Shown: positions 1-64,000 of the stretch, one piece after another
How the letters are laid out: each line of letters begins with the position of its first letter
Position numbering within the stretch: the stretch's first letter is position 1
DNA from: an uncultured Nitrosopumilaceae archaeon
Lineage (GTDB): Archaea > Thermoproteota > Nitrososphaeria > Nitrososphaerales > Nitrosopumilaceae
NCBI GenBank assembly: GCA_964636595.1
Contig: CAZWSG010000009.1
Location: 65 to 64,064 of the forward strand
DNA length: 64,000 nucleotides
Reading direction: 5' to 3'
The notes under the pieces: model-generated
Databases searched by the model: none
Told to the model about the DNA's origin: nothing
Seen by the model: only the letters and a program-made list of their open reading frames with translations
Program-made: the position numbers and the translations under genes

Positions 1-237
1 CCAAAAATCAGAATACTTGGTAGCTACCTCACTTTCTGAAATTTTTTCTTTCTTTTTTTCTTCGCTTCGTAGCTGTTGATATGCCTCTGTTACTTTTTTG
101 AATCTCTCTCCGTTGATGTCATCCTTGTTCCTGTCTGGGTGATATTTCAAGGAAAGCTGTCTGTATGCATTTTTTATCTCCTTCTGGGATGCTCCTACTT
201 GGACGCCTAAGATCTGGTGGCAGTCTGCTGTGTTCAA
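1..237 (-). CDS. J-domain (DnaJ-like) protein, N-terminal part; the C-terminus runs off the window start
   Basis: Own translation of the minus strand from TTG at 235-237: LNTADCHQILGVQVGASQKEIKNAYRQLSLKYHPDRNKDDINGERFKKVTEAYQQL. This shows the HPD tripeptide between two helices typical of J domains. The frame is open to position 1. Confidence 0.6.
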   Translation of the reverse strand, partial: MNTADCHQILGVQVGASQKEIKNAYRQLSLKYHPDRNKDDINGERFKKVTEAYQQLRSEEKKKEKISESEVATKYSDFW

Positions 238-297
238 GTGTGATATGACATGGCATAAAGACCAAAATTAATTTGTCGGCACAATCTGTGTTTTTGC

Positions 298-1161
298 ATG
301 AATCAATCCGTTGTGATTACTGGGGCAAATGGCTTTGTAGGCAGAAATGTCGGCATGTTTCTTTCAAGGAATGGATTTTCTACAATAGGTCTTGTTCGTA
401 AAGGAAGAACTGTACCATTTGGAAAGACAATAACAACTGATACACTTTCTGAACCAAGCCTTGCATCAAAAGTCAAGAGTTCTGGTGCACTATTGCATTT
501 CATTGGACAGGGAAAACAAACAGTAGATTCTGAATATGGTTCCGTTAATGTGTCCCTTGCCAAAAATGCAGTTGCACTATGTAAAAAAGCAAAATTAAAA
601 AAAATAATTTACATCAGTGGCCTTGGAGTTGACAAATCTTCAACTCTTGGATATTTTATTTCAAAATACAAGGCAGAGCAGGAGATAATCCGCTCTGGAC
701 TTGACTATACAATTTTTCGGGCATCATATATCATAGGAAGAGATGATCCACTGTCCAAAAATTTGCAGCAACAGATGAAAAAAGGACAAATGATAATTCC
801 TGGTTCTGGAAATTATAGATTCCAACCAATCTTTGTAGATGATGTATCTCGTGTAATCATCAAGGCTATGTCAGACAAAAAATTCTCAAACAAGATAATT
901 GATCTGGTGGGACCTGAAGTGGTAAGCTATGGTACCTTTGTAAAAAAATTCTTGCATGGAAAGAAAATCAAGGTGAAAAAGATAGACTTTGAAAGTGTGT
1001 ATCATGATGCATTGCATAACAAGAGTTTGTTTGGCGTGGATGACCTTAGTATTATGGCGGGTGACTATGTTGGAAACCATAAAAAACTTGCTAGTCTTGT
1101 ATCTGTGAAATTTACAAAGTATGAGGAAATTCTACAACTAGACTCTGTTAAAATAGCCTAA
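298..1161 (+). CDS. NAD(P)-binding atypical SDR / NmrA-like epimerase-dehydratase family protein
   Basis: N-terminal Rossmann motif VVITGANGFVGRNVG and a YxxxK-like SKYKAE; 287 aa. Confidence 0.6.
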   Translation: MNQSVVITGANGFVGRNVGMFLSRNGFSTIGLVRKGRTVPFGKTITTDTLSEPSLASKVKSSGALLHFIGQGKQTVDSEYGSVNVSLAKNAVALCKKAKLKKIIYISGLGVDKSSTLGYFISKYKAEQEIIRSGLDYTIFRASYIIGRDDPLSKNLQQQMKKGQMIIPGSGNYRFQPIFVDDVSRVIIKAMSDKKFSNKIIDLVGPEVVSYGTFVKKFLHGKKIKVKKIDFESVYHDALHNKSLFGVDDLSIMAGDYVGNHKKLASLVSVKFTKYEEILQLDSVKIA

Positions 1162-1415
1162 AATGTACCTGGTCTGTTATTTTTCTATCTGTTGTCTCTG
1201 ACCTATCTAGTATGTGCCTAGAGCAAAAAGTAGACATATGATTTATTAAATTCTATGTGTAATTACAAACAGGAAATCATAATGACGCTTAAACTCAAAG
1301 AATCAAAAAATTCAGATTCTAATAGTAAAATCGAAGATGATTTGTTTCTTCAAAATATGAAACAGATAATGGATGAGAATCCTAAAATGTATTCTAAACT
1401 AGCCAAACTTTGATC

Positions 1416-1835
1416 TTAACTTCTGTTTTCCACTTTTCTGTTTAGGTATTCTTCTATTTCACTAAATATTGTAGGATCATCTTCAAATTTGTACATCGTT
1501 CTAATCAAAAGATCTATCAATTCATCTTCTTCTTGATCTGTTGATAATCTTAAATCAAATCCGTTTTTCTGTAAAAAATACTTGGTAACTATGATTGCTA
1601 TTGTTTTGTTTCCATTGTTGAATGGTTGTTGCCATGATATGCCTCCTAACACCGCTGTTGATTTTTTAATAATTCTTGTTCTTTGATCTTTAATATCATT
1701 AAACGAGTTAGCTTTTGAAAATACCCATTCTATTCTTTCATCATTTACTCCAAACGATTCATTTCTATGATTAACTATGTGTTTATTTCCAAGTATGATA
1801 CTGTTTATGAGTTCTTTAGAAAAATTCTCTGACAT
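1416..1835 (-). CDS. Fic/Doc (death-on-curing) family protein with degenerate active-site motif
   Basis: QQPFNNGNKTIA aligns to the Doc motif HxFx(D/N)(A/G)NKR, but with H to Q and R to T; 139 aa, typical Doc size. No upstream Phd-like partner. Confidence 0.5.
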   Translation of the reverse strand: MSENFSKELINSIILGNKHIVNHRNESFGVNDERIEWVFSKANSFNDIKDQRTRIIKKSTAVLGGISWQQPFNNGNKTIAIIVTKYFLQKNGFDLRLSTDQEEDELIDLLIRTMYKFEDDPTIFSEIEEYLNRKVENRS

Positions 1836-1912
1836 TTAGTATCTCTACATAATTATATTTTCATCTTTAAATAAGTGCCTAAATAATTCGAGTTGATTTT
1901 TGGGTTGTAAAT

Positions 1913-3076
1913 CTACAAGCCAGAGGCTTGTTTTAATACGCTGGCCTTGTCAGTCTTTTCCCAGCTAAATTCTGGTTCTGGTCTTCCAAAGTGACCGTAT
2001 GCTGCACTCTTTCTGTATATTGGATTCTTTAGTTTTAACTGGGAAATAATGGCAGAAGGACGCATGTCAAAGTGTTTTCTTACGATTTCTTCAATCTGTT
2101 CTTCTGGAATCTTGCCTGTGTCAAATGTATTGACAGTGAGTGAGACTGGTTCTGCAACTCCGATTGCATATGCGACTTGGACTTCACACTTGTCTGCAAG
2201 TCCTGCTGCAACTACGTTTTTAGCAATATATCTGCACATGTAGCATGCAGACCTATCTACCTTTGATGGGTCTTTTCCAGAAAATGCTCCACCTCCATGT
2301 CTTCCCATACCACCATATGTATCCACAATTATTTTTCTTCCAGTAAGTCCTGCATCTCCTGGTGGACCGCCTATGACAAATCTGCCTGTTGGGTTTATGT
2401 GAATTTTTATCTTGTCATTCCACAACTGACCGCAAACTGGTTTGATTACTTTATCAATAATCTGTTTTCTAATTTCTTCATTTGTTACATCTGGGGAATG
2501 TTGTGTTGAAATTACAATTGCATCTATGCGTTTTGGTTTTCCACCTTCGTACTCTACTGTAACCTGCGACTTGCCGTCTGGTCTTGCCCATGGAAGTTCT
2601 TTTTTCTTTCTTGCTTCTGCAAGACGTTTTGTAAGCTTGTGTGCAAGCAAGATTGGCATTGGCATCAAGTCTTCGGTTTCATTTGTTGCATATCCAAACA
2701 TGAGACCCTGGTCTCCTGCTCCTTGATCTTTGTTATCGTTGGCAGTAACTCCCATTGATATGTCTGGGCTTTGTGCATGAAGTGATACTAGAACGCTGCA
2801 TGATTCTGAATCAAAACCATATTCTGGATCGTCATATCCAATCTCTTTGATTGTTTTTCTAACTGTATCTTGAATGTCAAATCTTGCCTTTGAAGTAACC
2901 TCGCCTGCTACTACAACAACACCTGTGGTGGTCAATGTTTCCACTGCGACTCTAGAATCTGGATCTTGTTTTAGAAATTCATCCAAGATTGCATCAGATA
3001 TTTGATCACAAATCTTGTCTGGATGTCCCTCTGTAACTGATTCTGAAGTAAAAAGATAGCTTCTATGAGAGGCCAT
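1913..3076 (-). CDS. metK: S-adenosylmethionine synthetase (bacterial/eukaryotic MetK type)
   Basis: [34 protein letters not shown] and [16 protein letters not shown] are hallmark MetK motifs; 387 aa. Confidence 0.95.
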
Positions 3077-3087
3077 GATAAAATTTC

Positions 3088-3333
3088 CTATAAATCGTTC
3101 TCTAATTTAATGAAAAGTACGTTGTTTCCTCTTACAATGACTCTTCCATAATTTGCAATTATTTTTCCATTGCTGATTTCTTCTGCATCTGTCATGATTA
3201 AATTCATGTATGAATCAACATTGTTCATCTTACCTTTGTATTCGATTTCACTTTTTAGTCGAACTGTAACTTTTTTGTTAATGCCTTTTTGCAGTGTTGT
3301 TAAAGGTCTTTTTGGAGTTGCTGCTTGTGACAA
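3088..3333 (-). CDS. Sm-like (LSm / SmAP) RNA-binding protein
   Basis: Sm1/Sm2 pattern: [33 protein letters not shown] ... [13 protein letters not shown]; 81 aa. Confidence 0.85.
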
Positions 3334-3534
3334 TCACAATTCACTTGTTTGCACTGCTTGAAATAGGGAATAAAAGGGTTCTGTTAATGTTAAATTAGCA
3401 AGATGTGGTGTACTACTAGAGTTCTGTTAACACTAGTTAATCTAGAAATCTTCTGATCGTCTAAAGGTGATAACAGCATTTTCTTCCCTATCATGACTTA
3501 TACTCTACAATTTGTGATAACTCTTTGATTAAAC

Positions 3535-4206
3535 TTGATTTCCACTGGTATTTTGGGACTAGATGATCTTTTGGGTGGTGGTATTGCATCTGGTACGATA
3601 ATCGATATTTTTGGACCCGGAGGTAGTGGTAAAACACAACTTGCAATGCAAATTTCTCTAAATTCATTGCAAGACGGCACTGTGCTATACCTAGATGCTA
3701 CTGGTGAATTCAGTAGATCAAAAAGAATGCTACAGCTAATCAAGTCGAAAAACTTGGAGTCCTCACTTCTTGATGATGTCATTGTGGCACGGATGAGAAA
3801 TGTTTCCGAACAACTAGAATATGTCAAAAAAATATCTGAGCTTAGACCAAATCTTGTTGTAATAGACAACATAACAGACTTGTTTGTATTCGAGTATGAC
3901 CAGACAGTCAATATGCTTGAAAAACATCTTAGATTTATGGAATACATGCATGAGCTTAGCCTGACAGCAATTAACACCAAGGTTCCTGTAATTGTAACCA
4001 ACATGGTGCGAAACATGGATGGAATGGAGATTGAAAGCTTGAACAAATCAATTAGCATGTTTACCCACAAAAAGATAAAACTTGAAAAACTTGAAAACGA
4101 TGAAAAAGATGAAAAAGTGTTCAAGGCCCAAGTGTTTCCATCATTTGGAAAAAGAAAAGAGATCCTGTATACTATGACTGAGGCAGGACTTGTGGAATTA
4201 CCTTAA
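3535..4206 (+). CDS. RecA-superfamily ATPase, RadA paralogue (RadB/aRadC-like)
   Basis: ISTGILGLDDLLGGGIASGTIIDIFGPGGSGKTQLAMQ (Walker A) and a Walker B-like LVVIDNITDL. TTG start; an in-frame TGA lies immediately upstream at 3526-3528. Confidence 0.7.
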   Translation: MISTGILGLDDLLGGGIASGTIIDIFGPGGSGKTQLAMQISLNSLQDGTVLYLDATGEFSRSKRMLQLIKSKNLESSLLDDVIVARMRNVSEQLEYVKKISELRPNLVVIDNITDLFVFEYDQTVNMLEKHLRFMEYMHELSLTAINTKVPVIVTNMVRNMDGMEIESLNKSISMFTHKKIKLEKLENDEKDEKVFKAQVFPSFGKRKEILYTMTEAGLVELP

Positions 4207-4239
4207 CCTATTTATCACTCTGGTGACACCAAAAACTGT

Positions 4240-4365
4240 ATGGCAGGAATTTTTGACTATATACCAATCATCACTGCTGTCCTACTTGGTATTGGTTTAG
4301 TTGGTGTAATAGTATACGAACGATCTAGAACAAGACAAAGCAAAGAACCAGAATCTACCGCTTGA
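4240..4365 (+). CDS. possible 41-aa single-pass membrane peptide
   Basis: ATG ORF MAGIFDYIPIITAVLLGIGLVGVIVYERSRTRQSKEPESTA, with one hydrophobic helix followed by a basic tail. Below the track length cut-off; no other support. Confidence 0.25.
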   Translation: MAGIFDYIPIITAVLLGIGLVGVIVYERSRTRQSKEPESTA

Positions 4366-4432
4366 GCTAGAAGAAAAGTTTCGTAATCTTGGTTTTGAAC
4401 ACCTGACCGAGATACAGCAAAAGGCCGTTCCT

Positions 4433-7060
4433 GTGATATTTCAAAAACTTGATTCTCTAGTGGTTGCTCCAACTGGCTCTGGCAAAACAGAGACTGCAGT
4501 AATTCCAATATTTTCCAGAGTTGCACGCTCTAGAAAAAAAGACAAGATCAAGGTACTGTACATCACTCCTCTTCGTGCACTAAACAGAGATGTTTTCAAG
4601 AGAATTATCAAATACGCTGAAAACGAGGGACTACGAATTGAGGTGCGACATGGAGATACATCACAGACAATGAGAAAAAAGATAAACCTGTCCCCGCCTG
4701 ACATTTTGATAACTACCCCTGAGACTCTGATAATACTTCTTACACAGCCTGTAATGTTGCAAGCCCTTGATGAAATTGAATGGATGGTAATAGATGAGGT
4801 CCATGAGCTATTGGGAAATGAAAGGGGGGCACAGCTCTCACTTAGCCTTGAAAGACTCCAGGCAAATACAAAATATCCCATAACAAGAATAGGTTTGTCT
4901 GCAACTGTAGGAAACACTGCAGAGGCTGCCAAGTTTGTGACTGGCACAAAAAGAAAATGCAAGATAATTGAGGACCACTCGATTCGAAAATATGATGTCG
5001 AAGTAAGATACATCGAGGGTACCATTACTGACGTAGTGGACAATGTCATTGAATATGTAACAAAAAATTATCCATCGTCTCCTGTCTTGTTGTTTACAAA
5101 TACTCGAGGAGAGTCAGAGTATATCGCATCAGTACTAAAGGAGCGCTCTAGCATTACAATCGATCTTCACCACGGTTCTCTCTCACAACAAGTTCGTGAA
5201 GAGACTGAAGACACACTGCGAGCTGGAAAACCTGGAATAGTTGTGTGTACATCTTCACTTGAGCTAGGCCTTGACATTGGCTCTGTGGAACTTGTAATTC
5301 ATTATGGCTCCCCAAGACAAGTTTCAAAACTCATGCAAAGAATTGGTAGAAGTAGGCATACGCGTGGGTCTTCTGCAAAGGGTCTGATTGTTACAAACAA
5401 TCCTGATGATGAAATTGAGGCGCTTGCAATCCTGGAGCGTGTCAAGGAAAAATCAATTGAGGATCAAATAGTCCACGATGGTGCACTAGATGTTCTTGCA
5501 CACCACTTGGTTGGGATGAGCATGCAGTTTGGCAAGGTGTCACTTGACTTGGCACTTGATATGATAAAGCAAGCATATTCATTTCGAAATGTATCCATTG
5601 AAGAACTCATCGAAGTGCTTGAGGTTTTGCACAATGGCAATATTGTATTCCTAGATAAAGACGAGATGGCCTTTACAAAAAGAGGTCGCTCGTTTAGATA
5701 TCACTTTGAGAATCTTTCTACCATTCCAGACATTTTAAAATTCAAAGTATTTGATACTGCCTCTAAAAAAATAATCGGAAGCCTAGACCAGAGATTTGTG
5801 GGAGACAATGGGGAACAAGGCAGTGTCTTTGTGCTGCGGGGAATGCAATGGAGAATACTAAACGTTGATGACAGTTCACTGAAGGTAAATGTAGAGCCAA
5901 TCCAGTCTGCTGGAATAAACGTTCCATACTGGGAGGGTGAGAACATTCCAGTTGATTATACCACTGCAAAAAAAGTTGGCATGGTTAGAACCAAGACAAT
6001 TGTTACACCTTTCACAAATAAGGTAATTGACAACCTAAAGCTTGGGATAATTCCTGATGAGAAAAACATTGTAGTTGAATCACAAAGGGTGCGAAATACT
6101 CTGGTGCTGCATTCTTGTTTTGGAACAAGAATAAACTCTACACTTGCAATGCTGCTTTCTGCAATGATCTCTGCAAAGAGTGGATATCTTGTGGACTCGC
6201 GGTCTGATGCATATAGGATCATGTTGTCATCAAACGGAAGAATCCTGGAACAATCTGTGCGTGATGTTATAGCAGACGAATATGACTTGCAGGATATAGT
6301 CCAGGCCTCGCTTGCAGGAACACACAATGTCAACTGGAGAACATGGTGTGTTGCAAAAAAATTTGGAATCGTCGGAAGAGAAGCAGTCTATGACAGAAAA
6401 TCTGCAAGATTCTTGTATGAAAAATATTCAAAGACTGCACTTGCAAAAGAGGCACTACGGGAGCTGTATCATGACAAGTATGACTTGGAAAATACTTCAC
6501 AACTGTTACAAAACATCAAGGCAGGGCAGGTCAAAGTATCCTGGGTTGAAGTCGAGGGCTTTTCAAAACTTGCTGAACCCATACTTGACCATACAACAAA
6601 ATACTATGCATCTCCTGCAAACATGGACAAGGGAATACTTGACTTGGTAAAAACAAGGCTGATGAAGACACGACACAGATTGGTTTGTGTACGATGTGGC
6701 AAGTGGGAAAAAGTAGTAGAAACTGGTCAGGTAAATGATATTCCATCATGTCCATACTGCAAGTCTAGGCAGATCTCTGCAACATTTTACACTGACTATG
6801 ACCTGCCAAAAATAGTGCAAAAAAAGATTGCAGGAAAAAAGATAACAACTGAAGAAAACCACAAGTTTTCTCGGGCCTGGAAGGTGTCATCGCTTCTTGC
6901 AAACTTTGGCAAGACTGCACTTGTTGTGATATCGGGATATGGTGTGGGTGCAGACACTGCAGCAAGAATATTGCGAAACATGGTGGGAGAAGAAGAACTC
7001 TACAAGCAAATTTACGAGGCAGAAAGACAATATGTCACAACACGGGGATTCTGGGACTAG
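4433..7060 (+). CDS. Lhr-type DEAD/DEAH-box ATP-dependent helicase with C-terminal zinc ribbon; the true start is probably upstream of 4433
   Basis: Motif I APTGSGKTE, motif II DEVHEL, motif VI QRIGRSRH, C-terminal CVRCGK...CPYCKS. The frame is open from 4313 and encodes the Q-motif-like LEEKFRNLGFEHLTEIQQKAVP before the first canonical start (GTG 4433). Confidence 0.85.
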   Translation: MIFQKLDSLVVAPTGSGKTETAVIPIFSRVARSRKKDKIKVLYITPLRALNRDVFKRIIKYAENEGLRIEVRHGDTSQTMRKKINLSPPDILITTPETLIILLTQPVMLQALDEIEWMVIDEVHELLGNERGAQLSLSLERLQANTKYPITRIGLSATVGNTAEAAKFVTGTKRKCKIIEDHSIRKYDVEVRYIEGTITDVVDNVIEYVTKNYPSSPVLLFTNTRGESEYIASVLKERSSITIDLHHGSLSQQVREETEDTLRAGKPGIVVCTSSLELGLDIGSVELVIHYGSPRQVSKLMQRIGRSRHTRGSSAKGLIVTNNPDDEIEALAILERVKEKSIEDQIVHDGALDVLAHHLVGMSMQFGKVSLDLALDMIKQAYSFRNVSIEELIEVLEVLHNGNIVFLDKDEMAFTKRGRSFRYHFENLSTIPDILKFKVFDTASKKIIGSLDQRFVGDNGEQGSVFVLRGMQWRILNVDDSSLKVNVEPIQSAGINVPYWEGENIPVDYTTAKKVGMVRTKTIVTPFTNKVIDNLKLGIIPDEKNIVVESQRVRNTLVLHSCFGTRINSTLAMLLSAMISAKSGYLVDSRSDAYRIMLSSNGRILEQSVRDVIADEYDLQDIVQASLAGTHNVNWRTWCVAKKFGIVGREAVYDRKSARFLYEKYSKTALAKEALRELYHDKYDLENTSQLLQNIKAGQVKVSWVEVEGFSKLAEPILDHTTKYYASPANMDKGILDLVKTRLMKTRHRLVCVRCGKWEKVVETGQVNDIPSCPYCKSRQISATFYTDYDLPKIVQKKIAGKKITTEENHKFSRAWKVSSLLANFGKTALVVISGYGVGADTAARILRNMVGEEELYKQIYEAERQYVTTRGFWD

Positions 7061-8454
7061 TTCTTTCGTGTAATTACTGAATATGCAGACAAGAACAACT
7101 CTGTTCTGCCCTCAAGGCCTGCCTTGGCATTTACTGCAGTAACTGAAATTATCTCCCCTTGGGTGAATTGTTCCAACAGTCTTGCCTGTGATCTCCAACC
7201 CTTGAGCCAAATCTGTCCAGTGTCATCCTCGATGTATGTCTCAGAAAGCAATACTGTTTCACCAGTCTTTGTTTGGATCTCGCGTTTTTCTGGAGATTTT
7301 AGAATTATTGCCTCGATGCAATATGGCGTCTCGGCAGGTTTTATCTCCTTTATTTTTGTCCTAATTTCTTGTAACGTTGGAAGACCTGTATCATCTATCT
7401 TTCTTACAAATGAATCATTTTCTAACATGATTGATTTTCCATAAACTTTTGATGGCATGCATTCGATTACATCTCCTAACAAAAGATCTTTTGTAACAAG
7501 TGCTGCATCTGAAATGCTTACAAGTTTCTTGTCCTGTGTTGTGCCGAGAATCAATGTATTTCCTGAATCGCTTTTTGTCATGGATAAAATTCTGATAATA
7601 ACTGGTTGAATCTCTGTTGCTCCCTCTATTTCTAATACTGTACCCTCATCACCGTGAAGCTCAAGTCCCATCTGGCCAACCTTTGTCTTGACTCCAATCA
7701 ATCTTGTCTTTGCTCCTGTTGTGACAACCTTTGGTACTGTGCTTTCGTCCTTGTTCCACAGTACAACTCGCATTATGTTTCCATCTTTTCCTTTTAGTCT
7801 AAGCTGCAATGATTTTCCTGGCTCGCCCTTGAAGTTTGTAAACTCTGAGGTTCGCAAGTTGCCGTCAAGAATTCCTGTAACTACTAAATTTTGTTGATTC
7901 TCTTTTACGTTGCTAACATCGTCTGTGATATCATCAAGTGATGGTATTGTACTAGTGGTACCATTTGGTTCAACGTTAGAGCCTGAACCCACATTGATTA
8001 TTGGGTTTCCCTTCATGTCTGCCTTGACATAGGCCTTGATTATCTTGACCAGGTCGCCTGGCTTGAGATTCTCAATTCCTGGCAAGTTTGCCTTTTCATC
8101 CCACAACTTGACCTGTGCCCTTGAATCACCGTCATATACTGTCATGGTACGCAAGAGAAACTGGGAACCGTCCTTGCGGGAAAACTGTTTTACTGGATAA
8201 ACGTTCATCACTCTGGTTGCTAATGTGATCTCTTTTGCACCTACATAGAGGTCCTTGAGGCCCATCTCTACCTTCAATGGCTCACTTAGTGACACACCCA
8301 AGTCTGATGATATTAAAAACAGTGCTCCTTGGTCTGTAAGGTATCCAGCACCGATCTTTTCTTTCTTTCTTAGAATCATTTCATCTATCTGTGCCTTGGT
8401 AAGATCTGGTCTTTGTTCCAAAAGTTTACTCAACAATGAATCAAATTCTGACAA
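7057..8454 (-). CDS. RPA-like single-stranded DNA-binding protein with several OB folds
   Basis: Three or more repeats of the archaeal RPA OB pattern: FSRKDGSQFLLRTMTVYDGDSRAQVKLWDEKA, FKGEPGKSLQLRLKGKDGNIMRVVLWNKDE, TKTGETVLLSETYIEDDTGQIWLKGWRSQA. Confidence 0.65.
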   Translation of the reverse strand: MSEFDSLLSKLLEQRPDLTKAQIDEMILRKKEKIGAGYLTDQGALFLISSDLGVSLSEPLKVEMGLKDLYVGAKEITLATRVMNVYPVKQFSRKDGSQFLLRTMTVYDGDSRAQVKLWDEKANLPGIENLKPGDLVKIIKAYVKADMKGNPIINVGSGSNVEPNGTTSTIPSLDDITDDVSNVKENQQNLVVTGILDGNLRTSEFTNFKGEPGKSLQLRLKGKDGNIMRVVLWNKDESTVPKVVTTGAKTRLIGVKTKVGQMGLELHGDEGTVLEIEGATEIQPVIIRILSMTKSDSGNTLILGTTQDKKLVSISDAALVTKDLLLGDVIECMPSKVYGKSIMLENDSFVRKIDDTGLPTLQEIRTKIKEIKPAETPYCIEAIILKSPEKREIQTKTGETVLLSETYIEDDTGQIWLKGWRSQARLLEQFTQGEIISVTAVNAKAGLEGRTELFLSAYSVITRKN

Positions 8455-8752
8455 CGGAAACCTGATGGCAAGTGTATGATATAAAAATTGTTTTAGAACA
8501 GCGATCTAATTTTTTGATTCTTTTGTACCATGATTTGGAATACACTGATTGTATTTGTAACAAAGGCCAACAAACTTTGATTGTATTTAATGCCACGATT
8601 CTCATGGTTTTCTTCAAGTCTCACAAGTTAAAATTACATTCACTAGACAAACCTTATGTCTGAGAAAATTATCTAAAAATACGATTGAATTTGAGATTTA
8701 ATGTAAGCAAGGGTAAATTTATAAACATAATATGCGTATATGACAACATAAG

Positions 8753-8804
8753 GTCAGCGTTGTCCTGCAGGACTTAGGTCTGAAGCGGGGTAAACAATGC
8801 TGAC
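8753..8804. ncRNA. candidate small structured RNA or regulatory hairpin (GC-rich island in an AT-rich spacer)
   Basis: GTCAGCGTTG ... CAATGCTGAC forms a 10-bp closing stem (one G-U) around an inner palindrome TCCTGCAGGA. It lies 16 nt upstream of the NYN gene start. No family recognised. Confidence 0.25.
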
Positions 8805-8819
8805 ATTTTTCATATATCT

Positions 8820-9335
8820 ATGAATTCTGCTATATTCATTGATGCAGGTTATCTCTTAAGAGTTTTAAAAGAGATTGATAAAAAGATCAATCTCCTGAAA
8901 TTATCTAGTGAGCTAGCGGTTGGAACAAATCGGATTAAAACTATTTTTTATGACTCACTACCAATCATGGGAACTCCTGAAGGCGATTCACTCTACGCAA
9001 AAAGACAAAGACTACATAGTGTGATTAGACATCTCCCAAATTTTGAAGTAAAATTAGGTAGATTGCGAAAACGAAATGGTATATTTGTACAAAAAGGAGT
9101 GGATATGAGACTTGGGATAGATCTTGTACAAATGTGCATGAAAAAAGAGATCAATATGGCAATTCTCATAACTGCTGACAGTGATTTTGAATATGCAGTA
9201 GAAAAGGCTCAGGAATCTGGTGTCAAAGTAACTCTTGCATATTTTCCTATTTCAAAACTAAGTTCTACATTTCTAAAAAGTGTAGATAAAAAAATTCTTT
9301 TGACTGATGATTTACTAAACAGATGTAAATTGTAA
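8820..9335 (+). CDS. NYN / LabA-like (PIN-related) domain protein
   Basis: AIFIDAGYL ... GVDMRLGIDLV ... AILITADSDFEYAVEKAQESG matches the conserved acidic NYN/LabA motifs. Confidence 0.7.
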   Translation: MNSAIFIDAGYLLRVLKEIDKKINLLKLSSELAVGTNRIKTIFYDSLPIMGTPEGDSLYAKRQRLHSVIRHLPNFEVKLGRLRKRNGIFVQKGVDMRLGIDLVQMCMKKEINMAILITADSDFEYAVEKAQESGVKVTLAYFPISKLSSTFLKSVDKKILLTDDLLNRCKL

Positions 9336-9711
9336 TTTTTTCAACTTAAACCATACATATTTTCGGTAATTGGATAATTTCTAACAAAAAATAGGCATCT
9401 TGAATGATATTTTCGGAAATAGAAAAGTTATGATACGTCAGAATGGAGTCTGTTGAATCTATATTCTGAACCTGATGGAAATCCTGTGTGGATAACTAAA
9501 TCATGCTCCCAAAAAAGGGATTTATGCAACAATCTTGTAATAAGTAAATATGTCTAATGTCAAAAAAGAATGGAATAGTATATTTCAGAATGTAGACAAA
9601 AAGATCTTGAAATTAAACGAAAATAATATTACATCAGAAATCAAGGCATACAGAAAGATAAAGAACAAAGTACTAAGATTATAAAATCACAGAATTTCAG
9701 TAGATAAATTA

Positions 9712-10686
9712 GTGGGCAAAAAGAGATCATGTGTATTGTATACAATTGAAGTAAATTCACTTTCAAAGTCATATGGTACATTTACTGCAGTAGACGGTAT
9801 TGATCTTAAAGTTGAGAAAGGAAAGATCTTTGGATTTTTGGGTCCAAACGGTGCTGGCAAGACAACAACTATGAAACTTTTAACGACATTGATTCCTCCA
9901 AGCGGAGGCAAGATGAGCATTTTAGGAATTGATGCCATAAAATCGCCTCTTGAAATACGAAAAAAAATTGGAGTGGTATTGCAGCAGCCAAGCTACGAGC
10001 CAACCCTTAGTGTTGAAAAATCGCTTGAAAAATATGGCATGATGTGGAATGTAGATAAAAAAACACGAAAAACTCGCGTAGAAGAACTACTTTTAGCATT
10101 TGATCTTGTAGATATTAGAAAAAAGAAGAACGATGACCTGTCCATTGGACAGAGAAGACGAGTGCAGGTTGCAAGAGAGTTTATGCATGACATGGAGTTG
10201 TTGTTTTTGGATGAACCTACTGTAGGACTAGATCCTTCTGCAAGAAGGGGTCTGCTTGATTATATCAAAAACAAAGTAAAGGATGGATTGACAATATTTT
10301 TCACTACTCATATCTTGGAGGAAGCCGAATACCTCTGCGATGATATCGCAATAATCAACAAGGGAAAAATTATTGCAGTTGATACTCCGGAGGAGCTAAA
10401 AAACAAGTTTGGAAGGCAAAAGACCATAAAAATTCATGTTGGCAAGCACGAAAAGATATCATCTCTCTTGGTAGGCATTCCAGAATGTACCATAGAGCAT
10501 GATTCTGGTATTGTGATTACGGTCCATTCTACTCAATCAGAGCAGGTTTTACAAAACATATTGCAGATACTTGCCTCAAATGGCATAACAGTAGATGACC
10601 TCAGCGTAGTACCAACAAGCTTGGAAGAGATATTTCTTTCAGTGGTGAAAAATTCTAATGAATCCAATAATTCGTCTAGTCAATAG
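9712..10686 (+). CDS. ABC transporter ATP-binding protein (ABC-2 / DrrA-like)
   Basis: Walker A GPNGAGKTT, signature LSIGQRRR, Walker B LLFLDEPTVGLD. The start could be ATG 9729 instead of GTG 9712. Confidence 0.85.
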   Translation: MGKKRSCVLYTIEVNSLSKSYGTFTAVDGIDLKVEKGKIFGFLGPNGAGKTTTMKLLTTLIPPSGGKMSILGIDAIKSPLEIRKKIGVVLQQPSYEPTLSVEKSLEKYGMMWNVDKKTRKTRVEELLLAFDLVDIRKKKNDDLSIGQRRRVQVAREFMHDMELLFLDEPTVGLDPSARRGLLDYIKNKVKDGLTIFFTTHILEEAEYLCDDIAIINKGKIIAVDTPEELKNKFGRQKTIKIHVGKHEKISSLLVGIPECTIEHDSGIVITVHSTQSEQVLQNILQILASNGITVDDLSVVPTSLEEIFLSVVKNSNESNNSSSQ

Positions 10687-11419
10687 GAATCTTACAATTT
10701 CCCTTAACATGGGATTTGTAATATGGCAGATTATCTTTCCCTTGATCTACATCTTTGTTGCAGGCTTTGCATATACTGCACTCATACACCAAGTTCCGTT
10801 TGGAAACAAGACACTAGACTATCCTGCCTTTATTGCAACAGGAATGATTGGGTTCAATATAATGAACAGCACACTGATCTCTGGAATAATAATCTGGAAT
10901 GACAGAAGACATGGTATGTTTGAGCAGATTCTTGTTGGGCCGTTTACACGTGCACAGTATATCTTATCAAATGTGTATACCATTGGAATAATCGGTCTTG
11001 TCAGTGCTGCAATGATTACTGCAGTGGGCTATCCGTTGTTCTTCAAGCAAGTAGAGTTTAACGTGTTGACTATACCTCTTGTAGTATTTGCATCAATTAC
11101 TGGTTCCATTCTGTTTGGTTCCATTGCATCAATCATCTCAACTAGGCTCAAATCAAGTGAGGGGTTTAATGTTGTAATTAATACGGTATTTTTGTTCTTT
11201 GCATTTGTAAGCACTGCATTTTATCCAGCACAGGGGGCACCACCGATCCTGTCCACTGCATTTTACTTTAATCCATTGACATATCTTGTTGATGTGGTTC
11301 GCGCAGGTATCTTTGGATACTTTAATGGACTTGTGGCAACTGAGATGGCAGTCTTGGGAATAGGTGCTGTTGTCTTGTTTTTGATTGCAACCAAGCTATT
11401 GTCAAAGTTGGAACTATAG
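10658..11419 (+). CDS. ABC-2 type transporter permease
   Basis: Six predicted hydrophobic helices, overlaps and follows the ATPase gene, typical size of about 250 aa. Confidence 0.75.
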   Translation: MNPIIRLVNRNLTISLNMGFVIWQIIFPLIYIFVAGFAYTALIHQVPFGNKTLDYPAFIATGMIGFNIMNSTLISGIIIWNDRRHGMFEQILVGPFTRAQYILSNVYTIGIIGLVSAAMITAVGYPLFFKQVEFNVLTIPLVVFASITGSILFGSIASIISTRLKSSEGFNVVINTVFLFFAFVSTAFYPAQGAPPILSTAFYFNPLTYLVDVVRAGIFGYFNGLVATEMAVLGIGAVVLFLIATKLLSKLEL

Positions 11420-11457
11420 AATTTCCTTTAAATTAGACGCTGACGTATTATGGTGCC

Positions 11458-11700
11458 ATGCAGGTAAAAAAGCGCAGCAGTTTCTGGTTCTTACTTCCTA
11501 TCGTGTTCAATGTTATAGGAGGAATAATTGCATTTTTTATCATACGAGAAGACGATCCTAGAAAGGCAAGAAACTGTCTATATCTTGGAATAATACTTGC
11601 TGCAATACCAATCCTGCTTGTTGTGGTACCATTACTTGTTGGAATTACTCTGATTCCTCATGTTATACCACCAAGTGTACCAAATTCACACTATGTGTAA
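11458..11700 (+). CDS. small membrane protein, function unknown
   Basis: 80 aa with two long hydrophobic segments (FWFLLPIVFNVIGGIIAFFII, LGIILAAIPILLVVVPLLVGI). Confidence 0.45.
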   Translation: MQVKKRSSFWFLLPIVFNVIGGIIAFFIIREDDPRKARNCLYLGIILAAIPILLVVVPLLVGITLIPHVIPPSVPNSHYV

Positions 11701-11769
11701 AGGTGCTCTTTAGAGTTGTGTGTTGGAAAACCTGAAATATCTGTCATGCTATAAAATAATGAAGAAAAC

Positions 11770-11901
11770 ATGCTCAGAACATCAAAGAAACTAGATGATG
11801 TGACTCCTGAAGAAAGAGAAGATGTCAAGGAATTCTATGCTGACAAGAAGAATCATAAAGTAAGTTCTCTCAAAGAGTTAATTAAAGAATTAGACAAATA
11901 G
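11770..11901 (+). CDS. putative antitoxin partner of the RelE/ParE-like toxin
   Basis: Own translation: MLRTSKKLDDVTPEEREDVKEFYADKKNHKVSSLKELIKELDK (43 aa). It ends 7 nt before the toxin start. Assigned by position only. Confidence 0.35.
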   Translation: MLRTSKKLDDVTPEEREDVKEFYADKKNHKVSSLKELIKELDK

Positions 11902-11908
11902 CCATCGT

Positions 11909-12172
11909 TTGTGGAATTTCGATTACAAGTCTAAATTTATCAGACAATACAAGCAACTGAGTCCTGATTTACAAAAAAAGGTCAAATCTGCATTAGAAGA
12001 TTTGACCAATTCTGAAAATCCTTTGAGATTGGGAGATTACAAATCAAGTCTACGAGCCTATGCTTATGTTCTTGATAAAAGCAACAGAATTCTTTACAAT
12101 GTTAGATTTGGTGACAACATAATAGAGTTAGTCAGAGTTGGGGACCATAAAATGACTTATGGTAAAGACTGA
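11909..12172 (+). CDS. RelE/ParE-family type II toxin
   Basis: 87 aa: WNFDYKSKFIRQYKQLSPDLQKKVKSALEDL ... LRAYAYVLDKSNRILYNVRFGDNIIELVRVGDHKMTY follows the RelE/ParE consensus layout. Confidence 0.65.
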   Translation: MWNFDYKSKFIRQYKQLSPDLQKKVKSALEDLTNSENPLRLGDYKSSLRAYAYVLDKSNRILYNVRFGDNIIELVRVGDHKMTYGKD

Positions 12173-12268
12173 GTCCTTGGCTCATTATTGTAATATGATT
12201 AAAGACAAGGCAGAATTTGTATTCTAACGTGCTAAAACGTTAAGTAAATAAAAGATCAAAATAATGTA

Positions 12269-12478
12269 ATGAAATACAGAGTTCTGATACAACAAGATGA
12301 AGATGGCATGTTTATAGTAAAATGTCCATCATTACCAGGTTGTATTTCACAGGGAAAAACACGAGAAGAAGCATTGGTTAACATCACAGATGCAGTAAGC
12401 GGATATCTGCAAAGTCTGAAAAAACACCATGAATCTGTACCTCACATAGAAGAGGAATTGGTAGAAGTAAGTGCCTAA
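12269..12478 (+). CDS. hicB: HicB-family antitoxin (UPF0150)
   Basis: MKYRVLIQQDEDGMFIVKCPSLPGCISQGKTREEALVNITDAVSGYLQSL is the canonical HicB N-terminal domain. Confidence 0.8.
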   Translation: MKYRVLIQQDEDGMFIVKCPSLPGCISQGKTREEALVNITDAVSGYLQSLKKHHESVPHIEEELVEVSA

Positions 12479-12696
12479 AATTCCAGTAGTTTCTGCAATC
12501 AAGGTTTATCAAAGCACTATCAAAGATTGGTTATGAAGCAGATCATCAAACTGAAAGTCATGTTATTTTAAGACATAATGGGAACACACACAAAAGATTG
12601 ACAGTTCCAAACCACAAAGAAATAGCCAGAGGTACTCTAAAGGCTATAATTGAAGAAACAGGGTTGACAGTTCAAGAATTTACAGATCTCTTGTAA
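12471..12696 (+). pseudogene. hicA: hicA toxin gene interrupted by a +1 frameshift in a T run
   Basis: GTG at 12471 overlaps the hicB stop (GTGCCTAA) and gives MPKIPVVSAIKVYQSTIKDWL*, stopping at 12534-12536. The next frame continues KALSKIGYEADHQTESHVILRHNGNTHKRLTVPNHKEIARGTLKAIIEETGLTVQEFTDLL*. Total length is 226 nt (3n+1). Removing one T of TTT 12505-12507 restores KVIKALSKIGY. Confidence 0.8.
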
Positions 12697-12728
12697 TTTT
12701 ACATATTTTTTTAATGGATTTTAAAGAT

Positions 12729-12800
12729 AGCCCGGCCCAGATTCGAACTGGGGTCAAGGGCTCCAAAGGCCCCTATGCTTGACCGCTACACTACCGGGCT
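12729..12800 (-). tRNA. tRNA-Gln (anticodon UUG)
   Basis: Reverse complement: AGCCCGG-TA-GTGT-AGCGGTCAA-GCAT-A-GGGGC-CTTTGGA-GCCCT-TGAC-CCCAG-TTCGAAT-CTGGG-CCGGGCT. This folds as a full cloverleaf of 72 nt with a TTCGAAT T-loop and A1-U72. No CCA is encoded. Confidence 0.9.
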
Positions 12801-12887
12801 TCTTTGGAACCTTGATTTGTATTCCTTTATAATGTTACTTTGTGGACACGAGAGGCTTATTAGCCCTGGAATTATTTCCACACTTGA

Positions 12888-13322
12888 ATGCGTTATCTGC
12901 TTGTAATCATGATTGTGGCATCTTTTGGGATTGTACCGATTGGAAATTCATATGCGCAGACTGGAAACAACTTGGCAATATTTGTGCAAATAAAAGTTGT
13001 AGATTCTGGAGGAAACTTGGTGTCATACTTGGAAGCAACAAAAATACTTGTGGCAAACGTTGCAAAACTCAATTTGTTGCTTGACCAAAACTCGCCTGTA
13101 TTTTCAAAAAGTTATGTTACAAACGGGGCCCAAAAGTTTGAGGTAATAAAAGCAAATGATACCGTAGTGCACCAGTCTGATACCATAGTATCCCAGAACA
13201 TGATCTCATCATCTGACGGTTTGCACTCTGAGGTTTTGGCAACAGCAGACCATGATGGATATCCTGTGGTAAAAGGCGATACTGCTATTGCATATTGGAC
13301 AATAATCCGTCCTGCTTCCTAG
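12888..13322 (+). CDS. secreted protein, function unknown
   Basis: N-terminal signal-like MRYLLVIMIVASFGIVPIGNSYAQ; 144 aa. Confidence 0.5.
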   Translation: MRYLLVIMIVASFGIVPIGNSYAQTGNNLAIFVQIKVVDSGGNLVSYLEATKILVANVAKLNLLLDQNSPVFSKSYVTNGAQKFEVIKANDTVVHQSDTIVSQNMISSSDGLHSEVLATADHDGYPVVKGDTAIAYWTIIRPAS

Positions 13323-14556
13323 TTCTTTTGGATACTAGTACCCCGACACCTATTGCAAAAAATACAACAAGTGAGACAAACCTGTAAGGCTGGTTTGTCT
13401 GGTCTGTAAAACCTGAAAGTAAAGGTGATGTAAGCAATATGGAAAATATGAATATCAGTATGGAATCTGCATGCAATATTCTTCTACGTGACGCAAAAAA
13501 TAGCATTACTGTGACAGGCAGTAAAAAGATTAGCACAAGATAATCGAATCTCATCTGCATTACCATTGCAGAGAAACCCTGCCAAAATTGAAAACTATCA
13601 AAAGAAACTGATGTTCCAACTAAGTTTGTCTCAAGTATTACAGAAGCTATTGCTATTAGAATTATGATTATTCCATAAGATGCAAGTGAGTATATCTTTG
13701 GTTTTTTTGAAAGGCTGGATCTTGCAATAAAGTAGAAACTCATGGGCAAGAATGCCACAGTCAACGCTTTTGAGAATATTGAAACAAAATATGAAATAGG
13801 CGAAGGTGACCAGAACTTTTCTACTAGATATAATGAAAACAGGTATAACAATATCCATGTGTTGTCATAACTTGCAGTAGTGCTATATGAGATAAAGATC
13901 TGACTTTGAAGTAATACAATCATTGAGACTATTCCAGCAAATCTACTGCTGGTAATTTTCTTTGTAAAGAAATATGTTAAAAGAAGAAGTGCAATACTTG
14001 TAATAAACGGTATTACCCTAATGTTGCCAAATACTTTCAGTGATATTGAAAGAAGCAAGAATTTGATATGAGGTTCAAAGGAATGTGTAAAGTCTGATAT
14101 ACTCCAAGAGTTGACCCTGTCTTTGACTCCTTGATAATCCACCCATGTTTCTTCTTTTCCAAGTGTACTTGCTGTTAGACCTGCAAAGATTGCAAGCAAT
14201 ACAATTACAGCTATTAATGCTTGTTTTTTTGTAAATTCAAAGTTTGATAATTTGTATATCATTGATCTGTACTTGCATTCCTTTTTTTTGTAATATGCTA
14301 TCGTGATACCTAAGAAGACAAGACTTGTTACAATCAAAGGAACAGCTATAATGCTTGGGTCAAGTGGATTAACAAACTCTGGGCTTGCTACAACTCCTTG
14401 GAATGGGCTAGTCGCCCTAGTAAGAAGAGCTGGAAAAACCGCTGGTATTAGACTTAACAGAACAATTGCTATTGTTGGAACAAAGACTGCCCATGAAATT
14501 ATCTTGTTTCTTGAGAGAATCTTTGGTTTAGAATCTTCTGGCTCTTTCTTGTTCAA
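13285..14556 (-). CDS. polytopic membrane protein, possibly a GT-C-type glycosyltransferase
   Basis: 423 aa with about 10 or more hydrophobic helices; it sits at the edge of the glycan island. No diagnostic motif was recognised. Confidence 0.35.
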   Translation of the reverse strand: MNKKEPEDSKPKILSRNKIISWAVFVPTIAIVLLSLIPAVFPALLTRATSPFQGVVASPEFVNPLDPSIIAVPLIVTSLVFLGITIAYYKKKECKYRSMIYKLSNFEFTKKQALIAVIVLLAIFAGLTASTLGKEETWVDYQGVKDRVNSWSISDFTHSFEPHIKFLLLSISLKVFGNIRVIPFITSIALLLLTYFFTKKITSSRFAGIVSMIVLLQSQIFISYSTTASYDNTWILLYLFSLYLVEKFWSPSPISYFVSIFSKALTVAFLPMSFYFIARSSLSKKPKIYSLASYGIIIILIAIASVILETNLVGTSVSFDSFQFWQGFSAMVMQMRFDYLVLIFLLPVTVMLFFASRRRILHADSILIFIFSILLTSPLLSGFTDQTNQPYRFVSLVVFFAIGVGVLVSKRTRKQDGLLSNMQ

Positions 14557-14682
14557 TTTATGGTATTTCTAGAGCCAAGTAACTTAAAACTTGTGTATGG
14601 TATTTCTATGACATTTCTTTTATTTGGAAAATATATTTAGCTAGCTAAATCATTATATTGAAACTATATTTCAAAATCTATA

Positions 14683-15690
14683 TTGAATTATTCTGATATA
14701 AAAAAATATGACAAAAGTAACATGCATGAAATCTATGATAAATGGTCTGAGATTGCACAAGAATCATTCCAATCATGTGATGACAGCATTGATTTTGGAA
14801 AGATTGATCATGTAATATTTGCAGGTATGGGAGGATCTGGTGCAATCGGAGATATCTTTTCTTCCATCTTATCTAAAACAAATGTTCATGTTTGCGTTGT
14901 AAAGGGATATCACTTGCCAAATACTGTTGATTCTAAGACACTTGTTGTGACCACAAGCATATCCGGAAATACTGTAGAAACACTATCTGTACTAAAAGCT
15001 GCAAAAGACTTGCACTGTAAAACTATAGCATTCTCTTCTGGTGGCATGATGGAAAAGTTTTCTCGTAAAAATAAGGTTGAACACAGGAACATACCAAAAC
15101 TTCATTCCCCAAGGGCATCATTTACCAAATATCTGTATTCAGAGCTTGGATATCTTGGGAATGTAATCCCAATAAAAAAATCTGACATTGTAGATTCTAT
15201 AACACAAATGAAAAAAATATCTTCTACAATATCATCACAAAATCTTACAAATACAAATCAATCACTTGCACTTGCCAAATGGATTACAGGCATTCCAATT
15301 ATTTACTATCCCTGGGGCCTTCAGGCAGTGGCAATTAGATTCAAGAGCTCACTTCAGGAAAATGCTAAAGTTCATGCAATGGCAGAAGATGTGCTTGAGG
15401 CAAGTCATAATGGTATTGTATCTTGGGAAAAGCCATCTGGAGTAAAGCCCATATTGATTGAGGGTCAAAATGACTATTTCAAGACCAAAGAAAGATGGAA
15501 AATAATGAGAGAATATTTTGACAAACACAAGATAGACTATAGAGAAATACAGTCAGTCAAGGGAAATATTCTCTCAAAACTCATTGGTTTGATATATCTG
15601 CTTGACTATACTTCTATCTATCTTGCAATACTAAACAAGACTAATCCTTCTCCTACCACATCAATTGATTTTGTAAAAGAGAGAATCTAG
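14683..15690 (+). CDS. bifunctional phosphoglucose/phosphomannose isomerase (SIS domain)
   Basis: FAGMGGSGAIGDIF and TTSISGNTVETL SIS motifs; about 335 aa, the typical archaeal PGI/PMI size. TTG start. Confidence 0.7.
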   Translation: MNYSDIKKYDKSNMHEIYDKWSEIAQESFQSCDDSIDFGKIDHVIFAGMGGSGAIGDIFSSILSKTNVHVCVVKGYHLPNTVDSKTLVVTTSISGNTVETLSVLKAAKDLHCKTIAFSSGGMMEKFSRKNKVEHRNIPKLHSPRASFTKYLYSELGYLGNVIPIKKSDIVDSITQMKKISSTISSQNLTNTNQSLALAKWITGIPIIYYPWGLQAVAIRFKSSLQENAKVHAMAEDVLEASHNGIVSWEKPSGVKPILIEGQNDYFKTKERWKIMREYFDKHKIDYREIQSVKGNILSKLIGLIYLLDYTSIYLAILNKTNPSPTTSIDFVKERI

Positions 15691-15701
15691 ATTTTCTAAT
15701 T

Positions 15702-16283
15702 TTACTGTTTCTTGGTTTGTAACTTTTCCTTTTCTCTTGTAAATATGGTTGTAATTCCTATGATTATGATTGCTATAATCTCAAAGTAGAGCCAGTATGT
15801 ATGTGGAAATGATATCATTTGATTATACCATGGTGTAAAGATTGGAAATTTGGGATCTCCTGCAAAAATATCAAATGAAATATGTGAGAATACTGCTGCA
15901 AAAGCTATTGCACCGAGTTTGAAATCTTTTTTGCCGAATAATATCATCATTGTTACAAGTGCAATTACTGCAAATGATATGGAATGGCTCATCCTTCCCA
16001 ATGCGTCAATATGTGTAAGGCCAATTAGGTGATCAGAGTCAATTAAAACTGCAAAAACTCCTGCAATAATTGTATACCTTAACGATAGAGTAACTATGCC
16101 AACTACTAGACCAAATAGCATATGGCCTGATATTTCGTGAAGAGTTATACCTCCCACTGGATTTGCCAATGGTCCTTTTTCTGCAAGAAATACTCCCACA
16201 AATGAAAATGCTGCTGATAATGCACAGTATGTCACTAGTATCTTTACAGTCTTGTTGATATCGTTTTTACAAATCTGGAGCAT
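15702..16283 (-). CDS. membrane protein, DUF457/YdjM-like putative metal-dependent hydrolase
   Basis: Multi-helix protein with His/Asp clusters (GHMLFGLVVG, LIDSDHLIG, HSISF). Confidence 0.35.
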   Translation of the reverse strand: MLQICKNDINKTVKILVTYCALSAAFSFVGVFLAEKGPLANPVGGITLHEISGHMLFGLVVGIVTLSLRYTIIAGVFAVLIDSDHLIGLTHIDALGRMSHSISFAVIALVTMMILFGKKDFKLGAIAFAAVFSHISFDIFAGDPKFPIFTPWYNQMISFPHTYWLYFEIIAIIIIGITTIFTREKEKLQTKKQ

Positions 16284-16381
16284 GGATGAAATCTATCTTG
16301 TCCTTTATTGTATTTCTTTTCTTTTTATAAGGTTGTATTATCGTATATCTACCCAAATTTGTTTAGGATGAAATTATCTGT

Positions 16382-17416
16382 CTATTTTGATTGGTAGAAC
16401 ATTTTTTTGTTGTCATCTATGACATCGGCTACTAACTTTCTTATCTTGTCATAGGATATCTTTTCTGCCTTGTCTGATCTGAGGGCAATCTTTTGTTTTG
16501 GTATTGTCTTGGACGATGACAAGTTGCTTGGTATTACATACATGCCGTCAAATATTTTACAATGTTCAAATTCTAGTTCTGTCATCAATTCTTCGTATAG
16601 TTTTTCCCCTGTTCTGATTCCTGTTTCCTTTGGCGTTACTCGCTTGATTGAATATCTAGAACAAATTTCATCAATTGTAGCTTGAATCAAATCAATTACG
16701 TTAACCGCTGGCATCTTTGGTACAAATATCGCTCCATCTTGTTTCATGGCACTTGCCTTTAGGATGAAACTTGCAGCTTGTTTTTCTGTCAGGAGAAATC
16801 TAGTCATTTTTTTATCAGTGATAAACGGACACTCGTTGTGGCGCAACTGCTCTGCAATCAAATGCACTAACGAGCCCTTTGTGCCTATTACGTTTCCAAA
16901 CCTTACACAACAAAATGATGTCTTTTTGAGTCCAATGTAGTTGTGTGCTGCAATGACCAATCTCTCACTTAGTAGCTTTGATGCCCCAAGTGTATTGATT
17001 GCATTTACTACCTTGTCTGTGCTGATGTGAATTAACTGGGAGACATTATTTTCAATTGCTATATCGATGATATTCTGTGTTCCAATCACATTTGTCTTGG
17101 CTGCCTCAAATGGATTTTCTTCACATAGTGGAACGTGTTTTAGAGCTGCGGTATGAAATATGATATCAATGTCTTCTGCTGCCCTGTGCAGTCTTTCCTT
17201 TTCTCTGATATCTCCAACCAAGAACCTTACATTATCACGATTTTTTAGTTGCTCTTGCAAAAAGAAGAGCTGATTTTCTGATATATCTAGTACACGCACT
17301 ACATTTGGTGAGTATTCTAATAGTTCCTTTACTATGGCACTCCCAATGGAACCTGTACCGCCTGTGACTAGAATTTTTTTTCCCTTAAAATGCTTTAAAA
17401 TTTCATTATTGTTCAA
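16382..17416 (-). CDS. UDP-GlcNAc 4,6-dehydratase, CapD/PglF/LegB-like
   Basis: KILVTGGTGSIGSAIV Rossmann motif, VRFGNVIGTKGS, and NTLGASK in place of the YGATK of the PseB type (catalytic Tyr substituted, as in the PglF/CapD class). Confidence 0.7.
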   Translation of the reverse strand: MNNNEILKHFKGKKILVTGGTGSIGSAIVKELLEYSPNVVRVLDISENQLFFLQEQLKNRDNVRFLVGDIREKERLHRAAEDIDIIFHTAALKHVPLCEENPFEAAKTNVIGTQNIIDIAIENNVSQLIHISTDKVVNAINTLGASKLLSERLVIAAHNYIGLKKTSFCCVRFGNVIGTKGSLVHLIAEQLRHNECPFITDKKMTRFLLTEKQAASFILKASAMKQDGAIFVPKMPAVNVIDLIQATIDEICSRYSIKRVTPKETGIRTGEKLYEELMTELEFEHCKIFDGMYVIPSNLSSSKTIPKQKIALRSDKAEKISYDKIRKLVADVIDDNKKMFYQSK

Positions 17417-18545
17417 AGAAATTTCTTACCTCTTTTGTTACCATGTTCATCTCAATTTTAGTCATGTGGGGGTATAGCGGCAATGTAAGGATTTCTTTTG
17501 ACATTTTTTCAGTTACAGGAAGCTCCCCACCATTGAATTTGTATATCTTTCTGTAAAATGGTGTGAGGTGGATTGGATCAAAGTAAACTTTTGACATTAT
17601 CCCTTTTGATTTTAGGTGTTTGGCAAGGCCGTCTCTTTGTTTGTTGTTTATCCTAATTGAATATAGTTGGTATACCTGGTTGTATCCTAGTTTTGGATTT
17701 GGAATTGTAATTTGTTTTATGTCCTCAAACTCTTTGTTGTAATGAGATGCAATACTTTGACGCATCTTTATTATTTTATTGACCTTGTTTATTTGTGATA
17801 ACCCCAGTGCTGCTGTCATGCTTGACATTCTGAAATTATATCCCAAGTCAACATAATCCACTTGTCCTGCATTTGTAAAATAATTGACAGTATCATTTCT
17901 GCCATGTGACCTGACAAGCAATAGTCTTTCGTAAATCTCTCTTGAATTTGTAAGGACTGCACCTCCCTCTCCAGTTGTAATTATCTTGTTTGGTGCAAAG
18001 CTGAGGATGGCAGAATCACCAAAAGAACCTGTCATTTTTCCTTTATATGTTGCACCAAATGACTGGGCTGCATCTTCAATAACTGGAATTTTTTTCCTTG
18101 TTGCTATTTGTACAATTTCATCAATCTTGCAGGAAAGGCCGGAATAATGGACTGGAATTACTGCATCTATCTTTTGCTTGGTTACAGTTGATTGTAATTT
18201 TTCTGGGTCCATTCCGAGATTTTCTTCTTCAATATCGACAAAGACTGGTTTTGCATTTACAAATAGTACTGAATTGGCAGTGGCAATGAATGAAAACGAG
18301 GGTACTGCAACTCTTGATGGTGACTTTATCTTGTGTGCAATTAGTACTGCATGTAGAGCTGAAGTTCCTGAATTAAAAACGGCGCAATATTTTGTTCCGG
18401 TATAATCTGAAATCTTTTTTTCAAATTCCTTGATCTCTTGCCCTACTGCCCAGTCTGTTCCTCTTTTTATGACTCTGGTGACTGTTTTTATGTCATTTTT
18501 GTCGTTATAGATCTTAAAGAGGGGTATCTTCCACGACATTCTCAA
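17406..18545 (-). CDS. DegT/DnrJ/EryC1/StrS-family sugar aminotransferase
   Basis: SGTSALHAVL, ... IEDAAQSFGA ..., and SFAPNKIITTGEGG (PLP-lysine motif). It overlaps the dehydratase gene in the same operon. Confidence 0.8.
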   Translation of the reverse strand: MRMSWKIPLFKIYNDKNDIKTVTRVIKRGTDWAVGQEIKEFEKKISDYTGTKYCAVFNSGTSALHAVLIAHKIKSPSRVAVPSFSFIATANSVLFVNAKPVFVDIEEENLGMDPEKLQSTVTKQKIDAVIPVHYSGLSCKIDEIVQIATRKKIPVIEDAAQSFGATYKGKMTGSFGDSAILSFAPNKIITTGEGGAVLTNSREIYERLLLVRSHGRNDTVNYFTNAGQVDYVDLGYNFRMSSMTAALGLSQINKVNKIIKMRQSIASHYNKEFEDIKQITIPNPKLGYNQVYQLYSIRINNKQRDGLAKHLKSKGIMSKVYFDPIHLTPFYRKIYKFNGGELPVTEKMSKEILTLPLYPHMTKIEMNMVTKEVRNFFEQ

Positions 18546-18639
18546 ATTCCAGATGAATACTTTGTGTATTTATGTAATGTCATAAAATTAGATATCTGTT
18601 CTTAACATACTTATGAGAAGTGGTATGGTACAATAGAAA

Positions 18640-19803
18640 ATGAAGATTGCATTACTGGTCCAGCGCTTTCCACATGGAGGGGCAGAAAGCTATGTGGAAG
18701 AAATTGCACGGAGACTTGCTAAATATGAAGATGTTACAGTAATTAGCTCAACCAACAAGGACTGCGATGATACAAAATACCCGTTTAAGATAATACGATT
18801 GTCAAAATTTGTCTCCATTGGGGAATATTCTTTTTGGCGTGGTCTTGGTAAAGTATTGAAAAGTGGCAAATTTGATCTTGTCCATGTAAATACATATGGT
18901 TACTTTCATTCTGACTATGCAGCATATCTGAAAAAAAAGTTACATTACAAGTTAGTAATGACAAGCCACGGATTTACTGGCATGGATATACATTCTCTTA
19001 AAAAAAATCAGGTAACGATGAAAAAATCGCCGTTTGATATAATACGACCACTTTATGACAAAAAAATTGGCAAAAAGACAATTCAATCATGTGATCATCT
19101 TATAGCTTTATCAAAAAAGGATCAAGAATTTTACAAGCAGATTGGTATTGACACATCAAAGATCACTATAATCCCACCTGGAATACAAGAGAATTTTTTT
19201 GTTGAACCTGATGTGGACAATATCAAAAAGATCAGATCTCAATATGATGGACCTATATTATTATCAGTTGGAGAATTAAGCTGGATAAAGTCACAAGCTG
19301 TTATGGTGAGGGCTATGCAGCTTGTAATAAAGGAGAAACCAGCAACTCTTATTTTGATAGGAAAGGACAGGACAGAGCTTGCTAATCTAAAACAATTGTC
19401 AAAGAAATTAGGTATAGACAAGAATGTATTTTTTTTGGGTTTCAAGAATCCAGAAGAGGTAAAAAAATTCATGTACGCATCTGACATTTTGCTAAACACC
19501 TCACTTGCAGAAGGGCTCAGTACTGTTCTCCTTGAATCTATGGCCTGCAGTTTACCATTTATCACAACATCTAGCGGGGGAAATGGATACCTTGCACAAG
19601 AAAGTGATGCTGGATTAACTGTACCATTTGAGGATGAAAAGGCACTTGCAAATCATATCCTTGCTCTTACATCTGACAAGAAAAAAATGGAAACCATGAA
19701 GTCAAAGGGGCATGTTTTTGCCAAAGACCTCAGCTGGGATAAAATATTTGCAAGAATAACAAAGGTATACAGTAATCTGCTATTGGATGGCGACAAAAGT
19801 TGA
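18640..19803 (+). CDS. glycosyltransferase family 4 (GT-B)
   Basis: C-terminal EX7E-type motif: SLAEGLSTVLLESMACSLPFITT. Confidence 0.75.
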   Translation: MKIALLVQRFPHGGAESYVEEIARRLAKYEDVTVISSTNKDCDDTKYPFKIIRLSKFVSIGEYSFWRGLGKVLKSGKFDLVHVNTYGYFHSDYAAYLKKKLHYKLVMTSHGFTGMDIHSLKKNQVTMKKSPFDIIRPLYDKKIGKKTIQSCDHLIALSKKDQEFYKQIGIDTSKITIIPPGIQENFFVEPDVDNIKKIRSQYDGPILLSVGELSWIKSQAVMVRAMQLVIKEKPATLILIGKDRTELANLKQLSKKLGIDKNVFFLGFKNPEEVKKFMYASDILLNTSLAEGLSTVLLESMACSLPFITTSSGGNGYLAQESDAGLTVPFEDEKALANHILALTSDKKKMETMKSKGHVFAKDLSWDKIFARITKVYSNLLLDGDKS

Positions 19804-20963
19804 AAAATAAAACTATCTTGTTTATTCCAAGTAATGAAAACCATGTAAGGATGTTTTACTCTATACTGGAACATCTACAGGGATATAATGTACTTTTTTT
19901 ATCGCAAGGAAAATACAAGAACGAAGGAGCAGAGAAAACACTTGCTGAACTAGGAATTAAATTTACAAAATTTGATCAATATGAAAAAAATAATCCAGAA
20001 TTTGTTATAAAAAAAGAAAACATTGGAGTGGTTGTAATTGGAAATGACAGTGATGTGATTCCGCAGTGGTTTATCAATTATTCCAACAAGGCTAGAATTC
20101 CCACGATCCTAATACAAGATGGTGTGATGGTTTCTATAAAAACAAATGATCCATCGTTTTTGGAACATCTGCGTTTTAGATTACAAAATTTTCATCCAAA
20201 TCTTTTAGCTCTGTCTGCACGTTTGACTGCCTCCAAACAATACAAAAAACTAACTTTGGGTATGGGTGGGTGTACACAAATTCATGTTTGGGGAAAAACT
20301 TCTCAATCATACTTTATTGATAAGGGAATTGATGCAAATTCAATTGTCATAACCGGGAATCCTAAGCTTGATGGTATGAAAAATGTGAAACAATCAAAAA
20401 ATCTTGGAGAAAAAATTATCCTTTATGCACCAACAGATCTTGTTCGATGTAACATCATTGAACCTGAAACCATGGATAAATTAACAACTGATCTCTGCTC
20501 TACTGTTTCCTCCCTTGAAAATGTAAAATTAATAATAAAACACCACCCACGAGAGGATTCCAAGTTTTACATTGCGTTGCCTGGTAGGTTTGGATCAAAA
20601 ATTGAAATTTCTGACAAGGAAATCTGTTCCCTCATGGGTTTATCTGATGTTGTGATTACAGATCTCTCAAGTGTGGCAATAGAGGCGCTGGCTGCAAAAA
20701 AACCTGTTATAATTTACCTGCCAAACATTGAAAAATTTACAGACTCGAATTATTTTCCCAATGATCTTATACGAAAAAATGTTTTTTTGTATGCATGTGA
20801 TAAAAAATCCCTTTTTGAACAAATAGACAAGATTCTTCATAGTGACACTTCTACGCTTGAGATGCACATGGAAAATGCTGCGAAAGACTATCTAGGTTTG
20901 GCAGATGACAAGGCCTCTCTCAGGTCGGCTAATAATATTATAAAATTACTAAATGAGAGTTAG
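19800..20963 (+). CDS. TagB/TagF-like (CDP-glycerol glycerophosphotransferase-type) or capsule polymerase-like protein
   Basis: C-terminal VVITDLSSVAIEALAAKKPVIIY resembles the ITDYSS...KP motif of the TagF family. TTG start overlaps the previous stop. Confidence 0.35.
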   Translation: MKNKTILFIPSNENHVRMFYSILEHLQGYNVLFLSQGKYKNEGAEKTLAELGIKFTKFDQYEKNNPEFVIKKENIGVVVIGNDSDVIPQWFINYSNKARIPTILIQDGVMVSIKTNDPSFLEHLRFRLQNFHPNLLALSARLTASKQYKKLTLGMGGCTQIHVWGKTSQSYFIDKGIDANSIVITGNPKLDGMKNVKQSKNLGEKIILYAPTDLVRCNIIEPETMDKLTTDLCSTVSSLENVKLIIKHHPREDSKFYIALPGRFGSKIEISDKEICSLMGLSDVVITDLSSVAIEALAAKKPVIIYLPNIEKFTDSNYFPNDLIRKNVFLYACDKKSLFEQIDKILHSDTSTLEMHMENAAKDYLGLADDKASLRSANNIIKLLNES

Positions 20964-20969
20964 ATTTCC

Positions 20970-22094
20970 TTACTTTAACTCTGAGGGTAATGAATCAATC
21001 ACTGTACTTGCTTCATCTAGAGTCATAGAATTGTAAATTGGAAGTAAAAATGATCTCTCAAATACCTGTTCTGCATTTTTACAGGATATGTTGTGCATCT
21101 CTGGATTACATGGCTGCATATGAATAGGTCTCCATGGAACTCTTGCATCAATTTTCTTTTTTATGAAATGTTTCACATACTTGTTCCTTTCACTTTCATT
21201 TTCGGTTATGGCAAAAAATAATGTTTGTGTATGTCTTGTGCTATATTCTGGAATTTCTTGGAATTTTACATTTTTAATTTTCTTTCTATATTGATTTGCA
21301 ATTATTTTTCTTTGAGAAATATATTGTTCTATTTTTTTTAATTGTTGAATTCCTATAGCGGATTGTAAATCAGTCGTTCTAAAGTTTGTTCCTATGATGT
21401 CATGCACATATCTCTCATTTTTGTTGCGGCCATAATCTTTGATCTGCTTTATTCTTTTGATTATTTTCTTATCTTTTGTTGATACGCATCCACCTTCTAT
21501 TGTAGTAAGTAGCTTTATGGTTTGAAAGCTAAAGATAGTAGTATGATCAAACGATCCTACTTTCTTATTTTTGTAAGTGGAACCAAACGCCTGTGCCGCA
21601 TCCTCTATTAAAACAAATTTGTATCTCTTTGATAATTCTCTAAACGCTTCAATATCAACTGTTAAACCACCAACATCAACTACAATTACCATCTTTATGT
21701 TATTCTTCTTGACTAATTCCTCTACACTTTCAAGGCTGATATTGAGAGTAGTTTTATCCACATCTGCTACATGCACTTTGGCTCCTAGTATCTTGGGGAT
21801 GGACGAAGTAGCTACAAATGTAAAGGCTGGAACTACAACTCTATCACCAGGTTTTAGTCCATGAGCTAATAATGCAGCCATGAGGGCTGAAGAGCCATTG
21901 TTGACAACTACTGTATCTGAAGATAAGTAATCTGAAAGAAGTGATTCAAATTTTTCTGTAGTCTCTCCTTGACTTGGCCAGTCGCTTTTTAGTACATCTA
22001 AAATTGCCTTTTTTTCTTCCTTGTCTATGTCAGGTTGGCTGAAAGGGATACTGAATTGGTTTTTCATACCTTTTTTCCTATGATATAATGGCAT
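20970..22094 (-). CDS. DegT/DnrJ/EryC1/StrS-family sugar aminotransferase
   Basis: NGSSALMAALLA, IEDAAQAFGS, SFQTIKLLTTIEGG (PLP lysine). Confidence 0.8.
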   Translation of the reverse strand: MPLYHRKKGMKNQFSIPFSQPDIDKEEKKAILDVLKSDWPSQGETTEKFESLLSDYLSSDTVVVNNGSSALMAALLAHGLKPGDRVVVPAFTFVATSSIPKILGAKVHVADVDKTTLNISLESVEELVKKNNIKMVIVVDVGGLTVDIEAFRELSKRYKFVLIEDAAQAFGSTYKNKKVGSFDHTTIFSFQTIKLLTTIEGGCVSTKDKKIIKRIKQIKDYGRNKNERYVHDIIGTNFRTTDLQSAIGIQQLKKIEQYISQRKIIANQYRKKIKNVKFQEIPEYSTRHTQTLFFAITENESERNKYVKHFIKKKIDARVPWRPIHMQPCNPEMHNISCKNAEQVFERSFLLPIYNSMTLDEASTVIDSLPSELK

Positions 22095-22179
22095 CTTTTA
22101 ACATATTTAAGATAATTTTAGAATGTTAATACCGCATATCTTCATAACTTTTTAATCAACTCTAGGTTAGATTTCAATA

Positions 22180-22965
22180 ATGAGGCATAATGATGATTAT
22201 GAAAAACTGGTGGATATGCATTATGTTAAACAAGCAAAACAACACAAACTATCCTTGTCTAGCACCATGCCCGATCTGAACATAAGACGGCTTGAATTAC
22301 AAAACATTGTAAAATACTTGGAGAATGGGAGAAGTTGTCTTGAGGTTGGATGCGGCAATGGTGCCGCATCAATTGAAATTTCTAAATTCATGAAAATTAA
22401 TCTGTTTAGTATTGACTCTAACCGTGAAATGATTCGACTAGCAAACAAACAACGCAAATCAGGTATAAAAGGGAAAATTGAATTCAAACAAAAAAACATC
22501 CTGAAATTCAACCAAAAAGAGTCATTTGATATTGTTTTTACAATACGCTGCATCATTAATTTACTCAAATGGGGCGATCAAAAATTAGCATTGCAAAATA
22601 TGGCAAATGCATTAAAACATAAAGGAAATCTAATTTTGCTTGAAGCATTTTCAGATGGGCTTGAGGAAGTAAATCAAGCTCGCAAAGAATTTGGACTGGA
22701 TCCTATACCACCGGCTTATCACAATCTACACTTGAAAAAAGATGATGTTATAAAATTCCTCTCCAAAAATGATCTAAAAATTGTAAAGGAAGATAATTTT
22801 CTAAGCAGTTATTATTTTTGGACACGTGTAATTTATCCTGTATTGGCAAAGGCAAATAATGTGGAGTCTACTTACAATTCAAAATTTGATGACTTTTTTA
22901 GCCATTTTCCGCCATATGGAAATTTTTCACATATCAAAATCCTAGTATTTCAGAAAAATTATTAA
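22180..22965 (+). CDS. class I SAM-dependent methyltransferase
   Basis: Motif I: CLEVGCGNGAASIEI. Confidence 0.65.
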   Translation: MRHNDDYEKLVDMHYVKQAKQHKLSLSSTMPDLNIRRLELQNIVKYLENGRSCLEVGCGNGAASIEISKFMKINLFSIDSNREMIRLANKQRKSGIKGKIEFKQKNILKFNQKESFDIVFTIRCIINLLKWGDQKLALQNMANALKHKGNLILLEAFSDGLEEVNQARKEFGLDPIPPAYHNLHLKKDDVIKFLSKNDLKIVKEDNFLSSYYFWTRVIYPVLAKANNVESTYNSKFDDFFSHFPPYGNFSHIKILVFQKNY

Positions 22966-22987
22966 TATTCAAAAATAATTTTTTTAA

Positions 22988-24058
22988 TTACTTTTTTAAC
23001 TGTATTTTCTTCTTGGACGAATCAATATTTTCCTGACTACGTCTAGTAATTATCTTGGATTCATCTGGGTACAAGGGAGCATCCCACGGAAAAGATTTTC
23101 CATCTAGAAACATTCTCCACCGTTTTATGTCGTCATTTACCATGATTTTTACTAGATTTTCAAAATTTGTCTTTGGATACCAACCCAATTTCTTTTTTGC
23201 TTTATTATAATCTCCACAAAGATAATCCACGTCAATTGGCCTGAAAAATCTCTTGTCTGTCTTTACATATTTTTTCCAATCCAAACCTACTATTTCAAAT
23301 GCAAGTTTTACAAAATCTTTAACGCTATGTGATTCCCCCGTAGCTATGACGAAATCATCAGGCTTGTCTTGCTGTAGCATAAGATGAACTGCCTCCATAT
23401 ATTCAGGAGCATAACCCCAATCTCTTTTTGTATTCAGATTTCCTAAAACTAGCTGATTTTTTAAACCAAGAAGTATTTCAGCTACTCCATTAGTTATTTT
23501 TCTAGACACAAACTCCATGCCCCTTAATGGTGATTCATGATTGAACAATATCCCATTAGTAGCAAAAATTCCATATCCCTCTCTGTATATTTTGGTTATC
23601 CAATGAGCATATAATTTTGAAATTGCATAGGGGCTTGCTGGACTAAATGGCGTATTCTCATTTTGAGTCTTTTGATGGCTATTGCCAAACATCTCACTGC
23701 TTGAAGCTTGGTAAAATTTTATTTTTGAATTTAGAAATCTAACTGATTCTAGTAGTTTGGTCACTGCCGTTCCAGTAATTTCCGTATTGCTTACTGGTTG
23801 TTCAAACGCTGTACTTACATAGCTTGCAGCAGCCAAGTTGTAAACTTCATCAGGATCTGACACTTTAATTGCTTCAATCAGAGAACCCATGTCGAGTAGA
23901 TCTGCTGGTATGAGATTTAATTTTGAGTATATGTCAAGTGCTTGTAATCTCCAAAAATTTGGTGTTGATGTGCGTCTGAATGTTCCATATACTTTGTAAC
24001 CTTTTGACAGTAGTAACTTTGCAAGATATGCTCCATCCTGACCTGTAATTCCTGTCAC
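22988..24058 (-). CDS. gmd: GDP-mannose 4,6-dehydratase; the annotated GTG start truncates the conserved N-terminus
   Basis: ITGQDGAYLAKLLLSKGYKVYG, ASSSEMFG, YAISKLYAHW, NHESPLRG. See the finding on the A-run just upstream. Confidence 0.85.
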   Translation of the reverse strand: MTGITGQDGAYLAKLLLSKGYKVYGTFRRTSTPNFWRLQALDIYSKLNLIPADLLDMGSLIEAIKVSDPDEVYNLAAASYVSTAFEQPVSNTEITGTAVTKLLESVRFLNSKIKFYQASSSEMFGNSHQKTQNENTPFSPASPYAISKLYAHWITKIYREGYGIFATNGILFNHESPLRGMEFVSRKITNGVAEILLGLKNQLVLGNLNTKRDWGYAPEYMEAVHLMLQQDKPDDFVIATGESHSVKDFVKLAFEIVGLDWKKYVKTDKRFFRPIDVDYLCGDYNKAKKKLGWYPKTNFENLVKIMVNDDIKRWRMFLDGKSFPWDAPLYPDESKIITRRSQENIDSSKKKIQLKK

Positions 24059-24186
24059 TAATGCTTTCTTAATTTTTCCATCACTTAGATACTAAAAGTA
24101 AACATGTATTAATTTAATTTACCTGTATATTGCAAAAAATTACAATCTTAGGAAATCTTTTGCTAATTCATTAGACCAAATTATGC

Positions 24187-25476
24187 CTATAGCTTTTCGA
24201 TAATCTGAAAATTTGGTAGCGGTACTATGAACTTGCCCCCCTCTTCAAGGTATTTGCTCTCTCTTACTGTAAATTCTCCTATAAAATACCACGGTAAAAT
24301 GAGTAAGTAATCTGGTTTTTCTGTTCTTGCATGTTCTTCTGATATTATTGGTATTTCAGTTCCTACTGTTTTTTTACCCCATTTACTTGGGTTTCTATCT
24401 ACAGATGCTCTAATTAATTTATGATCCAAGCCGTAAAACTGCAATAATGTGTTTCCTCTAGTGGATGCTCCATAGGCATAAACAGTTTTACCTTTTTCTA
24501 CTTCGGATTTTATGAACCTAAATGTTATTTCTTTAAGACTAGTTATTCTTTTGAAAAATTTATGATAAGTTTTATCCTCATCAAGTCCCATTTTTCTTTC
24601 ATAATTTCTTAGTTCAGGTACTCTCTTGGTTATAGTATATTTTCCACAATTTTTGTGTTTGACGTATACACGGAAACTTCCTCCATTTACTTCATTAAGT
24701 AGTACATCAAAAATCTCCAAGTTGTGTTTATTAAGTAAATATTCTAGAGAATTAAGTGAATAATATTCTAAATGTTCATGTACAATATTGTCAAAAGCAT
24801 TATTTTCTATCATTGTGCCAAGATAATTCATTTGAATTATCCACATACCGTTTTCATCTAATGTGTCTACAATATCTTTTACAAACTTGTTAGGATCTTC
24901 AAGATCATAAAACATAGCAATTGTAGTTATTACTTTAGCTTTTTTTATTCCTAATCTTTCTTTGAATTTCTCATAGCTAAAAAAATCATTGATTATCTCA
25001 TTGGTGTCAACTTTTGCTTCATCTATCAAGTTAGATGCTGGTTCAAAGCCAATTAACTGCAAACCTGATGTGTTATAACTACGAAGTAGTGTTCCATCAT
25101 TAGAACCAATATCTACTATGATATCTCCAATTTGCAGTTTTATTAAATTCTCAATACTAGTTGTTATCTCCGCCAGTGCATTTCTCATGATCTGATTAAT
25201 ACCGCTTTTATACCAAAATTTTCTATAAAGCAATTCTGGAGAAACAGTATGCTTCATTTGCAGTAGGCCACAACCACCATTTTTCTTTTTACATAAAACA
25301 AGATCTAAGGGCACTGCAAAAATACTACTTTTATTTTCAATAAAATTAGTTATGTATTGTACCCCGAGAGAAAAAATAGGCTCTAATGCACCATTACATA
25401 TCCTGCAACTATCTACCATGGTGAAATTCTTTGGTCTCATACTTTCTTTCATTTCAATGAATATTCCAATTGTCAC
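24187..25476 (-). CDS. NDP-hexose C-methyltransferase (TylCIII-like; zinc-ribbon, SAM MTase and C-MTase domains)
   Basis: N-terminal CRICNG ... cysteine cluster, then motif I VDIGSNDGTLL. The 429-aa architecture is typical of sugar C3-methyltransferases. Confidence 0.6.
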   Translation of the reverse strand: MTIGIFIEMKESMRPKNFTMVDSCRICNGALEPIFSLGVQYITNFIENKSSIFAVPLDLVLCKKKNGGCGLLQMKHTVSPELLYRKFWYKSGINQIMRNALAEITTSIENLIKLQIGDIIVDIGSNDGTLLRSYNTSGLQLIGFEPASNLIDEAKVDTNEIINDFFSYEKFKERLGIKKAKVITTIAMFYDLEDPNKFVKDIVDTLDENGMWIIQMNYLGTMIENNAFDNIVHEHLEYYSLNSLEYLLNKHNLEIFDVLLNEVNGGSFRVYVKHKNCGKYTITKRVPELRNYERKMGLDEDKTYHKFFKRITSLKEITFRFIKSEVEKGKTVYAYGASTRGNTLLQFYGLDHKLIRASVDRNPSKWGKKTVGTEIPIISEEHARTEKPDYLLILPWYFIGEFTVRESKYLEEGGKFIVPLPNFQIIEKL

Positions 25477-25615
25477 TCATAACAACATTGTTTAGAATAG
25501 ATTAGTCTTATATAAAAAAGAAAATATTTGTGTATGTAATTACTGGAAGCGGATATCTAATACTAGACTTTCTAATCTCTAACCTCTATATAGATAATAT
25601 TTCGAAATTATATAG

Positions 25616-26647
25616 TTGGATATGGATCTTGGATGTATTTCAAAAGGCTATTTTCGAATAAGAGATGCTGTGAATAATAAAAATTCTAGTCTTCATGAAC
25701 GCCCAATCTTGATTGTGGGATTGATGAGATCTGGTACTACCTTATTAGATAGAGTAATAGATGCACATCCAACAATAAAGATTTTTTACGTGAGAACTCA
25801 ATTTTTAAGAAAATTGAATGGCAAATTTGATCCATTGGATGAAGATAATTTAAATAAGTTACTTTCTGAAGTAGCAAATTTTCTACATGAATGGGGTAGG
25901 AAAACTACAGAATCTGAAATTACAGAAGTCAAAAAATATGTAAAAAATCACAAATTAAATTACAAGACTGTATATCTTGGGCTCGCCAAAATTCTTCTAC
26001 AACTTTCTAATGATGAACGTTGGGGTGAAAAATATGATGGTCATGGTGGAGAAATAAAATATTTCATGAAAATGTTCCCAAAAGGACAAGTCATATTGAT
26101 TACAAGAGATCTACGCGATTCGTATGCCTCCAATAAAAAAAGAACAAGGGAAGTATTAGGAGATGATTCATTTTCACGTGGGGATCATTTGATGTTACTT
26201 GACGATTGGAAAAAAATGACTATGTATTGGAATGAATTTACAACTAATTATGGTAACGAAAGTCATCTACACATAACCTATGAAGAATTAATTGAAAATC
26301 CTGAAACAACTACTAGAAAAATCTGTAAATTTCTTAAGATAGATTGGAACGAAGACATGATAAATCCAAAAAAATTTATTGATTGGGATGGAAACCAATG
26401 GAAATCTAATACTAGCTTTGGCACTAAAGTAACTCCTGAGATCTATAAGAATAACATAAACAAACATAGGGATGAGTTATCTGAGGAAGAAATGGTACTA
26501 GTGGAATCTTTTATGCGTAAATATACTATACATGATGATCCGCATAATTACAAATATGTAACTGAAGGATCATTTGAAAATACAACACACCTAGAAGAAA
26601 AATTGAAAAATGTGGTTGATCTATGGAAAGAAGCCCGTGATTTCTAA
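25616..26647 (+). CDS. PAPS-dependent sulfotransferase
   Basis: 5'-PSB loop ILIVGLMRSGTTLL and 3'-PB-like LITRDLRDSYAS. Confidence 0.7.
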   Translation: MDMDLGCISKGYFRIRDAVNNKNSSLHERPILIVGLMRSGTTLLDRVIDAHPTIKIFYVRTQFLRKLNGKFDPLDEDNLNKLLSEVANFLHEWGRKTTESEITEVKKYVKNHKLNYKTVYLGLAKILLQLSNDERWGEKYDGHGGEIKYFMKMFPKGQVILITRDLRDSYASNKKRTREVLGDDSFSRGDHLMLLDDWKKMTMYWNEFTTNYGNESHLHITYEELIENPETTTRKICKFLKIDWNEDMINPKKFIDWDGNQWKSNTSFGTKVTPEIYKNNINKHRDELSEEEMVLVESFMRKYTIHDDPHNYKYVTEGSFENTTHLEEKLKNVVDLWKEARDF

Positions 26648-26692
26648 CATCTGTTGAAAATTACATTGTTTTATAATTTGATATGATATTGA

Positions 26693-27223
26693 TTATTTGC
26701 TCATCTTTAATTTTTCTATGAAATTCAAGATTGATTTTACAGATTCTTCGAGAATCTCTGTTTCTGTATTTAATATTAAATCTGGATTTGTGGGTTCTTC
26801 ATATGGATCTTGAATTCCCGTCATTTCTTTTATCTCGCCCTTTAATGCTTGTTTGTAATGTCCTTTTGGATCTCGTTTCATACAAGTTTCGATTGAACAT
26901 TTGACGTAGATCTCTTTGAAACATTCTCCAAGCATTCTTCTAGCTTCTTCTCTTATTTCTCTATAAGGTGATACTAATGCAACCAGAACTATTATATCAT
27001 TTCTTGATAAGATTGAACTTATTCTAATTACTCGTGTAATGTGTCGTACTCTTCCTTCTCTACTAAATCCAGCTTCTGGACTTAACCACTCACGAAGATC
27101 ATCCCCATCTAATATTTCCACTTTGTTGTTTTTTCTTAGAATTTGATATATCTGATTGACCAAAGTAGTTTTTCCCGAACCTGGTCTTCCTGTAAACCAA
27201 AGAATCAATCCTTTCTCATTCAT
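26693..27223 (-). CDS. cysC: adenylylsulfate (APS) kinase, copy 1
   Basis: LILWFTGRPGSGKTTL, LDGDDLREWLSPEAGFSREGRVRHITRV, VALVSPY, KRDPKGHYKQALKGEIKEMTGIQDPYEEP. Confidence 0.9.
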   Translation of the reverse strand: MNEKGLILWFTGRPGSGKTTLVNQIYQILRKNNKVEILDGDDLREWLSPEAGFSREGRVRHITRVIRISSILSRNDIIVLVALVSPYREIREEARRMLGECFKEIYVKCSIETCMKRDPKGHYKQALKGEIKEMTGIQDPYEEPTNPDLILNTETEILEESVKSILNFIEKLKMSK

Positions 27224-27267
27224 GTTGAAACATTGATTCCAATCCTAATAATTTGTATTTGTTAATT

Positions 27268-28650
27268 TTACTTCCTACCAAGAGCCTTATCCCTGATTTT
27301 GTCATATTTTCGTAATGTTCTCCACGTGAAACTATTTTGAATGGACTCTATGATATTCTGATATTCTGCATTAGTCTTCTTCAAATCAGTCATTTCCTTG
27401 ACAAGCCCTTTCATCTTTTCACTATCTGATTGAATGATATTCTGATATTCTGCATTAGTCTTCTTCAAATCAGTCATTTCCTTGACAAGCCCTTTCATCT
27501 TTTCACTATCTGATTGAATGATATTCTGATATTCTGCATTAGTCTTCTTCAAATCAGTCATTTCCTTGACAAGATTATTCTTCAAATCAGTCATTTCCTT
27601 GACAAGCCCTTTCATCTTTTCACTATCTGATTGAATGATATTCTGATATTCTGCATTAGTCTTCTTCAAATCATCAATTTCTTTTAGCAATTTTTCTTTA
27701 TCTACTAACAAACTTTCGATGGAAGGAACTGGTCTTGAAATATCCATCATGGGTGATATCTTATATCTAGCCCACTTAGGCCCATTCTTTGCAACCCATT
27801 CCATATCGTGAATTATTGTAAGTACTTCATCCCCCATATTCATGGCAGTAACTATTGGATGATCGGGATCAAGATATTTTACTACCGCCTTTGCATGTTT
27901 TATTTTCCAATCGTTCAATTTTTTTTGATTAGTGATCACATATTGCGGTTCTGTAAACACAATCTTCTCATAATTTTTAGTATCATCTGATGAGTATCGC
28001 ATTACTTCAGTTTCATTATGTAAATGTGAGGCAGTATCTATTTTCTTATATTTGAAACCAGAATTTTCAACTACTTGTCGTAGTAAAATATCTGTGAATC
28101 TCCACATGTAATCGTCCTCACAATGAAAGTTTTTTACTGCTGATTTTCGCATAATGTGACAAAAATCAAGAGCTCTACAATCTTCTTGTAATTTTCGTTT
28201 ATCCTCACGATAAAAATGATAACCTCTAAGCCTTCTACTATTCTCTAATACATCGTAACTGTCTCTATACTTAGACATTTCATCATACCATCCCGAAAAT
28301 AATTCTATGTCTGCATCAACAATTACAAACCATTCTGTTTCTACTAATGAGAGTAAGAATTCTAGGGCTTTGCCAGTGGTGTTGAAATCTGGTCTTACAT
28401 GAATCTCGATTCTAGGAAATTTTTTCAATATTTCTAAAGTTTGATCTTTTGATCCACCCTCACAAACAAATAATTTTCGTACTGGAATTTCCCTGTAAAT
28501 TGTGTATAATGATTTTTCAAGAAAGTCTTCTGCATCCAAAGTTAACATTATCACATCATCTGTTTCAAGATTGGGTTCGTTAACATGTCTATCGACAAAA
28601 CATCCTAGCGGTTTATCGATGTACTTCAATCTGAAATTAGCTAAATGCAA
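27268..28650 (-). CDS. GT2-like glycosyltransferase with a C-terminal 28-aa tandem-repeat coiled coil
   Basis: N-terminal half: VIMLTLDAEDFLEKSL ... CEGGSKDQT ... VIVDADIE (GT-A DxD). C-terminal repeats: LKKTNAEYQNIIQSDSEKMKGLVKEMTD. Confidence 0.6.
   Translation of the reverse strand: MHLANFRLKYIDKPLGCFVDRHVNEPNLETDDVIMLTLDAEDFLEKSLYTIYREIPVRKLFVCEGGSKDQTLEILKKFPRIEIHVRPDFNTTGKALEFLLSLVETEWFVIVDADIELFSGWYDEMSKYRDSYDVLENSRRLRGYHFYREDKRKLQEDCRALDFCHIMRKSAVKNFHCEDDYMWRFTDILLRQVVENSGFKYKKIDTASHLHNETEVMRYSSDDTKNYEKIVFTEPQYVITNQKKLNDWKIKHAKAVVKYLDPDHPIVTAMNMGDEVLTIIHDMEWVAKNGPKWARYKISPMMDISRPVPSIESLLVDKEKLLKEIDDLKKTNAEYQNIIQSDSEKMKGLVKEMTDLKNNLVKEMTDLKKTNAEYQNIIQSDSEKMKGLVKEMTDLKKTNAEYQNIIQSDSEKMKGLVKEMTDLKKTNAEYQNIIESIQNSFTWRTLRKYDKIRDKALGRK
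27352..27685. repeat. 84-bp near-perfect tandem repeat (about 3.5 units plus one 33-bp partial unit), in-frame in the GT2 gene
   Basis: Unit starts at 27352, 27436 and 27520 (spacing 84) and at 27637 (84+33). The units are essentially identical by eye. Confidence 0.9.
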
Positions 28651-28719
28651 TTCTCTATTAAAGTTCTTAGCTATGTATCTATTTCATCCTGTATTTGATT
28701 GAAGTTATTGGACTATTAT

Positions 28720-29928
28720 TTAAAACTCTGATATGTTGTTATCTTTAAGGAGATATTTTTGTAATCCTACATTTCCGTATGTATCTGATGATGCTATTGC
28801 TATGATGCATTCATTTGGTAACCTATTCAGATCTAATTCCCATATGCAATATCCTATGTTGTCTACAGAATGATGGTCATATTCATTAGTTGTACTATCC
28901 TTACTTGCAATATATGGCATATTACCAAACAATGGTTTTGAGGATTTTATTCGTAGTACGTATTTATCACGTACTTCGTCTTTGAGGATCCTCACATCAA
29001 ATGTAAGCTGATCTCTATTCATATATCCGCAAACTTCCTGAGCGGCATACTGCGCATTTCCGTAAAACCATTTAATATCAGGATATTTCTTGGCCATGTC
29101 TACTATAGGCTGTATGAAATTTGTTATTATTACTTCTGCCTTATCTCTGAAATCATGCTCAAAGGCTGCAATTATGGTATCATTTCCATTCATACATCGG
29201 ATAAACGCTTTTTCAATTTCTTTTTCACTTAATTGGTAGAGCCGTGTCTTTATGTCTAAAACTCTAAAAACAAATCTCTTCATTGTTCCTTTTAGCCTAT
29301 AGTCTTCATGAGCAGGATTGTAATGCTGCCAATCAGTTGGAGCTCCTCGCCAATCAAGAACATCCGAAACTTTCTTTCCTTCTTCCTGCTTAGCATCAAG
29401 ATCTAATTCATCGACATTTCTATTAGAAAAGTCAAAAGGAAACCAATTTTCAATCCAGTTTGATGCATCGTTTTTTTCAGGCACCGCTTCTATTATGGGC
29501 GGGAAATAATTTCTCTCTATAATATACCTGTTTAAAATCTCAAAATAATGACTGTTGTTTAGCCAATCCAATCCCCACTCATTAGCTATGCCAGAAGCCG
29601 GTGGGTGATTATACATCCAATATGCTCCATCTCCAAATTTTTGCATTTCTCTGCCAAATTTTTGCATGTAATGATCATAAACCGTATGCCAACCCATATC
29701 TCGCTTAACAGGATTAGTTTTGAATCCAGACCAGCTTATGAAAAACCAATTTAGGACAAGATGATTTCCTTCAGAATCTAGAAATCTATTACGATATGAA
29801 TCATCAAAAATTTTGGAAATACACTTGTCAATCTGATCCCAATTATTTAGAAGATCATCATGACGCGAGTCTGTCACTGGACCCATCGTGTTTATCATCG
29901 GAATTACGAATAATCTTCCTCGTTTCAA
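28720..29928 (-). CDS. hypothetical protein (Trp/aromatic-rich, no family recognised)
   Basis: 402-aa ORF inside the minus-strand operon. It contains a small 21-bp duplication giving MQKFGREMQKFGDG. Confidence 0.55.
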   Translation of the reverse strand: MKRGRLFVIPMINTMGPVTDSRHDDLLNNWDQIDKCISKIFDDSYRNRFLDSEGNHLVLNWFFISWSGFKTNPVKRDMGWHTVYDHYMQKFGREMQKFGDGAYWMYNHPPASGIANEWGLDWLNNSHYFEILNRYIIERNYFPPIIEAVPEKNDASNWIENWFPFDFSNRNVDELDLDAKQEEGKKVSDVLDWRGAPTDWQHYNPAHEDYRLKGTMKRFVFRVLDIKTRLYQLSEKEIEKAFIRCMNGNDTIIAAFEHDFRDKAEVIITNFIQPIVDMAKKYPDIKWFYGNAQYAAQEVCGYMNRDQLTFDVRILKDEVRDKYVLRIKSSKPLFGNMPYIASKDSTTNEYDHHSVDNIGYCIWELDLNRLPNECIIAIASSDTYGNVGLQKYLLKDNNISEF

Positions 29929-29963
29929 TTTTTCTTAATGCCTCTAATCATGCAATAGGCCAT

Positions 29964-31802
29964 CTATATTTGAGTTTTAGTCAGTAATTCATAAATCCGT
30001 GATGCAGCCATACCATCATTTTTGTAATTGTAATAATGTTCATATTTTTTCCTCATTGCTCTTAGTTCATCTTGAGTTTGTTTATCTCTCAAAATTCTAT
30101 CTAGTTTCAATACTATGTCTTCTATAGATGTAGCTAGAAGAGCTACTTTTAGTTCATCATATCGATTGTTTGGAAATGGTTTTCCCATAAGGTTGGCAAT
30201 CATCAGGGGCTTATCGAACAATATGGCTAATAGTCCAACATTTGAGTAATCTGTTATCACTAAATTTGATATTGACAATAATTCAAGAATGTCCACATTT
30301 TGGATTAGATGAAAATGAAGTTTGTCTGGATTGTCTTGAAGATGGACAAAGTCAGAAATTTTTTTATCTGGATGTACTTTTACAATAACCTGATAATTTT
30401 TCTTATTTGCATATTTTATAGTTTCATACATCCAGAATGATTCATTTTTATCTAGTCCTGAAGTTGCTATCAAAATAATAGGAATATCAAAATCTAACTT
30501 CATTACTTTTGTTAAACTTACTTGTGCTTCTGAAATTTTTATTTTCTTGATCTTATCAAAAAAAGCATTACCAGTAAGTATGAGCCGATTCTTGTCATAA
30601 CCCATCTTTATAAAAGCCTCATTACATTCTTCTCCATAAGAAGCAATGTAGTCAGCATTATGAGATAATATTGATCTTCTACTTGCGGTTACTGAAGCAG
30701 CTATTATTGTAATAGTTCTTATCTTGTTTCTCTTTGCAACTGCGCACATTATATCTGATAAATCTATTCCACTGGGCATCACTAAAACTGACTCAGGTTT
30801 TGTTTCCGAAATAATCTCTTCAAAAAACACTATTGCTTTGAGATTTTGTACTAGTTCATTATAAAATGCATCATTCAACAAATACTTACAAAGAATGGTC
30901 ACTATACTGTTATCCTTACGTATGGCAATATCTCTAATGCTCAACAATGCTTGTCTGATTATGCCTGTATCGCTAAGACTGGTTTTTTCTAAATGCGACG
31001 AAAAGTCTATAAAATTAATTTTCTTTTGTTTAAGATTTTCCGCAGCTCTCCAATCCGCAGTCATTACAACAAAAGGATGATGTCTATGCTGGAACTCTTC
31101 AATTACAGGATATACCGGTCTGAGATAAAGATCAGCTGTATTTGTCTGCACCAAAAATATGCAGGAACCCTTTGTTATGTCTAATCTAGGACTAATTGAA
31201 GTATTTTTATTTCTAAATATTTTGTGTAGTAAAGATACATCTTTCTTCTTGGTTGAACCTATATCAGATAATGTCTTCAAAATAAGTTTGTGTTCAGTAA
31301 CTGTGAGAGGATCAATTGGTGATATTTCATCATTCTTGATTGACATGGGTGAAGAAATATGATAACCCAAGTTTGAAGCTAGATCATGGTATGCAAAGTA
31401 GTAGTAGCTTGTATATTCGCGACATATTAGTACATGAAATTCTTTTTTTGATTTTAATACAAAATTAATTATCTCCAAGAATTCTAACTCAGCTCGTATT
31501 TTATTTGTGAAAGCAGCAGAAATTTCAATACCATTATGAGTTACTTTGGAAAAATCTCTCTTTATTGATTCAGCACCAATATGCGCCCTTTCATAGGCAT
31601 CTATTTCTTGATCACTATCAGTAGGAATTATTTCAAAGATTGTTTGTGCAGAAATTCCATATCTATCAAGCTCATTTTTTAAGAGGCGATTATCGGTAAT
31701 TACTACATAATTTGATGAAAAACTCTTTTTAACATAATCTGAAATTATCTGAGCATTTTCTACCTTGCAATCTAAGATTAATCTAAAGTTCAATTCTATC
31801 AC
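29964..31802 (-). CDS. TagF-like or capsule-polymerase-like protein, tandem paralogue A
   Basis: C-terminus NLVITDYSNVGLLAILFDKPLMIANL. Collinear similarity to the next gene over its full length. Confidence 0.4.
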   Translation of the reverse strand: MIELNFRLILDCKVENAQIISDYVKKSFSSNYVVITDNRLLKNELDRYGISAQTIFEIIPTDSDQEIDAYERAHIGAESIKRDFSKVTHNGIEISAAFTNKIRAELEFLEIINFVLKSKKEFHVLICREYTSYYYFAYHDLASNLGYHISSPMSIKNDEISPIDPLTVTEHKLILKTLSDIGSTKKKDVSLLHKIFRNKNTSISPRLDITKGSCIFLVQTNTADLYLRPVYPVIEEFQHRHHPFVVMTADWRAAENLKQKKINFIDFSSHLEKTSLSDTGIIRQALLSIRDIAIRKDNSIVTILCKYLLNDAFYNELVQNLKAIVFFEEIISETKPESVLVMPSGIDLSDIMCAVAKRNKIRTITIIAASVTASRRSILSHNADYIASYGEECNEAFIKMGYDKNRLILTGNAFFDKIKKIKISEAQVSLTKVMKLDFDIPIILIATSGLDKNESFWMYETIKYANKKNYQVIVKVHPDKKISDFVHLQDNPDKLHFHLIQNVDILELLSISNLVITDYSNVGLLAILFDKPLMIANLMGKPFPNNRYDELKVALLATSIEDIVLKLDRILRDKQTQDELRAMRKKYEHYYNYKNDGMAASRIYELLTKTQI

Positions 31803-31817
31803 CTGTTAATTATTGAG

Positions 31818-33695
31818 TCATAATTTTAGATGTTGTTTAGTAAGTAGATCATAAATTCTAGAAGCAGCCATACCGTCATTTTTATAGTAATAGTGGTATC
31901 CTTGTTTTTTCCGCATTATCTTTAATTCCTCCTGTACATCCTTATCAGTCAAAATTGTATTCAATTTGGATTCTATTTCTTTTATGGAAGTTGCTAGCAA
32001 AGCTACTCCCATTTCATCATATCTATTATTCAGAAAAGCCTTTCCAGTAAGATTGGCAACCATGAGAGGTTTCTCAAATAATATTGCTAAAAGTCCTACC
32101 GTAGAATTATCAGTTATCACTATATCTGCCACTGCCAATAATTCTAAGATGTCTACATTTTGAATAATTTGAAAACTAAGTTTGTCTGGATTATTATGAA
32201 TCTTAACATAGTCAGATAATTCCACTGCAGGATGTACTTTTACAATAACCTGATAATTTTTCTTATTTGCATATTTTATAGTTTCATACATCCAGAATGA
32301 TTCATTTCTATCGACCCCACCAGTTGCTATTAGAATAATAGGTGATTCAAAGTTTATCGCTATGAATTTTGACAAATTATTCTTTGCATCTTTTTTTGTA
32401 ATCTTCATGATCTTATCAAAAAAAGGATTTCCAGTTAATACCAATCTATTCTTGTCGTAATTCATTTTTAGGAAAGCCTCATTGCATTGTTCACCGTATG
32501 AGAAAATGAGATCTGCACTATGGGGAGTTATTGATCTAATAGATGGTGCTACTACGGCAGCTACTGTAGTAGATGTTTGTATTCCACCCTTCCTTGCTAC
32601 AGCGCACATTATAGTTGAAAAATCTGTTCCATCAGGCATAACGAAAATAGATACTGGGTTAACTTCCGAAATTACTTTTTTAAAGAATTCTATTACCTTA
32701 CAATTCCTTGTTAATTCAGAATGAAATGCATCATTTAATAAATATCTAGATAATACTCCAATGATATTATTCAAGGAAGCGATATTCCTAAAGACTAGGA
32801 TTGATTCTTTTATTATGTTTGAATCTTCTAGATTAATTTCGTCTATATGTGATGAGAAATCTACAAACTGCATGTTTCGTTTCTTAATATTTTCCGCAGT
32901 TCTCCAATCTGCAGTCAATATTAAAAAAGGATATTGTCTGCGCTGAAACTCTTCGATCACTGGATAAACAGGTTTTAGGTATAGATCTGCAGCATTTGTT
33001 TGTAGTAAAAAAATACAAGAGTTTTTTTCCATATTTGTAATCAACTTATCGGTAATCAGCTTATCTGTAGTGGTTATTCTGTTAATGAATGATTTGAGAA
33101 AAGAAAATCTTGGTTTTTTATAGTTGCCAAGTTTATCTGAATACAGGGATTTGAAAACGAGATTATGTGATACGATTGATGAGGGATCAACAGACAATAT
33201 GCTATCGTGCTTTACCATGTTTGGTAAAAGAATTCTATATCCAAGTATTTCTGCAAGGTCACTATATGCAAAATGATAATAATTGTAATCTGTCAGACAT
33301 ACAATTACATTGACTTCTGTCTTGGATCTTAGGATAACATTAATTTTTTCCAGATGATGCAACTCATCTCTTATTTTATTCATGAATGTTGAAGAAATTT
33401 CAACCCCCTTGTAGGTAGTATTTGAAAAGTGCTTTGCGATAGATTCTGCTCCCGCATGCGCTCTTTCAAATGCCTGCGTTTCTTGAATGGTGCCCACCGG
33501 AATTGTATCATCAATAGTTTCAGCAAAATTCCCATTTTTGTTTAACTCTATCTTGAGCATCAAGTTGTTTGTAATAATTACAAAATTTGAGTCGAAATTT
33601 TCTTTTGCATAATCTAGAATTTTCTCGGCGTCTTCAACTCTACAATCTACTATTAACCTAAATTCCATTTTTTGACCTGTTCTATCTATTGTCAT
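31818..33695 (-). CDS. TagF-like or capsule-polymerase-like protein, tandem paralogue B
   Basis: C-terminus DIVITDNSTVGLLAILFEKPLMVANL. Shares ESFWMYETIKYANKKNYQVIVKVHP exactly with paralogue A. Confidence 0.4.
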   Translation of the reverse strand: MTIDRTGQKMEFRLIVDCRVEDAEKILDYAKENFDSNFVIITNNLMLKIELNKNGNFAETIDDTIPVGTIQETQAFERAHAGAESIAKHFSNTTYKGVEISSTFMNKIRDELHHLEKINVILRSKTEVNVIVCLTDYNYYHFAYSDLAEILGYRILLPNMVKHDSILSVDPSSIVSHNLVFKSLYSDKLGNYKKPRFSFLKSFINRITTTDKLITDKLITNMEKNSCIFLLQTNAADLYLKPVYPVIEEFQRRQYPFLILTADWRTAENIKKRNMQFVDFSSHIDEINLEDSNIIKESILVFRNIASLNNIIGVLSRYLLNDAFHSELTRNCKVIEFFKKVISEVNPVSIFVMPDGTDFSTIMCAVARKGGIQTSTTVAAVVAPSIRSITPHSADLIFSYGEQCNEAFLKMNYDKNRLVLTGNPFFDKIMKITKKDAKNNLSKFIAINFESPIILIATGGVDRNESFWMYETIKYANKKNYQVIVKVHPAVELSDYVKIHNNPDKLSFQIIQNVDILELLAVADIVITDNSTVGLLAILFEKPLMVANLTGKAFLNNRYDEMGVALLATSIKEIESKLNTILTDKDVQEELKIMRKKQGYHYYYKNDGMAASRIYDLLTKQHLKL

Positions 33696-34452
33696 ATGGC
33701 AAGCTATGTTGAACGCTGAATTTTATCTTATTTTCATTATCTGTCACAGTCTCTTTTTTCTGGAAAACTATTAACCATTCATAAAAGTGTAAGGGCTTCT
33801 TATTTTCTACCTTGTTTTCTGCAAAATAACCACGTCTCTCAAAAAATCTCTGATGTAACGGTGTCAACCCTATGGATTTGCCAAATTGCAAAAGTTTGTC
33901 ATAATTACTAAAACTATGGCAGATCTTTTTTTCAGTTATGCCAACCTCTGCTGAATATGCATCTGAGTCATCTTTATGATAATCATGTGATTTACCCGTG
34001 ATAAGTATCTGACCTCCTATCTTAAGACATCTTGTCATATCGATAAGAGCTTTTTCTTGATCACACAGCTCAAAAACACCCCAACAAATTATGAAATCGA
34101 AAAATTCTTGAGGAAAACAAATACTTTCAGCACCACAATTTTTTAGAGCCTTGCAAATTGAACCAACTCTTACTTGAGCTAATTCTATGGCTTTAGAGCT
34201 ATTATCTATTCCATATAATTCACATTTGTAAACATCGAACAATTCTTTTAGTAATCTACCTAAACCACAACCTATCTCTAATCCTTTCTGATCTTTTTGA
34301 ATTTTTAAAAGTTTGATATATTCTAGAAAAATATCAATACCTGCACCTGTGAAATTAGCTTCTCTTCCCTGATCATCATATCCACGTACTCCATAATTTT
34401 TTTTTAGATATTCAACATACTCATTTGATTGAAGATAATCCATTATTATCAC
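33682..34452 (-). CDS. class I SAM-dependent methyltransferase
   Basis: Motif I: GLEIGCGLGRLLKEL. First gene of the long minus-strand operon. Confidence 0.65.
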   Translation of the reverse strand: MIIMDYLQSNEYVEYLKKNYGVRGYDDQGREANFTGAGIDIFLEYIKLLKIQKDQKGLEIGCGLGRLLKELFDVYKCELYGIDNSSKAIELAQVRVGSICKALKNCGAESICFPQEFFDFIICWGVFELCDQEKALIDMTRCLKIGGQILITGKSHDYHKDDSDAYSAEVGITEKKICHSFSNYDKLLQFGKSIGLTPLHQRFFERRGYFAENKVENKKPLHFYEWLIVFQKKETVTDNENKIKFSVQHSLPYDNR

Positions 34453-34605
34453 AAATTATGATTATCTATTGACTCTTTTGGTGTGATTGAGTAACACGAT
34501 ATCTGTCACATATCTGTAAATTCAAATATGCATTGAAGTTTAGTCTAGTTATCATATTTAATCAGGTAATTTTGTTCTGGTTTATAAATACGATTTGAAT
34601 TTATA

Positions 34606-35421
34606 TTGGTGATATATTTGTCGAAAATCTTATCGTCTTTTTTTGTAAATCCTGTTAAGGAATTTTTGAACAACAGAGAGCTAATTTTCTATATGGTAAA
34701 AGCAGATCTAAAATCTAGACATTTTCGAAAACTATTAGGTCCCTTGTGGTGGCTTTTTGAACCATTAATGATGTCTTTCGTTTATCTATTTCTCACAACT
34801 ATATTGTTAAAGTCATCGTCAGGTTCTAATCAACTACTTTTTATTTTAATTGCAGTCATTTCTTGGAGATGGTTTTCAAAATCTGTTGATGAATCACCCG
34901 CGATGTTGACTTCATATGGAAGCGTCTTGAGCAGAACAAATCTACCATTACTTCCTTTTGTTTACGTATCTACAATTGTAAATTTGATATATTTTTTGGC
35001 CGGTCTATCTGTGGTCTTTGCTATAATTCTATTATTTGGTGTACATATTACCTCTAACATCATCTACCTTCCATTTGTAATGCTTGTTCAAATTTCATTC
35101 ATAATTGGAGTTACTAGCATATTGGCACGGGCAGGTGTTTTCCTTAAAGACTTGGTTAGCGCAACATGGGTGTTTACGAGTATTTGGTTTTATTTATCTC
35201 CAGGAATTTATTCTGAATCGTTGATTCCAGCTGGATGGAAATTTTATTATAATTTGAATCCATGGGCTACAATTTTGCCTGCATATCGTTCTATATTGTT
35301 GGGAGGAGATCTTCCAGACTTTGCTAGGCTAGCTATATGGTTTGGTATATTTCTAGTCATGGCTATAATAGGATTGAAGATTGTTAGCAGAAATAGGGGG
35401 AGAATCTACAAGGTACTTTAA
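34606..35421 (+). CDS. wzm: polysaccharide ABC exporter permease (Wzm/TagG/KpsM, ABC-2 type)
   Basis: ADLKSRHFRKLLGPLWWLFEPLMMSFVYLFL is the typical Wzm N-terminus, followed by six helices. Confidence 0.75.
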   Translation: MVIYLSKILSSFFVNPVKEFLNNRELIFYMVKADLKSRHFRKLLGPLWWLFEPLMMSFVYLFLTTILLKSSSGSNQLLFILIAVISWRWFSKSVDESPAMLTSYGSVLSRTNLPLLPFVYVSTIVNLIYFLAGLSVVFAIILLFGVHITSNIIYLPFVMLVQISFIIGVTSILARAGVFLKDLVSATWVFTSIWFYLSPGIYSESLIPAGWKFYYNLNPWATILPAYRSILLGGDLPDFARLAIWFGIFLVMAIIGLKIVSRNRGRIYKVL

Positions 35422-35424
35422 GAT

Positions 35425-37095
35425 ATGTTGGAACAAGAATCTGAAATAAAATTATACGCAAACGCCCTTGTTAATATGAAAAGGGGAGAAATTACAGGCG
35501 GGTTAAAACAGCTTCATGACTTGCTATCAAAAAACTATGATGGACTATCAACAATTTTAGAATATGATGCTATGACTAGCAACAAATTACCTGAAAATAT
35601 TGACAACAATTGGATCCATGCTGGAGATGGCGAGACAAGGATGGTGGGAAGACAACTACAACTAGTAATTGCAGGCGGGAAAACTGAATCTGTTTACGAG
35701 TACGTCTTGAATGTCTCAGAAGGGGGAATCATGGTCGATTTCATAATGCAAAGATTTGGTGGGGGAGAAGAAAATTGTCACCTCTTAATTGATACAAAAA
35801 TTGGTTCCGAATTAATAAGATTCAATCAACATCATGTTCATTTATCTAGTAATCACACCACAACAGAAATTGACTTTAGTATTTTTCATGCATTTAGATT
35901 AATAATAGAAAATGGAGTCGTGGCATTAATAATTGATGGTAAGTTATCTCTTTTTTCAAAAGCTGTTGATAATAAATCTCTGAATAAAATTGCCTTTGGT
36001 TGTACTAAAGGTCTTACCAATGCTGATGTCGAAAGTGCATGGACTCTATTTCGCATAAGTCATGGCAACAATATCTTAAACAAAGTGATGCAAAAAGGAA
36101 TATCGGATATATTTCTGACTGAGGCATCCAAATTCTATGACTTGGGCAGAAATGCTTCTGCAGTTAGAGAGTTATCAAAACTATTATTATTTGAACCTCA
36201 AAATCAACGAGGCATAGAATTATTGTATGCAATCATGACTAGAATCCAGGTCCGAGATCCTGCACTTTATCTTTTAGATGAATTAATTGATCTATTAAAT
36301 AATCCAAATCTTTCTCTACACTGGAAAGAAAAAAGAAGTATTGTAACTAGTCATACGGTAATAGAAGTAAATGATGTTGGAGTAAAGTTCTTGACAAATA
36401 TTGAGAGTGGAACCCTTGCAGGCAAGTGGGATTCTTTTTTTTCAAGAAATCGAAAACAAGCAAAGTATTTCTGGGCACTCCGCAATGTTTCCTTTTCAGT
36501 TTTGCAAGGTGAAATAGTGGGAATTATAGGTTTGAATGGTTCAGGCAAATCTACTCTACTGCGGGTGATTGCACAAATTTTGGTTCCTGATGAAGGTATG
36601 GTTAAGGTTAGTGGACATCCAATCCTATTGGCTCCTGGAATGGCCTTTCGAGAAGAATTATCTGGTAGAGAAAATATCTATCTTGGATGTCTTTTCATGG
36701 GCATGAAGAAAAAGGAAGTCACTGAACAATTTGATGATATTGTAAAATTTGCTGAATTGGAAGACCACATCGATAGGACATTCAAATATTATTCAGATGG
36801 TATGAAATCAAGACTGAATTTTGCAGTTGCAACTCATTTACGTCATGATATATTATTATTAGATGAACTTCTCGGTGCGGGGGATATCACATTTAACAGA
36901 AAAGCTGCACAAAGAATGGAGGAGATGGTATTGGAATCTAAGACTGCGGTAATAGTAACTCATTCTACTCAATTTGTGCGTGAACATTGTACAAAGGCAA
37001 TTTACATGCAAAAAGGTAATGTAAAATATCTTGGAGATCCAGATAGAGCTGTGGATATGTATCTATTAGATGGCAGAACTGACGCTCCAATATGA
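35425..37095 (+). CDS. wzt: polysaccharide ABC exporter ATPase (Wzt/TagH-like) with an approximately 310-aa N-terminal extension
   Basis: The NBD is in the C-terminal half: WALRNVSFSVLQGEIVGIIGLNGSGKSTLL, YSDGMKSRLNFA, ILLLDELLGAGD. The N-terminal 310 aa are unassigned. Confidence 0.75.
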   Translation: MLEQESEIKLYANALVNMKRGEITGGLKQLHDLLSKNYDGLSTILEYDAMTSNKLPENIDNNWIHAGDGETRMVGRQLQLVIAGGKTESVYEYVLNVSEGGIMVDFIMQRFGGGEENCHLLIDTKIGSELIRFNQHHVHLSSNHTTTEIDFSIFHAFRLIIENGVVALIIDGKLSLFSKAVDNKSLNKIAFGCTKGLTNADVESAWTLFRISHGNNILNKVMQKGISDIFLTEASKFYDLGRNASAVRELSKLLLFEPQNQRGIELLYAIMTRIQVRDPALYLLDELIDLLNNPNLSLHWKEKRSIVTSHTVIEVNDVGVKFLTNIESGTLAGKWDSFFSRNRKQAKYFWALRNVSFSVLQGEIVGIIGLNGSGKSTLLRVIAQILVPDEGMVKVSGHPILLAPGMAFREELSGRENIYLGCLFMGMKKKEVTEQFDDIVKFAELEDHIDRTFKYYSDGMKSRLNFAVATHLRHDILLLDELLGAGDITFNRKAAQRMEEMVLESKTAVIVTHSTQFVREHCTKAIYMQKGNVKYLGDPDRAVDMYLLDGRTDAPI

Positions 37096-37289
37096 TGACT
37101 TGCGAAGTTGTTAATTTGGTCAAAAATTATAGTATGAAGAAAGCAACAAGAAACATGATCTGATTCTGATTGTTATATGTTGACAGATATTGTGAAGACA
37201 TTATTTTTATCTACATTCATTCAAGATCATATTTTTATTTTTGAAAAGTATGTGACATGCTTATATAAGCGCCAAAATATTTTGCAGAT

Positions 37290-38300
37290 ATGACGAATGT
37301 TTCACGTTCTAGACTGGATGATATCTATTCACTTTCAAGCAAGATTACATGCAAAGAATTTGTTGAACGTGTTTCTGGAGGACAAAGAATATTTGAAAAA
37401 GTTCTACATGAATATACAAAATATGTAGACCCTTACACCGGCAAAGTCAAAAATGAATACATTACTATGAGAGACAAATGTCCACTTTGCTTTTCAAAGA
37501 GTTTTGGTTATCTTTTCACAAAAGATGGATTTGATCACATGCTCTGTAGTTCTTGTGATATGATATTTACACTACAGATACTTGATAATGCCAAAACCCA
37601 CTACCTGGAAGAAGGTGGTGAGGGTAACGCCTATGGGGAATTAAAAGAAAAACCAATCATCGGTGAAAATGACAAGAAGAAATATGAAATCGTTTTTGAG
37701 GATCTTGAAAAATATGCAAAAATTAAAGACATTTTAGATGTCGGAAGTCAAGTTGGAACTTTCCTACAATGGGCAACTGAAAAGAAAATGAATATAATTG
37801 GACATGAATATCATAATCCACTTCGTACAGAGGCTCAAAGAAGAGGCTTTTCTGTATTATCTGATAATTTAGAAAAAGTGTCATTTGACAAACAGTTTGA
37901 CCTGATCACAATGTGGGACTACATTGATCACGTCTTAAATCCACATGATGTGATAAAAAACCTAACAAAATATCTCAAAAAAGGTGGCCTATTTTTTTAC
38001 GCAATTAATAATTTGGATAGTCTATCTGTAAAAATTCTACATGAATACAGTCCTAATTTCATAGGACCACATCATACCATGCATTATGGAATAAACCAAC
38101 TCAAGAGGTTGATGGGTAATGAGTATGAGTTATTGGAATCAGAGTCGTATGTATCAGAACTAAACTGGATTTCTAATTGGTTATCATTTAAGAGTCCGAT
38201 GTTTGGAGATGCACCATTGGCATTTGATCTTTTTGATCCAAAGAAAATTTGTGAACTTGGTATGGGTATCAAACTTAACGCTATTTTTAGAAAAAAGTAA
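37290..38300 (+). CDS. SAM-dependent methyltransferase with N-terminal zinc ribbon
   Basis: CPLCFSKS ... CSSCDMIF, then ILDVGSQVGTFL motif I. Confidence 0.6.
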   Translation: MTNVSRSRLDDIYSLSSKITCKEFVERVSGGQRIFEKVLHEYTKYVDPYTGKVKNEYITMRDKCPLCFSKSFGYLFTKDGFDHMLCSSCDMIFTLQILDNAKTHYLEEGGEGNAYGELKEKPIIGENDKKKYEIVFEDLEKYAKIKDILDVGSQVGTFLQWATEKKMNIIGHEYHNPLRTEAQRRGFSVLSDNLEKVSFDKQFDLITMWDYIDHVLNPHDVIKNLTKYLKKGGLFFYAINNLDSLSVKILHEYSPNFIGPHHTMHYGINQLKRLMGNEYELLESESYVSELNWISNWLSFKSPMFGDAPLAFDLFDPKKICELGMGIKLNAIFRKK

Positions 38301-38375
38301 TCTATTTTTAGATATTATGTAATGGAAATCAAAGATGTATCAAGATATTTTGATACTGAATGATGTATAACCTAC

Positions 38376-38460
38376 ACAAATTTTTCAATTAATAGTAGGA
38401 ATTCTTAATAAATTAACTTACTTAATCGGAAATACAATGCGTTTTAAAAACTGGAAACAA
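38376..38460 (+). promoter_or_regulatory. promoter/5' cassette copy A (TTAATAAATTAAC TATA-like box plus the first 8 codons, MRFKNWKQ)
   Basis: About 87% identical by eye to 43752-43837. The AT-rich TATA-like element lies about 30 nt upstream of the ATG. Confidence 0.55.
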
Positions 38461-39462
38461 ACAATCAAGATTGGAAAGCATGTTCTGGGAAAAAATAAAC
38501 CTGTATTCATAATTGCTGAAGCTGGAGTAAATCATAATGGAAAAATTAGTCTAGCAAAAAATCTAATTAATGCAGCCATTGATTCAAACGCTGATGCCAT
38601 AAAGTTTCAAACTTATATCACGAACAAGCTTGTCTCAAGGAAACTTGCTCCACAAATGTACAAAATGCTTGAAAAATATGAATTTGGAAAAGAAGATTTT
38701 GCAGAGCTTAGGGATTACGCAAAAAGTAACAGAATTATTTTTAGTTCGACTCCATTTGATATCAAAAGCTGTGACTTGCTTGAAACGTTAGGTGTACCAT
38801 TCTACAAGCTTGGGTCTGGAGATGTAGAAAACATCACATTGATAATACATGCATCAAAAAAGAAAAAACCCATTCTTCTCTCTACTGGAATGAGTAACAA
38901 TCAGGAAATCACAGAGGCACTTCAATCTATTTCATCATACAACAACAATGTTATCTTGATGCACTGTACCTCATTATATCCAGCCAATTTTAATGAAGCA
39001 AACTTGAATGTAATTCCTACAATGAAAAAGAACTTTGGAATTCCTGTAGGGTATTCTGATCATACATTAGGATGTGAGGTTAGTCTTGCAGCGGTCTCAC
39101 TTGGAGCATGTGTGATTGAAAAACATCTTACACTTGACAACAAGATGCAAGGGCCAGATCACAAGGCCTCCCTTGATCCCAAAACTTTCAAAAAAATGGT
39201 GGAATCAATCCGAAACATAGAAGAATCGTTTGGAAGTAGCGCCAAAAAAGTACTACCAAGAGAGGAGAACACAAAAAAGATTGCACGACGAAGTATAATG
39301 TCTATCCGTGACATCCCAAAAGGTAAGAAGATTGACCAATTTGATGTTGATATCCTAAGACCTTATGGAGGGATTAAACCCAAATATTTCAATAAAATTA
39401 TTGGAAAAAAATCAAAGACTTTCATCCGGAGTGGGATCTTTATCTCTTGGAAAATGCTATAG
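38437..39462 (+). CDS. neuB: nonulosonic acid synthase (NeuB/LegI/PseI family)
   Basis: PVFIIAEAGVNHNG, YKLGSGDVEN, GYSDHTLG, IEKHLTLD, and a C-terminal SAF domain (ARRSIMSIRDIPKGKKI). Confidence 0.85.
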   Translation: MRFKNWKQTIKIGKHVLGKNKPVFIIAEAGVNHNGKISLAKNLINAAIDSNADAIKFQTYITNKLVSRKLAPQMYKMLEKYEFGKEDFAELRDYAKSNRIIFSSTPFDIKSCDLLETLGVPFYKLGSGDVENITLIIHASKKKKPILLSTGMSNNQEITEALQSISSYNNNVILMHCTSLYPANFNEANLNVIPTMKKNFGIPVGYSDHTLGCEVSLAAVSLGACVIEKHLTLDNKMQGPDHKASLDPKTFKKMVESIRNIEESFGSSAKKVLPREENTKKIARRSIMSIRDIPKGKKIDQFDVDILRPYGGIKPKYFNKIIGKKSKTFIRSGIFISWKML

Positions 39463-39473
39463 CTCAAACAGTC

Positions 39474-40220
39474 CTACTTTTCCTTTTGTGATTCTTTCAA
39501 ATGCGTCTCATATAATACTTGGGCATCTTTGTTAATTTCTAGAAGCTTTGGATTGTCAGTGAGAAAATCAACTATTGCATCCAGAGTTATTATCTCATTT
39601 TCTTGGTACAATTCATTAAAGATCTTCTCTATTAGATCAAAGTCTTCCTTGTAATCCAAAGTTAGTCTTATCTCTGGCCTTTGGAGTTTTTTTTCAGGAA
39701 CTACAAATGATTTTGTTAATTCTTTTCTCTCTGTAAACAGACTTCCCCATACCTCAGTATTAGTTACAGTCTTTGTCTTGCAGACCTTCTCTAATGCCTC
39801 TCTTTTGATACAAAACGGTGTTGCCCCAAGTGGTGCATCTTTTACAATGATATAGTCAGCACCAGTTCGTTCAAACTCATTAACACACATGTCTACAAGT
39901 TCTGGGTCGCAAAATATGTCATCTCCATCCACTACTATGATAAAATCCGTTGAAAATTTGTATGCTGCATTTAGATATCTGTCAAGCTTGTCATCCTCAC
40001 TTCCCCTAAAGAAATCTATCTTGTTTTTCTTTGCAATATCTACAAGAATATCATCATCGGGGTTGGTAGATGTGCACAGGACTATCTGTGATACTTTAGT
40101 TGAAAATTTCAATCTACTTATGAGATGGTCTGTAAGGGTTTTGCCCTTTACAACCTTCAATACTTTGCCAGGAAATCTTTTTGCTTTGTTTCTTACAGAT
40201 AAATAAATGGCGTATCTCAA
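39474..40220 (-). CDS. CMP-sugar (acylneuraminate) cytidylyltransferase, SpsF/LegF-like
   Basis: N-terminal SVRNKAKRFPGKVLKVVKGKTL ... FRGSEDDKLDRY ... VDGDD, typical of the CTP_transf_3 family. Confidence 0.65.
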   Translation of the reverse strand: MRYAIYLSVRNKAKRFPGKVLKVVKGKTLTDHLISRLKFSTKVSQIVLCTSTNPDDDILVDIAKKNKIDFFRGSEDDKLDRYLNAAYKFSTDFIIVVDGDDIFCDPELVDMCVNEFERTGADYIIVKDAPLGATPFCIKREALEKVCKTKTVTNTEVWGSLFTERKELTKSFVVPEKKLQRPEIRLTLDYKEDFDLIEKIFNELYQENEIITLDAIVDFLTDNPKLLEINKDAQVLYETHLKESQKEK

Positions 40221-40224
40221 TTAA

Positions 40225-41292
40225 TTAAACGACCTTTTCCAGAGTGATTCCATCATCTTTTTTGATATCTCTATTTGCAGTTCGTCCAATTATGGAATTT
40301 CTATGGTCTAATTCCAGTCCTTCATCAGATCTTTTAGCTGTTATCTTTTCAGCTGTAATCTTTTCACCTTTTGCAATATCTGTCAAGGCAACTATCCTCT
40401 TCATTGATACTGATCTGTAAAATAATTCGTCTTTGCTTAACTGTTTGATATGTGGATTTTTTAACGAGTCTTCTATCTTTCTAATCCATTCTACTAGCTT
40501 GATTATTCCGTCCCTGTCAAGTGCAGCTTCATAGTCTTCCCCCTTTAGACTTCGGTCGTGAGTCACATGTTTTTCTATTAAATTTGAACCTGCCACCACC
40601 CCTGCAATTGGAACTACGAGGGCAAGTTCAGAGCCTCCATCTGTATGGTCTGCCATCCCTGCAGGTAGACCAAATGTACTTTGTAGTGTCTTGATGTATC
40701 CAATCTTTGCATTTTCTATAGATGTTGGATATGTCTGAATTCCATAAAGTAAACAAATGTCCAAATTTCCGGTCTCTCTTATCCATCCTATTGCTCGGTC
40801 TATCTCCCCAATGGAGCATCCTCCAACATTGAGTATGACTGGCTTGTTATTTTTGGCAACTTTCTTAATCAATTCTTCTTCTGCCATGCAAGAAGGATGC
40901 AATGCATAAAGATCCGGTTCTAATGTGGAGACAAATTTCTCACTTGGAATGTCATTGCACAATGCACTAACTAAAAGTCCCTTTGACTTTGCGTATGGTA
41001 TCAAAACCTTCCAAGCATCTTGTGATAGATTGATCTGTTCTAGATATTCATACAGTGGTTTTGTATTTGATGTCGAGGAGCTTTTTCCAACTCCAGCAGT
41101 ATAATTTCGAACCATGTAATCTGGCATTGAGGTGATATGAAAATTAATTGCATCAGTTTTTGCATCTACTGCATTGTCAATGATCTTTTTAGCCTTGTCA
41201 ATAGAGCCATCATGACCCCACGCCGTTTCTACTATTATGAATGTAGGATGTCCCGAACCAATGATCTTGTTTTTTATCTTTATCTCTCGCAT
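40225..41292 (-). CDS. second, divergent NeuB-family nonulosonic acid synthase
   Basis: PTFIIVETAWGHDG (variant of AEAGxNHNG), GMADHTDGG, IEKHVTHDRSLKGEDYEAAL, and a C-terminal SAF-like domain (MKRIVALTDIAKGEKI). Confidence 0.7.
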   Translation of the reverse strand: MREIKIKNKIIGSGHPTFIIVETAWGHDGSIDKAKKIIDNAVDAKTDAINFHITSMPDYMVRNYTAGVGKSSSTSNTKPLYEYLEQINLSQDAWKVLIPYAKSKGLLVSALCNDIPSEKFVSTLEPDLYALHPSCMAEEELIKKVAKNNKPVILNVGGCSIGEIDRAIGWIRETGNLDICLLYGIQTYPTSIENAKIGYIKTLQSTFGLPAGMADHTDGGSELALVVPIAGVVAGSNLIEKHVTHDRSLKGEDYEAALDRDGIIKLVEWIRKIEDSLKNPHIKQLSKDELFYRSVSMKRIVALTDIAKGEKITAEKITAKRSDEGLELDHRNSIIGRTANRDIKKDDGITLEKVV

Positions 41293-41365
41293 GCTTGACG
41301 TAATAATCTAGAGAATATAATAGTTAACCAGATTTCTAAGTTGAAAGCAAAAATCCTCTTATGTT

Positions 41366-43636
41366 CTAGTTCTTTGCTAATGATATTGCAATCTCTGCAA
41401 TTCTTCTTGATGATTGTCCATCTAATGGACCAAATACATCTGTAAATGCATCACTAACAAAACCGTTCTTTTTACTGTCCAGTAATTTTATCACATATTC
41501 ATAAATTTGATCTGGTCTTTCTATTTTTGTTACCAAGTCTTTAACTAACTTGATATGATTTGACTCATCATAAAATTGAGATTCGGGATAATCCATAAAT
41601 ATTACGGGACAATTCATGGCAATCGCTTCTGAAAATATGCTACTGAAGCTTCCTACTAGAACATCTGATATTGCCAAGAGTTCAACATTGTGTATGTCTG
41701 TACTGGGATGAACAAATACAAATTTCTCATTGCCAAATTTTTGTACAAGTTCGATTATGTGATTTATTTTATCGCCAGACCATGGCTTTACCAATACAAA
41801 AGTCTGAGGAATCTCCTGAGTGATTTTTACCAATTGTTTTATGGTCTTGATAAAATTGTCTTCAAGGGTTACATAAACTCCAGGTGGGTGAAATGTACCA
41901 GCAAAAATTATGATTCTGCAATTTTTTGGTAATCCTAATCTTTCCTTGAGGAGTCCTTGGTATAGACTTGATTTTTCATTTACAAACGTATCCAATCTAC
42001 AATATCCAGTTACATCTAACATATTTGGTTTGAATCCATATGATAAGAAATTTTTCTCATGAGTTTTCCCCCAAAGAGCTATTTTTTCTGGTATGGGAAA
42101 TCCCAGTTTATTTTTACTTTCGATGTTTTGTAGTCCAAATTCTAGTTTGTTTAAAGCATGAATATATGGTCCTAATGCCTGTTGAACCCCCACGGTTGGA
42201 ATCTGATTTAAAATACATGCTGCAACTATATTTCTAAATGTGCCCTCGTAATTGTTCATGACCACTACTAACGGCTTGATCTTTTCTACAATGTCTACAA
42301 AGATTTCAAAACTAAGTATTGATTTTATTGTATTTGTATAACAATCACAAAGATCTTTGATTAAAAATTCGGAGATGTCTATCCCTTTGAAAATAAATGA
42401 TTTTTTGAAATTCTCATCATCATTTAATTCATTATTGAATTCGGAAATCAATCTAGTAAATTCGTTCTCAGCCTCAAAATGCTTCTTTTTTAGAAAGCCA
42501 CTAAACGTTAGAGAATGTTTACCGTCTATTAATTTTGGAATTTTCAGAAAGCTTGTTCCGTGATACAAGCAAAATACCTCAAGTTTCTCACGTTGTGCAA
42601 CAATTTGTAATGCTTGTGGAAGATTCTCCAGATATGGGTGATACTGACTTTTCTTATAATTCACAAGGGATCTGCGATTTTTTATCGCATCTGCCTCACA
42701 AATTATCAATATGGGGCGAATTACAGATTTTTTACCTGATAGAAAATTTGCAATTTTATTTATATAATTCCTCGGCAAGTTTCCTAATCTCTTATTGAAA
42801 TTTTGTATTTTTTTATCGGTTTTTGCTATTGATGAATTCAAATAATCTGTGGCACCAGTATTGTGTGCAGTCAAACTTCCACTTTGGGATAAGGTAAGAT
42901 CTGGTGAAACTCTCATGTTGGCTATAGTTAACGAGCCAATCAAGGCTGGCAATGAAACTAAACGTGAGACAAGTGATTTGTTTTGCGTTATTATTAATGA
43001 GAACGGTATTGCAATTGGAAGACTGAGCAAGACTGATCGTAATTTTACTAACCTTCGTTCATTATTTTTTAATAGTTTGCCTATTATGCGAATATCATTA
43101 GATCTATTTTCATTTTCCTCTACATGTATTTGTCCTTGTACATAGTCAAGATGTTTCATTTTTCTATGAAGATTTATCTTTACTAATATGGGCTTGTTCC
43201 ATTTTTCTTCGCCATCCCCTACTGTGACAAAGGAATCAGCAGGATTTGTATCCAAAATGTAGTTTACTATTTCCATGAATCGAATAACCCTAAACGATTT
43301 TTCCTGTAATCCAATTTCTGCTAGCCACCAGATGGGAATTTCTTTGTAGACTAGTGATTCTATTAGAGATTTGCCTGTTTTAAGATTCGAATGTCCCAAA
43401 TTGAGAATCCATTGATTTGATATTTCTCTAAATTCCTTACCATATTCTAGACCGTATTGTGATATGTGTTTTGAATTGTATGATGTGGGCAATTCTATTT
43501 CGGCATTTTTGGATAGGTTTACAATAGTTGTGACGGAATAATTCTTTTGGGTTAGTTTCTCAAGTACCTCTATCAAATGTCGTTTATCAGAAGTGAAGGT
43601 AAATAGTATGCAATTCATTATTACACAATTCTCCAA
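41366..43636 (-). CDS. large (756 aa) putative glycan polymerase or transferase with a TagF/capsule-synthesis-like C-terminal domain
   Basis: C-terminal ISDVLVGSFSSIFSEAIAMNCPVIFMDY resembles the family motif seen in 19800, 29964 and 31818. The N-terminal half is unassigned, with a hydrophobic segment near aa 205-235. Confidence 0.3.
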   Translation of the reverse strand: MENCVIMNCILFTFTSDKRHLIEVLEKLTQKNYSVTTIVNLSKNAEIELPTSYNSKHISQYGLEYGKEFREISNQWILNLGHSNLKTGKSLIESLVYKEIPIWWLAEIGLQEKSFRVIRFMEIVNYILDTNPADSFVTVGDGEEKWNKPILVKINLHRKMKHLDYVQGQIHVEENENRSNDIRIIGKLLKNNERRLVKLRSVLLSLPIAIPFSLIITQNKSLVSRLVSLPALIGSLTIANMRVSPDLTLSQSGSLTAHNTGATDYLNSSIAKTDKKIQNFNKRLGNLPRNYINKIANFLSGKKSVIRPILIICEADAIKNRRSLVNYKKSQYHPYLENLPQALQIVAQREKLEVFCLYHGTSFLKIPKLIDGKHSLTFSGFLKKKHFEAENEFTRLISEFNNELNDDENFKKSFIFKGIDISEFLIKDLCDCYTNTIKSILSFEIFVDIVEKIKPLVVVMNNYEGTFRNIVAACILNQIPTVGVQQALGPYIHALNKLEFGLQNIESKNKLGFPIPEKIALWGKTHEKNFLSYGFKPNMLDVTGYCRLDTFVNEKSSLYQGLLKERLGLPKNCRIIIFAGTFHPPGVYVTLEDNFIKTIKQLVKITQEIPQTFVLVKPWSGDKINHIIELVQKFGNEKFVFVHPSTDIHNVELLAISDVLVGSFSSIFSEAIAMNCPVIFMDYPESQFYDESNHIKLVKDLVTKIERPDQIYEYVIKLLDSKKNGFVSDAFTDVFGPLDGQSSRRIAEIAISLAKN

Positions 43637-43751
43637 GATTCTAATTATTGAGTCTACTGGATTTGTGACAATGTTAATTTCTAAATTAGAATTTTTGCTT
43701 TACCGAAACGTGATGGTATAATTTTTTGATACTGTGTAATGCAAAACACGT

Positions 43752-43837
43752 ACAAATTTTTCAATCAACAGATAGGAATTCTTAATAAATTAACTCATCT
43801 AATCAAAAATATAATGCGTTTTAAAAATTGGAAACAA
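43752..43837 (+). promoter_or_regulatory. promoter/5' cassette copy B
   Basis: Matches 38376-38460, including GGAATTCTTAATAAATTAACT (21/21) and ATGCGTTTTAAAAA(C/T)TGGAAACAA. Confidence 0.55.
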
Positions 43838-44218
43838 CCAACAATACGGGAAGGCAAACTGACAAAATGGAATTGGATGGTACAACATGCACAAAATTTG
43901 AAAATTGGAAAGTATGTTGATATTGGAGCTTTTACTTACATAAATGCCAAGTTTGCAGTCATAATGGAAGAGAATGTCGAGATTGGATCACATTGTTCAA
44001 TTTACTCTTACTCTTCAATTGACAATAAAAAAGGTCCAGTTATACTCAAAAAGAATTGTAAGATAGGAACTCATTCAGTTGTGATGCCGAATGTTACAGT
44101 GGGAGAAAACTCTACTGTTGCAGCATTTAGCTTTGTTAACAAAGATGTGCCTCCAAATGTAATTGTTGGAGGCGTGCCTGCAAAAATAATAAAAAATATG
44201 AACAAACTACAAACATGA
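43814..44218 (+). CDS. hexapeptide-repeat (left-handed beta-helix) acetyltransferase, LegH/NeuD-like
   Basis: IGKYVDIGAFTYI ... VEIGSHCSIY ... CKIGTHSVVMPNVTVGENSTVAAFSFV ... VGGVPAKII. Start set at ATG 43814 because the 75 nt upstream are the duplicated non-coding cassette. Confidence 0.7.
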   Translation: MRFKNWKQPTIREGKLTKWNWMVQHAQNLKIGKYVDIGAFTYINAKFAVIMEENVEIGSHCSIYSYSSIDNKKGPVILKKNCKIGTHSVVMPNVTVGENSTVAAFSFVNKDVPPNVIVGGVPAKIIKNMNKLQT

Positions 44219-45372
44219 CAAAAAAATATTCCAGGAGAAAAATTGCTGTAGTTACAGGAACAAGGGCTGAATATGGAATTTTAACATCGCTTTTACATGA
44301 AATAAAACAGAGTAAAAAACTTGAACTTTATCTGATTGTGGCAGGAACACATTTAGAAAAAAAATTCGGTTATTCCATTGAAGGAATAATCAAAGACGGA
44401 TTCAAAATATCTAATACTGTACAAATGACTTCTGGAAATACTGGTTATGACATGTCTATGGCAACATCACAAGGAATTACACAATTTTCAAAAGTTTACG
44501 AAAAAATCAAGCCTGACTTTAATATCATACTTGGAGATCGAGATGAACCATTTGCAGCAGCTATTGCAGCTATGCACATGAACATGATCAATATACACAT
44601 TCACGGAGGCGAGAGCTCAAAAGGTGGAATAGACGAATACATAAGACATGCAATAACTAAGATCTCAAATATTCACTTTGCAGCAACCAAACAAAGTGCA
44701 CAGCGAATAATAAAAATGGGTGAAAACAAAAAATATGTTTTTGTGACAGGCTCACCTTCAATTGATGGTATAATGAATACTGAATATCTTACAAAGGATC
44801 AAGTTCTTGAAAAATTTGGATTAAAGGATAACTATGTACTTGCAGTGCAACATCCAGTTACTACTCAAACAAAAGATGCAGGCAACCAAATGAAAAAAAC
44901 TCTTGATGCTCTAGTAAAATGGGGACAAGATGCAGTAATCATAGGGCCAAACTCTGATGCAGGACATCGTGAAATATTTCAATTGATAAAACAATATATT
45001 CAAACTTACAAATTTTTAAAATTCCACGTAAACCTATCACGAAAGGATTATCTCTCTTTACTAAAATATTGTGATTTTATAATCGGGAATTCAAGTAGTG
45101 GAATAATTGATGCGCCATCATTTAAGAAACCCACAATTAACATAGGCATACGCCAGATTGGAAGAGAGTCTGCATCCAACATAATAAACACACAACACAA
45201 TGTAAATTCAATCATATTAGCCATAAGACATGCTCATTCTATTCCATTCCAAAAAACTTTACAAAAATGTACAAACCCCTATGGGGATGGAAAGGCTTCT
45301 AAGAGAATTGTCAAAATACTTGAAACTATACAAATCACTGATGATATGATTCAAAAGAAAATATCGTATTAG
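44215..45372 (+). CDS. neuC: UDP-N-acetylglucosamine 2-epimerase (hydrolysing), NeuC/LegG-like
   Basis: KIAVVTGTRAEYGILTSLL, LGDRDEPFAAAIAA, IHIHGGE, GNSSSGIIDAPSF. Confidence 0.85.
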   Translation: MTKKYSRRKIAVVTGTRAEYGILTSLLHEIKQSKKLELYLIVAGTHLEKKFGYSIEGIIKDGFKISNTVQMTSGNTGYDMSMATSQGITQFSKVYEKIKPDFNIILGDRDEPFAAAIAAMHMNMINIHIHGGESSKGGIDEYIRHAITKISNIHFAATKQSAQRIIKMGENKKYVFVTGSPSIDGIMNTEYLTKDQVLEKFGLKDNYVLAVQHPVTTQTKDAGNQMKKTLDALVKWGQDAVIIGPNSDAGHREIFQLIKQYIQTYKFLKFHVNLSRKDYLSLLKYCDFIIGNSSSGIIDAPSFKKPTINIGIRQIGRESASNIINTQHNVNSIILAIRHAHSIPFQKTLQKCTNPYGDGKASKRIVKILETIQITDDMIQKKISY

Positions 45373-45391
45373 CGTATGGAAATCTTTTTAC

Positions 45392-46723
45392 TTGTATCGA
45401 TTATATCGAGAACACATTAGTTTGAAGATTACTAAATCACTCAAATATCTAAAACATGCAGAAAAGAGGATACCTGCTCTAACTCAGACATTTAGCAAGG
45501 CAGCATTTACCTTTGTCAAGGGGGTTTATCCTGTTTACGTAGACCATGCTTATGGAAGTCATATGGTTGACGTTGATGGCAATGACTACATTGACTATCT
45601 CTGTGGTCTTGGTCCGATAATTCTAGGATATGGTTACAAGTCCGTAAATGACGCCATAAAGGAGCAGCTAAAAAATGGCATACTATTTTCATTGCCACAT
45701 AAACTAGAGCTTGACCTTGCAGATACAATATGCAATACTATTCCATGTGCAGAGATGGTAAAATATTCAAAGACTGGTTCTGATGCAGTAACACTTGCAA
45801 TAAGGGCTGCAAGGGCAATCACAAAAAGAGACAAAATTGCGTACTGTGGAACCATGGGAGTACAACATGATTGGCAGACTACGCTGACTACAAGAGATTA
45901 TGGAATCCCGAAATGGAACAGAAAACAGATCGAGGTCTTTGAATATAACAAAATTGAAACACTTGAAGAAATTTTTGAAAGAGATGGAAAAAATATTGCA
46001 GCAGTATGTATGGAACCCACAATGTTTGAACTACCAAAGGAAAACTTTCTCAAGAAAGCAAAAGAGATTGCTCATAAAAATGGAGCCGTATTGATCTTTG
46101 ATGAAATTGTGACAGGATATCGTTTTGCAGTTGGAGGAGGGCAGGAAAAATTTGGTGTTATACCTGACATTACCACATTGGGCAAGGGACTTGCTAATGG
46201 TATGCCACTTGGAGCAGTAGTTGGAAAAACTGAATTTATGAAGATATTTGACGACGTGTTCTTTTCATCAACAAACCAAGGTGAGACATTGTCTTTGGCA
46301 GCTGGCAAGGCAACTATAGATGAAATTAAAACCAAAAATGTTCCAAAATATCTCTGGAATATTGGAACAAAACTGATGGACGGTTATAATAAAATAGCAA
46401 AAGAAAATGAAACAGGAATTAGCTTTACTGGCTATCCAATTAGGATGAAGCCTATTTGTATAGATTCTGATGGAAAAGAGTCACTTGAAATCAAGAGCTT
46501 GTTACTACAAGAAATGGTAACACGTGGAGTATTCCTTCATCCTGGAGTTGACTATATTGGATTCTCTCATACCTCTGATGATGTCAAAAAAACACTTGAT
46601 GCCTTTGAAGAGTCAGTCGAGGTTATCAAAAAAGCTGTCAAAACTAATACTGTGAAAAAACAACTTCGTGGAGACATAATAAAACCAGTATTTCCTCCAA
46701 AGAAAAAAGGTGGCAAGAAATGA
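45392..46723 (+). CDS. class III PLP aminotransferase (glutamate-1-semialdehyde aminomutase-like)
   Basis: GSHMVDVDGNDYIDYLCGLGPIILGY, LIFDEIVTGYRF, TTLGKGLANGMPLGAV (PLP lysine). Confidence 0.75.
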   Translation: MYRLYREHISLKITKSLKYLKHAEKRIPALTQTFSKAAFTFVKGVYPVYVDHAYGSHMVDVDGNDYIDYLCGLGPIILGYGYKSVNDAIKEQLKNGILFSLPHKLELDLADTICNTIPCAEMVKYSKTGSDAVTLAIRAARAITKRDKIAYCGTMGVQHDWQTTLTTRDYGIPKWNRKQIEVFEYNKIETLEEIFERDGKNIAAVCMEPTMFELPKENFLKKAKEIAHKNGAVLIFDEIVTGYRFAVGGGQEKFGVIPDITTLGKGLANGMPLGAVVGKTEFMKIFDDVFFSSTNQGETLSLAAGKATIDEIKTKNVPKYLWNIGTKLMDGYNKIAKENETGISFTGYPIRMKPICIDSDGKESLEIKSLLLQEMVTRGVFLHPGVDYIGFSHTSDDVKKTLDAFEESVEVIKKAVKTNTVKKQLRGDIIKPVFPPKKKGGKK

Positions 46724-47733
46724 AGTTTTTAGTTGTGGGATTGGGAAGTATGGGCAAGCGAAGGATCCGCAACTTGATGTATCTTAATCATACTGACATA
46801 ATTGGATGTGATACATCCCAAGAAAGAAGATCAGAAGTAGAATCCAAATATTCTATCAAGACTTTTTCAAATCTGGATGAAGCCTTTGCACAAAAACCGG
46901 ATGCTGTGATTATATCAACTCCTCCTGAAAAACATTATGATATTGCAGTAAAGACTGCAGAACAAGGATTTCCATTCTTTATGGAGGCAAATGTAATTCC
47001 AGATGGTTTTGAAAAAGTTGTATTAACATGTTCCAAGAAAGATGTATTCTATGCACCATCATGTACCATGCGATTTAATCCTAGTCTAAGAAAAGTAAAT
47101 GAACTTGTTAAAAATAACAGCATAGGCAAAGTCTTGGCATTTGTGTATCATGTTGGACAATACCTTCCTGACTGGCATCCATATGAAGATTATAGAACAT
47201 TTTATGTTAGTAAAAAAGAAACGGGTGCTTGCAGAGAGATAGTTCCATTTGAACTAAACTGGTTATCTTGGACATTTGGAGATATAACAAATCTTGCTGC
47301 AATGAAAAGAAAAGTATCAAAATTAGAATCTGATATAGATGATATCTATGCCACAATTTTAGAATTTGACTCTGGCATTGTGGGAAATTTAGTAGTTGAT
47401 GTGTTAAGCAGAGTACCATATCGTACTTTGAAGATAATTGGTGAGGAGGGTGTAATAACATGGGAGTGGATAGAAAAGAAGGTCCGTGTATATCATACAT
47501 CTACAAAATCATGGGATGAACATGTAGAGCCTCCTGGAATTAAGATAGAAGGATACGTTGCAGAAGAAAACCAGTACATAGATGAAATGTCCTCGTTTGT
47601 ATCAGGACTACATGATCCATCAAATTATTCACATAATCCACAAAGTGAGCAGAGAATACTTGATATTTTAAAGAAGATAGAAGAGAGCTCTGAACAGGGG
47701 ATGCACACAACAGTAAAACAAAAAATCAAATGA
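46720..47733 (+). CDS. Gfo/Idh/MocA-family NAD(P)-dependent oxidoreductase
   Basis: MKFLVVGLGSMGKRRIRNL Rossmann N-terminus; about 337 aa. Translationally coupled to its neighbours. Confidence 0.65.
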   Translation: MKFLVVGLGSMGKRRIRNLMYLNHTDIIGCDTSQERRSEVESKYSIKTFSNLDEAFAQKPDAVIISTPPEKHYDIAVKTAEQGFPFFMEANVIPDGFEKVVLTCSKKDVFYAPSCTMRFNPSLRKVNELVKNNSIGKVLAFVYHVGQYLPDWHPYEDYRTFYVSKKETGACREIVPFELNWLSWTFGDITNLAAMKRKVSKLESDIDDIYATILEFDSGIVGNLVVDVLSRVPYRTLKIIGEEGVITWEWIEKKVRVYHTSTKSWDEHVEPPGIKIEGYVAEENQYIDEMSSFVSGLHDPSNYSHNPQSEQRILDILKKIEESSEQGMHTTVKQKIK

Positions 47734-48893
47734 GAATTCTCTACTTTACACAGCTATTCTATCCTGTACTCTTTGGTGGTGGCGAGTACATCTTTTACCA
47801 GTGGGCAAAAGATCTCTCAAAAAAAGGCCACCAAGTTTTTGTCATAACACAGCGATTGGAAAATACCTCACCTCACGAAACAGTAAACGGAATTGAGATA
47901 TTTCGAGTAGGATCTCCAGTAAAACTATCTGGAACATTACCTATAGGGATTACATCAAACCTATCATTTTTGATATCATCGTTTTTCAAAGGAATTGATA
48001 TCGTAAAAAAGAACAAAATAGATCTAATCCACTCAAATACATACATTCCAGTATTTGCAGCCCACTTGTGTTCTAAACTGACAAACAGGCCGCACATTGT
48101 TACAATGCACGATGTTTACTATTCCGCCAAGGACAATTTTTGGAAGTCTTGGTCAAAACAAGAAAAAATATCTCCAGTTTCCGGAATCCTAGGCCCAATA
48201 ATCGAAAAACTGATAGCAAAACTGTCTGTCACATTTCATACTGTAAGTGAACAAAGCAAACAAGATATGCAGTCTTCTCTTGGAATAAAAAAGAAAATCA
48301 TGGTGATTCCAAACGGTATTGATCTAGACGAATATGACATACAAAATAAAAACACTGAAAATCAAGTCATATTTATCGGTAGACTGGTATTTTACAAGAA
48401 TGTAGAGATGCTACTTGGGGCATTTGCAAAGGTTATACAAAAAATTCCAAACTCTAAATTAATTATAATTGGAGATGGACCTCTAAAAATATTTCTTGAG
48501 AAAAAGGCAGAATCATTGAAAATCAAAAACAACATAAAATTTACAGGAAATATACCTGATTCAGAAAAAATTGACCTGTTATCTAAATCAAGATTTTTAT
48601 TAAATCCAAGCCTTGTGGAAGGATTTGGCATTGTGGTACTTGAGGCATTTGCCTGCAGAAAACCAGTTCTCGTATCTGACACAAAACCCCTCTCAGATCT
48701 TGTGGCAAATTCTGTAGATGGATTCATTGTATCCTCTCATGATGTAGATGCCTGGGCTGAAAAAATAATCCAGTTACTGTCTAATCCCAAACTGTGTGAT
48801 ACCATGGGAGAAAAGGGAAGAATCAAGGCATCCGACTATTCAATTTCCAAATTGTCTGGTAAAATGTTGGAATTGTACCAGTCCGTGATTTGA
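47730..48893 (+). CDS. glycosyltransferase family 4
   Basis: SLVEGFGIVVLEAFACRKPVLVSD (EX7E motif). Confidence 0.75.
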   Translation: MRILYFTQLFYPVLFGGGEYIFYQWAKDLSKKGHQVFVITQRLENTSPHETVNGIEIFRVGSPVKLSGTLPIGITSNLSFLISSFFKGIDIVKKNKIDLIHSNTYIPVFAAHLCSKLTNRPHIVTMHDVYYSAKDNFWKSWSKQEKISPVSGILGPIIEKLIAKLSVTFHTVSEQSKQDMQSSLGIKKKIMVIPNGIDLDEYDIQNKNTENQVIFIGRLVFYKNVEMLLGAFAKVIQKIPNSKLIIIGDGPLKIFLEKKAESLKIKNNIKFTGNIPDSEKIDLLSKSRFLLNPSLVEGFGIVVLEAFACRKPVLVSDTKPLSDLVANSVDGFIVSSHDVDAWAEKIIQLLSNPKLCDTMGEKGRIKASDYSISKLSGKMLELYQSVI

Positions 48894-48905
48894 CGGGATT
48901 CGATT

Positions 48906-50087
48906 TTATTCTGTATCTTGCCTAGCCTTTATCGCATTGGAATACATTTCTATGATCTTCTGACTCATCAATTGCTCGCTGTATAGGCTATCGAGGGTCT
49001 TGTTGCCATTTTTCCCCATTATTGATGATTCTTGTAGATTACTTGACATCCTCAACAAATACTCTGCCCAAATTGCATCATCATGAGAATCCAAGACATA
49101 ACCAGTGGTACCGTGTGATACTATGCTAGACATGGGTCTAACGTTTGAAACCAAAACTGGCCTAGATTGAGAAAATGCCTCCAAAATTACAAGCCCAAAT
49201 CCTTCGCACAAGCTAGGAAATACAAGTGCATTGGAAGATGCGATCATCTCCATCTTTTCATTTGAGGTCACATATCCTATAAATTCTACATTTGATTCCA
49301 GTCCTAGACTTTTCACAAGTTTCTCCAAGGTTTTTCTGTAAGGCCCGTCACCAACTATGGATAGTTTTATCCTGGGTTCTTTCTTTTTTGCAATGCTAAT
49401 TGCCTTGATTATAACTTCAAGATTTTTATAAAATACCAGTCTACCTACATGCACAAACCTCAAAGGATCTATCTCAATCTGTTTCTCTTGTGATCTATTT
49501 TCTATTGCATTGTAAATTATATGGATTGGATCTCTTGCACCAAATTGTATCAAATCATCCCTTGTTGCCTCGCTTACGGTATGAATGCAGTCATGCCTGA
49601 TCTTTACCATTAATTTTTCAAAAAATGGAGCCAAGGCTACATTTATTCTTGATACGTTGCTTTGTATGCCCCATTGTTTCCAATAGTTTCTTCCACAAAG
49701 CGAAAACACATCATGTATTGCTATGATGTGCGGTGCTGAGGTAAGACTTGACAATATGGATCCAGCAAGAGATGGCGCAAAATTATTCGAGTGAACAACA
49801 TCTATCTTTTCTTTTTTTATTACTTTCAAACCTGCTCTAATGGCATTAATGGCATATCTTGCATTGTCTACAAATCCTGGCGGAAGTCCTCCCTTGTATT
49901 GCAGAGTGGGTGCAACAAAAATTAATTGTACATTTTTGTGAACCTTGTAATCTTCATCTATTATTTTATTTGTTATAACAAATACATTGTGTCCTTTTTC
50001 TGCAAGATTTTTTGCAATCAAGCTAAAGATATGTTCTCCACCTCCTCTAGTGGTTGAAAAAAACTGGGTCAAAAGAAGTATGTTCAT
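48906..50087 (-). CDS. glycosyltransferase family 4
   Basis: SLCEGFGLVILEAFSQSRPVLVSN (EX7E motif). Confidence 0.75.
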   Translation of the reverse strand: MNILLLTQFFSTTRGGGEHIFSLIAKNLAEKGHNVFVITNKIIDEDYKVHKNVQLIFVAPTLQYKGGLPPGFVDNARYAINAIRAGLKVIKKEKIDVVHSNNFAPSLAGSILSSLTSAPHIIAIHDVFSLCGRNYWKQWGIQSNVSRINVALAPFFEKLMVKIRHDCIHTVSEATRDDLIQFGARDPIHIIYNAIENRSQEKQIEIDPLRFVHVGRLVFYKNLEVIIKAISIAKKKEPRIKLSIVGDGPYRKTLEKLVKSLGLESNVEFIGYVTSNEKMEMIASSNALVFPSLCEGFGLVILEAFSQSRPVLVSNVRPMSSIVSHGTTGYVLDSHDDAIWAEYLLRMSSNLQESSIMGKNGNKTLDSLYSEQLMSQKIIEMYSNAIKARQDTE

Positions 50088-50192
50088 TTTGATCTCATTT
50101 TACTTTTGTATGTCATATAACTATGCTTTTGGGTAAATGTTACCAAATCTCAAAGATGAAACTAGAAAGATCTGAAGAGTAATTAACTACGC

Positions 50193-50729
50193 ATGGAACT
50201 AAAAATCATGACAGCCCCAGTCATCTGGCTTACAGGCATCCCGGCTTCTGGAAAAACCACTCTCTCAATACTTTTACAAGACTATTACAAAAGCAAAAAC
50301 ATACCAGTTGACATACTAGACGGTGACGAAATAAGAAAAACACTAAGCTCAGATTTGGGATTCTCACCCAAAGACAGAAAGGAGCACAATAGACGAGTAA
50401 TCATTCTAGCAAAACTGTTATCAAAAAATGGTATTACTACAATTGTTCCACTGATATCACCATACGAAGAAACAAGGCAAAACGCAAGAAAAGAGATTCC
50501 AAACTTTGTCGAAGTATACGTAAAAGCTTCTCTGGAAACATGCCAAAAAAGAGACCCAAAGGGATTGTACAAAAAAGCTAAAGCAGGCGAGATACAAAAC
50601 CTAACTGGACTCTCATCACCATATGAAGAGCCAGAAAACCCAGAACTGGTCCTTGATACTGAAAAACACTCAAAAGAAAAATGCCTTGACATGATTCTAT
50701 CCAAGCTAAAAACTCTTGGATATCTGTAA
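50193..50729 (+). CDS. cysC: adenylylsulfate (APS) kinase, copy 2
   Basis: VIWLTGIPASGKTTLS, LDGDEIRKTLSSDLGFSPKDRKEHNRRV, PLISPY, KRDPKGLYKKAKAGEIQNLTGLSSPYEEP. Confidence 0.9.
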   Translation: MELKIMTAPVIWLTGIPASGKTTLSILLQDYYKSKNIPVDILDGDEIRKTLSSDLGFSPKDRKEHNRRVIILAKLLSKNGITTIVPLISPYEETRQNARKEIPNFVEVYVKASLETCQKRDPKGLYKKAKAGEIQNLTGLSSPYEEPENPELVLDTEKHSKEKCLDMILSKLKTLGYL

Positions 50730-50761
50730 AACTCTATTCCTTGTCTAGTAATAAAATTAGA

Positions 50762-50810
50762 GATTCTGGTACCTTCACGGGTCATAATTCTCCGTGTTAC
50801 CAGTCGGGAC
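50762..50810. repeat. left terminal inverted repeat
   Basis: GATTCTGGTACCTTCACGGGTCATAATTCTCCGTGTTACCAGTCGGGAC. Confidence 0.9.
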
Positions 50811-50845
50811 AGACGGTTTTCGTCTTTTCCAAGTCTGAAAGAACT

Positions 50846-51196
50846 TTAATCCTTTTTCCTTGTGAATTTTCCTTTGATAAATCCTGCATTTACTTCAAAC
50901 GAGTCCAATTCGAATGGAAATCTGCCTTGCGGTTTCTTGATTTTGAATTTGAACAGATCAATATCACCTTGAAATCCATTGGCTGTGGTGAAACTAATTG
51001 TGCCATTTTTCTTACCACCTTTTTTGTCAAGAATCAGATGAACTGTTCCATTATCTACTACTAATCGTACAGATATCTCACTTCCATGTTCTAGAAATTC
51101 ATCATAGTCAGTCAATTCAGATTTGGCTTTTTTGATTGCCATGAAAGAAAAATGGCTTTCATCTATTAAAACTTCAAAAGCCCCGTAATTGAACAT
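50846..51196 (-). CDS. transposon passenger ORF, 116 aa, no family recognised
   Basis: Clean ORF with a beta-rich, Lys-rich sequence. Confidence 0.4.
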   Translation of the reverse strand: MFNYGAFEVLIDESHFSFMAIKKAKSELTDYDEFLEHGSEISVRLVVDNGTVHLILDKKGGKKNGTISFTTANGFQGDIDLFKFKIKKPQGRFPFELDSFEVNAGFIKGKFTRKKD

Positions 51197-51586
51197 CTAT
51201 CCAAAACACTCCTAAAGTTAACAAGACCTTGTTTTGACACAGATTGACGCAGTTATCCTTCCCATATGATGATAGTCTAATGCTATGAGACACGAGTTGT
51301 TGAGTATGACAAAAACGTGATCTAATATTGATTCTATGAATTTCATATTAGAAATAGTATGTCTTCCTAATTGTTAAATAATAGATATTGTAACCTCACA
51401 TCGTTGTTTGGGATTGTGCCGTACGTCAGGCATTTTAGAACAATGTTAGCTAGTCCTTTTATGCAAATTTCGCCTATTATAAGTATGAACTGTGATGAAC
51501 TACCTCATTCTATGACTTTGGAATTTAGGAATCTAGGATATGTTTATAGGACGAATTTTAATCATGGAGCGTACGGTGTATAAAAA

Positions 51587-51811
51587 ATGATGCGTTTAGG
51601 ACTCACACAAGATGAAGTAATTGCAAAAGAAGTATGTGCCAAGATAACTCGTGTAATGGGTGTAGAACAATTTGGCAATGAGATTGCCATACGAAGTGCA
51701 AAGGAAATTGTTGAAAAAATCAGAACACAAATAGGAAACGAACATCTGGTACAAGCAATAGAAACAGAACTAAAGAATTGTCACACAAACGTTCAATGGC
51801 AATTTGCGTAG
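51587..51811 (+). CDS. transposon passenger ORF, 74 aa, predicted helical, no family recognised
   Basis: ORF MMRLGLTQDEVIAKEV... Confidence 0.35.
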   Translation: MMRLGLTQDEVIAKEVCAKITRVMGVEQFGNEIAIRSAKEIVEKIRTQIGNEHLVQAIETELKNCHTNVQWQFA

Positions 51812-51847
51812 AAATATTTTTTATAATCTTTAATTTTTAATGTTATT

Positions 51848-52351
51848 TTACTGTGAAGATTGATGTTCAATTTTAACTTGTATAGTGTTTGATTCTATCG
51901 TTGTATCAGTAATGTGTCCTACTGCAGATGCTGTAGCTTTGAAACCATGTTGAAAAACAGCGATGAGTCCAAAACAAACTACTATTGCAGTAACACAAAG
52001 CATTGTTAGAACCATTATGGATGCATATGTGTATTGAGAAAGGTCATTGACAAATGCAGACCAAATGACATAGAGATGCAACAAAATTTCACATAATATT
52101 GCTGCGTAGATTATCATACTACATAAAAGTTGATGATTTATTGTAGCACTTGGTTTAAAATTAATTGCAAGAATAGACCCAAAACCTGCAAACCCTATGA
52201 TAGTTGCAGAACTGATCATCACTTCACCGCTTGGTATTTCATTTGAATTGGTATTGTTTGAGGTTGTGTCTGCATAACTCTGTGAAAAGGAGAAACAGAC
52301 AAGCACTAATGTTGAAAATATTATAATTGAATTAATCTTATACAAACTCAT
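51848..52351 (-). CDS. transposon passenger membrane protein (signal/anchor plus about 4 TM helices)
   Basis: MSLYKINSIIIFSTLVLVCFSFSQSYA followed by four hydrophobic segments. Confidence 0.45.
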   Translation of the reverse strand: MSLYKINSIIIFSTLVLVCFSFSQSYADTTSNNTNSNEIPSGEVMISSATIIGFAGFGSILAINFKPSATINHQLLCSMIIYAAILCEILLHLYVIWSAFVNDLSQYTYASIMVLTMLCVTAIVVCFGLIAVFQHGFKATASAVGHITDTTIESNTIQVKIEHQSSQ

Positions 52352-52427
52352 TCACATCTCCAAAATGGAGAAGTTAAACCTTGTGAGTATTTTTGCCAAA
52401 CATACTTGTATTTTGTACCGTAATTGA

Positions 52428-53537
52428 TCATAAACTCGCCCGCTGAATCAAAGTTTTCCACTTGTCTTGTCCCTGAATCTCTATACCACAAGCTTGTGCA
52501 GGTGTCTTACTGTCCAAGCTCATGTGTGGTCTAATGTAGTTATGGTATAGTTGATAGCCATTAATCATGACTGAATCAGGCTTTTTCAAACCCCTGACTA
52601 CTTTCTCTCTGTCTCGAAATTCACCGTTTAGACGTTCCATCTTGTTATTGTTCATGTCGCCTTTGAAGTGAATATGTCGTATGTGTTTTGACTGGGGTTT
52701 TTCCCTAGTGTAAAATTCTTTTGTGAATGCTTCTGCAAAGTTTCTAGCTCCATCGGTAATCAGGATTTCAGGTCTTTTACCAGCTACTTGCTTCGCCTTG
52801 ACGAATAACGGTCTTACATCCTCTGTATACTTGCTATCTGATACCTGTTTTGCTATCCAATAACGAGTTTCGTCATCCATTAGGGCATAAAGATATTTTG
52901 TATTCCCTCTTACTTTGATGAAGATCTCATCAGCTCTCCATGTACTTGACACTTGTGGAGTTATCTGTTCAAGATACTTTTCCATCAATCCAATGTATTT
53001 TTTGATCCACTTGTAGACTGTTTTGTGTGAAATCTCAACGCCTTGTAATCTTAGAAACTTTTGGACATTCCTTAGAGATTCACCAGTAAAGTACAACTGC
53101 ATCGCTGAAGTAATAGTTTGAGGGCTTGATCTCATTCCTTCAAAACCTAGATTGATTGTAAACCGTTTGTTGCAATCTTTACAGGAAAATCTCTGCAAGT
53201 TGCCATACTTGTTGTGTCTTAATCCGTGTTTTACAATTCTGTCAGAATGACATTTTGGACAGATTGAAGTGTTAAGCTGTTCAATTACAACCTGTTTTCG
53301 TTCAACTGTATTTCTTATGGTTAAGCTGATTTCTAGACAGTGTGTATGTTTGCAACAGACTTTGCGATAAATGCTATCAGGACAGGTACAAACCCAGCCT
53401 GATTTTGTGCTAAAGAGGTCATACCAAGTATCAGAACTTTGGGACTTGACCTGATAGTGAAGCTCATCTACTCGCCTGACCTGATCTGGTTTGTCAGCGA
53501 TTTCTTTTCCTTTTGTTTGTCTATTATTTTGTTTCAT
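52428..53537 (-). CDS. IS6-family-like DDE transposase with N-terminal SWIM zinc finger and zinc ribbon
   Basis: CTCPDSIYRKVCCKHTHC (CxC...CxH) and CPKCHS...CKDCNKRF. DDE core: WRADEIFIKVRGNTKYLYALMDD, ILITDGARNF, NNKMERLNGEFRDRE, YNYIRPHMSL. These resemble IS26/IS6 signatures. Confidence 0.75.
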   Translation of the reverse strand: MKQNNRQTKGKEIADKPDQVRRVDELHYQVKSQSSDTWYDLFSTKSGWVCTCPDSIYRKVCCKHTHCLEISLTIRNTVERKQVVIEQLNTSICPKCHSDRIVKHGLRHNKYGNLQRFSCKDCNKRFTINLGFEGMRSSPQTITSAMQLYFTGESLRNVQKFLRLQGVEISHKTVYKWIKKYIGLMEKYLEQITPQVSSTWRADEIFIKVRGNTKYLYALMDDETRYWIAKQVSDSKYTEDVRPLFVKAKQVAGKRPEILITDGARNFAEAFTKEFYTREKPQSKHIRHIHFKGDMNNNKMERLNGEFRDREKVVRGLKKPDSVMINGYQLYHNYIRPHMSLDSKTPAQACGIEIQGQDKWKTLIQRASL

Positions 53538-53538
53538 T

Positions 53539-53588
53539 TTCGGTACCTAATATTAGGTACCTAATAATATAAACTTTTAGGTACCGAA
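53539..53588. promoter_or_regulatory. operator-like array of three GGTACC-centred 12-mers in the divergent tnp/abrB promoter region
   Basis: TTCGGTACCTAA (53539-53550), palindromic TTAGGTACCTAA (53553-53564) and TTAGGTACCGAA (53577-53588). The 20-bp stretch GGTACCTAATATTAGGTACC (53542-53561) is a perfect palindrome. Confidence 0.6.
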
Positions 53589-53619
53589 GATTTATCTAAG
53601 TGTCTGACATAGGAATAAT

Positions 53620-53790
53620 GTGAAATTACAAAAACAATCATCAAGAAAATATAATGAAAAAGAATATGAAAAATGGGTTGTTGTCATACCGACTGAAAAG
53701 ATCAAAGAATCAGGTTGGAAAGCAGGTGAAGAATTAGAAGTGGACTTTAAAGGAGATAAACTACTAATAAAACGTAAAAGCTCCAATTAA
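53620..53790 (+). CDS. AbrB/SpoVT-family DNA-binding protein (56 aa)
   Basis: Own translation from GTG 53620: MKLQKQSSRKYNEKEYEKWVVVIPTEKIKESGWKAGEELEVDFKGDKLLIKRKSSN. This fits the AbrB looped-hinge pattern (vvIP.e.i...g.k.Gd.lev...gdkiiik). Below the track length cut-off. Confidence 0.55.
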   Translation: MKLQKQSSRKYNEKEYEKWVVVIPTEKIKESGWKAGEELEVDFKGDKLLIKRKSSN

Positions 53791-54528
53791 TTATTTAGTT
53801 TGCTTTTGTTTTGATATAAATCCATTTAGAAAAGATGTAAGTTTTTCATATGATTCTATTGCTTCAATTCTTATCTTCTCACTATCTTCCTCACTTGCCA
53901 TGTGAATATCGCCATCAAAAGGAATGTACCAAATCTGTGCAACAGAATCTACAGATTTGTCCATTCCCTGCATAAAAATTGTATATATGATGGTTTTTGC
54001 AAGTACGGCTGTTTCTCTCATAGTTTTACCACTGTGCCATGCAGTTTTTAGAAATAATGAACCATATGGTTCACCATGACCAATAGCAAGGAATGTTGTT
54101 ATTTCCTCAGAAATTCCAGTACTTGTGACATGATAAAGTTCAGCAGTATTCTGTGAGTTCTTTATTGCCATTAGAATCTCAAGTGAATCACCATGTACCC
54201 TGTCCTTGTATCTTTCATTTAGATGCAAACTCAAATCTTCTACAACATTGATCAGTTCATCCAATGATTTGATCTGTTTACTCTCAACATGTTCTGCTAC
54301 CTGTTTTAAGAATTTCAAAAATACTCCTGTAATTCCAGCTGCACCGATTACTGCATTTGGCATAGCTTGGAATATTTTATCACCTTTCTCCTCATTATTA
54401 TCTCGCAAGATTTGACTATCACTAACAAGTATTATTCCATCTTTACAAGTCGCACCCAAAATATAGGTCAAATCTCGTTTCTTATTATTTCGGTACCTAA
54501 TAAAATGATCCTTGTTTACACTAATCAT
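53791..54528 (-). CDS. stand-alone proteasome beta-subunit/HslV-like Ntn threonine hydrolase
   Basis: TYILGATCKDGIILVSDSQILRDNNEEKGDKIFQA...IGAAGITG aligns to archaeal beta TTTVGIxCKDGVVLAADxR...KKIxKI...AGxxGD (Thr1, Asp17 and a Lys33 equivalent present). AIGHGEPYG sits where GSGS is normally found. An alternative TTG start at 54471 lies directly before the Thr codon. Confidence 0.65.
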   Translation of the reverse strand: MISVNKDHFIRYRNNKKRDLTYILGATCKDGIILVSDSQILRDNNEEKGDKIFQAMPNAVIGAAGITGVFLKFLKQVAEHVESKQIKSLDELINVVEDLSLHLNERYKDRVHGDSLEILMAIKNSQNTAELYHVTSTGISEEITTFLAIGHGEPYGSLFLKTAWHSGKTMRETAVLAKTIIYTIFMQGMDKSVDSVAQIWYIPFDGDIHMASEEDSEKIRIEAIESYEKLTSFLNGFISKQKQTK

Positions 54529-54538
54529 TGAAAATCAT

Positions 54539-54587
54539 GTCCCGACTGGTAACACGGAGAATTATGACCCGTGAAGGTACCAGAATC
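54539..54587. repeat. right terminal inverted repeat
   Basis: Exact reverse complement of 50762-50810. Confidence 0.9.
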
Positions 54588-54630
54588 AAATTAGAATATC
54601 GATAAATATCATAACAATCTCTGATACCTG

Positions 54631-56682
54631 TTGAATAACCAAAAAACGGTATGTATTATTTTTGTTGTAATAGTATGTTCTATCTTTTCTCAGGCAGCAT
54701 ATGCTGCAAATACCTTGATTGCAACAATTCCAGCTGTTGGTTTACATCCTCGGGGTATGGCATACGACTCTGCCAAGGGAGAAATTTTTGTGGCAAATAT
54801 TGGAGACAACACCGTATCCATAATAGATGACACCACAAATACCGTAATTACAACAATTCCAGTAGGTTTACGTGCTTTTGGAGTAGCATACGACTCTGTC
54901 AAGGGAGAAATTTTTGTGACAAACCAAGGTGACAACACCGTATCCATAATAGATGACACCACAAATACTGTAATTGCAACAATTCTAGTCGGCACATCTC
55001 CGGAAGGAGTAGCATACGACTCTGCCAAGGGAGAAATTTTTGTGACAAATTTTGTTAGTAATTCTGTATCAGTAATAGATGACACCACAAATACTATAAT
55101 TGCAACAATTCCAGTCGGCACATCTCCAGGCGGCGCAGCATACGACTCTGCCAAGGGAGAGATTTTTGTGACAAACGAAGCTGACAACACTGTATCAGTA
55201 ATAGATGATGCCACAAATACCGTAATTGCAACAATTCCAGTCGGCGCAGCTCCAGAAGGAGTAGCATACGACTCTGCCAAGGGAGAGATTTTTGTGACAA
55301 ACGAAGCTGACAACACAGTATCCATAATAGATGACGCCACCAATACCATAATTGCAACAATTCCAGTCGGCACATCTCCAGGCGGCGCAGCATACGACTC
55401 TACCAAGGGAGAGATTTTTGTAACAAATGCAAGTTCTGGTACCGTATCCATAATAGATGATTCCACCAATACTGTAGTTGCAACAGTTACAGTCAGTACA
55501 GGTCCAGTCGGGGTAACATACGACTCTGCCAAGGGAGAGATTTTTGTGGCAAATCTGGTGTCTGACAATGTATCAGTAATAGATGATGGCTCATCATCCT
55601 CATCTCCAGGCGGACATGATGTAACAATTTACAACCCACCAAGTCTTGGAAACGATTACCACTTCAAGTATGGTGGAGGGGTATCAATCAACGGAAAACC
55701 ATTTGACATCAAAACATATCACAGCATAATTCCACAGCAGGTGCTTTCAATATACAAGCAAGCAGTATTTAATTTCACAATATATGACGAAAGAGGCGGA
55801 AACACCGTATCCCATGTTGGACTGTACCTTCACTTCAAGGGAGGCGTGGCAGCATCAAACGCAGACACGTGGATATCTTGGGACAAGCACAGTGGAGTTC
55901 AAGTACACGATCCAAACAAAATATTCTCTAGTGCAAATGTCACCACAACAACAGACACAAACTATCGCTATGCTACATTTACCGTAACACCACAAAAGAC
56001 AATGCCTGATTCTTCACTTGTAATGAGAATGTGGGATGACAAGCTTGCATCAGGTGACATTCCAATATGGGGAGCTATCATAATCGTTGATCCAAACGCA
56101 CCAGTACCGGTACAAAAGATACCAGACAACCAGTATGATGACTATGTCACACTAGAAAACATTCTAGATAAAGACGGATATGACATCCCATCACTTTTAC
56201 ACAAACAGTATGCAATGCAGGAAACCTATTCTTCAGTTGACATCAACTGGGTGTATGACAAGGGTACTGATAAGCTGACAATGATTGAAAGCGACAAGTC
56301 AGGAAATGTAATTGGTGATGTGGTGTATGATTTATTCAAAAAATCAGACCTGCCAACAGTCTCAGACCATGATTATGCGTACATTCCACAACAATTGAAC
56401 CGAGATGATATTACCAGTGAACAGGCAGCAATGCAAACTGAGGCAGTAAAGGCACAAAATTATCTTACGCAAACTGATTATCTGGGTTCCAGCATTCCAA
56501 ATTTCACACCATCAGGTGATGCAGTTCCAATACTTGATGGTTATACAAACTCCAAGACAACACAGCTGTACCATGATTCGTCTAATGAGAACACTGCAAT
56601 GAAATCCGAGGCAGACAAGGCAGAGAATCTAGTTGCAAGTCTTGGACTGGTACGACAAAACAATTTTGAGAATTTAAAATAA
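54631..56682 (+). CDS. secreted protein with a seven-bladed YVTN-type beta-propeller and a C-terminal domain of about 360 aa
   Basis: Signal-like VCIIFVVIVCSIFSQAAYA, then seven 42-aa repeats: ATIPVGxxPxGxAYDSAKGEIFVTNxxxNTVSxIDDxTNTV. Confidence 0.75.
   Translation: MNNQKTVCIIFVVIVCSIFSQAAYAANTLIATIPAVGLHPRGMAYDSAKGEIFVANIGDNTVSIIDDTTNTVITTIPVGLRAFGVAYDSVKGEIFVTNQGDNTVSIIDDTTNTVIATILVGTSPEGVAYDSAKGEIFVTNFVSNSVSVIDDTTNTIIATIPVGTSPGGAAYDSAKGEIFVTNEADNTVSVIDDATNTVIATIPVGAAPEGVAYDSAKGEIFVTNEADNTVSIIDDATNTIIATIPVGTSPGGAAYDSTKGEIFVTNASSGTVSIIDDSTNTVVATVTVSTGPVGVTYDSAKGEIFVANLVSDNVSVIDDGSSSSSPGGHDVTIYNPPSLGNDYHFKYGGGVSINGKPFDIKTYHSIIPQQVLSIYKQAVFNFTIYDERGGNTVSHVGLYLHFKGGVAASNADTWISWDKHSGVQVHDPNKIFSSANVTTTTDTNYRYATFTVTPQKTMPDSSLVMRMWDDKLASGDIPIWGAIIIVDPNAPVPVQKIPDNQYDDYVTLENILDKDGYDIPSLLHKQYAMQETYSSVDINWVYDKGTDKLTMIESDKSGNVIGDVVYDLFKKSDLPTVSDHDYAYIPQQLNRDDITSEQAAMQTEAVKAQNYLTQTDYLGSSIPNFTPSGDAVPILDGYTNSKTTQLYHDSSNENTAMKSEADKAENLVASLGLVRQNNFENLK
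54715..55590. repeat. seven 126-bp coding tandem repeats (YVTN blades), several with high nucleotide identity
   Basis: GATGACACCACAAAT recurs at 54826 and 54952 (spacing 126). The blades beginning near 55081 and 55333 are nearly identical. Confidence 0.85.
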
Positions 56683-56788
56683 AAACGTCAAAAGGTAAAT
56701 TGTACAACTGACTGGTACAATTACAAGTTCACAGTCTTTGTCCATTTACGAATCAAAATCATAAATATGCACATATTTACCATGTTCA

Positions 56789-58264
56789 GTGCCAGTGCAA
56801 AAAGTAGGGGTTTATGTTATCACAAACAGGGAACACCCAAAATTCCCTGAATGTCAAAATGCCATAAAACGCGAGATGGGCAATTTTCCATTCTTCATTA
56901 TACGTGATGGCACCACAAGGGCAGAAGGTCGTCAGATATGTATCAATGATGCACGCAAAAGGGGATTTGATTGGATATGTTTTGTCGATGATGATTTTGT
57001 GCTAAATGAGGGCTGGTGGGATGACGTATCGCAATACATGGACGATCCAAATGTTGGCATGATTTGGGGAATGAATTGGGACCATGATGATTCAAGGAAA
57101 AACTGGATAAACTATCTGCACTCTGTAACTATTCCAAACCTTGACATACGCGCACTAGTCAAGCGCAAACTTGACAAAAAGTATGATGTATGGTACCAAA
57201 AAACACATCCACCTAGAAAGGTCTCAAGATTTGATTATCCAGAATACCTAAAACATGAATTTGAACAGCGAGGGGCCACACATGATACATTGATCCGACT
57301 GGATGCTATACCCAAGTGGGTATCTATACCAAAGGCACTTCATGTATACGAAGACAAGTTTCTAAAACAAATAGCAGAGATCTCAGGCTTCAAGTGCATA
57401 GTAACCCAGACTGGTGGCATCCATTATGACATGACAAGATGGGATGGAAAATCAATAATGGACCAGTTTGATTATAACAAGATGTTTTATCATATGTCCG
57501 CAAGACGCAAAACAAGGGTATCATCACTGCTTCTTTCACCACTGGCGTTTTATTTTAGATACCGGTCCACTGGAAGTATCAGTACAGCACTTTATTTCTG
57601 GTGGTACCATTATGTCCTCTATAACCTTGCGTGCATCTTCTTGCAACCTCCAGTCTACAATTTAGATCCAGAGCCAATCAACATGATGCTCATGATGTTT
57701 GAGGGAAAAACATGCTATGACATTGGTGCCAATATGGGTTACACTTCTCTTATTCTGAGCAAAAATTTTGAGAATATCTATTCCTTTGAGCCTTCTTTGG
57801 CATACAAAAAATTAAAAAAAAATGTCTCTGGAAACAAGAAAATTCACACTTTTAACATTGCAATCAGCGACCATGATGGAAAACTAGTCATGGTAAAAAG
57901 GGAAATTCCTTGGAGGTCAGGTCAATTGGTTGCAGATGGAGGAACAATAGATGATGGGTGGGGTAAACTAATTGAAAAGGTTACCATGGATTGTAAAAAA
58001 ATAGACAGTATGGACATGCCAAAACCTGATTTTATAAAAATTGATGTTGAGGGGTTTGAGCTTGACGTGATACGTGGTACACTGGAAACCATTCAAAAAC
58101 ACAAGCCCAGTATTTTCATCGAGATACATTCGTATGCTCTAGGATCCGAGATCAAAAATATTTTGAGTCCTCTTTATCAAATTCATCACGTGAGTCATCC
58201 ACATTATGCAGAAGATGCCAAAATTAAAAAAGAGCATTATTTTCTTTTCTGCATTCCAAAATAA
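56789..58264 (+). CDS. fusion protein: GT-A/GT2-like N-terminal domain, hydrophobic linker, FkbM-family methyltransferase C-terminal domain
   Basis: N-terminus: GFDWICFVDDDFVL (DxD). Middle: LLLSPLAFYF ... YHYVLYNLACIFL. C-terminus: CYDIGANMGYTSLILS ... FIKIDVEGFELDVIRG (FkbM motifs). Confidence 0.6.
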   Translation: MPVQKVGVYVITNREHPKFPECQNAIKREMGNFPFFIIRDGTTRAEGRQICINDARKRGFDWICFVDDDFVLNEGWWDDVSQYMDDPNVGMIWGMNWDHDDSRKNWINYLHSVTIPNLDIRALVKRKLDKKYDVWYQKTHPPRKVSRFDYPEYLKHEFEQRGATHDTLIRLDAIPKWVSIPKALHVYEDKFLKQIAEISGFKCIVTQTGGIHYDMTRWDGKSIMDQFDYNKMFYHMSARRKTRVSSLLLSPLAFYFRYRSTGSISTALYFWWYHYVLYNLACIFLQPPVYNLDPEPINMMLMMFEGKTCYDIGANMGYTSLILSKNFENIYSFEPSLAYKKLKKNVSGNKKIHTFNIAISDHDGKLVMVKREIPWRSGQLVADGGTIDDGWGKLIEKVTMDCKKIDSMDMPKPDFIKIDVEGFELDVIRGTLETIQKHKPSIFIEIHSYALGSEIKNILSPLYQIHHVSHPHYAEDAKIKKEHYFLFCIPK

Positions 58265-58443
58265 TCCTAAACAGACTTGTGAAATGAATATCTTGGCATA
58301 GTGGCCCATCAAGAAATACCTAAAGGAATACAAAAGATCCAAGTTTCATCTCTTGAAGATTGATAATTTCTCGTGTCTTTATTCTGCTAAAACTTAATAC
58401 CGTCTCAGTAATACTTAAACAGTAATACCGCGTAATATTACAT

Positions 58444-58668
58444 ATGAGTACAGTAGTTTCAGCAAAGATACCAAAGAAACTAAAGGAAAAGGCAACTCGT
58501 TATGGCATAGAAATAAGCCGTACTGTAAGGGATGCACTTGAAGAAAAAATAAAGGTGATCGAGGAAAAAGAACTGGCCAAGAACATGGATGAACTACGAT
58601 CAACACTTGCACATTTGAAAAAAAATGACATTGTAAAGGCTGTAAGGGCATCAAGAAATGAAAGATAG
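58444..58668 (+). CDS. vapB: VapB-like antitoxin (RHH/CopG-like)
   Basis: VSAKIPKKLKEKATRYGIEISRTVRDALEEKI. Overlaps the downstream PIN gene by 11 nt. Confidence 0.6.
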   Translation: MSTVVSAKIPKKLKEKATRYGIEISRTVRDALEEKIKVIEEKELAKNMDELRSTLAHLKKNDIVKAVRASRNER

Positions 58669-59068
58669 ACTCTATGATACAAGTGCCTTGTTTAATATCA
58701 TGATAAAAGATGGCTCTGGTGCGTCAAAGATTCTAAGATCACAGAACATTTTAGATCTGACTGCATATGAGCTGGGAAATGCCATCTGGAAGCTTGCATA
58801 TTTGCAAAAAAAGATCACACACCAGCAAGCATGCAAGATATTGGAATCATTTCTACTTTTACGCCAGACTATGCGCGTATTAGAAATTACTGGAATGGAA
58901 GAGGAAATAAAAAATCTTTCAATTGATACAGGCCTGACTTTTTATGATTCGGCATATGTTGTAGCTGCCAAACAAACAGGACTTGTACTTGTAACAGATG
59001 ATGCTTCTCTTGCCAAGATTGCTGCAAAACATCTTACTGTTGTGGATTCAGACAAGTCCTTGAAATAG
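58658..59068 (+). CDS. vapC: PIN-domain toxin VapC
   Basis: LYDTSALFNI ... YELGNAIWK ... FYDSAYVVAAKQTGLVLVTDD carries the acidic PIN residues. Confidence 0.75.
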   Translation: MKDRLYDTSALFNIMIKDGSGASKILRSQNILDLTAYELGNAIWKLAYLQKKITHQQACKILESFLLLRQTMRVLEITGMEEEIKNLSIDTGLTFYDSAYVVAAKQTGLVLVTDDASLAKIAAKHLTVVDSDKSLK

Positions 59069-59135
59069 GCTTTAGGGTAAATAAATTGAAATTGCCAAAA
59101 CATCTAATTCGAACATACCTCTGAGACCTAGCAAA

Positions 59136-60428
59136 TTGAAGTCTGATATTACAATAATTGGTGCAGGGATTCTAGGTACATCTCTTGCATATTTTCTATC
59201 CCAAACAACAAAAAAAAGCATCTTGGTTCTAGACCAGGCTCCACAAGCAGGATTTCATACCAGTTCAAGAAACACTGGCAAGGTCCATGCACCGTTCCTG
59301 TACGACCCCGAAAAAAAAAAGATATTTGCAAAGTCAGCAAAGCTAGGCTTTGAAATGTGGAAACAATACTCTAAACAAAAAAACCTACCATTCAAAAAAG
59401 ATGGTGTGCTAGAAGTAGCACTTGATGAACAAGGAATCAAGCGACTTGAAAAATACATGTCCTGGGGAGAAGCAAACGGATTACAAAAAGACGATATCGT
59501 TTTGCTTGATGGACAAGACGTAAAAAAACAAGAACCAGAAGTGGCATGTCAAAAGGCAATTTTTTGCAAAAGGGATGCATCAGTGGACTATGGCATCCTT
59601 ACAAGATGTCTAATGGATGATGCAAAACAAAGTGGAACTATGCTCTTGCTTGATACTCCCGCAAAAGATATTTCTGACAAGAAAGATTTTCTTGAAATAA
59701 AAACAAATCATGATACCATCAAAACCGATCTTCTAATCAACGCAGCAGGTGGTATGGCAATTGACATTGCACATCAGATGGATACAAGACAAGATCTCAC
59801 TGACATTCATTTCCGTGGTGAATACTGGCAGGCAGAACCAGAATACCAACATCTCACAAAGACTAGTGTCTATTCCGTACCAAAGCATCCCGAGTACCCA
59901 TTTTTAGACCCACACTGGATTGTCCGCTCTGACGGAAGATGTGAAGTGGGACCAAACGCAGTGCCAGTCTTTAGTCCATATGGATACACTTTATCTGAAA
60001 ATGTGAAAAAAATGCCATCAAAGGTACTAGAGATGCTCTCCTCTGGTGCTGGAAAAATGCTATTTGATTCCCAGTTTATCTCACTTGCTTCTGGAGAGAT
60101 GTTATCATCAATATCCAAAACAGTCATGATAAACCGAGTCAAAGAATTTCTTCCAAAGGTTGATCCAAGTAAATTCAAAAAACGCGGAACTGCGGGAATT
60201 CGTGCATCAGTAATAGACAACAACGGCAAGTTTGTCCCAGATGCTGTGATTGTATCTGGCGAAAAATCATTTCATATACTAAACTACAACTCGCCTGGTG
60301 CAACAGGTGCACTACCGTTTGCAGTACATGTCATATCTGCAATGAAAGACCAAGGCCTAGTAAAAATAGAACAAGACCAGTGTGGGCAGTGGAGTTTTGG
60401 AAAGATATCTGAGATGGTATCGTCATAG
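59136..60428 (+). CDS. FAD-dependent oxidoreductase, L-2-hydroxyglutarate oxidase (LhgO)-like
   Basis: DITIIGAGILGTSLAYFL dinucleotide-binding motif, HILNYNSPGATGALPFA near the C-terminus; 430 aa. Confidence 0.6.
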   Translation: MKSDITIIGAGILGTSLAYFLSQTTKKSILVLDQAPQAGFHTSSRNTGKVHAPFLYDPEKKKIFAKSAKLGFEMWKQYSKQKNLPFKKDGVLEVALDEQGIKRLEKYMSWGEANGLQKDDIVLLDGQDVKKQEPEVACQKAIFCKRDASVDYGILTRCLMDDAKQSGTMLLLDTPAKDISDKKDFLEIKTNHDTIKTDLLINAAGGMAIDIAHQMDTRQDLTDIHFRGEYWQAEPEYQHLTKTSVYSVPKHPEYPFLDPHWIVRSDGRCEVGPNAVPVFSPYGYTLSENVKKMPSKVLEMLSSGAGKMLFDSQFISLASGEMLSSISKTVMINRVKEFLPKVDPSKFKKRGTAGIRASVIDNNGKFVPDAVIVSGEKSFHILNYNSPGATGALPFAVHVISAMKDQGLVKIEQDQCGQWSFGKISEMVSS

Positions 60429-60467
60429 ATATACTAGATCAGATTTAAAAACAAAAAAATTCTTGTA

Positions 60468-60749
60468 TTGATTATGAAACTAGTGTCAAGTGCAAAGTTC
60501 AGATATGTCAAAGTCTCAACAAAGGGACGGATAACAATTCCAAAGGAGATCCGAGATTCGCTTGATCTACAGGAAGGTGATAGAGTAATTTTTGCAAGTG
60601 AGAACGGACAGGCAACAATGAGAAAGGCTTCAAAACTCTCTGAGATTTTGCGCAGACAGAAACCATGGCAAGAGAACAGTGTCAAGTTGCAAAAGAAAAT
60701 GCGTAAAGAATGGTGTAACGGAAATACGTATACAGACGTACTTTACTAG
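60468..60749 (+). CDS. AbrB/SpoVT/MazE-family antitoxin-like protein, no adjacent toxin
   Basis: VKVSTKGRITIPKEIRDSLDLQEGDRVIFASENGQATMRKA. Confidence 0.6.
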   Translation: MIMKLVSSAKFRYVKVSTKGRITIPKEIRDSLDLQEGDRVIFASENGQATMRKASKLSEILRRQKPWQENSVKLQKKMRKEWCNGNTYTDVLY

Positions 60750-60753
60750 ACCA

Positions 60754-61014
60754 TTACCTGACAGTACTGGTAATCTTGTCATGATTATCTATTTCAAGAC
60801 TTGTAACTATCATCTGCTCACTACCAATTCCCTCTGGCAGCCCAATCTCTTCTATGTAAAGCTCCACTGCCTCTTTCAAATTTTTTAGCGCTTCTTCTAT
60901 TGTATATCCCTGACTTGCGACATCAATCTCAGGGGAGAGGGCCACATACTGTTTTTCTCCTTTCTTAATTATTGCAGTTAACTTCATCTTTTGGTCTATT
61001 GATTGGCAATACAT
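60754..61014 (-). CDS. HicB-like (UPF0150) antitoxin-family protein
   Basis: MKLTAIIKKGEKQYVALSPEIDVASQGYTIEEALKNLKEAVELYIEEIG. The likely start is the internal ATG (MKLTA...). Confidence 0.6.
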   Translation of the reverse strand: MYCQSIDQKMKLTAIIKKGEKQYVALSPEIDVASQGYTIEEALKNLKEAVELYIEEIGLPEGIGSEQMIVTSLEIDNHDKITSTVR

Positions 61015-61100
61015 TATTTATTGATTCTAAGGTTTGGTTGCCAAGGTAACATGGTGTCACATGCAAATTTTATCACAGGATGGATGAATCATGGTGTTCT

Positions 61101-61241
61101 TCAAAAAGATTCCAAAACCAGTTCTATTGCTTCAGTCATGTTGGTTTTTAATTCCTCTATCGTTTCGCCCTCGCTTATTGCACCGGGTATCTCCATGCAC
61201 TGGCCTGTGTATCCTCCTTCTGGAGCCTCTTGAATCCTCAT
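61101..61241 (-). CDS. small HicB-like (UPF0150) protein, 46 aa
   Basis: Own translation: MRIQEAPEGGYTGQCMEIPGAISEGETIEELKTNMTEAIELVLESF, matching the GGY...PG..s.GeT.eEa..n..EAiel.le pattern. Below the track cut-off. Confidence 0.5.
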   Translation of the reverse strand: MRIQEAPEGGYTGQCMEIPGAISEGETIEELKTNMTEAIELVLESF

Positions 61242-61377
61242 AGTAAATTTTCGTCCTTTCAGGGTGTGATAAAATCACTCTTGTCTGATATGTAGTTGAG
61301 CCATCATTTGGATAATTATGTCCCAAGCAAGACACACTAGATACATCTAATGATCTAATAGGTTACTTGTGGCAAAA

Positions 61378-61770
61378 CTAGGAATCAATTATTTTTATTC
61401 CCTTGATCTTACTGAAATCTCCATCAAAGGTGGCAATTTTTTCAATATAATTTTCTTGCATGGTTGATATCGTTGTACAATCTGTAAAACTAAGGATAGT
61501 ATCCTTTTGCTTGCAAAAAATATTCCATGCTTTATCAAAACTTGATTTTTCAATGTCAATTATTTTAAGTGATTTTAATACCTCGCCTATCTTTGATGCC
61601 TTTTCAATACTTTTGAGGCGAATCAAGCTTACTGTTACAACTTCTCCAAAAATATAGTCTGTAATACAAAGCGACTCGTGCATTTGTTTCATCAATTTCA
61701 CTGCTTTGGAATGGTTTTGGTCTCTTGCATTAAAATAAGAAATAATAAAACTTGTATCTAGAATTATCAT
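61378..61770 (-). CDS. vapC: PIN-domain toxin VapC
   Basis: MIILDTSFIISYF ... IFGEVVTV ... SFTDCTTISTMQENYIEKIATFDGDF. Confidence 0.75.
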   Translation of the reverse strand: MIILDTSFIISYFNARDQNHSKAVKLMKQMHESLCITDYIFGEVVTVSLIRLKSIEKASKIGEVLKSLKIIDIEKSSFDKAWNIFCKQKDTILSFTDCTTISTMQENYIEKIATFDGDFSKIKGIKIIDS

Positions 61771-62018
61771 TTTCTTAAATATAATATGTCGTCTATTTCT
61801 TCACTAGTTTTCTCGGTTCCTTTTCCCCAATCAAAGGGTTTGGCTCTGAGAAATTGTGTTGAATCAATTTTCTCCAATTGTTCTTTCTGCCTCATCCATT
61901 CCTTCATTGCATGTGTTAGTGCCTGTCCCATTTTCATCCTGTCTGATGTAATCATGACTTTGAATTTTCTGAGTACTTCCTCATCCACATCTCTTACCGT
62001 AATCATGTTTTTCTTCAC
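61767..62018 (-). CDS. vapB: VapB-like antitoxin
   Basis: ITVRDVDEEVLRKFKVMITSDRMKMGQALTHAMKEWM. 4-nt overlap with the downstream PIN gene. Confidence 0.55.
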   Translation of the reverse strand: MKKNMITVRDVDEEVLRKFKVMITSDRMKMGQALTHAMKEWMRQKEQLEKIDSTQFLRAKPFDWGKGTEKTSEEIDDILYLRK

Positions 62019-62230
62019 ATGTATTACATGTATTACATATCTTATAAATTCATCTGGGATGAAAATATGTGATATTAAAATTTTCTGTGAAATTTGCTAA
62101 ATTGGTGATTGCTGAGAATTGTTACCTGTTCACACAAGTCTACAACAAATGCTAATCACTAGAATCCAAAAAATGATCGTATCAAAGATACCAATGTCCT
62201 AAATACATCCAAAAATGATATCGTAAACAC

Positions 62231-63064
62231 TTGAGAATTATTCCAATCCTATTTGCAATTACACTCATTACAATACCAAGTGCTGCATTTGCCCAAAGTG
62301 CAACCCAGATTACCATACTTACAGACAAACAGTCCTATGTTACAGGAGATACAATATCATTCTCCGGAACAATATCTTCACTTGGCGCAGCAAACAGTGC
62401 AGTATTCCAAGTGTTCAATCCGTTTAACGTACTTGTACAGATTGGCACTGTATCTGTTGCACCTGACGGGACATTTCATGGTACCATAAAAACAGAAGGC
62501 CAGTCTTGGGCAAATGACGGCTTGTATCAAATCAAGATACTGTACGTATCAACACCAATACTTGCAACGGCTACGGCAAATATTGCTTTCAAGACCCAGT
62601 CTCCTGTTGTACCGCCGTCTTCGCCCCCTGCATATGTACCACCAAGTTCACAACCATCCATTCCACAGTCTTCTCCAAGTACACAAACCAACGAAACAAT
62701 TGTCACACCATCTGACACCCAGACTCCAATCCAGGAGCAAATCCAACAAAGAATAGATCTTGCCAATAATCTAAAACAACAACTTGATCAGGGTACCACT
62801 ATGGAAATTCCTTTCTGGGTAAAAGATACTGCACAAAAGTGGCATGATGGTACAATTGACAATATTGGATTTAGTAAAGACATCCAGTATTTTATCTCAA
62901 GTGGGTTGGTCAAGACAGACCAATCCATAAAACCAACTGATACATTTGATCACATTCCATCATGGGTCAAGCAAGTGACAAGCTTGTGGACCCAAGGGAC
63001 AATCTCAGATTACAGTTATGTGAATACCATCCAGTTTCTGCTCGATGATAACGTAATCAGATAG
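62231..63064 (+). CDS. secreted protein with a Pro/Ser/Gln-rich linker and a duplicated Trp-containing C-terminal motif
   Basis: Signal MRIIPILFAITLITIPSAAFAQ, linker PVVPPSSPPAYVPPSSQPSIPQSSPSTQ. The duplicated motif is WVKDTAQKWHDGTIDNIGFSKDIQYFISSGLV and WVKQVTSLWTQGTISDYSYVNTIQFLLDDNVI. Confidence 0.6.
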   Translation: MRIIPILFAITLITIPSAAFAQSATQITILTDKQSYVTGDTISFSGTISSLGAANSAVFQVFNPFNVLVQIGTVSVAPDGTFHGTIKTEGQSWANDGLYQIKILYVSTPILATATANIAFKTQSPVVPPSSPPAYVPPSSQPSIPQSSPSTQTNETIVTPSDTQTPIQEQIQQRIDLANNLKQQLDQGTTMEIPFWVKDTAQKWHDGTIDNIGFSKDIQYFISSGLVKTDQSIKPTDTFDHIPSWVKQVTSLWTQGTISDYSYVNTIQFLLDDNVIR

Positions 63065-63108
63065 ACTAGACATCAGATTTTAATGATACCAAAAAATCAA
63101 ACAAGACA

Positions 63109-64000
63109 GTGAATTACATCATAACAGGCGGTGCTGGATTTATTGGAAGTCACCTGGCACGATATCTTGTAGAAAACGGCCACTCTGTTGGAATCATTGA
63201 CAACCTGTCCACAGGAAATCTATCCAACATATCTGATATCATAGACAAGGTCTCGTTTCACAAACTGGACATACTGGATGATTCCATCGAGGATGTAATA
63301 AAAAACAGCGATGGAATATTTCATCATGCTGCATTGGTGTCAGTCCCAGAATCATTTGCAAAACCAAAAGAATACGAAAATGTAAACGTACTAGGAACCA
63401 AGAACATATTTTCTCTAGCAAAGAAATTTCATATCAAGACAGTATTTGCAAGCAGCTCAAGCGTATATGGAAATACAAAAAACATTCCAACGTCCGAATC
63501 TGAACCGCTAGACCCTGTAAACCCATATGGTATCACCAAGCTCAAGGCAGAACACTTGGCAAAAGAATATTCAAAAAATCTTGACATTGTTGGTCTGCGT
63601 TACTATAACGTCTATGGGAATGCCATGGTATCCTCAGGTGCAGGAGTGATATCGCAGTTTTACAAAAATATACAAAATCACACCCCATTGATAATTGACG
63701 GCAACGGAGAACAACTACGAGACTTTGTGTATGTACAAGATATAGTCAAGGCAACCGTATCTGCAATGGAAAAAAATACAGGTTCTAGTTTCATAAATAT
63801 AGGCACTGGAGATACCATGTCAATTCTACACTTGGCAAATTTATTCATAAAATATTCTGGATCTAACTTGCAACCTATCTTCCAAGGGCAGAAGGAGGGA
63901 AACGTACTTGCAAGTCAGGCAGATATATCACTTGCAAAAAAATTGCTTGGATGGCAACCGCAAACTACATTAGAAGACTGGATAAAGAATTTATACAAAT
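63109..64000 (+). CDS. NAD-dependent sugar epimerase/dehydratase (GalE-like), C-terminus beyond the window
   Basis: Own translation from GTG 63109: VNYIITGGAGFIGSHLARYLVENGH ... ASSSSVYG ... PYGITKLKAEHL (YxxxK). The frame is open to 64000. Confidence 0.8.
   Translation, partial: MNYIITGGAGFIGSHLARYLVENGHSVGIIDNLSTGNLSNISDIIDKVSFHKLDILDDSIEDVIKNSDGIFHHAALVSVPESFAKPKEYENVNVLGTKNIFSLAKKFHIKTVFASSSSVYGNTKNIPTSESEPLDPVNPYGITKLKAEHLAKEYSKNLDIVGLRYYNVYGNAMVSSGAGVISQFYKNIQNHTPLIIDGNGEQLRDFVYVQDIVKATVSAMEKNTGSSFINIGTGDTMSILHLANLFIKYSGSNLQPIFQGQKEGNVLASQADISLAKKLLGWQPQTTLEDWIKNLYK

Follow-up and report, generated by a model that had tools for sequence, protein, structure and literature searches.

Members of the IS6 family such as IS26, IS257/IS431, IS240 and IS6100 have ends of 15-20 bp and are mostly single-gene elements of ~0.8 kb; the review of the family lists only one member with passenger genes, ISDsp3, and Thaumarchaeota are absent from its archaeal clades (PMC7986276). 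The transposon described here resides in an ammonia-oxidising-type archaeon and spans positions 50762-54587 (3826 bp) of the window, i.e. of the 64 kb stretch of DNA that was analysed. It resembles the IS6 family in its match to the IS6/IS240 profiles, in a DDE motif with a basic residue at E+7, in its 8-bp duplication and in ends of the GGTTCTGT type (the element starts with GATTCTGG), but differs from the family by two-part ends of 50 nt, a size of 3.8 kb, five or six extra ORFs and a divergent regulator. Size and end length had already struck the first-pass annotation as unusual for IS6, and this holds; the element is, however, no oddity, as passenger genes and long ends are usual in the large archaeal IS6 clade of which it is a typical representative.

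The terminal inverted repeats (50762-50811, plus strand, and 54538-54587, minus strand) are 100% complementary over 50 of 50 nt, one more than the 49 initially annotated as an exact match. Within the window the repeat was found at these two places only, and chance inverted-repeat matches were absent from 100 dinucleotide-preserving shuffles. Both arms are directly flanked by the annotated 8-bp target-site duplication AAATTAGA (50754-50761 and 54588-54595), which sequence inspection could not extend in either direction. The left repeat consists of two tandem subsites of ~25 nt, ATTCTGGTACCTTCACGGGTCATA / ATTCTCCGTGTTACCAGTCGGGACA, which we regard as two putative transposase-binding sites, and the repeat is ~80% similar to the ends of L006, L012, L031, L032 and L094. 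As annotated, the element has an APS kinase gene (cysC, PF01583, 1.6e-56) on one side and a YNCE-type beta-propeller gene on the other. It is single-copy, and its position was identical in all assemblies read; neither a second copy of the exact element nor an empty site, both of which the annotation had proposed to look for, was found in these assemblies. Its GC content equals that of the host. Given the perfect 50-nt repeats, the 8-bp duplication, the IS6 profile matches and the DDE+R signature, the locus is almost certainly an IS6-family transposon that is intact and carries passenger genes ('tIS').

The transposase (369 aa, 52428-53537, minus strand) was assigned to the IS6 family, in agreement with the initial reading of its DDE motifs, by alignment, by its 4844 homologues and by profile matches to PF13610 DDE_Tnp_IS240 (63.8 bits, cut-off 27) and NCBIfam transpos_IS6 (1.1e-35; 123.2 bits, slightly below the cut-off of 125). 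In an alignment of 22 sequences the DDE triad (D203, D262, E301), R308 at E+7, an N-terminal CxC..CxH finger (C50, C52, C61/62, H64/66) and a likewise N-terminal zinc ribbon (C93, C96, C119, C122; NF050000, significant with 35.9 bits at a cut-off of 28) are invariant. The finger had been called a SWIM finger; the CxC...CxH pattern is retained in all 22 relatives, but the SWIM match itself is below significance (E 0.1). The protein falls in a very large clade of Nitrososphaerota and Bathyarchaeia, which provided 39 complete elements of 1970-5424 bp, all with perfect 8-bp duplications and with clade ends of the G(G/A)(T/C)(T/A)(C/T)TG type, mostly GGTTCTG. Four traits are common to the clade: a zinc-finger-extended DDE transposase, long ends with two subsites, in most members a divergent small ORF of DNA-binding type, and variable cargo. 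Such a small opposite-strand ORF precedes the transposase gene in 36 of the 39 elements, mostly within ~120 bp; by eye, 28 of them resemble AbrB-, RHH- or Zn-ribbon-type DNA-binding proteins, and some match the Pfam families AbrB/MazE, RHH or zinc ribbon. Cargo variants, for which the annotation had suggested searching, were found: sister elements carry methyltransferase, restriction enzyme (restriction-modification), GmrSD and HNH nuclease genes, an AbiL-like AAA_21+RloB pair (L101) or a weak PycTM match (L100).

The ORF list bears out the annotated gene content of a transposase, a proteasome-like protein, an AbrB-like protein, a membrane protein and two orphans. The small soluble protein orf116 (50846-51196, minus strand) probably starts at Met19 (51142), as its relatives, 17 at E<=1e-3 in a set of 1.84 billion representatives, are mostly ~100 aa long and align from query residue 19-25 onwards; it has no match in Pfam, NCBIfam, PADLOC or PHROG. 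The orphan orf74 (51587-51811, plus strand), gene-called in all metagenome copies, gave no family match in profile searches including Pfam, NCBIfam and PADLOC, and next to it lies the doubtful orf70 (51371-51583). The membrane protein (167 aa, 51848-52351, minus strand) is encoded 76 bp downstream of the transposase gene on the same strand, shows a signal-like N-terminus and ~4 hydrophobic segments (4 TM by hydropathy count), is weakly similar to an ORF of L007 (25% over 114 aa) and had no family match in profile searches.

Divergently from the transposase gene, a predicted DNA-binding protein of 56 aa with AbrB/SpoVT/MazE fold is encoded at 53620-53790 (plus strand, GTG start). It matches PF04014 (4.1e-5; 23.9 bits, with a cut-off of 24.7) and NCBIfam AbrB (7.6e-4), a profile of 12 orthologues matches AbrB N-domains in the PDB (E 0.018), and a low-confidence structure model matches MazE, AbrB, SpoVT and VapB. 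The protein is a bare DNA-binding domain without a toxin-neutralising tail. The control region between the two genes (53539-53588) contains three copies of the palindrome TTAGGTACCKAA, the candidate operators O1 (53539-53550), O2 (53553-53564) and O3 (53577-53588). In a 12-mer scan that allowed up to one mismatch, the 12-bp palindrome occurs four times in 64 kb (0.21 expected), every time within the element; the fourth site, O4 (TTAGGTACCGAA on the minus strand, 54489-54500), precedes the protease gene, so that candidate operators are present upstream of all three genes. O1 and O2 would separate a TATA-like TTTATATT from the transposase ATG, O3 would adjoin the TATA-like box of abrB, and O4 appears by eye to overlap a further TATA-like sequence, TTTTATTA, 18-33 nt ahead of the revised protease start.

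This layout of the transposase and abrB operators is repeated in L008, L085, L088, L095, L098 and L100. Upstream of the protease gene, the motif TTTTATTAGGTACCGA is kept in L008, L085 and L098 and occurs as variants in L017, L076, L088, L095 and L100. GGTACC is found at all three promoters of the window, L085, L088 and L098 and at most of those of L008, L095 and L100; GGCACC/GGTGCC is found at all promoters of the set in L017, and GGCGCC at all in L076. These candidate operator variants covary among the promoters and track the small regulator, not the transposase: in L093 the transposase is the closest relative of ours, with 92% identity, yet the element carries a type-B AbrB-like protein with TCCACGTGGA sites, as does L038 with only 60% transposase identity, and GGTACC sites are kept in L096 and L101 before an unrelated DDE_Tnp_1 transposase. 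From the positions and covariation of the sites we infer that the AbrB-like protein is likely to bind these operators and to repress the transposase, abrB and protease promoters.

The third gene of this set, convergent with abrB and directly adjoining it, encodes a proteasome-like Ntn hydrolase of 226 aa (53791-54471, minus strand; PF00227, 2.9e-14). The longest ORF reaches 54528, and the start was revised to a TTG at 54471-54469, yielding Met-Thr; MTYILG is the start in 5 of 18 homologues, and the equivalents of Thr1, Asp17 and Lys33 are at least 90% conserved in the alignment of these 18. The AF2 model (pLDDT 86, disorder limited to residues 1-16 of the long ORF) retrieved 20S subunits and Anbu in Foldseek with a probability of 1.0 and TM scores of 0.65-0.70. 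His (GHG) takes the place of the canonical Ser129 (GSG), and catalysis may therefore differ from that of proteasomes. The family comprises at least 269 members. The hydrolase was found in 12 independent loci, which belong to Nitrososphaerota, Pacearchaeota and other archaea; 11 of these also encode the AbrB partner, and the accompanying transposase is of IS6 type in nine and an unrelated DDE_Tnp_1 in two. Protease and transposase identity patterns are discordant, which indicates that the AbrB and protease genes move together. In L048 an unrelated ClpP-like SDH protease (PF01972, 1.2e-13) follows the same AbrB type on the same strand, an arrangement that resembles a repressor-protease operon; L040, L081 and L015 have this AbrB type without a recognisable protease, hence the putative repressor needs none. 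A full-text literature search revealed no earlier account of a proteasome-like module carried by a transposon, as the annotation had surmised.

The proposed repressor–protease cassette that recurs on these archaeal transposons may turn jumping on and off. In this scheme the 56-aa protein would bind the palindrome TTAGGTACC(G/T)AA at all four of its sites and repress its own promoter, that of the transposase and that of the adjacent threonine hydrolase, while the hydrolase would act as the cognate anti-repressor by degrading or clipping the AbrB protein. The result would be a double-negative switch, off by default, whose occasional flip allows the transposase to be expressed. We give the whole reading, i.e. 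a transposon with AbrB-gated promoters and a protease as anti-repressor, an even chance. The hypothetical substrate is its most tentative part: gene association and analogy suggest that the hydrolase inactivates the AbrB protein, a role that we consider more doubtful than probable. The two genes are convergent and not co-transcribed except in L048, which speaks against it.

A non-mobile locus, with host-regulatory or chance repeats around decaying or unrelated passengers, would fit the single copy at a constant site, the missing empty site and the host-like GC content. Its probability is negligible, since the repeat is perfect with no chance expectation, the duplication is perfect, the transposase is intact with every invariant residue present, every ORF is intact, with identical copies in many samples, and 38 related elements in other genomes, by which mobility is shown, duplicate perfectly at different, unrelated sites; this reading was rejected for practical purposes. 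An unlikely reading, though far less so, is that the AbrB–protease pair serves as a passenger module for defence, abortive infection or addiction (toxin-antitoxin-like), in which the protease acts on host or virus proteins, the AbrB protein is its transcriptional or physical restraint and the transposase promoter just happens to respond to the same repressor. The AbrB/MazE fold is classic for antitoxins, the pair is found with transposases of two unrelated families, the defence-type genes and the AbiL-like and weak PycTM matches of sister elements make such a role plausible, and toxin-antitoxin pairs inside the transposition module have been reported for Tn3-family transposons (PMC7157771). 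Against this, both proteins are without PADLOC match, the convergent genes form no operon, the AbrB protein lacks a toxin-binding extension, and the operators stay on the transposase promoter despite a change of transposase family. Partnerless RHH or zinc-ribbon proteins occupy the same position in sister elements, which suggests that the primary role is transposase control.

It is well established that host proteases can control the stability of transposases, and with their common operators protease and transposase would be made together. The protease might thus process the transposase, e.g. by removing its zinc-finger N-terminus, or shorten its life, limiting activity in time and to the producing element. 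We consider this quite improbable, because the transposases that accompany the pair come from two structurally unrelated families and L093, despite its close transposase, works without any protease. Moreover, the AbrB partner stays constant across transposases whose identity ranges from 30% to 63%, indicating that the conserved partner is the AbrB protein and not the transposase. Among the addiction, defence and transposition-control roles that the first-pass annotation had left side by side for the cargo, the common operators favour transposition control as the function of the AbrB-like gene and the protease gene.

Within the IS6 family, the CxxC zinc-binding N-terminal extension before the HTH-DDE core is, by description, shared with clades h and i (mostly Clostridia), whose transposases have 340-350 aa as compared to 369 aa here; their hosts are bacteria instead of archaea, and a cargo/regulator cassette is unreported for them (PMC7986276). 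The proposed switch logic is akin to that of ImmR/ImmA of ICEBs1 and related phage/ICE pairs, in which an element-encoded repressor keeps the mobility genes silent at a divergent promoter region and a neighbouring protease, also encoded by the element, inactivates it (PMC8960796, PMC10233336); in L048 the putative repressor and the protease even share one strand. The folds are unrelated, since ImmR is a cI-like HTH protein and ImmA a zinc metalloprotease as opposed to AbrB and Ntn-threonine hydrolase folds here, the element is a DDE transposon and no ICE, and cleavage is putative, which makes this an analogy and not a membership. The toxin-antitoxin pairs reported in Tn3-family transposons (PMC7157771) are similar as small two-gene cassettes with an antitoxin-type DNA-binding protein near the transposase promoter and a proposed control of transposition. 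As reported there, they consist of known toxin families in co-transcribed pairs on another transposon family, whereas our element has a proteasome-like partner, convergent genes and an AbrB protein without toxin-binding tail. Stand-alone AbrB-type domains of ~55-68 aa on archaeal mobile elements are also known from C56 of pSSVi, C68 of pSSVx and Sso7c4, which are among the fold matches, albeit weak ones (E >=0.8) from the low-confidence model; C56 and C68 are encoded by plasmid-viruses of Sulfolobus instead of transposons and lack a protease partner. By description, the hydrolase resembles ACC, an archaeal protein with proteasome-subunit fold, N-terminal Thr and no partner ATPase, and its long C-terminal helix (residues 213-244) is predicted for ACC as well and seen in Anbu (best TM 0.70). 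In contrast to ACC, for which a genomic context suggestive of function was reportedly not found, the family described here has GHG in place of the GSG motif, a conserved AbrB-like partner and a transposon context.

The element (50762-54587) is an intact, genuine IS6-family transposon of 3826 bp, inserted between an APS kinase gene (cysC; PF01583, 1.6e-56) and a beta-propeller gene, and carries 5-6 ORFs beyond its transposase. Its inverted repeat arms (50762-50811 and 54538-54587) match at 50/50 nt, and AAATTAGA lies immediately outside both of them (50754-50761 and 54588-54595) as an octamer that cannot be extended. The perfect inverted repeat reported in the first-pass annotation is therefore real, with a length of 50 rather than 49 nt, and the 8-bp target-site duplication claimed there was confirmed. 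The 50-mer end sequence occurs twice in the window, each time as an element arm, and was matched in 0/100 shuffles. The element begins with GATTCTGG (tip GA, TGG replacing TGT), most relatives begin with GGTTCTGT, and the window element end comprises two subsites, ATTCTGGTACCTTCACGGGTCATA followed by ATTCTCCGTGTTACCAGTCGGGACA. At 35.2% GC the element does not stand out from its surroundings in the window (35.4%), in which neither a further copy nor a solo end or a transposase fragment was found.

The right end of the element lies 44 bp upstream of the beta-propeller start codon, just past a TATA-like GATAAATATC (54588-54631). IS6 members create hybrid promoters in bacteria (PMC7986276), and the insertion may change the promoter context of the beta-propeller gene. 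This gene (54631-56682, also present in L001, L002 and L005, which are contigs of the same population) contains 126-bp tandem repeats in 6-7 copies; since its product measures 683, 641 or 557 aa in different samples of this one population, the repeat number is polymorphic. Past the propeller gene, positions 1532-5094 of L001 hold several PIN-domain genes and MazE/AbrB-type small genes arranged as VapBC-like pairs, and with such pairs only a few kb from the element, AbrB-fold proteins are also ordinary chromosomal toxin-antitoxin components in this genome.

IS6 is among the best-studied insertion-sequence families owing to IS26 and antibiotic resistance, and its members are described as compact, single-gene and short-ended. 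The transposase of the element (369 aa, 52428-53537, minus strand) matched PF13610 DDE_Tnp_IS240 with 63.8 bits (cut-off 27), its best NCBIfam insertion-sequence match was the transpos_IS6 equivalog (1.1e-35; 123.2 bits, just under the cut-off of 125), and its close relatives are named IS6 family transposases in the source databases. In an alignment of 22 relatives, D203, D262, E301 and R308 (E+7) do not vary, nor do the residues of two zinc-binding motifs near the N-terminus (C50/C52/C61-62/H64/H66 and C93/C96/C119/C122). Of the IS6-like DDE transposase with a SWIM finger that had been proposed, the IS6 profiles and the DDE+R residues were recovered but the SWIM assignment was weak, its profile giving a non-significant E of 0.1; a zinc ribbon was significant (NF050000, 35.9 bits vs 28). 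The element combines IS6-specific profiles, a DDE triad with K/R seven residues after the E and an 8-bp duplication; its ends carry a version of the family's motif with GA for the GG tip and TGG for TGT, and at 50 nt with two subsites they far exceed 15-20 bp. With its length and added ORFs it is also no compact single-gene unit of about 0.7-1.5 kb, a size which is a descriptive, not a defining, trait of IS6; the ISfinder category 'tIS' admits passenger genes (PMC7986276). The 2021 review of the family gives short repeats of 15-20 bp for all members, describes a GG tip and a cTGTt motif, names ISDsp3 as the single member with a passenger gene and lists no Thaumarchaeota (PMC7986276).

The element belongs to a large archaeal branch. 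Transposase homologues numbered 4844, the best 120 of which are all about 370 aa long and at least 60% identical. At least 580 stretches carrying the transposase family were present in species-representative genomes, nearly all of them from Nitrososphaerota (Nitrosotalea, Nitrosopumilus, Nitrosotenuis, Nitrososphaera and Nitrosocosmicus) and Bathyarchaeia; since a fragment from Nitrosotalea devaniterrae falls into the 90% cluster of the window transposase, a Nitrosotalea-like thaumarchaeon is the probable host. After candidate ends had been re-anchored on the IS6 tip motif G(G/A)(T/C)(T/A)(C/T)TG, 39 complete elements including that of the window were obtained, all with perfect 8/8 target duplications and between 1970 and 5424 bp long. 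Their ends, up to about 70 nt long, typically contain two subsite copies each, such as CTGTTAAC-N-CGGCTCA. The passenger ORFs fell into 135 clusters, for the most part singletons, and among 60 passenger proteins 130 aa or longer few had a Pfam match; the matches comprised DNA methyltransferases, GmrSD, HNH nucleases, a ClpP-like protease, another transposase and three proteasome-family proteins, to which PADLOC added a restriction enzyme of type II. The idea that a membrane protein gene regularly follows the transposase gene in this clade was rejected, because at least two TM segments were present in 7/29 downstream vs 12/50 upstream ORFs. Cargo is the rule in this clade, which breaks the compact, single-gene and short-ended rules of IS6 with lengths of 2-5 kb, two-part ends and mostly unknown cargo plus some defence genes. 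A 2019 survey of thaumarchaeal mobile elements described insertion sequences as typically of 1 or 2 genes (PMC6563490), our literature search found no description of this clade, and as far as that search shows the branch is apparently undescribed.

Distinct IS6-like elements were also observed in tandem, parted by one copy of a shared 8-mer, in the three loci L014 (1921-7440), L029 (3931-7846) and L088 (2932-5975). L014 reads ...CAGAACC AAATATCA, element A, AAATATCA, element B, AAATATCA, with a third end farther left; L029 reads CTTTTTAA, a 632-bp MITE-like element, CTTTTTAA, element B, CTTTTTAA; and L088 reads TGTATTTG, element A, TGTATTTG and the beginning of element B. These arrays suggest that elements inserted repeatedly next to a related resident one, precisely at its end or into its duplication. 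They hint at end-targeted insertion, which does not by itself establish a replicative cointegrate mechanism.

The exact window transposase was present in 33 blocks of the collection, and the 24 contigs read resolved to 5 displayed places, all of them the cysC/propeller site, with no second copy of the exact element among them. A metagenome scan for the end sequence, using a prefix that excludes the known junctions and spans only about half of the possible sites, returned no match. All exact-CysC contigs either carried the element or ended before the insertion point, and a metagenome scan for the reconstructed empty site likewise returned no match, so that neither the further copies nor the empty site envisaged in the first-pass annotation was found in the contigs read or in the metagenome scans. 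A 23-kb metagenome contig with an identical cysC (L092, 6537-6550) stops 13 bp past the gene and some 20 bp short of the insertion point; the assembly may have broken there because the population is polymorphic for the presence of the element. As no second copy and no empty site were found, the case for recent mobility of the window copy is made only by its perfect ends and duplication. The mobility of the family is well supported, and 38 further relatives have perfect 8-bp duplications.

Of the 39 elements, 36 have a small ORF (40-85 aa) ahead of the transposase start and on the other strand, mostly within about 120 bp. By sequence, 28 of these 36 were classed as AbrB-like (four subtypes), ribbon-helix-helix or zinc-ribbon, and Pfam matches at sub-threshold to moderate E values comprised MazE_antitoxin (6), RHH_1 (4), Omega_Repress (3) and zinc ribbons. 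The 56-aa protein of the window (53620-53790, plus strand) belongs to the first AbrB-like subtype, labeled AbrB-A. It matched PF04014 (4.1e-5, 23.9 bits vs a cut-off of 24.7) and NCBIfam AbrB (7.6e-4, 19.2 vs 28.3), both below threshold, and a profile of 12 orthologues matched PDB AbrB N-domains with an E of 0.018. Its low-confidence model (pLDDT 66) has a beta-beta-alpha-beta-beta topology, and the top fold matches, all with E of at least 0.15, belong without exception to the AbrB superfamily (MazE, AbrB, SpoVT, VapB and the Sulfolobus plasmid proteins C56 and C68). These lines of support for an AbrB fold are mutually consistent, each being sub-threshold. The AbrB-like proteins of 53-68 aa contain little beyond the DNA-binding domain, and among the window proteins PHROGs matched this one only, to phrog_661 (function not assigned there).

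Adjacent to this gene, the ORF 53791-54528 (minus strand) matched PF00227 (2.9e-14, 53.6 bits, cut-off 22.4). Its structural model, built on 18 homologues, has a pLDDT of 86 with disorder confined to residues 1-16, and Foldseek returned 20S alpha and beta subunits and Anbu with a probability of 1.0, TM scores of 0.65-0.70 and 13-19% identity, so that both sequence and fold are those of a proteasome subunit. Since 5/18 homologues start exactly at M-TYILG and an ATG, GTG or TTG codon directly precedes this Thr in 12/12 loci, the start was set at the TTG 54471-54469, which predicts Met-Thr and, upon removal of the Met, an N-terminal Thr that would be exposed. Conservation is at least 90% for the equivalents of Thr1, Asp17 and Lys33 (T21, D37 and K51 in long-ORF numbering), and the canonical Gly-Ser129-Gly is replaced by GHGEPYG with an at least 90% conserved His; the distant homologue of locus L017 keeps GSG. 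Profile searches gave at least 269 family members, including a Pacearchaeota MAG, a cultured Methanolobus and one record labeled Paceibacterota. None of the 12 loci showed an evident AAA+ unfoldase partner, the AAA_21 gene of locus L101 being part of an AbiL-like pair with RloB, and a fold search of viral proteins returned only generic phage HslV-like and proteasome-like proteins. Fuchs, Alva and Lupas catalogued 22 new proteasome homologues in 2021, gave the name 'ACC' to 17 archaeal sequences that form a group with a coiled coil, and found no informative genomic context for these homologues (PMC8665760). The window protease shares with ACC the archaeal distribution and has a 32-residue C-terminal helix (213-244), and it may belong to this group (reference WP_161937350.1).

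The protease gene was found in 12 independent loci, namely the window and L008, L017, L076, L085, L088, L095, L096, L098, L099, L100 and L101. In 11 of the 12 an AbrB-A gene lies convergently just downstream, abutting or overlapping the 3' end of the protease gene, but one ORF away in L096, and the same 11 loci have a transposase near this cassette, which is of the IS6 type in 9 and an unrelated DDE_Tnp_1 in 2 (L096 and L101). The twelfth locus, L099 (Methanolobus sp. ZRKC2, CP146980.1, 4880-5831), has the protease gene between nifH and glnB/amt genes and an IS6-like end remnant GATTCTGTTAAGTT upstream of it, and lacks the AbrB gene, the operators and a transposase; this copy may have decayed or been domesticated and, being in a cultured organism, could serve experiments. 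L008 and L017 contain the module inside ends with perfect duplications (TGTGAACG and CGCCAGGC, respectively), and L085 has candidate, less typical ends matched at 21/24 nt (TACACTGT…) with ATTTTTTA on either side, which a stricter end-motif scan did not return.

The partners of the transposase vary among these loci. L085 has the protease nearest to that of the window (50%), yet the most distant transposase (30%), and the L008 transposase is 63% identical to that of the window but its protease only 28%. The closest transposase of all (92%; 86% at the DNA level, with similarity limited to the transposase gene) is found in L093 (700-2075), which lacks protease and AbrB-A and has a 57-aa type-B AbrB-like protein and different cargo (DUF2299). 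Regulator cassettes and cargo are swapped between near-identical transposase genes. Behind the AbrB-A gene of L048, in the same orientation, comes the gene of an unrelated ClpP-like SDH protease (PF01972, 1.2e-13). The cassette of AbrB-like gene, operators and protease gene is passed on as one unit and is connected to any transposase that it accompanies. L101 (5001-9205) and also L102 have an AbiL-like pair (AAA_21/AAA_15 ATPase and RloB) between the AbrB-like gene and the DDE_Tnp_1 transposase, and L100 has a weak PycTM-like membrane protein after its transposase; some cassette transposons thus carry recognizable defence genes.

The cassette is accompanied by shared operator palindromes. The 12-mer TTAGGTACCKAA (at most 1 mismatch) has 4 sites in the 64-kb window, all within the element, with 0.21 expected: O1 (53539-53550) and O2 (53553-53564) lie between the TATA-like TTTATATT and the ATG of the transposase gene, O3 (53577-53588) adjoins the TATA-like box of the AbrB-like gene, and O4 (54489-54500) overlaps the TATA-like TTTTATTA located 18-33 nt before the reassigned start codon of the protease gene. 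Of the GGTACC hexamers in the window, 6 fall in the element and 10 in the other 60 kb (binomial P = 2e-4). The same layout, often letter-identical, was found in L008, L085 and L098, with TTTATATTATTAGGTACCTAAT before the transposase gene and TTTTATTAGGTACCGA before the protease gene, and L088, L095 and L100 have the same operators at the same positions with less exact flanks. L017 has GGCACC or GGTGCC at all three genes, and the sites of L076 are all GGCGCC, including two directly upstream of a transposase 1.1 kb from the AbrB-like gene. GGTACC sites precede the non-IS6 transposase in L096 and L101, and the type-B AbrB-like protein goes with TCCACGTGGA sites before the transposase gene in L093 (transposase 92%; two exact palindromes and one imperfect TCCACGTGTA) and L038 (60%). 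Operator identity thus tracks the small protein and not the transposase, and because of this covariation the small protein is likely the operator binder and the three promoters its putative regulon; the zinc fingers of the transposase were ruled out as binders on the same ground. GGTACC at positions 7-12 of the terminal repeat was also considered as a promoter-type operator, with one protein serving ends and promoters, and this was not supported. In 38 other elements the hexamer at these positions (e.g. GTTAAC) does not recur inside the element, and L098 combines GGTACC operators with a GTTAAC end, so the terminal GGTACC is probably coincidental or a portion of the transposase site.

The AbrB-like protein, sitting between TATA box and start codon, probably represses the transposase gene, itself and the protease gene. 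The hypothesis that we favor, tentatively, is that the protease would act as its cognate anti-repressor, giving a double-negative switch. The anti-repressor role is supported by the AbrB protein being a bare DNA-binding domain, by the AbrB protein, not the transposase, being the constant partner of the protease, and by a second, unrelated protease holding the partner position in L048. Regulators of other folds hold the same slot without a partner, which argues that the slot is primarily for transposase control and was counted for the anti-repressor role. That the protease acts on the transposase itself appears improbable, given which of the two proteins is its constant partner.

A defence or addiction role for the cassette, suggested by the defence-like flavor of other cargo and by the antitoxin-type fold, we consider rather unlikely: the AbrB-like protein (53-68 aa) has no toxin-binding tail, the two genes are convergent in 11/11 loci, and the partner is no known toxin family, so that the pair does not qualify as a type II toxin-antitoxin system. 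PADLOC on the window proteins likewise gave nothing credible, its sole match (14.7 bits) being the protease against a methyltransferase model. The right-arm ORFs (a 167-aa membrane protein, orf74 and orf116) play no assigned part in the anti-repressor switch; orf116, which has 17 relatives in a set of 1.84 billion representatives, is genuine though rare. An Rfam search of the element came back empty but for one lncRNA match of 21.7 bits (E 0.085), and a sigma-70 promoter and terminator scan gave no enrichment, under a model not applicable to archaea. Taken as a whole, an AbrB-like repressor and a proteasome-like protease may form a portable, self-contained switch that gates transposition by at least two unrelated transposase families, a possibility to which we give limited credence.

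Among transposon components the repressor-protease cassette is new; it gives an orphan proteasome-homologue family a conserved genomic context, and the shared, covarying operators turn vague unknown cargo into a small testable circuit. If the switch holds, it would provide the first function and the first substrate for this family and the first insertion sequence with its own regulatory protease; an anti-repressor role would be a new means for a transposon to time its own movement and a new job for the proteasome fold. The switch could also provide repressor turnover in hosts that may be without soluble Lon or ClpP.

Compared with known systems, the element differs from the short-ended IS6 members described in PMC7986276 by its 50-nt two-part ends. 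The nearest parallel to the proposed switch is ImmR/ImmA of ICEBs1, a repressor/anti-repressor pair (PMC8960796) made of a cI-like HTH repressor and a COG2856 zinc metalloprotease, whereas the cassette described here consists of AbrB and Ntn hydrolase folds; it is not an ImmR/ImmA-type module, and the proposed logic alone is shared.

Follow-up and report, generated by a model that had tools for sequence, protein, structure and literature searches.

The window, a stretch of 64,000 nucleotides from contig CAZWSG010000009.1 of an uncultured Nitrosopumilaceae archaeon, carries a 3,826-bp transposon at positions 50762..54587, which contains six ORFs, among them that of a proteasome-like hydrolase. 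The host of the element is Nitrosotalea-like, an ammonia-oxidizing archaeon. The features are listed below by coordinates, each with its strand and the evidence for it.

50754..50761, no strand: target-site duplication, left copy AAATTAGA, 8 bp, identical to 54588-54595.
50762..50811, + strand: terminal inverted repeat, hydrolase-distal, 50 nt, GATTCTGGTACCTTCACGGG..., 100% complementary to 54538-54587.
50846..51196, - strand: 116-aa ORF, variable passenger, found only in copies of the same element (tblastn).
51587..51811, + strand: 74-aa ORF, variable passenger, without a family match and found only in copies of the same element.
51848..52351, - strand: 167-aa hydrophobic, probably membrane protein, variable passenger (hydrophobic stretches by eye), absent from other elements.
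52428..53537, - strand: IS6-like DDE transposase, 369 aa, with an N-terminal zinc-ribbon/SWIM-like region (Pfam DDE_Tnp_IS240, PF13610, 2.4e-17).
53538..53619, no strand: divergent spacer of 82 nt between the transposase and AbrB-like genes, with probable operators and promoters (palindromes, TATA-like runs).
53620..53790, + strand: 56-aa AbrB/SpoVT/MazE-fold DNA-binding protein, probable repressor of the element (Pfam, TIGR01439, model).
53791..54471, - strand: proteasome-like Ntn hydrolase, favored CDS of 226 codons (TTG 54471-54469, Thr1 codon 54468-54466, stop 53793-53791).
54472..54528, - strand: upstream in-frame extension, putative promoter and operator DNA (block conserved at the DNA level).
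54538..54587, - strand: terminal inverted repeat, hydrolase-proximal, 50 nt, perfect complement of 50762-50811.
54588..54595, no strand: target-site duplication, right copy AAATTAGA, read from the sequence.

The 50-nt inverted repeat is matched twice in the 64-kb window, with 0 matches expected from 100 shuffles. Pfam, PADLOC, and PHROGs searches gave no meaningful match for the three passenger ORFs of 116, 74, and 167 aa, and an Rfam scan of the whole window returned one tRNA (12728-12800) and nothing in the element. Pairs of PIN and AbrB genes are observed near the element in the window.

The long ORF at 53791..54528 on the reverse strand comprises 245 aa and contains the proteasome beta N-terminus (TYILGATCKDGIILVSD...DKIF) recognized in the initial annotation. 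Residues 23-185 match the Pfam family Proteasome (PF00227) with an E value of 2.9e-14 and a score of 53.6 bits (cutoff, 22.4), and a PF00227 match is precomputed for 16 of 18 homologues. The AF2 model (pLDDT 85.9, pTM 0.83) conforms to the alpha-beta-beta-alpha sandwich of the family, with helices H1-H4, and matches 20S alpha and beta subunits and Anbu with a Foldseek probability of 1.0; the TM-score is 0.79 for the Thermoplasma acidophilum beta subunit and 0.70-0.73 over 235 columns for Anbu. In a profile-to-PDB alignment, Thr21, Asp37 (position 17 from the Thr), and Lys51 align to beta-subunit Thr1, Asp17, and Lys33, so that all three catalytic positions proposed earlier superimpose on the beta-subunit residues. 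Among 150 representatives, Thr1 is retained in 134/137, Asp17 in 147/148, and both Lys33 and Gly65, the oxyanion Gly (Gly47 of the proteasome fold), in 150/150. Plausible equivalents of Asp166 and Ser169 are Asp190 (125/150) and Ser/Thr192 (106/150), both of which lie outside the profile-to-PDB alignment. The C-terminal tail, previously put at about 45 aa, comprises 43 aa past Pro203, with one long helix (213-244) in the AF2 model. Scans of PADLOC and PHROGs gave no meaningful match for the hydrolase. The proteasome/Ntn fold, which the initial annotation had left to profile or structure searches to refute, was recovered by both, and the searches, the alignment, and the model together establish the gene product as an N-terminal-nucleophile hydrolase of the proteasome family.

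The segment GHGEPY of the GHGEPYG loop aligns to GSGSTY of beta subunits in the profile-to-PDB alignment, with His151 in place of Ser129. The GHG noted at the outset in place of the usual GSG is present in the window protein, but it is a trait of a subclade and not a hallmark of the family: the Ser129 position is occupied by Ser in 56, His in 48, and Thr in 14 of the 150 representatives. The exchange of Ser129 for His in the subclade could alter the chemistry and counts against the explanation preferred below. An enzyme of other chemistry, such as a connectase-like transpeptidase or ligase, or a noncatalytic scaffold would fit the invariance of GHGEPYG within the subclade, and the proteasome-like family does include a ligase, connectase (PMC7980362, PMC8665760). 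That the protein is not a protease is nevertheless quite improbable, given that Thr1, Asp17, Lys33, and Gly are almost invariant and that GSG is mostly kept in the broader family. Connectase lacks H1 and H2, has a helical S3/S4 insertion, and is confined to methanogens (PMC8665760). In contrast, the hydrolase model has helices 67-82 and 89-111, which we assign to H1 and H2, and no S3/S4 insertion, and the protein has no DUF2121/connectase Pfam match.

The hydrolase shares its fold with 20S beta subunits and HslV, and the spacing of its catalytic Thr, Asp, and Lys is the same as theirs. Its score against PsmB (TIGR03634) is 28.4 bits, far under the equivalog cutoff of 224, and its profile similarity to alpha subunits is about equal to that to beta subunits (5e-11 versus 7e-11); HslV matches the hydrolase profile only at an E value of 2.7e-4, more weakly than alpha and beta subunits do. 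Unlike 20S beta subunits and HslV, the hydrolase lacks a propeptide, an alpha partner, and HslU, has His for Ser129 and an extra C-terminal helix, and is located on a transposon. Within the window, no alpha subunit or AAA/AAA+ gene adjoins it, in agreement with the earlier description. Anbu is likewise without a propeptide, and its query-normalized TM-score of 0.70 (235 columns) is the joint highest among the top 50 Foldseek matches, equal to that of a mycobacterial 20S chain. Anbu is bacterial, and Anbu chains are absent from the best 60 of 91 profile matches at E <= 0.01. The Anbu operon contains ATP-grasp and transglutaminase-like genes; the hydrolase has no neighbors of these types.

Phages are known to carry the homologues PPH and AAH (PMC8665760), and fold matches were obtained for 28 phage proteins, which contradicts the initial statement that the known stand-alone homologues are all chromosomal. 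PPH and AAH thus resemble the hydrolase in being proteasome-like proteins on mobile genetic elements. They are bacterial group I (HslV/BPH-like) proteins of about 140-190 aa from Caudovirales phages, with a TM-score of about 0.5 to the model, whereas the window hydrolase is archaeal, equidistant from alpha and beta subunits, and found on DDE transposons. A catalogue published in 2021 lists dozens of families of prokaryotic proteasome homologues for which there was no hint of function and, as it states expressly, no informative gene neighborhood; transposons are not mentioned in it (Fuchs, Alva & Lupas, PMC8665760). ACC (archaeal, C-terminal coiled coil) and WPH (widespread proteasome homologue) (PMC8665760) share with the hydrolase a proteasome-like fold with Thr1, Asp17, Lys33, and Gly47, the absence of a propeptide and an AAA+ partner, near-equal similarity to alpha and beta subunits, and a long C-terminal helix, and the sampled hydrolase loci are mostly archaeal. 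These features fit in a comparison by description with ACC and WPH (representatives WP_161937350.1 and WP_040339656.1). In contrast to the genomic context of the hydrolase, which is strong and specific, the ACC/WPH paper reports no informative context (PMC8665760).

The placement of the start codon determines whether the hydrolase has a propeptide. The TTG codon (54471-54469) reported immediately before the Thr codon (ACC, 54468-54466) is confirmed. Across about 46 distinct homologous loci, the Thr codon is invariably preceded by ATG, TTG, or GTG; the seven distinct Leu positions are all TTG, and the two Val positions are both GTG. At the protein level, the -1 residue is Met in 109, Leu in 21, and Val in 6 of 150 representatives. 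Several homologous loci have in-frame stops shortly 5' of the start. Given that a start codon occupies position -1 throughout the homologous loci, translation from TTG 54471, right before the catalytic Thr, is strongly favored, and the hydrolase would therefore have no propeptide, as had been suggested. Methionine aminopeptidase would then remove the initiator Met and expose Thr1.

Translation of the long ORF from ATG 54528, with its 20-aa extension acting as an autocleaved propeptide like those of 20S beta subunits, is the alternative. The frame is open and was chosen by several gene callers, and the peptide KDHFIRYRNN of the extension is seemingly conserved at the protein level in four homologues (P0003, P0004, P0007, and P0010). 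This conservation resides, however, in the DNA: a 25-nt block, AAGGATCATTTTATTAGGTACCGAA, with a GGTACC palindrome shows no variation among five elements, the proteins of which share only 34-53% identity. The extension is modeled with low confidence (pLDDT <50 for residues 1-15 of the long ORF), ATG 54528 lies only 10 nt from the inverted repeat, too close for a promoter to fit within the element, and propeptides have been reported in beta subunits and HslV only (Fuchs et al., PMC8665760). On the start codons at position -1 and the DNA-level conservation of the upstream block, the long ORF with a propeptide was rejected; we regard it as scarcely credible. Upstream of the TTG, the motif TTAGGTACC at 54492-54500 overlaps a TATA-like TTTTATTA at 54498-54505, about 24-30 nt 5' of the TTG, an arrangement that suggests a TATA box and a leaderless mRNA for the hydrolase.

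The transposase of the element scores 123.2 bits (1.1e-35) against NCBIfam transpos_IS6, marginally below the cutoff of 125, and also contains an IS1/IS1595 Zn domain. The tips of the inverted repeats, G(G/A)TTCTG..., appear IS6-like, presumably resembling the ends of IS26 and IS257. Members of the IS6 family are simple insertion sequences of about 0.7-1.7 kb that carry the transposase gene alone, typically with 14-nt inverted repeats and an 8-bp target duplication; the single member with a passenger gene known to the review of the family is the tIS ISDsp3 (PMC7986276). The window element shares the DDE_Tnp_IS240 transposase and the 8-bp target duplication with this family but has inverted repeats of 50 nt instead of 14 nt and 3.8 kb with six ORFs instead of about 0.8 kb with one. 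It further differs in having a dedicated putative repressor/operator system and a conserved proteasome-like gene. With 3,826 bp and six ORFs, the element is not a simple insertion sequence and is accordingly classed as a tIS/transposon variant. None of 13 contigs with the neighboring APS-kinase gene contains an empty site; all carry the insertion or break at the inverted repeat. The case for mobility of the element is therefore based on the inverted repeats and target duplications.

At E <= 1e-10, the family comprises 523 clusters. Related loci, all but four of which were found by scans with the single peptide pattern IGHGEPYG, place the hydrolase in a recurrent setting; given this sampling, the context statistics describe the GHG subclade. 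A DDE transposase is encoded within 4 kb of the hydrolase in 31/41 informative nonredundant loci (76%). On the near flank (204 kb), 31 loci have a transposase, and on the far flank (136 kb), there is one transposase match. Relatives of the window transposase follow the hydrolase in many loci, and a second type, DDE_Tnp_1, is present in seven (L008, L011, L050, L054, L059, L060, and L062), so that the host elements are IS6-like and IS4/IS5-like transposons. Inverted repeats and an 8-9-bp duplication surround the hydrolase and transposase at L013, L020, L040, L058, and L060, and the hydrolase keeps its position beside one inverted repeat from one independent element to another. The same placement is observed in MAGs labeled Bathyarchaeia, Micrarchaeota, Pacearchaeota, and Woesearchaeota and in unbinned metagenome contigs. 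The description of the gene as transposon cargo was therefore right as to the transposon, for which the 50-nt inverted repeats, the 8-bp duplication, and the boundaries are new, but cargo is an understatement, because the hydrolase is found repeatedly at the same position close to an inverted repeat, in the company of transposases from two catalytic families.

The setting varies among loci. At L016, a pair of 57-nt inverted repeats and a third copy of the repeat are present, with no clean target duplication, and a simple scan found no convincing inverted repeats at L014, L042, and L045. In Architecture B elements (L032-34, L037, and L040), the hydrolase and transposase occur without an AbrB-like gene. 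In Methanolobus (L010), the hydrolase is located between nif genes and glnB/amt, and no transposase or AbrB-like gene was detected there or near the hydrolase at L047, L051, and L052. More distant members were sampled at four loci, by one look-up each; the contigs of these GSG-type members are mostly too short to judge context, P0040 has a convergent ORF matching an AbrB profile, and P0075 has an IS6-like transposase directly upstream. At L072 and L073, a 90%-identical transposase occurs without the hydrolase, which rules out that the hydrolase is obligatory for the transposase clade of the window. That this clade needs no hydrolase and that some members lack a transposase or AbrB-like gene count against a role in the element.

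The dN/dS values of 0.07 and 0.085 show that the hydrolase is a conserved gene under purifying selection, just inside one terminal inverted repeat. Divergence of the hydrolase correlates with that of the AbrB-like gene (rho 0.67) and hardly with that of the transposase (rho 0.14). The hydrolase and the AbrB-like gene thus form, as judged by sequence divergence, a co-evolving cassette among which transposases of two DDE types have been swapped. The same gene could be an ordinary passenger, a stand-alone protease that benefits the host, for example in stress proteolysis, and that has been picked up repeatedly without a role in the element. The chromosomal members without a transposase (L010, L047, and L051), the transposase that works without a hydrolase, and the variable passenger nature of the other genes of the window element are in line with this reading, which we consider unlikely. 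Adjacency in 76% of loci that are only 30-50% identical and involve two transposase families could arise in this reading only if the same gene had been captured independently a great many times at the same place, and neither the fixed position beside the inverted repeat nor an operator motif common to the hydrolase and transposase promoters is expected of a passenger.

The product of the convergent gene, which in the window abuts the hydrolase at the stop codons, matches Pfam MazE_antitoxin (4.1e-5, 23.9 bits; cutoff, 24.7), TIGR01439 AbrB (7.6e-4), and phrog_661 of PHROGs (3.5e-6; function unknown there). A single-sequence model of the 56-aa protein, of low confidence (pLDDT 66), has a strand-strand-helix-strand-strand arrangement, and its top Foldseek matches are all MazE, AbrB, SpoVT, or VapB, with probabilities up to 0.97 and E values >0.1. 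The protein is highly conserved (mean column identity, 68%), and a convergent AbrB-like gene is next to the hydrolase in 25/42 loci. Three palindromic TTAGGTACC sites (53542-53564 and 53577-53585) are interleaved with TATA-like runs in the spacer, and the same layout is present in >20 other loci. The motif has five matches in 64 kb, versus 0.27 expected, and every one is within the element. Putative AbrB-like target sites, TTAGGTACCTAA, are at 53538-53592 and 54488-54502. The motif accompanies the AbrB-like gene wherever the latter is present, and nearly all loci that lack the gene also lack the motif upstream of the hydrolase. L072, with its 90%-identical transposase, encodes another small regulator and has CCACGTGG palindromes in place of TTAGGTACC, and comparison with the AbrB-carrying elements suggests that regulator and operator co-vary.

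Toxin-antitoxin pairs are embedded in the transposition modules of Tn3-family transposons. Similar to these pairs, the cassette has an AbrB-type small protein beside a transposase and a shared regulatory region; it differs in its convergent genes, its small protein without a toxin-binding tail, and its proteasome-fold partner, and we know of no described toxin family with a proteasome-fold hydrolase. An addiction or defense cassette that hitchhikes on transposons and stabilizes them, with the hydrolase as an effector protease (toxic or causing abortive infection) and the AbrB-fold protein as its antitoxin or repressor, is a minority possibility. The predicted AbrB/MazE/VapB fold of the small partner is typical of antitoxins, the two genes co-evolve while transposases swap and have been joined to two transposase families, L011 places the cassette beside RloB and an AAA_21/AbiEii-like ATPase in a defense-island-like context, and PIN/AbrB pairs are nearby in the window. 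The genes are, however, convergent and not co-transcribed, and the AbrB-like DNA-binding domain takes up the 56 aa and leaves no space for a toxin-binding tail, features that depart from type II toxin-antitoxin systems. PADLOC gave no match to the cassette, and in Architecture B, an unneutralized toxin would be hard to explain.

The explanation preferred here, with a probability of about 0.6, is that the cassette encodes an AbrB-repressed, propeptide-less Thr protease that belongs to the regulated module of the transposon and acts for the element. The AbrB-like protein would bind the TTAGGTACC(T/G)AA palindromes overlapping the promoters of its own gene, the hydrolase, and the transposase, so that all three genes would be jointly repressed in an established copy and jointly expressed when little repressor is available, for instance shortly after the element has entered a new cell or replicon. 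The hydrolase would be an active Thr protease that self-associates via its C-terminal helix, as Anbu does, and would act for the element most likely by proteolysis; likely targets would be an element-encoded protein (the repressor or transposase) or a host protein that limits the element. A stronger and more tentative form of this explanation, held at clearly lower confidence, is that the subfamily is a dedicated accessory of DDE transposons, an AbrB-co-repressed protease whose cleavage of the repressor, the transposase, or a host factor sets the timing or outcome of transposition.

No report of an association between such a hydrolase and transposons was found in the literature searched, and the association provides the first genomic-context clue to function for this orphan hydrolase family. 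What was an orphan enzyme thereby becomes a testable system with three proteins and one operator between defined DNA ends. Archaeal insertion sequences gain a conserved accessory gene of a new kind, and the IS6 family is extended past the simple single-gene elements known to date. If the hydrolase is a dedicated accessory, it would be, to our knowledge, the first proteasome-family enzyme in transposon biology and would give a functional foothold for orphan proteasome homologues. Should the transposase or its repressor prove to be the target of the protease, this would represent a new mode of transposition control.

The hydrolase, a proteasome-family threonine hydrolase, is encoded within an IS6-like transposon of 3,826 bp. 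Perfect 50-nt inverted repeats form the ends of the element (two matches in the 64 kb, none expected), which has the 8-bp direct repeat AAATTAGA on both flanks, in agreement with the transposon location proposed in the initial annotation. Along the minus strand, the first inverted repeat is followed by the hydrolase, the convergent 56-aa AbrB-like gene, the IS6-like transposase, three unknown ORFs, and the second inverted repeat. Every metagenome contig found carries this insertion. Window proteins fall into clusters of at least 90% identity with proteins of Ca. Nitrosotalea devanaterra and Nitrosotalea sp., which points to a Nitrosotalea-like host. The features of the region are as follows.

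~37000-50100 and 56789-58264: surface-glycan island around the transposon
50762..54587: IS6-like transposon
53620..53790 (+): 56-aa AbrB-like ORF, putative repressor
53791..54528 (-): long hydrolase ORF, 245 aa, confirmed in the window sequence
53791..54471 (-): predicted true hydrolase CDS, start TTG 54471
54631-56682 (+): secreted YNCE/YVTN β-propeller gene adjoining the transposon
54760-55554: tandem array in the β-propeller gene, 6.3 copies of a 126-nt (42-aa) unit
58658-59068 and 61378-61770: PIN-domain genes (the first a weak PIN match), each with a small unannotated ORF directly upstream; pairs span ~58400-59070 and ~61140-61770
~60470-60750: separate 91-aa MazE/AbrB-type ORF

The inserted transposon separates an APS kinase gene from the propeller gene. 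One metagenome contig, L067, stops at 7550, a few bases past its APS-kinase gene and approximately where the transposon inverted repeat would start; the assembly would be expected to break there if that sample had several copies of the repeat or element. The propeller protein is 683, 641, 599 or 557 aa long across metagenome contigs; these steps are exactly 42 aa, and the repeat number therefore varies in the population. The glycan island of this Nitrosotalea-like ammonia oxidiser contains several GT4 and GT2 glycosyltransferases, epimerases, an aminotransferase, a NeuB-like synthase, APS kinase, and an FkbM methyltransferase fusion. Both PIN gene and small ORF pairs may be toxin-antitoxin-like; they and the 91-aa ORF, placed by conversion from the gene calls of contig L001, are unrelated to the AbrB-like gene of the transposon.

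The hydrolase belongs to a proteasome-like family, as initially annotated. The Pfam Proteasome model PF00227 covers residues 23-185 of the 245-aa ORF (E = 2.9e-14, 53.6 bits against a cutoff of 22.4). A single-sequence search of the PDB gave weak matches only. The AlphaFold2 model, computed with 18 homologues in the alignment, is confident (pLDDT 85.9, pTM 0.83) and comprises a disordered N terminus (residues 1-15), a core (~21-203), and a single long C-terminal helix (213-244). Foldseek matches this model exclusively to proteasome-fold chains in the PDB (probability 1.0), including the T. acidophilum β subunit (target-normalised TM 0.79) and Anbu (TM 0.70-0.73 over 235 columns), with identities of 14-19% throughout. 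A word-indexed search returned 18 relatives; when 1.84 billion cluster representatives were searched exhaustively with a profile, 167 clusters passed E <= 1e-30, 523 passed 1e-10, and 1,306 passed 1e-3. The family profile is about equidistant from α (7e-11) and β (5e-11) subunits, and HslV is much farther (2.7e-4). The protein falls far below the models for canonical subunits, with 28 bits on the archaeal β-subunit equivalog (cutoff 224). Identification as PsmB, HslV, Anbu or connectase was rejected. By description, the hydrolase is a candidate member of the ACC or WPH clusters of the Fuchs et al. 2021 catalogue (PMC8665760).

The family profile places Asp37, Lys51 and GHGEPY on Asp17, Lys33 and GSGSTY of β subunits, so that the catalytic residues superimpose as first proposed. 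Among 150 family representatives of at least 200 aa, Thr1 is kept in 134/137, Asp17 in 147/148, and both Lys33 and Gly65, the oxyanion Gly equivalent, in 150/150; a C-terminal extension of ~35-70 aa is nearly universal. The GHG loop noted in the initial annotation is present in the window protein but is a subclade trait, since the Ser129 equivalent is Ser in 56 representatives, His in 48, Thr in 14, and Asn in 7. Purifying selection acts on the hydrolase (dN/dS 0.07 and 0.085). It would be an active Thr protease and may self-associate via its C-terminal helix, as Anbu does; non-proteolytic chemistry is a possible alternative in light of the Ser129-to-His change.

The codon immediately 5' of the Thr codon is ATG, TTG or GTG without exception in ~46 distinct loci, with TTG in all seven distinct Leu cases and GTG in both Val cases; at the protein level, this residue is Met in 109 representatives, Leu in 21, and Val in 6. 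In-frame stops occur in several loci, 2-12 codons before the Thr. Five elements with proteins of just 34-53% identity share the 25-nt block AAGGATCATTTTATTAGGTACCGAA without a change, and the coding sequence 3' of it varies at third positions in the same elements. The apparent "propeptide" motif KDHFIRYRNN is thus a DNA element. Together, these observations place the predicted start at TTG 54471, as the initial annotation had suggested, and effectively exclude the long-ORF propeptide reading. By its known specificity, methionine aminopeptidase would remove an initiator Met that precedes Thr and so expose Thr1. This agrees with the statement of Fuchs et al. (PMC8665760) that propeptides are confined to β subunits and HslV.

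The 56-aa protein scores just below the cutoffs of SpoVT/AbrB/MazE models and is modelled as strand-strand-helix-strand-strand. Its best structural matches, with non-significant E-values, are all MazE, AbrB, SpoVT, VapB or archaeal plasmid C56/C68, and it is better conserved than either the hydrolase or the transposase. Such an antitoxin-type fold suits the main rival reading, a toxin-antitoxin-like or defence cassette; the regulator is, however, too short for a toxin-binding tail, and the two genes are convergent. The window contains five copies of TTAGGTACC, where 0.27 would be expected, and all five lie within the element; they make up three palindromic sites in the 82-nt transposase/AbrB-like spacer and one site 24 nt ahead of the TTG of the hydrolase. 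In nearly all loci bearing the AbrB-like gene, two or three sites alternate with TATA-like runs in the spacer, and there is usually another 24-45 nt ahead of the hydrolase start; this upstream site is absent from nearly all loci without the gene. In L072, a transposase 90% identical to that of the window is accompanied by a different small regulator and CCACGTGG palindromes instead, so that regulator and putative operator co-vary. This transposase locus (L072 2690-4240, also L073) belongs to a virus- or plasmid-like contig on which a Dam methylase gene and numerous small ORFs of one strand orientation are found. The locus has a different AbrB-like ORF of 57 aa, a spacer with four palindromes of the CCACGTGG type, and no proteasome homologue.

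Related loci were collected by one genome-contig scan, one metagenome-contig scan and exact look-ups, giving 54 hydrolase clusters at 90% identity. All except four of the related loci were found by the peptide pattern IGHGEPYG, and the context statistics therefore apply to the GHG subclade. Many of the contigs are short, and MAG contigs keep the taxon labels of their records. In 25/42 loci with enough sequence, the hydrolase is followed within 800 nt by a convergent AbrB-like ORF, and 31/41 informative loci (76%) have a DDE transposase within 4 kb, mostly <500 nt. On the same contigs, the near flank (204 kb) has 31 loci with a transposase and the far flank (136 kb) one transposase match. In L013 (from a MAG labelled Bathyarchaeia), L020, L040, L058 and L060, hydrolase and transposase lie together between inverted repeats flanked by a target duplication of 8-9 bp.

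Gene orders at hydrolase loci
A: inverted repeat, hydrolase, convergent AbrB-like gene, IS6-like transposase with Zn ribbon; window and ~16 loci
B: hydrolase, then convergent short IS6-like transposase, without AbrB-like gene; L032-34, L037, L040, L064
C: hydrolase, convergent AbrB-like gene, DDE_Tnp_1 (IS4/IS5-like) transposase; L008, L054, L060, L062; L059 without AbrB-like gene
D: transposase, then hydrolase; L069, L025

In 55 pairwise comparisons among 11 elements, hydrolase divergence follows AbrB-like gene divergence (Spearman 0.67) and not transposase divergence (0.14); the pairs are not independent, and the p-values are indicative only. This difference shows hydrolase and AbrB-like gene to be a cassette that has been joined to different transposase backbones. 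Cassette behaviour would also be expected of a toxin-antitoxin or defence system, against which stand the type B elements without regulator and the lack of a PADLOC match. In L011, the cassette neighbour (11015-12838, -) is an RloB and AAA_21/AbiEii-like pair, which favours a defence role, with a DDE_Tnp_1 transposase just past it. In L023, the neighbour (9093-10253, -) is not a transposase but a 386-aa AAA (PF00004) ATPase, the sole candidate ATPase partner among all loci sampled.

The L013 hydrolase gene (9956-10721) is split over two frames and is probably a frameshifted, decaying copy. The L016 terminal repeat occurs at 139-198, 4294-4350 and 4845-4868, a 57-nt pair and a 24-nt copy ~500 nt beyond, which could be a nested, tandem or solo end; a search of L016 for a clean target duplication found none. 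The L060 transposase (1547-2731) has the appearance of a chimera: the first ~100 aa match the IS6-like profile and the remainder is a DDE_Tnp_1 (IS4/IS5-like) catalytic domain, and the two families may have a DNA-binding domain in common. L033-L038, L040 and L041, which have no AbrB-like gene, contain the inverted-repeat-like GGTAGTG(G/T)(G/A)TCA(A/G)TTTGA 60-75 nt upstream of the hydrolase start, even in L038 and L041, where no transposase was detected; such loci may be decayed or non-autonomous elements still bearing the hydrolase.

A plain passenger gene would account for loci without a transposase, such as Methanolobus L010, where the hydrolase lies between nif genes and glnB/amt, and for L072, where the transposase lacks the hydrolase. 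The fixed position of the hydrolase, the operator motif that it has in common with the transposase, and the 76% adjacency argue against a plain passenger. We give about 90% probability to the structural and genetic part of the main reading, namely fold, catalytic residues, start codon, transposon boundaries, recurrent hydrolase/AbrB/transposase architecture, shared motif, and purifying selection. In the proposed mechanism, the AbrB-like protein would bind the palindromes and repress the hydrolase, its own and the transposase promoters together, and the hydrolase would work for the element, with repressor, transposase or a host factor as the most plausible targets. A direct role of the hydrolase in transposition control is considered rather unlikely.

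The initial annotation took stand-alone homologues to be chromosomal and a mobile-element location to be unusual. Phage-borne proteasome homologues are already known (PMC8665760), and such a location is therefore not new in itself. The same catalogue reports no informative genomic context for proteasome homologues and does not mention transposons, the IS6 review (PMC7986276) lists just one member of that family that carries a passenger gene, and surveys of thaumarchaeal mobile elements and archaeal insertion sequences mention neither proteasome nor AbrB genes. What appears to be new is the conserved, operator-linked placement of the hydrolase inside DDE transposons.
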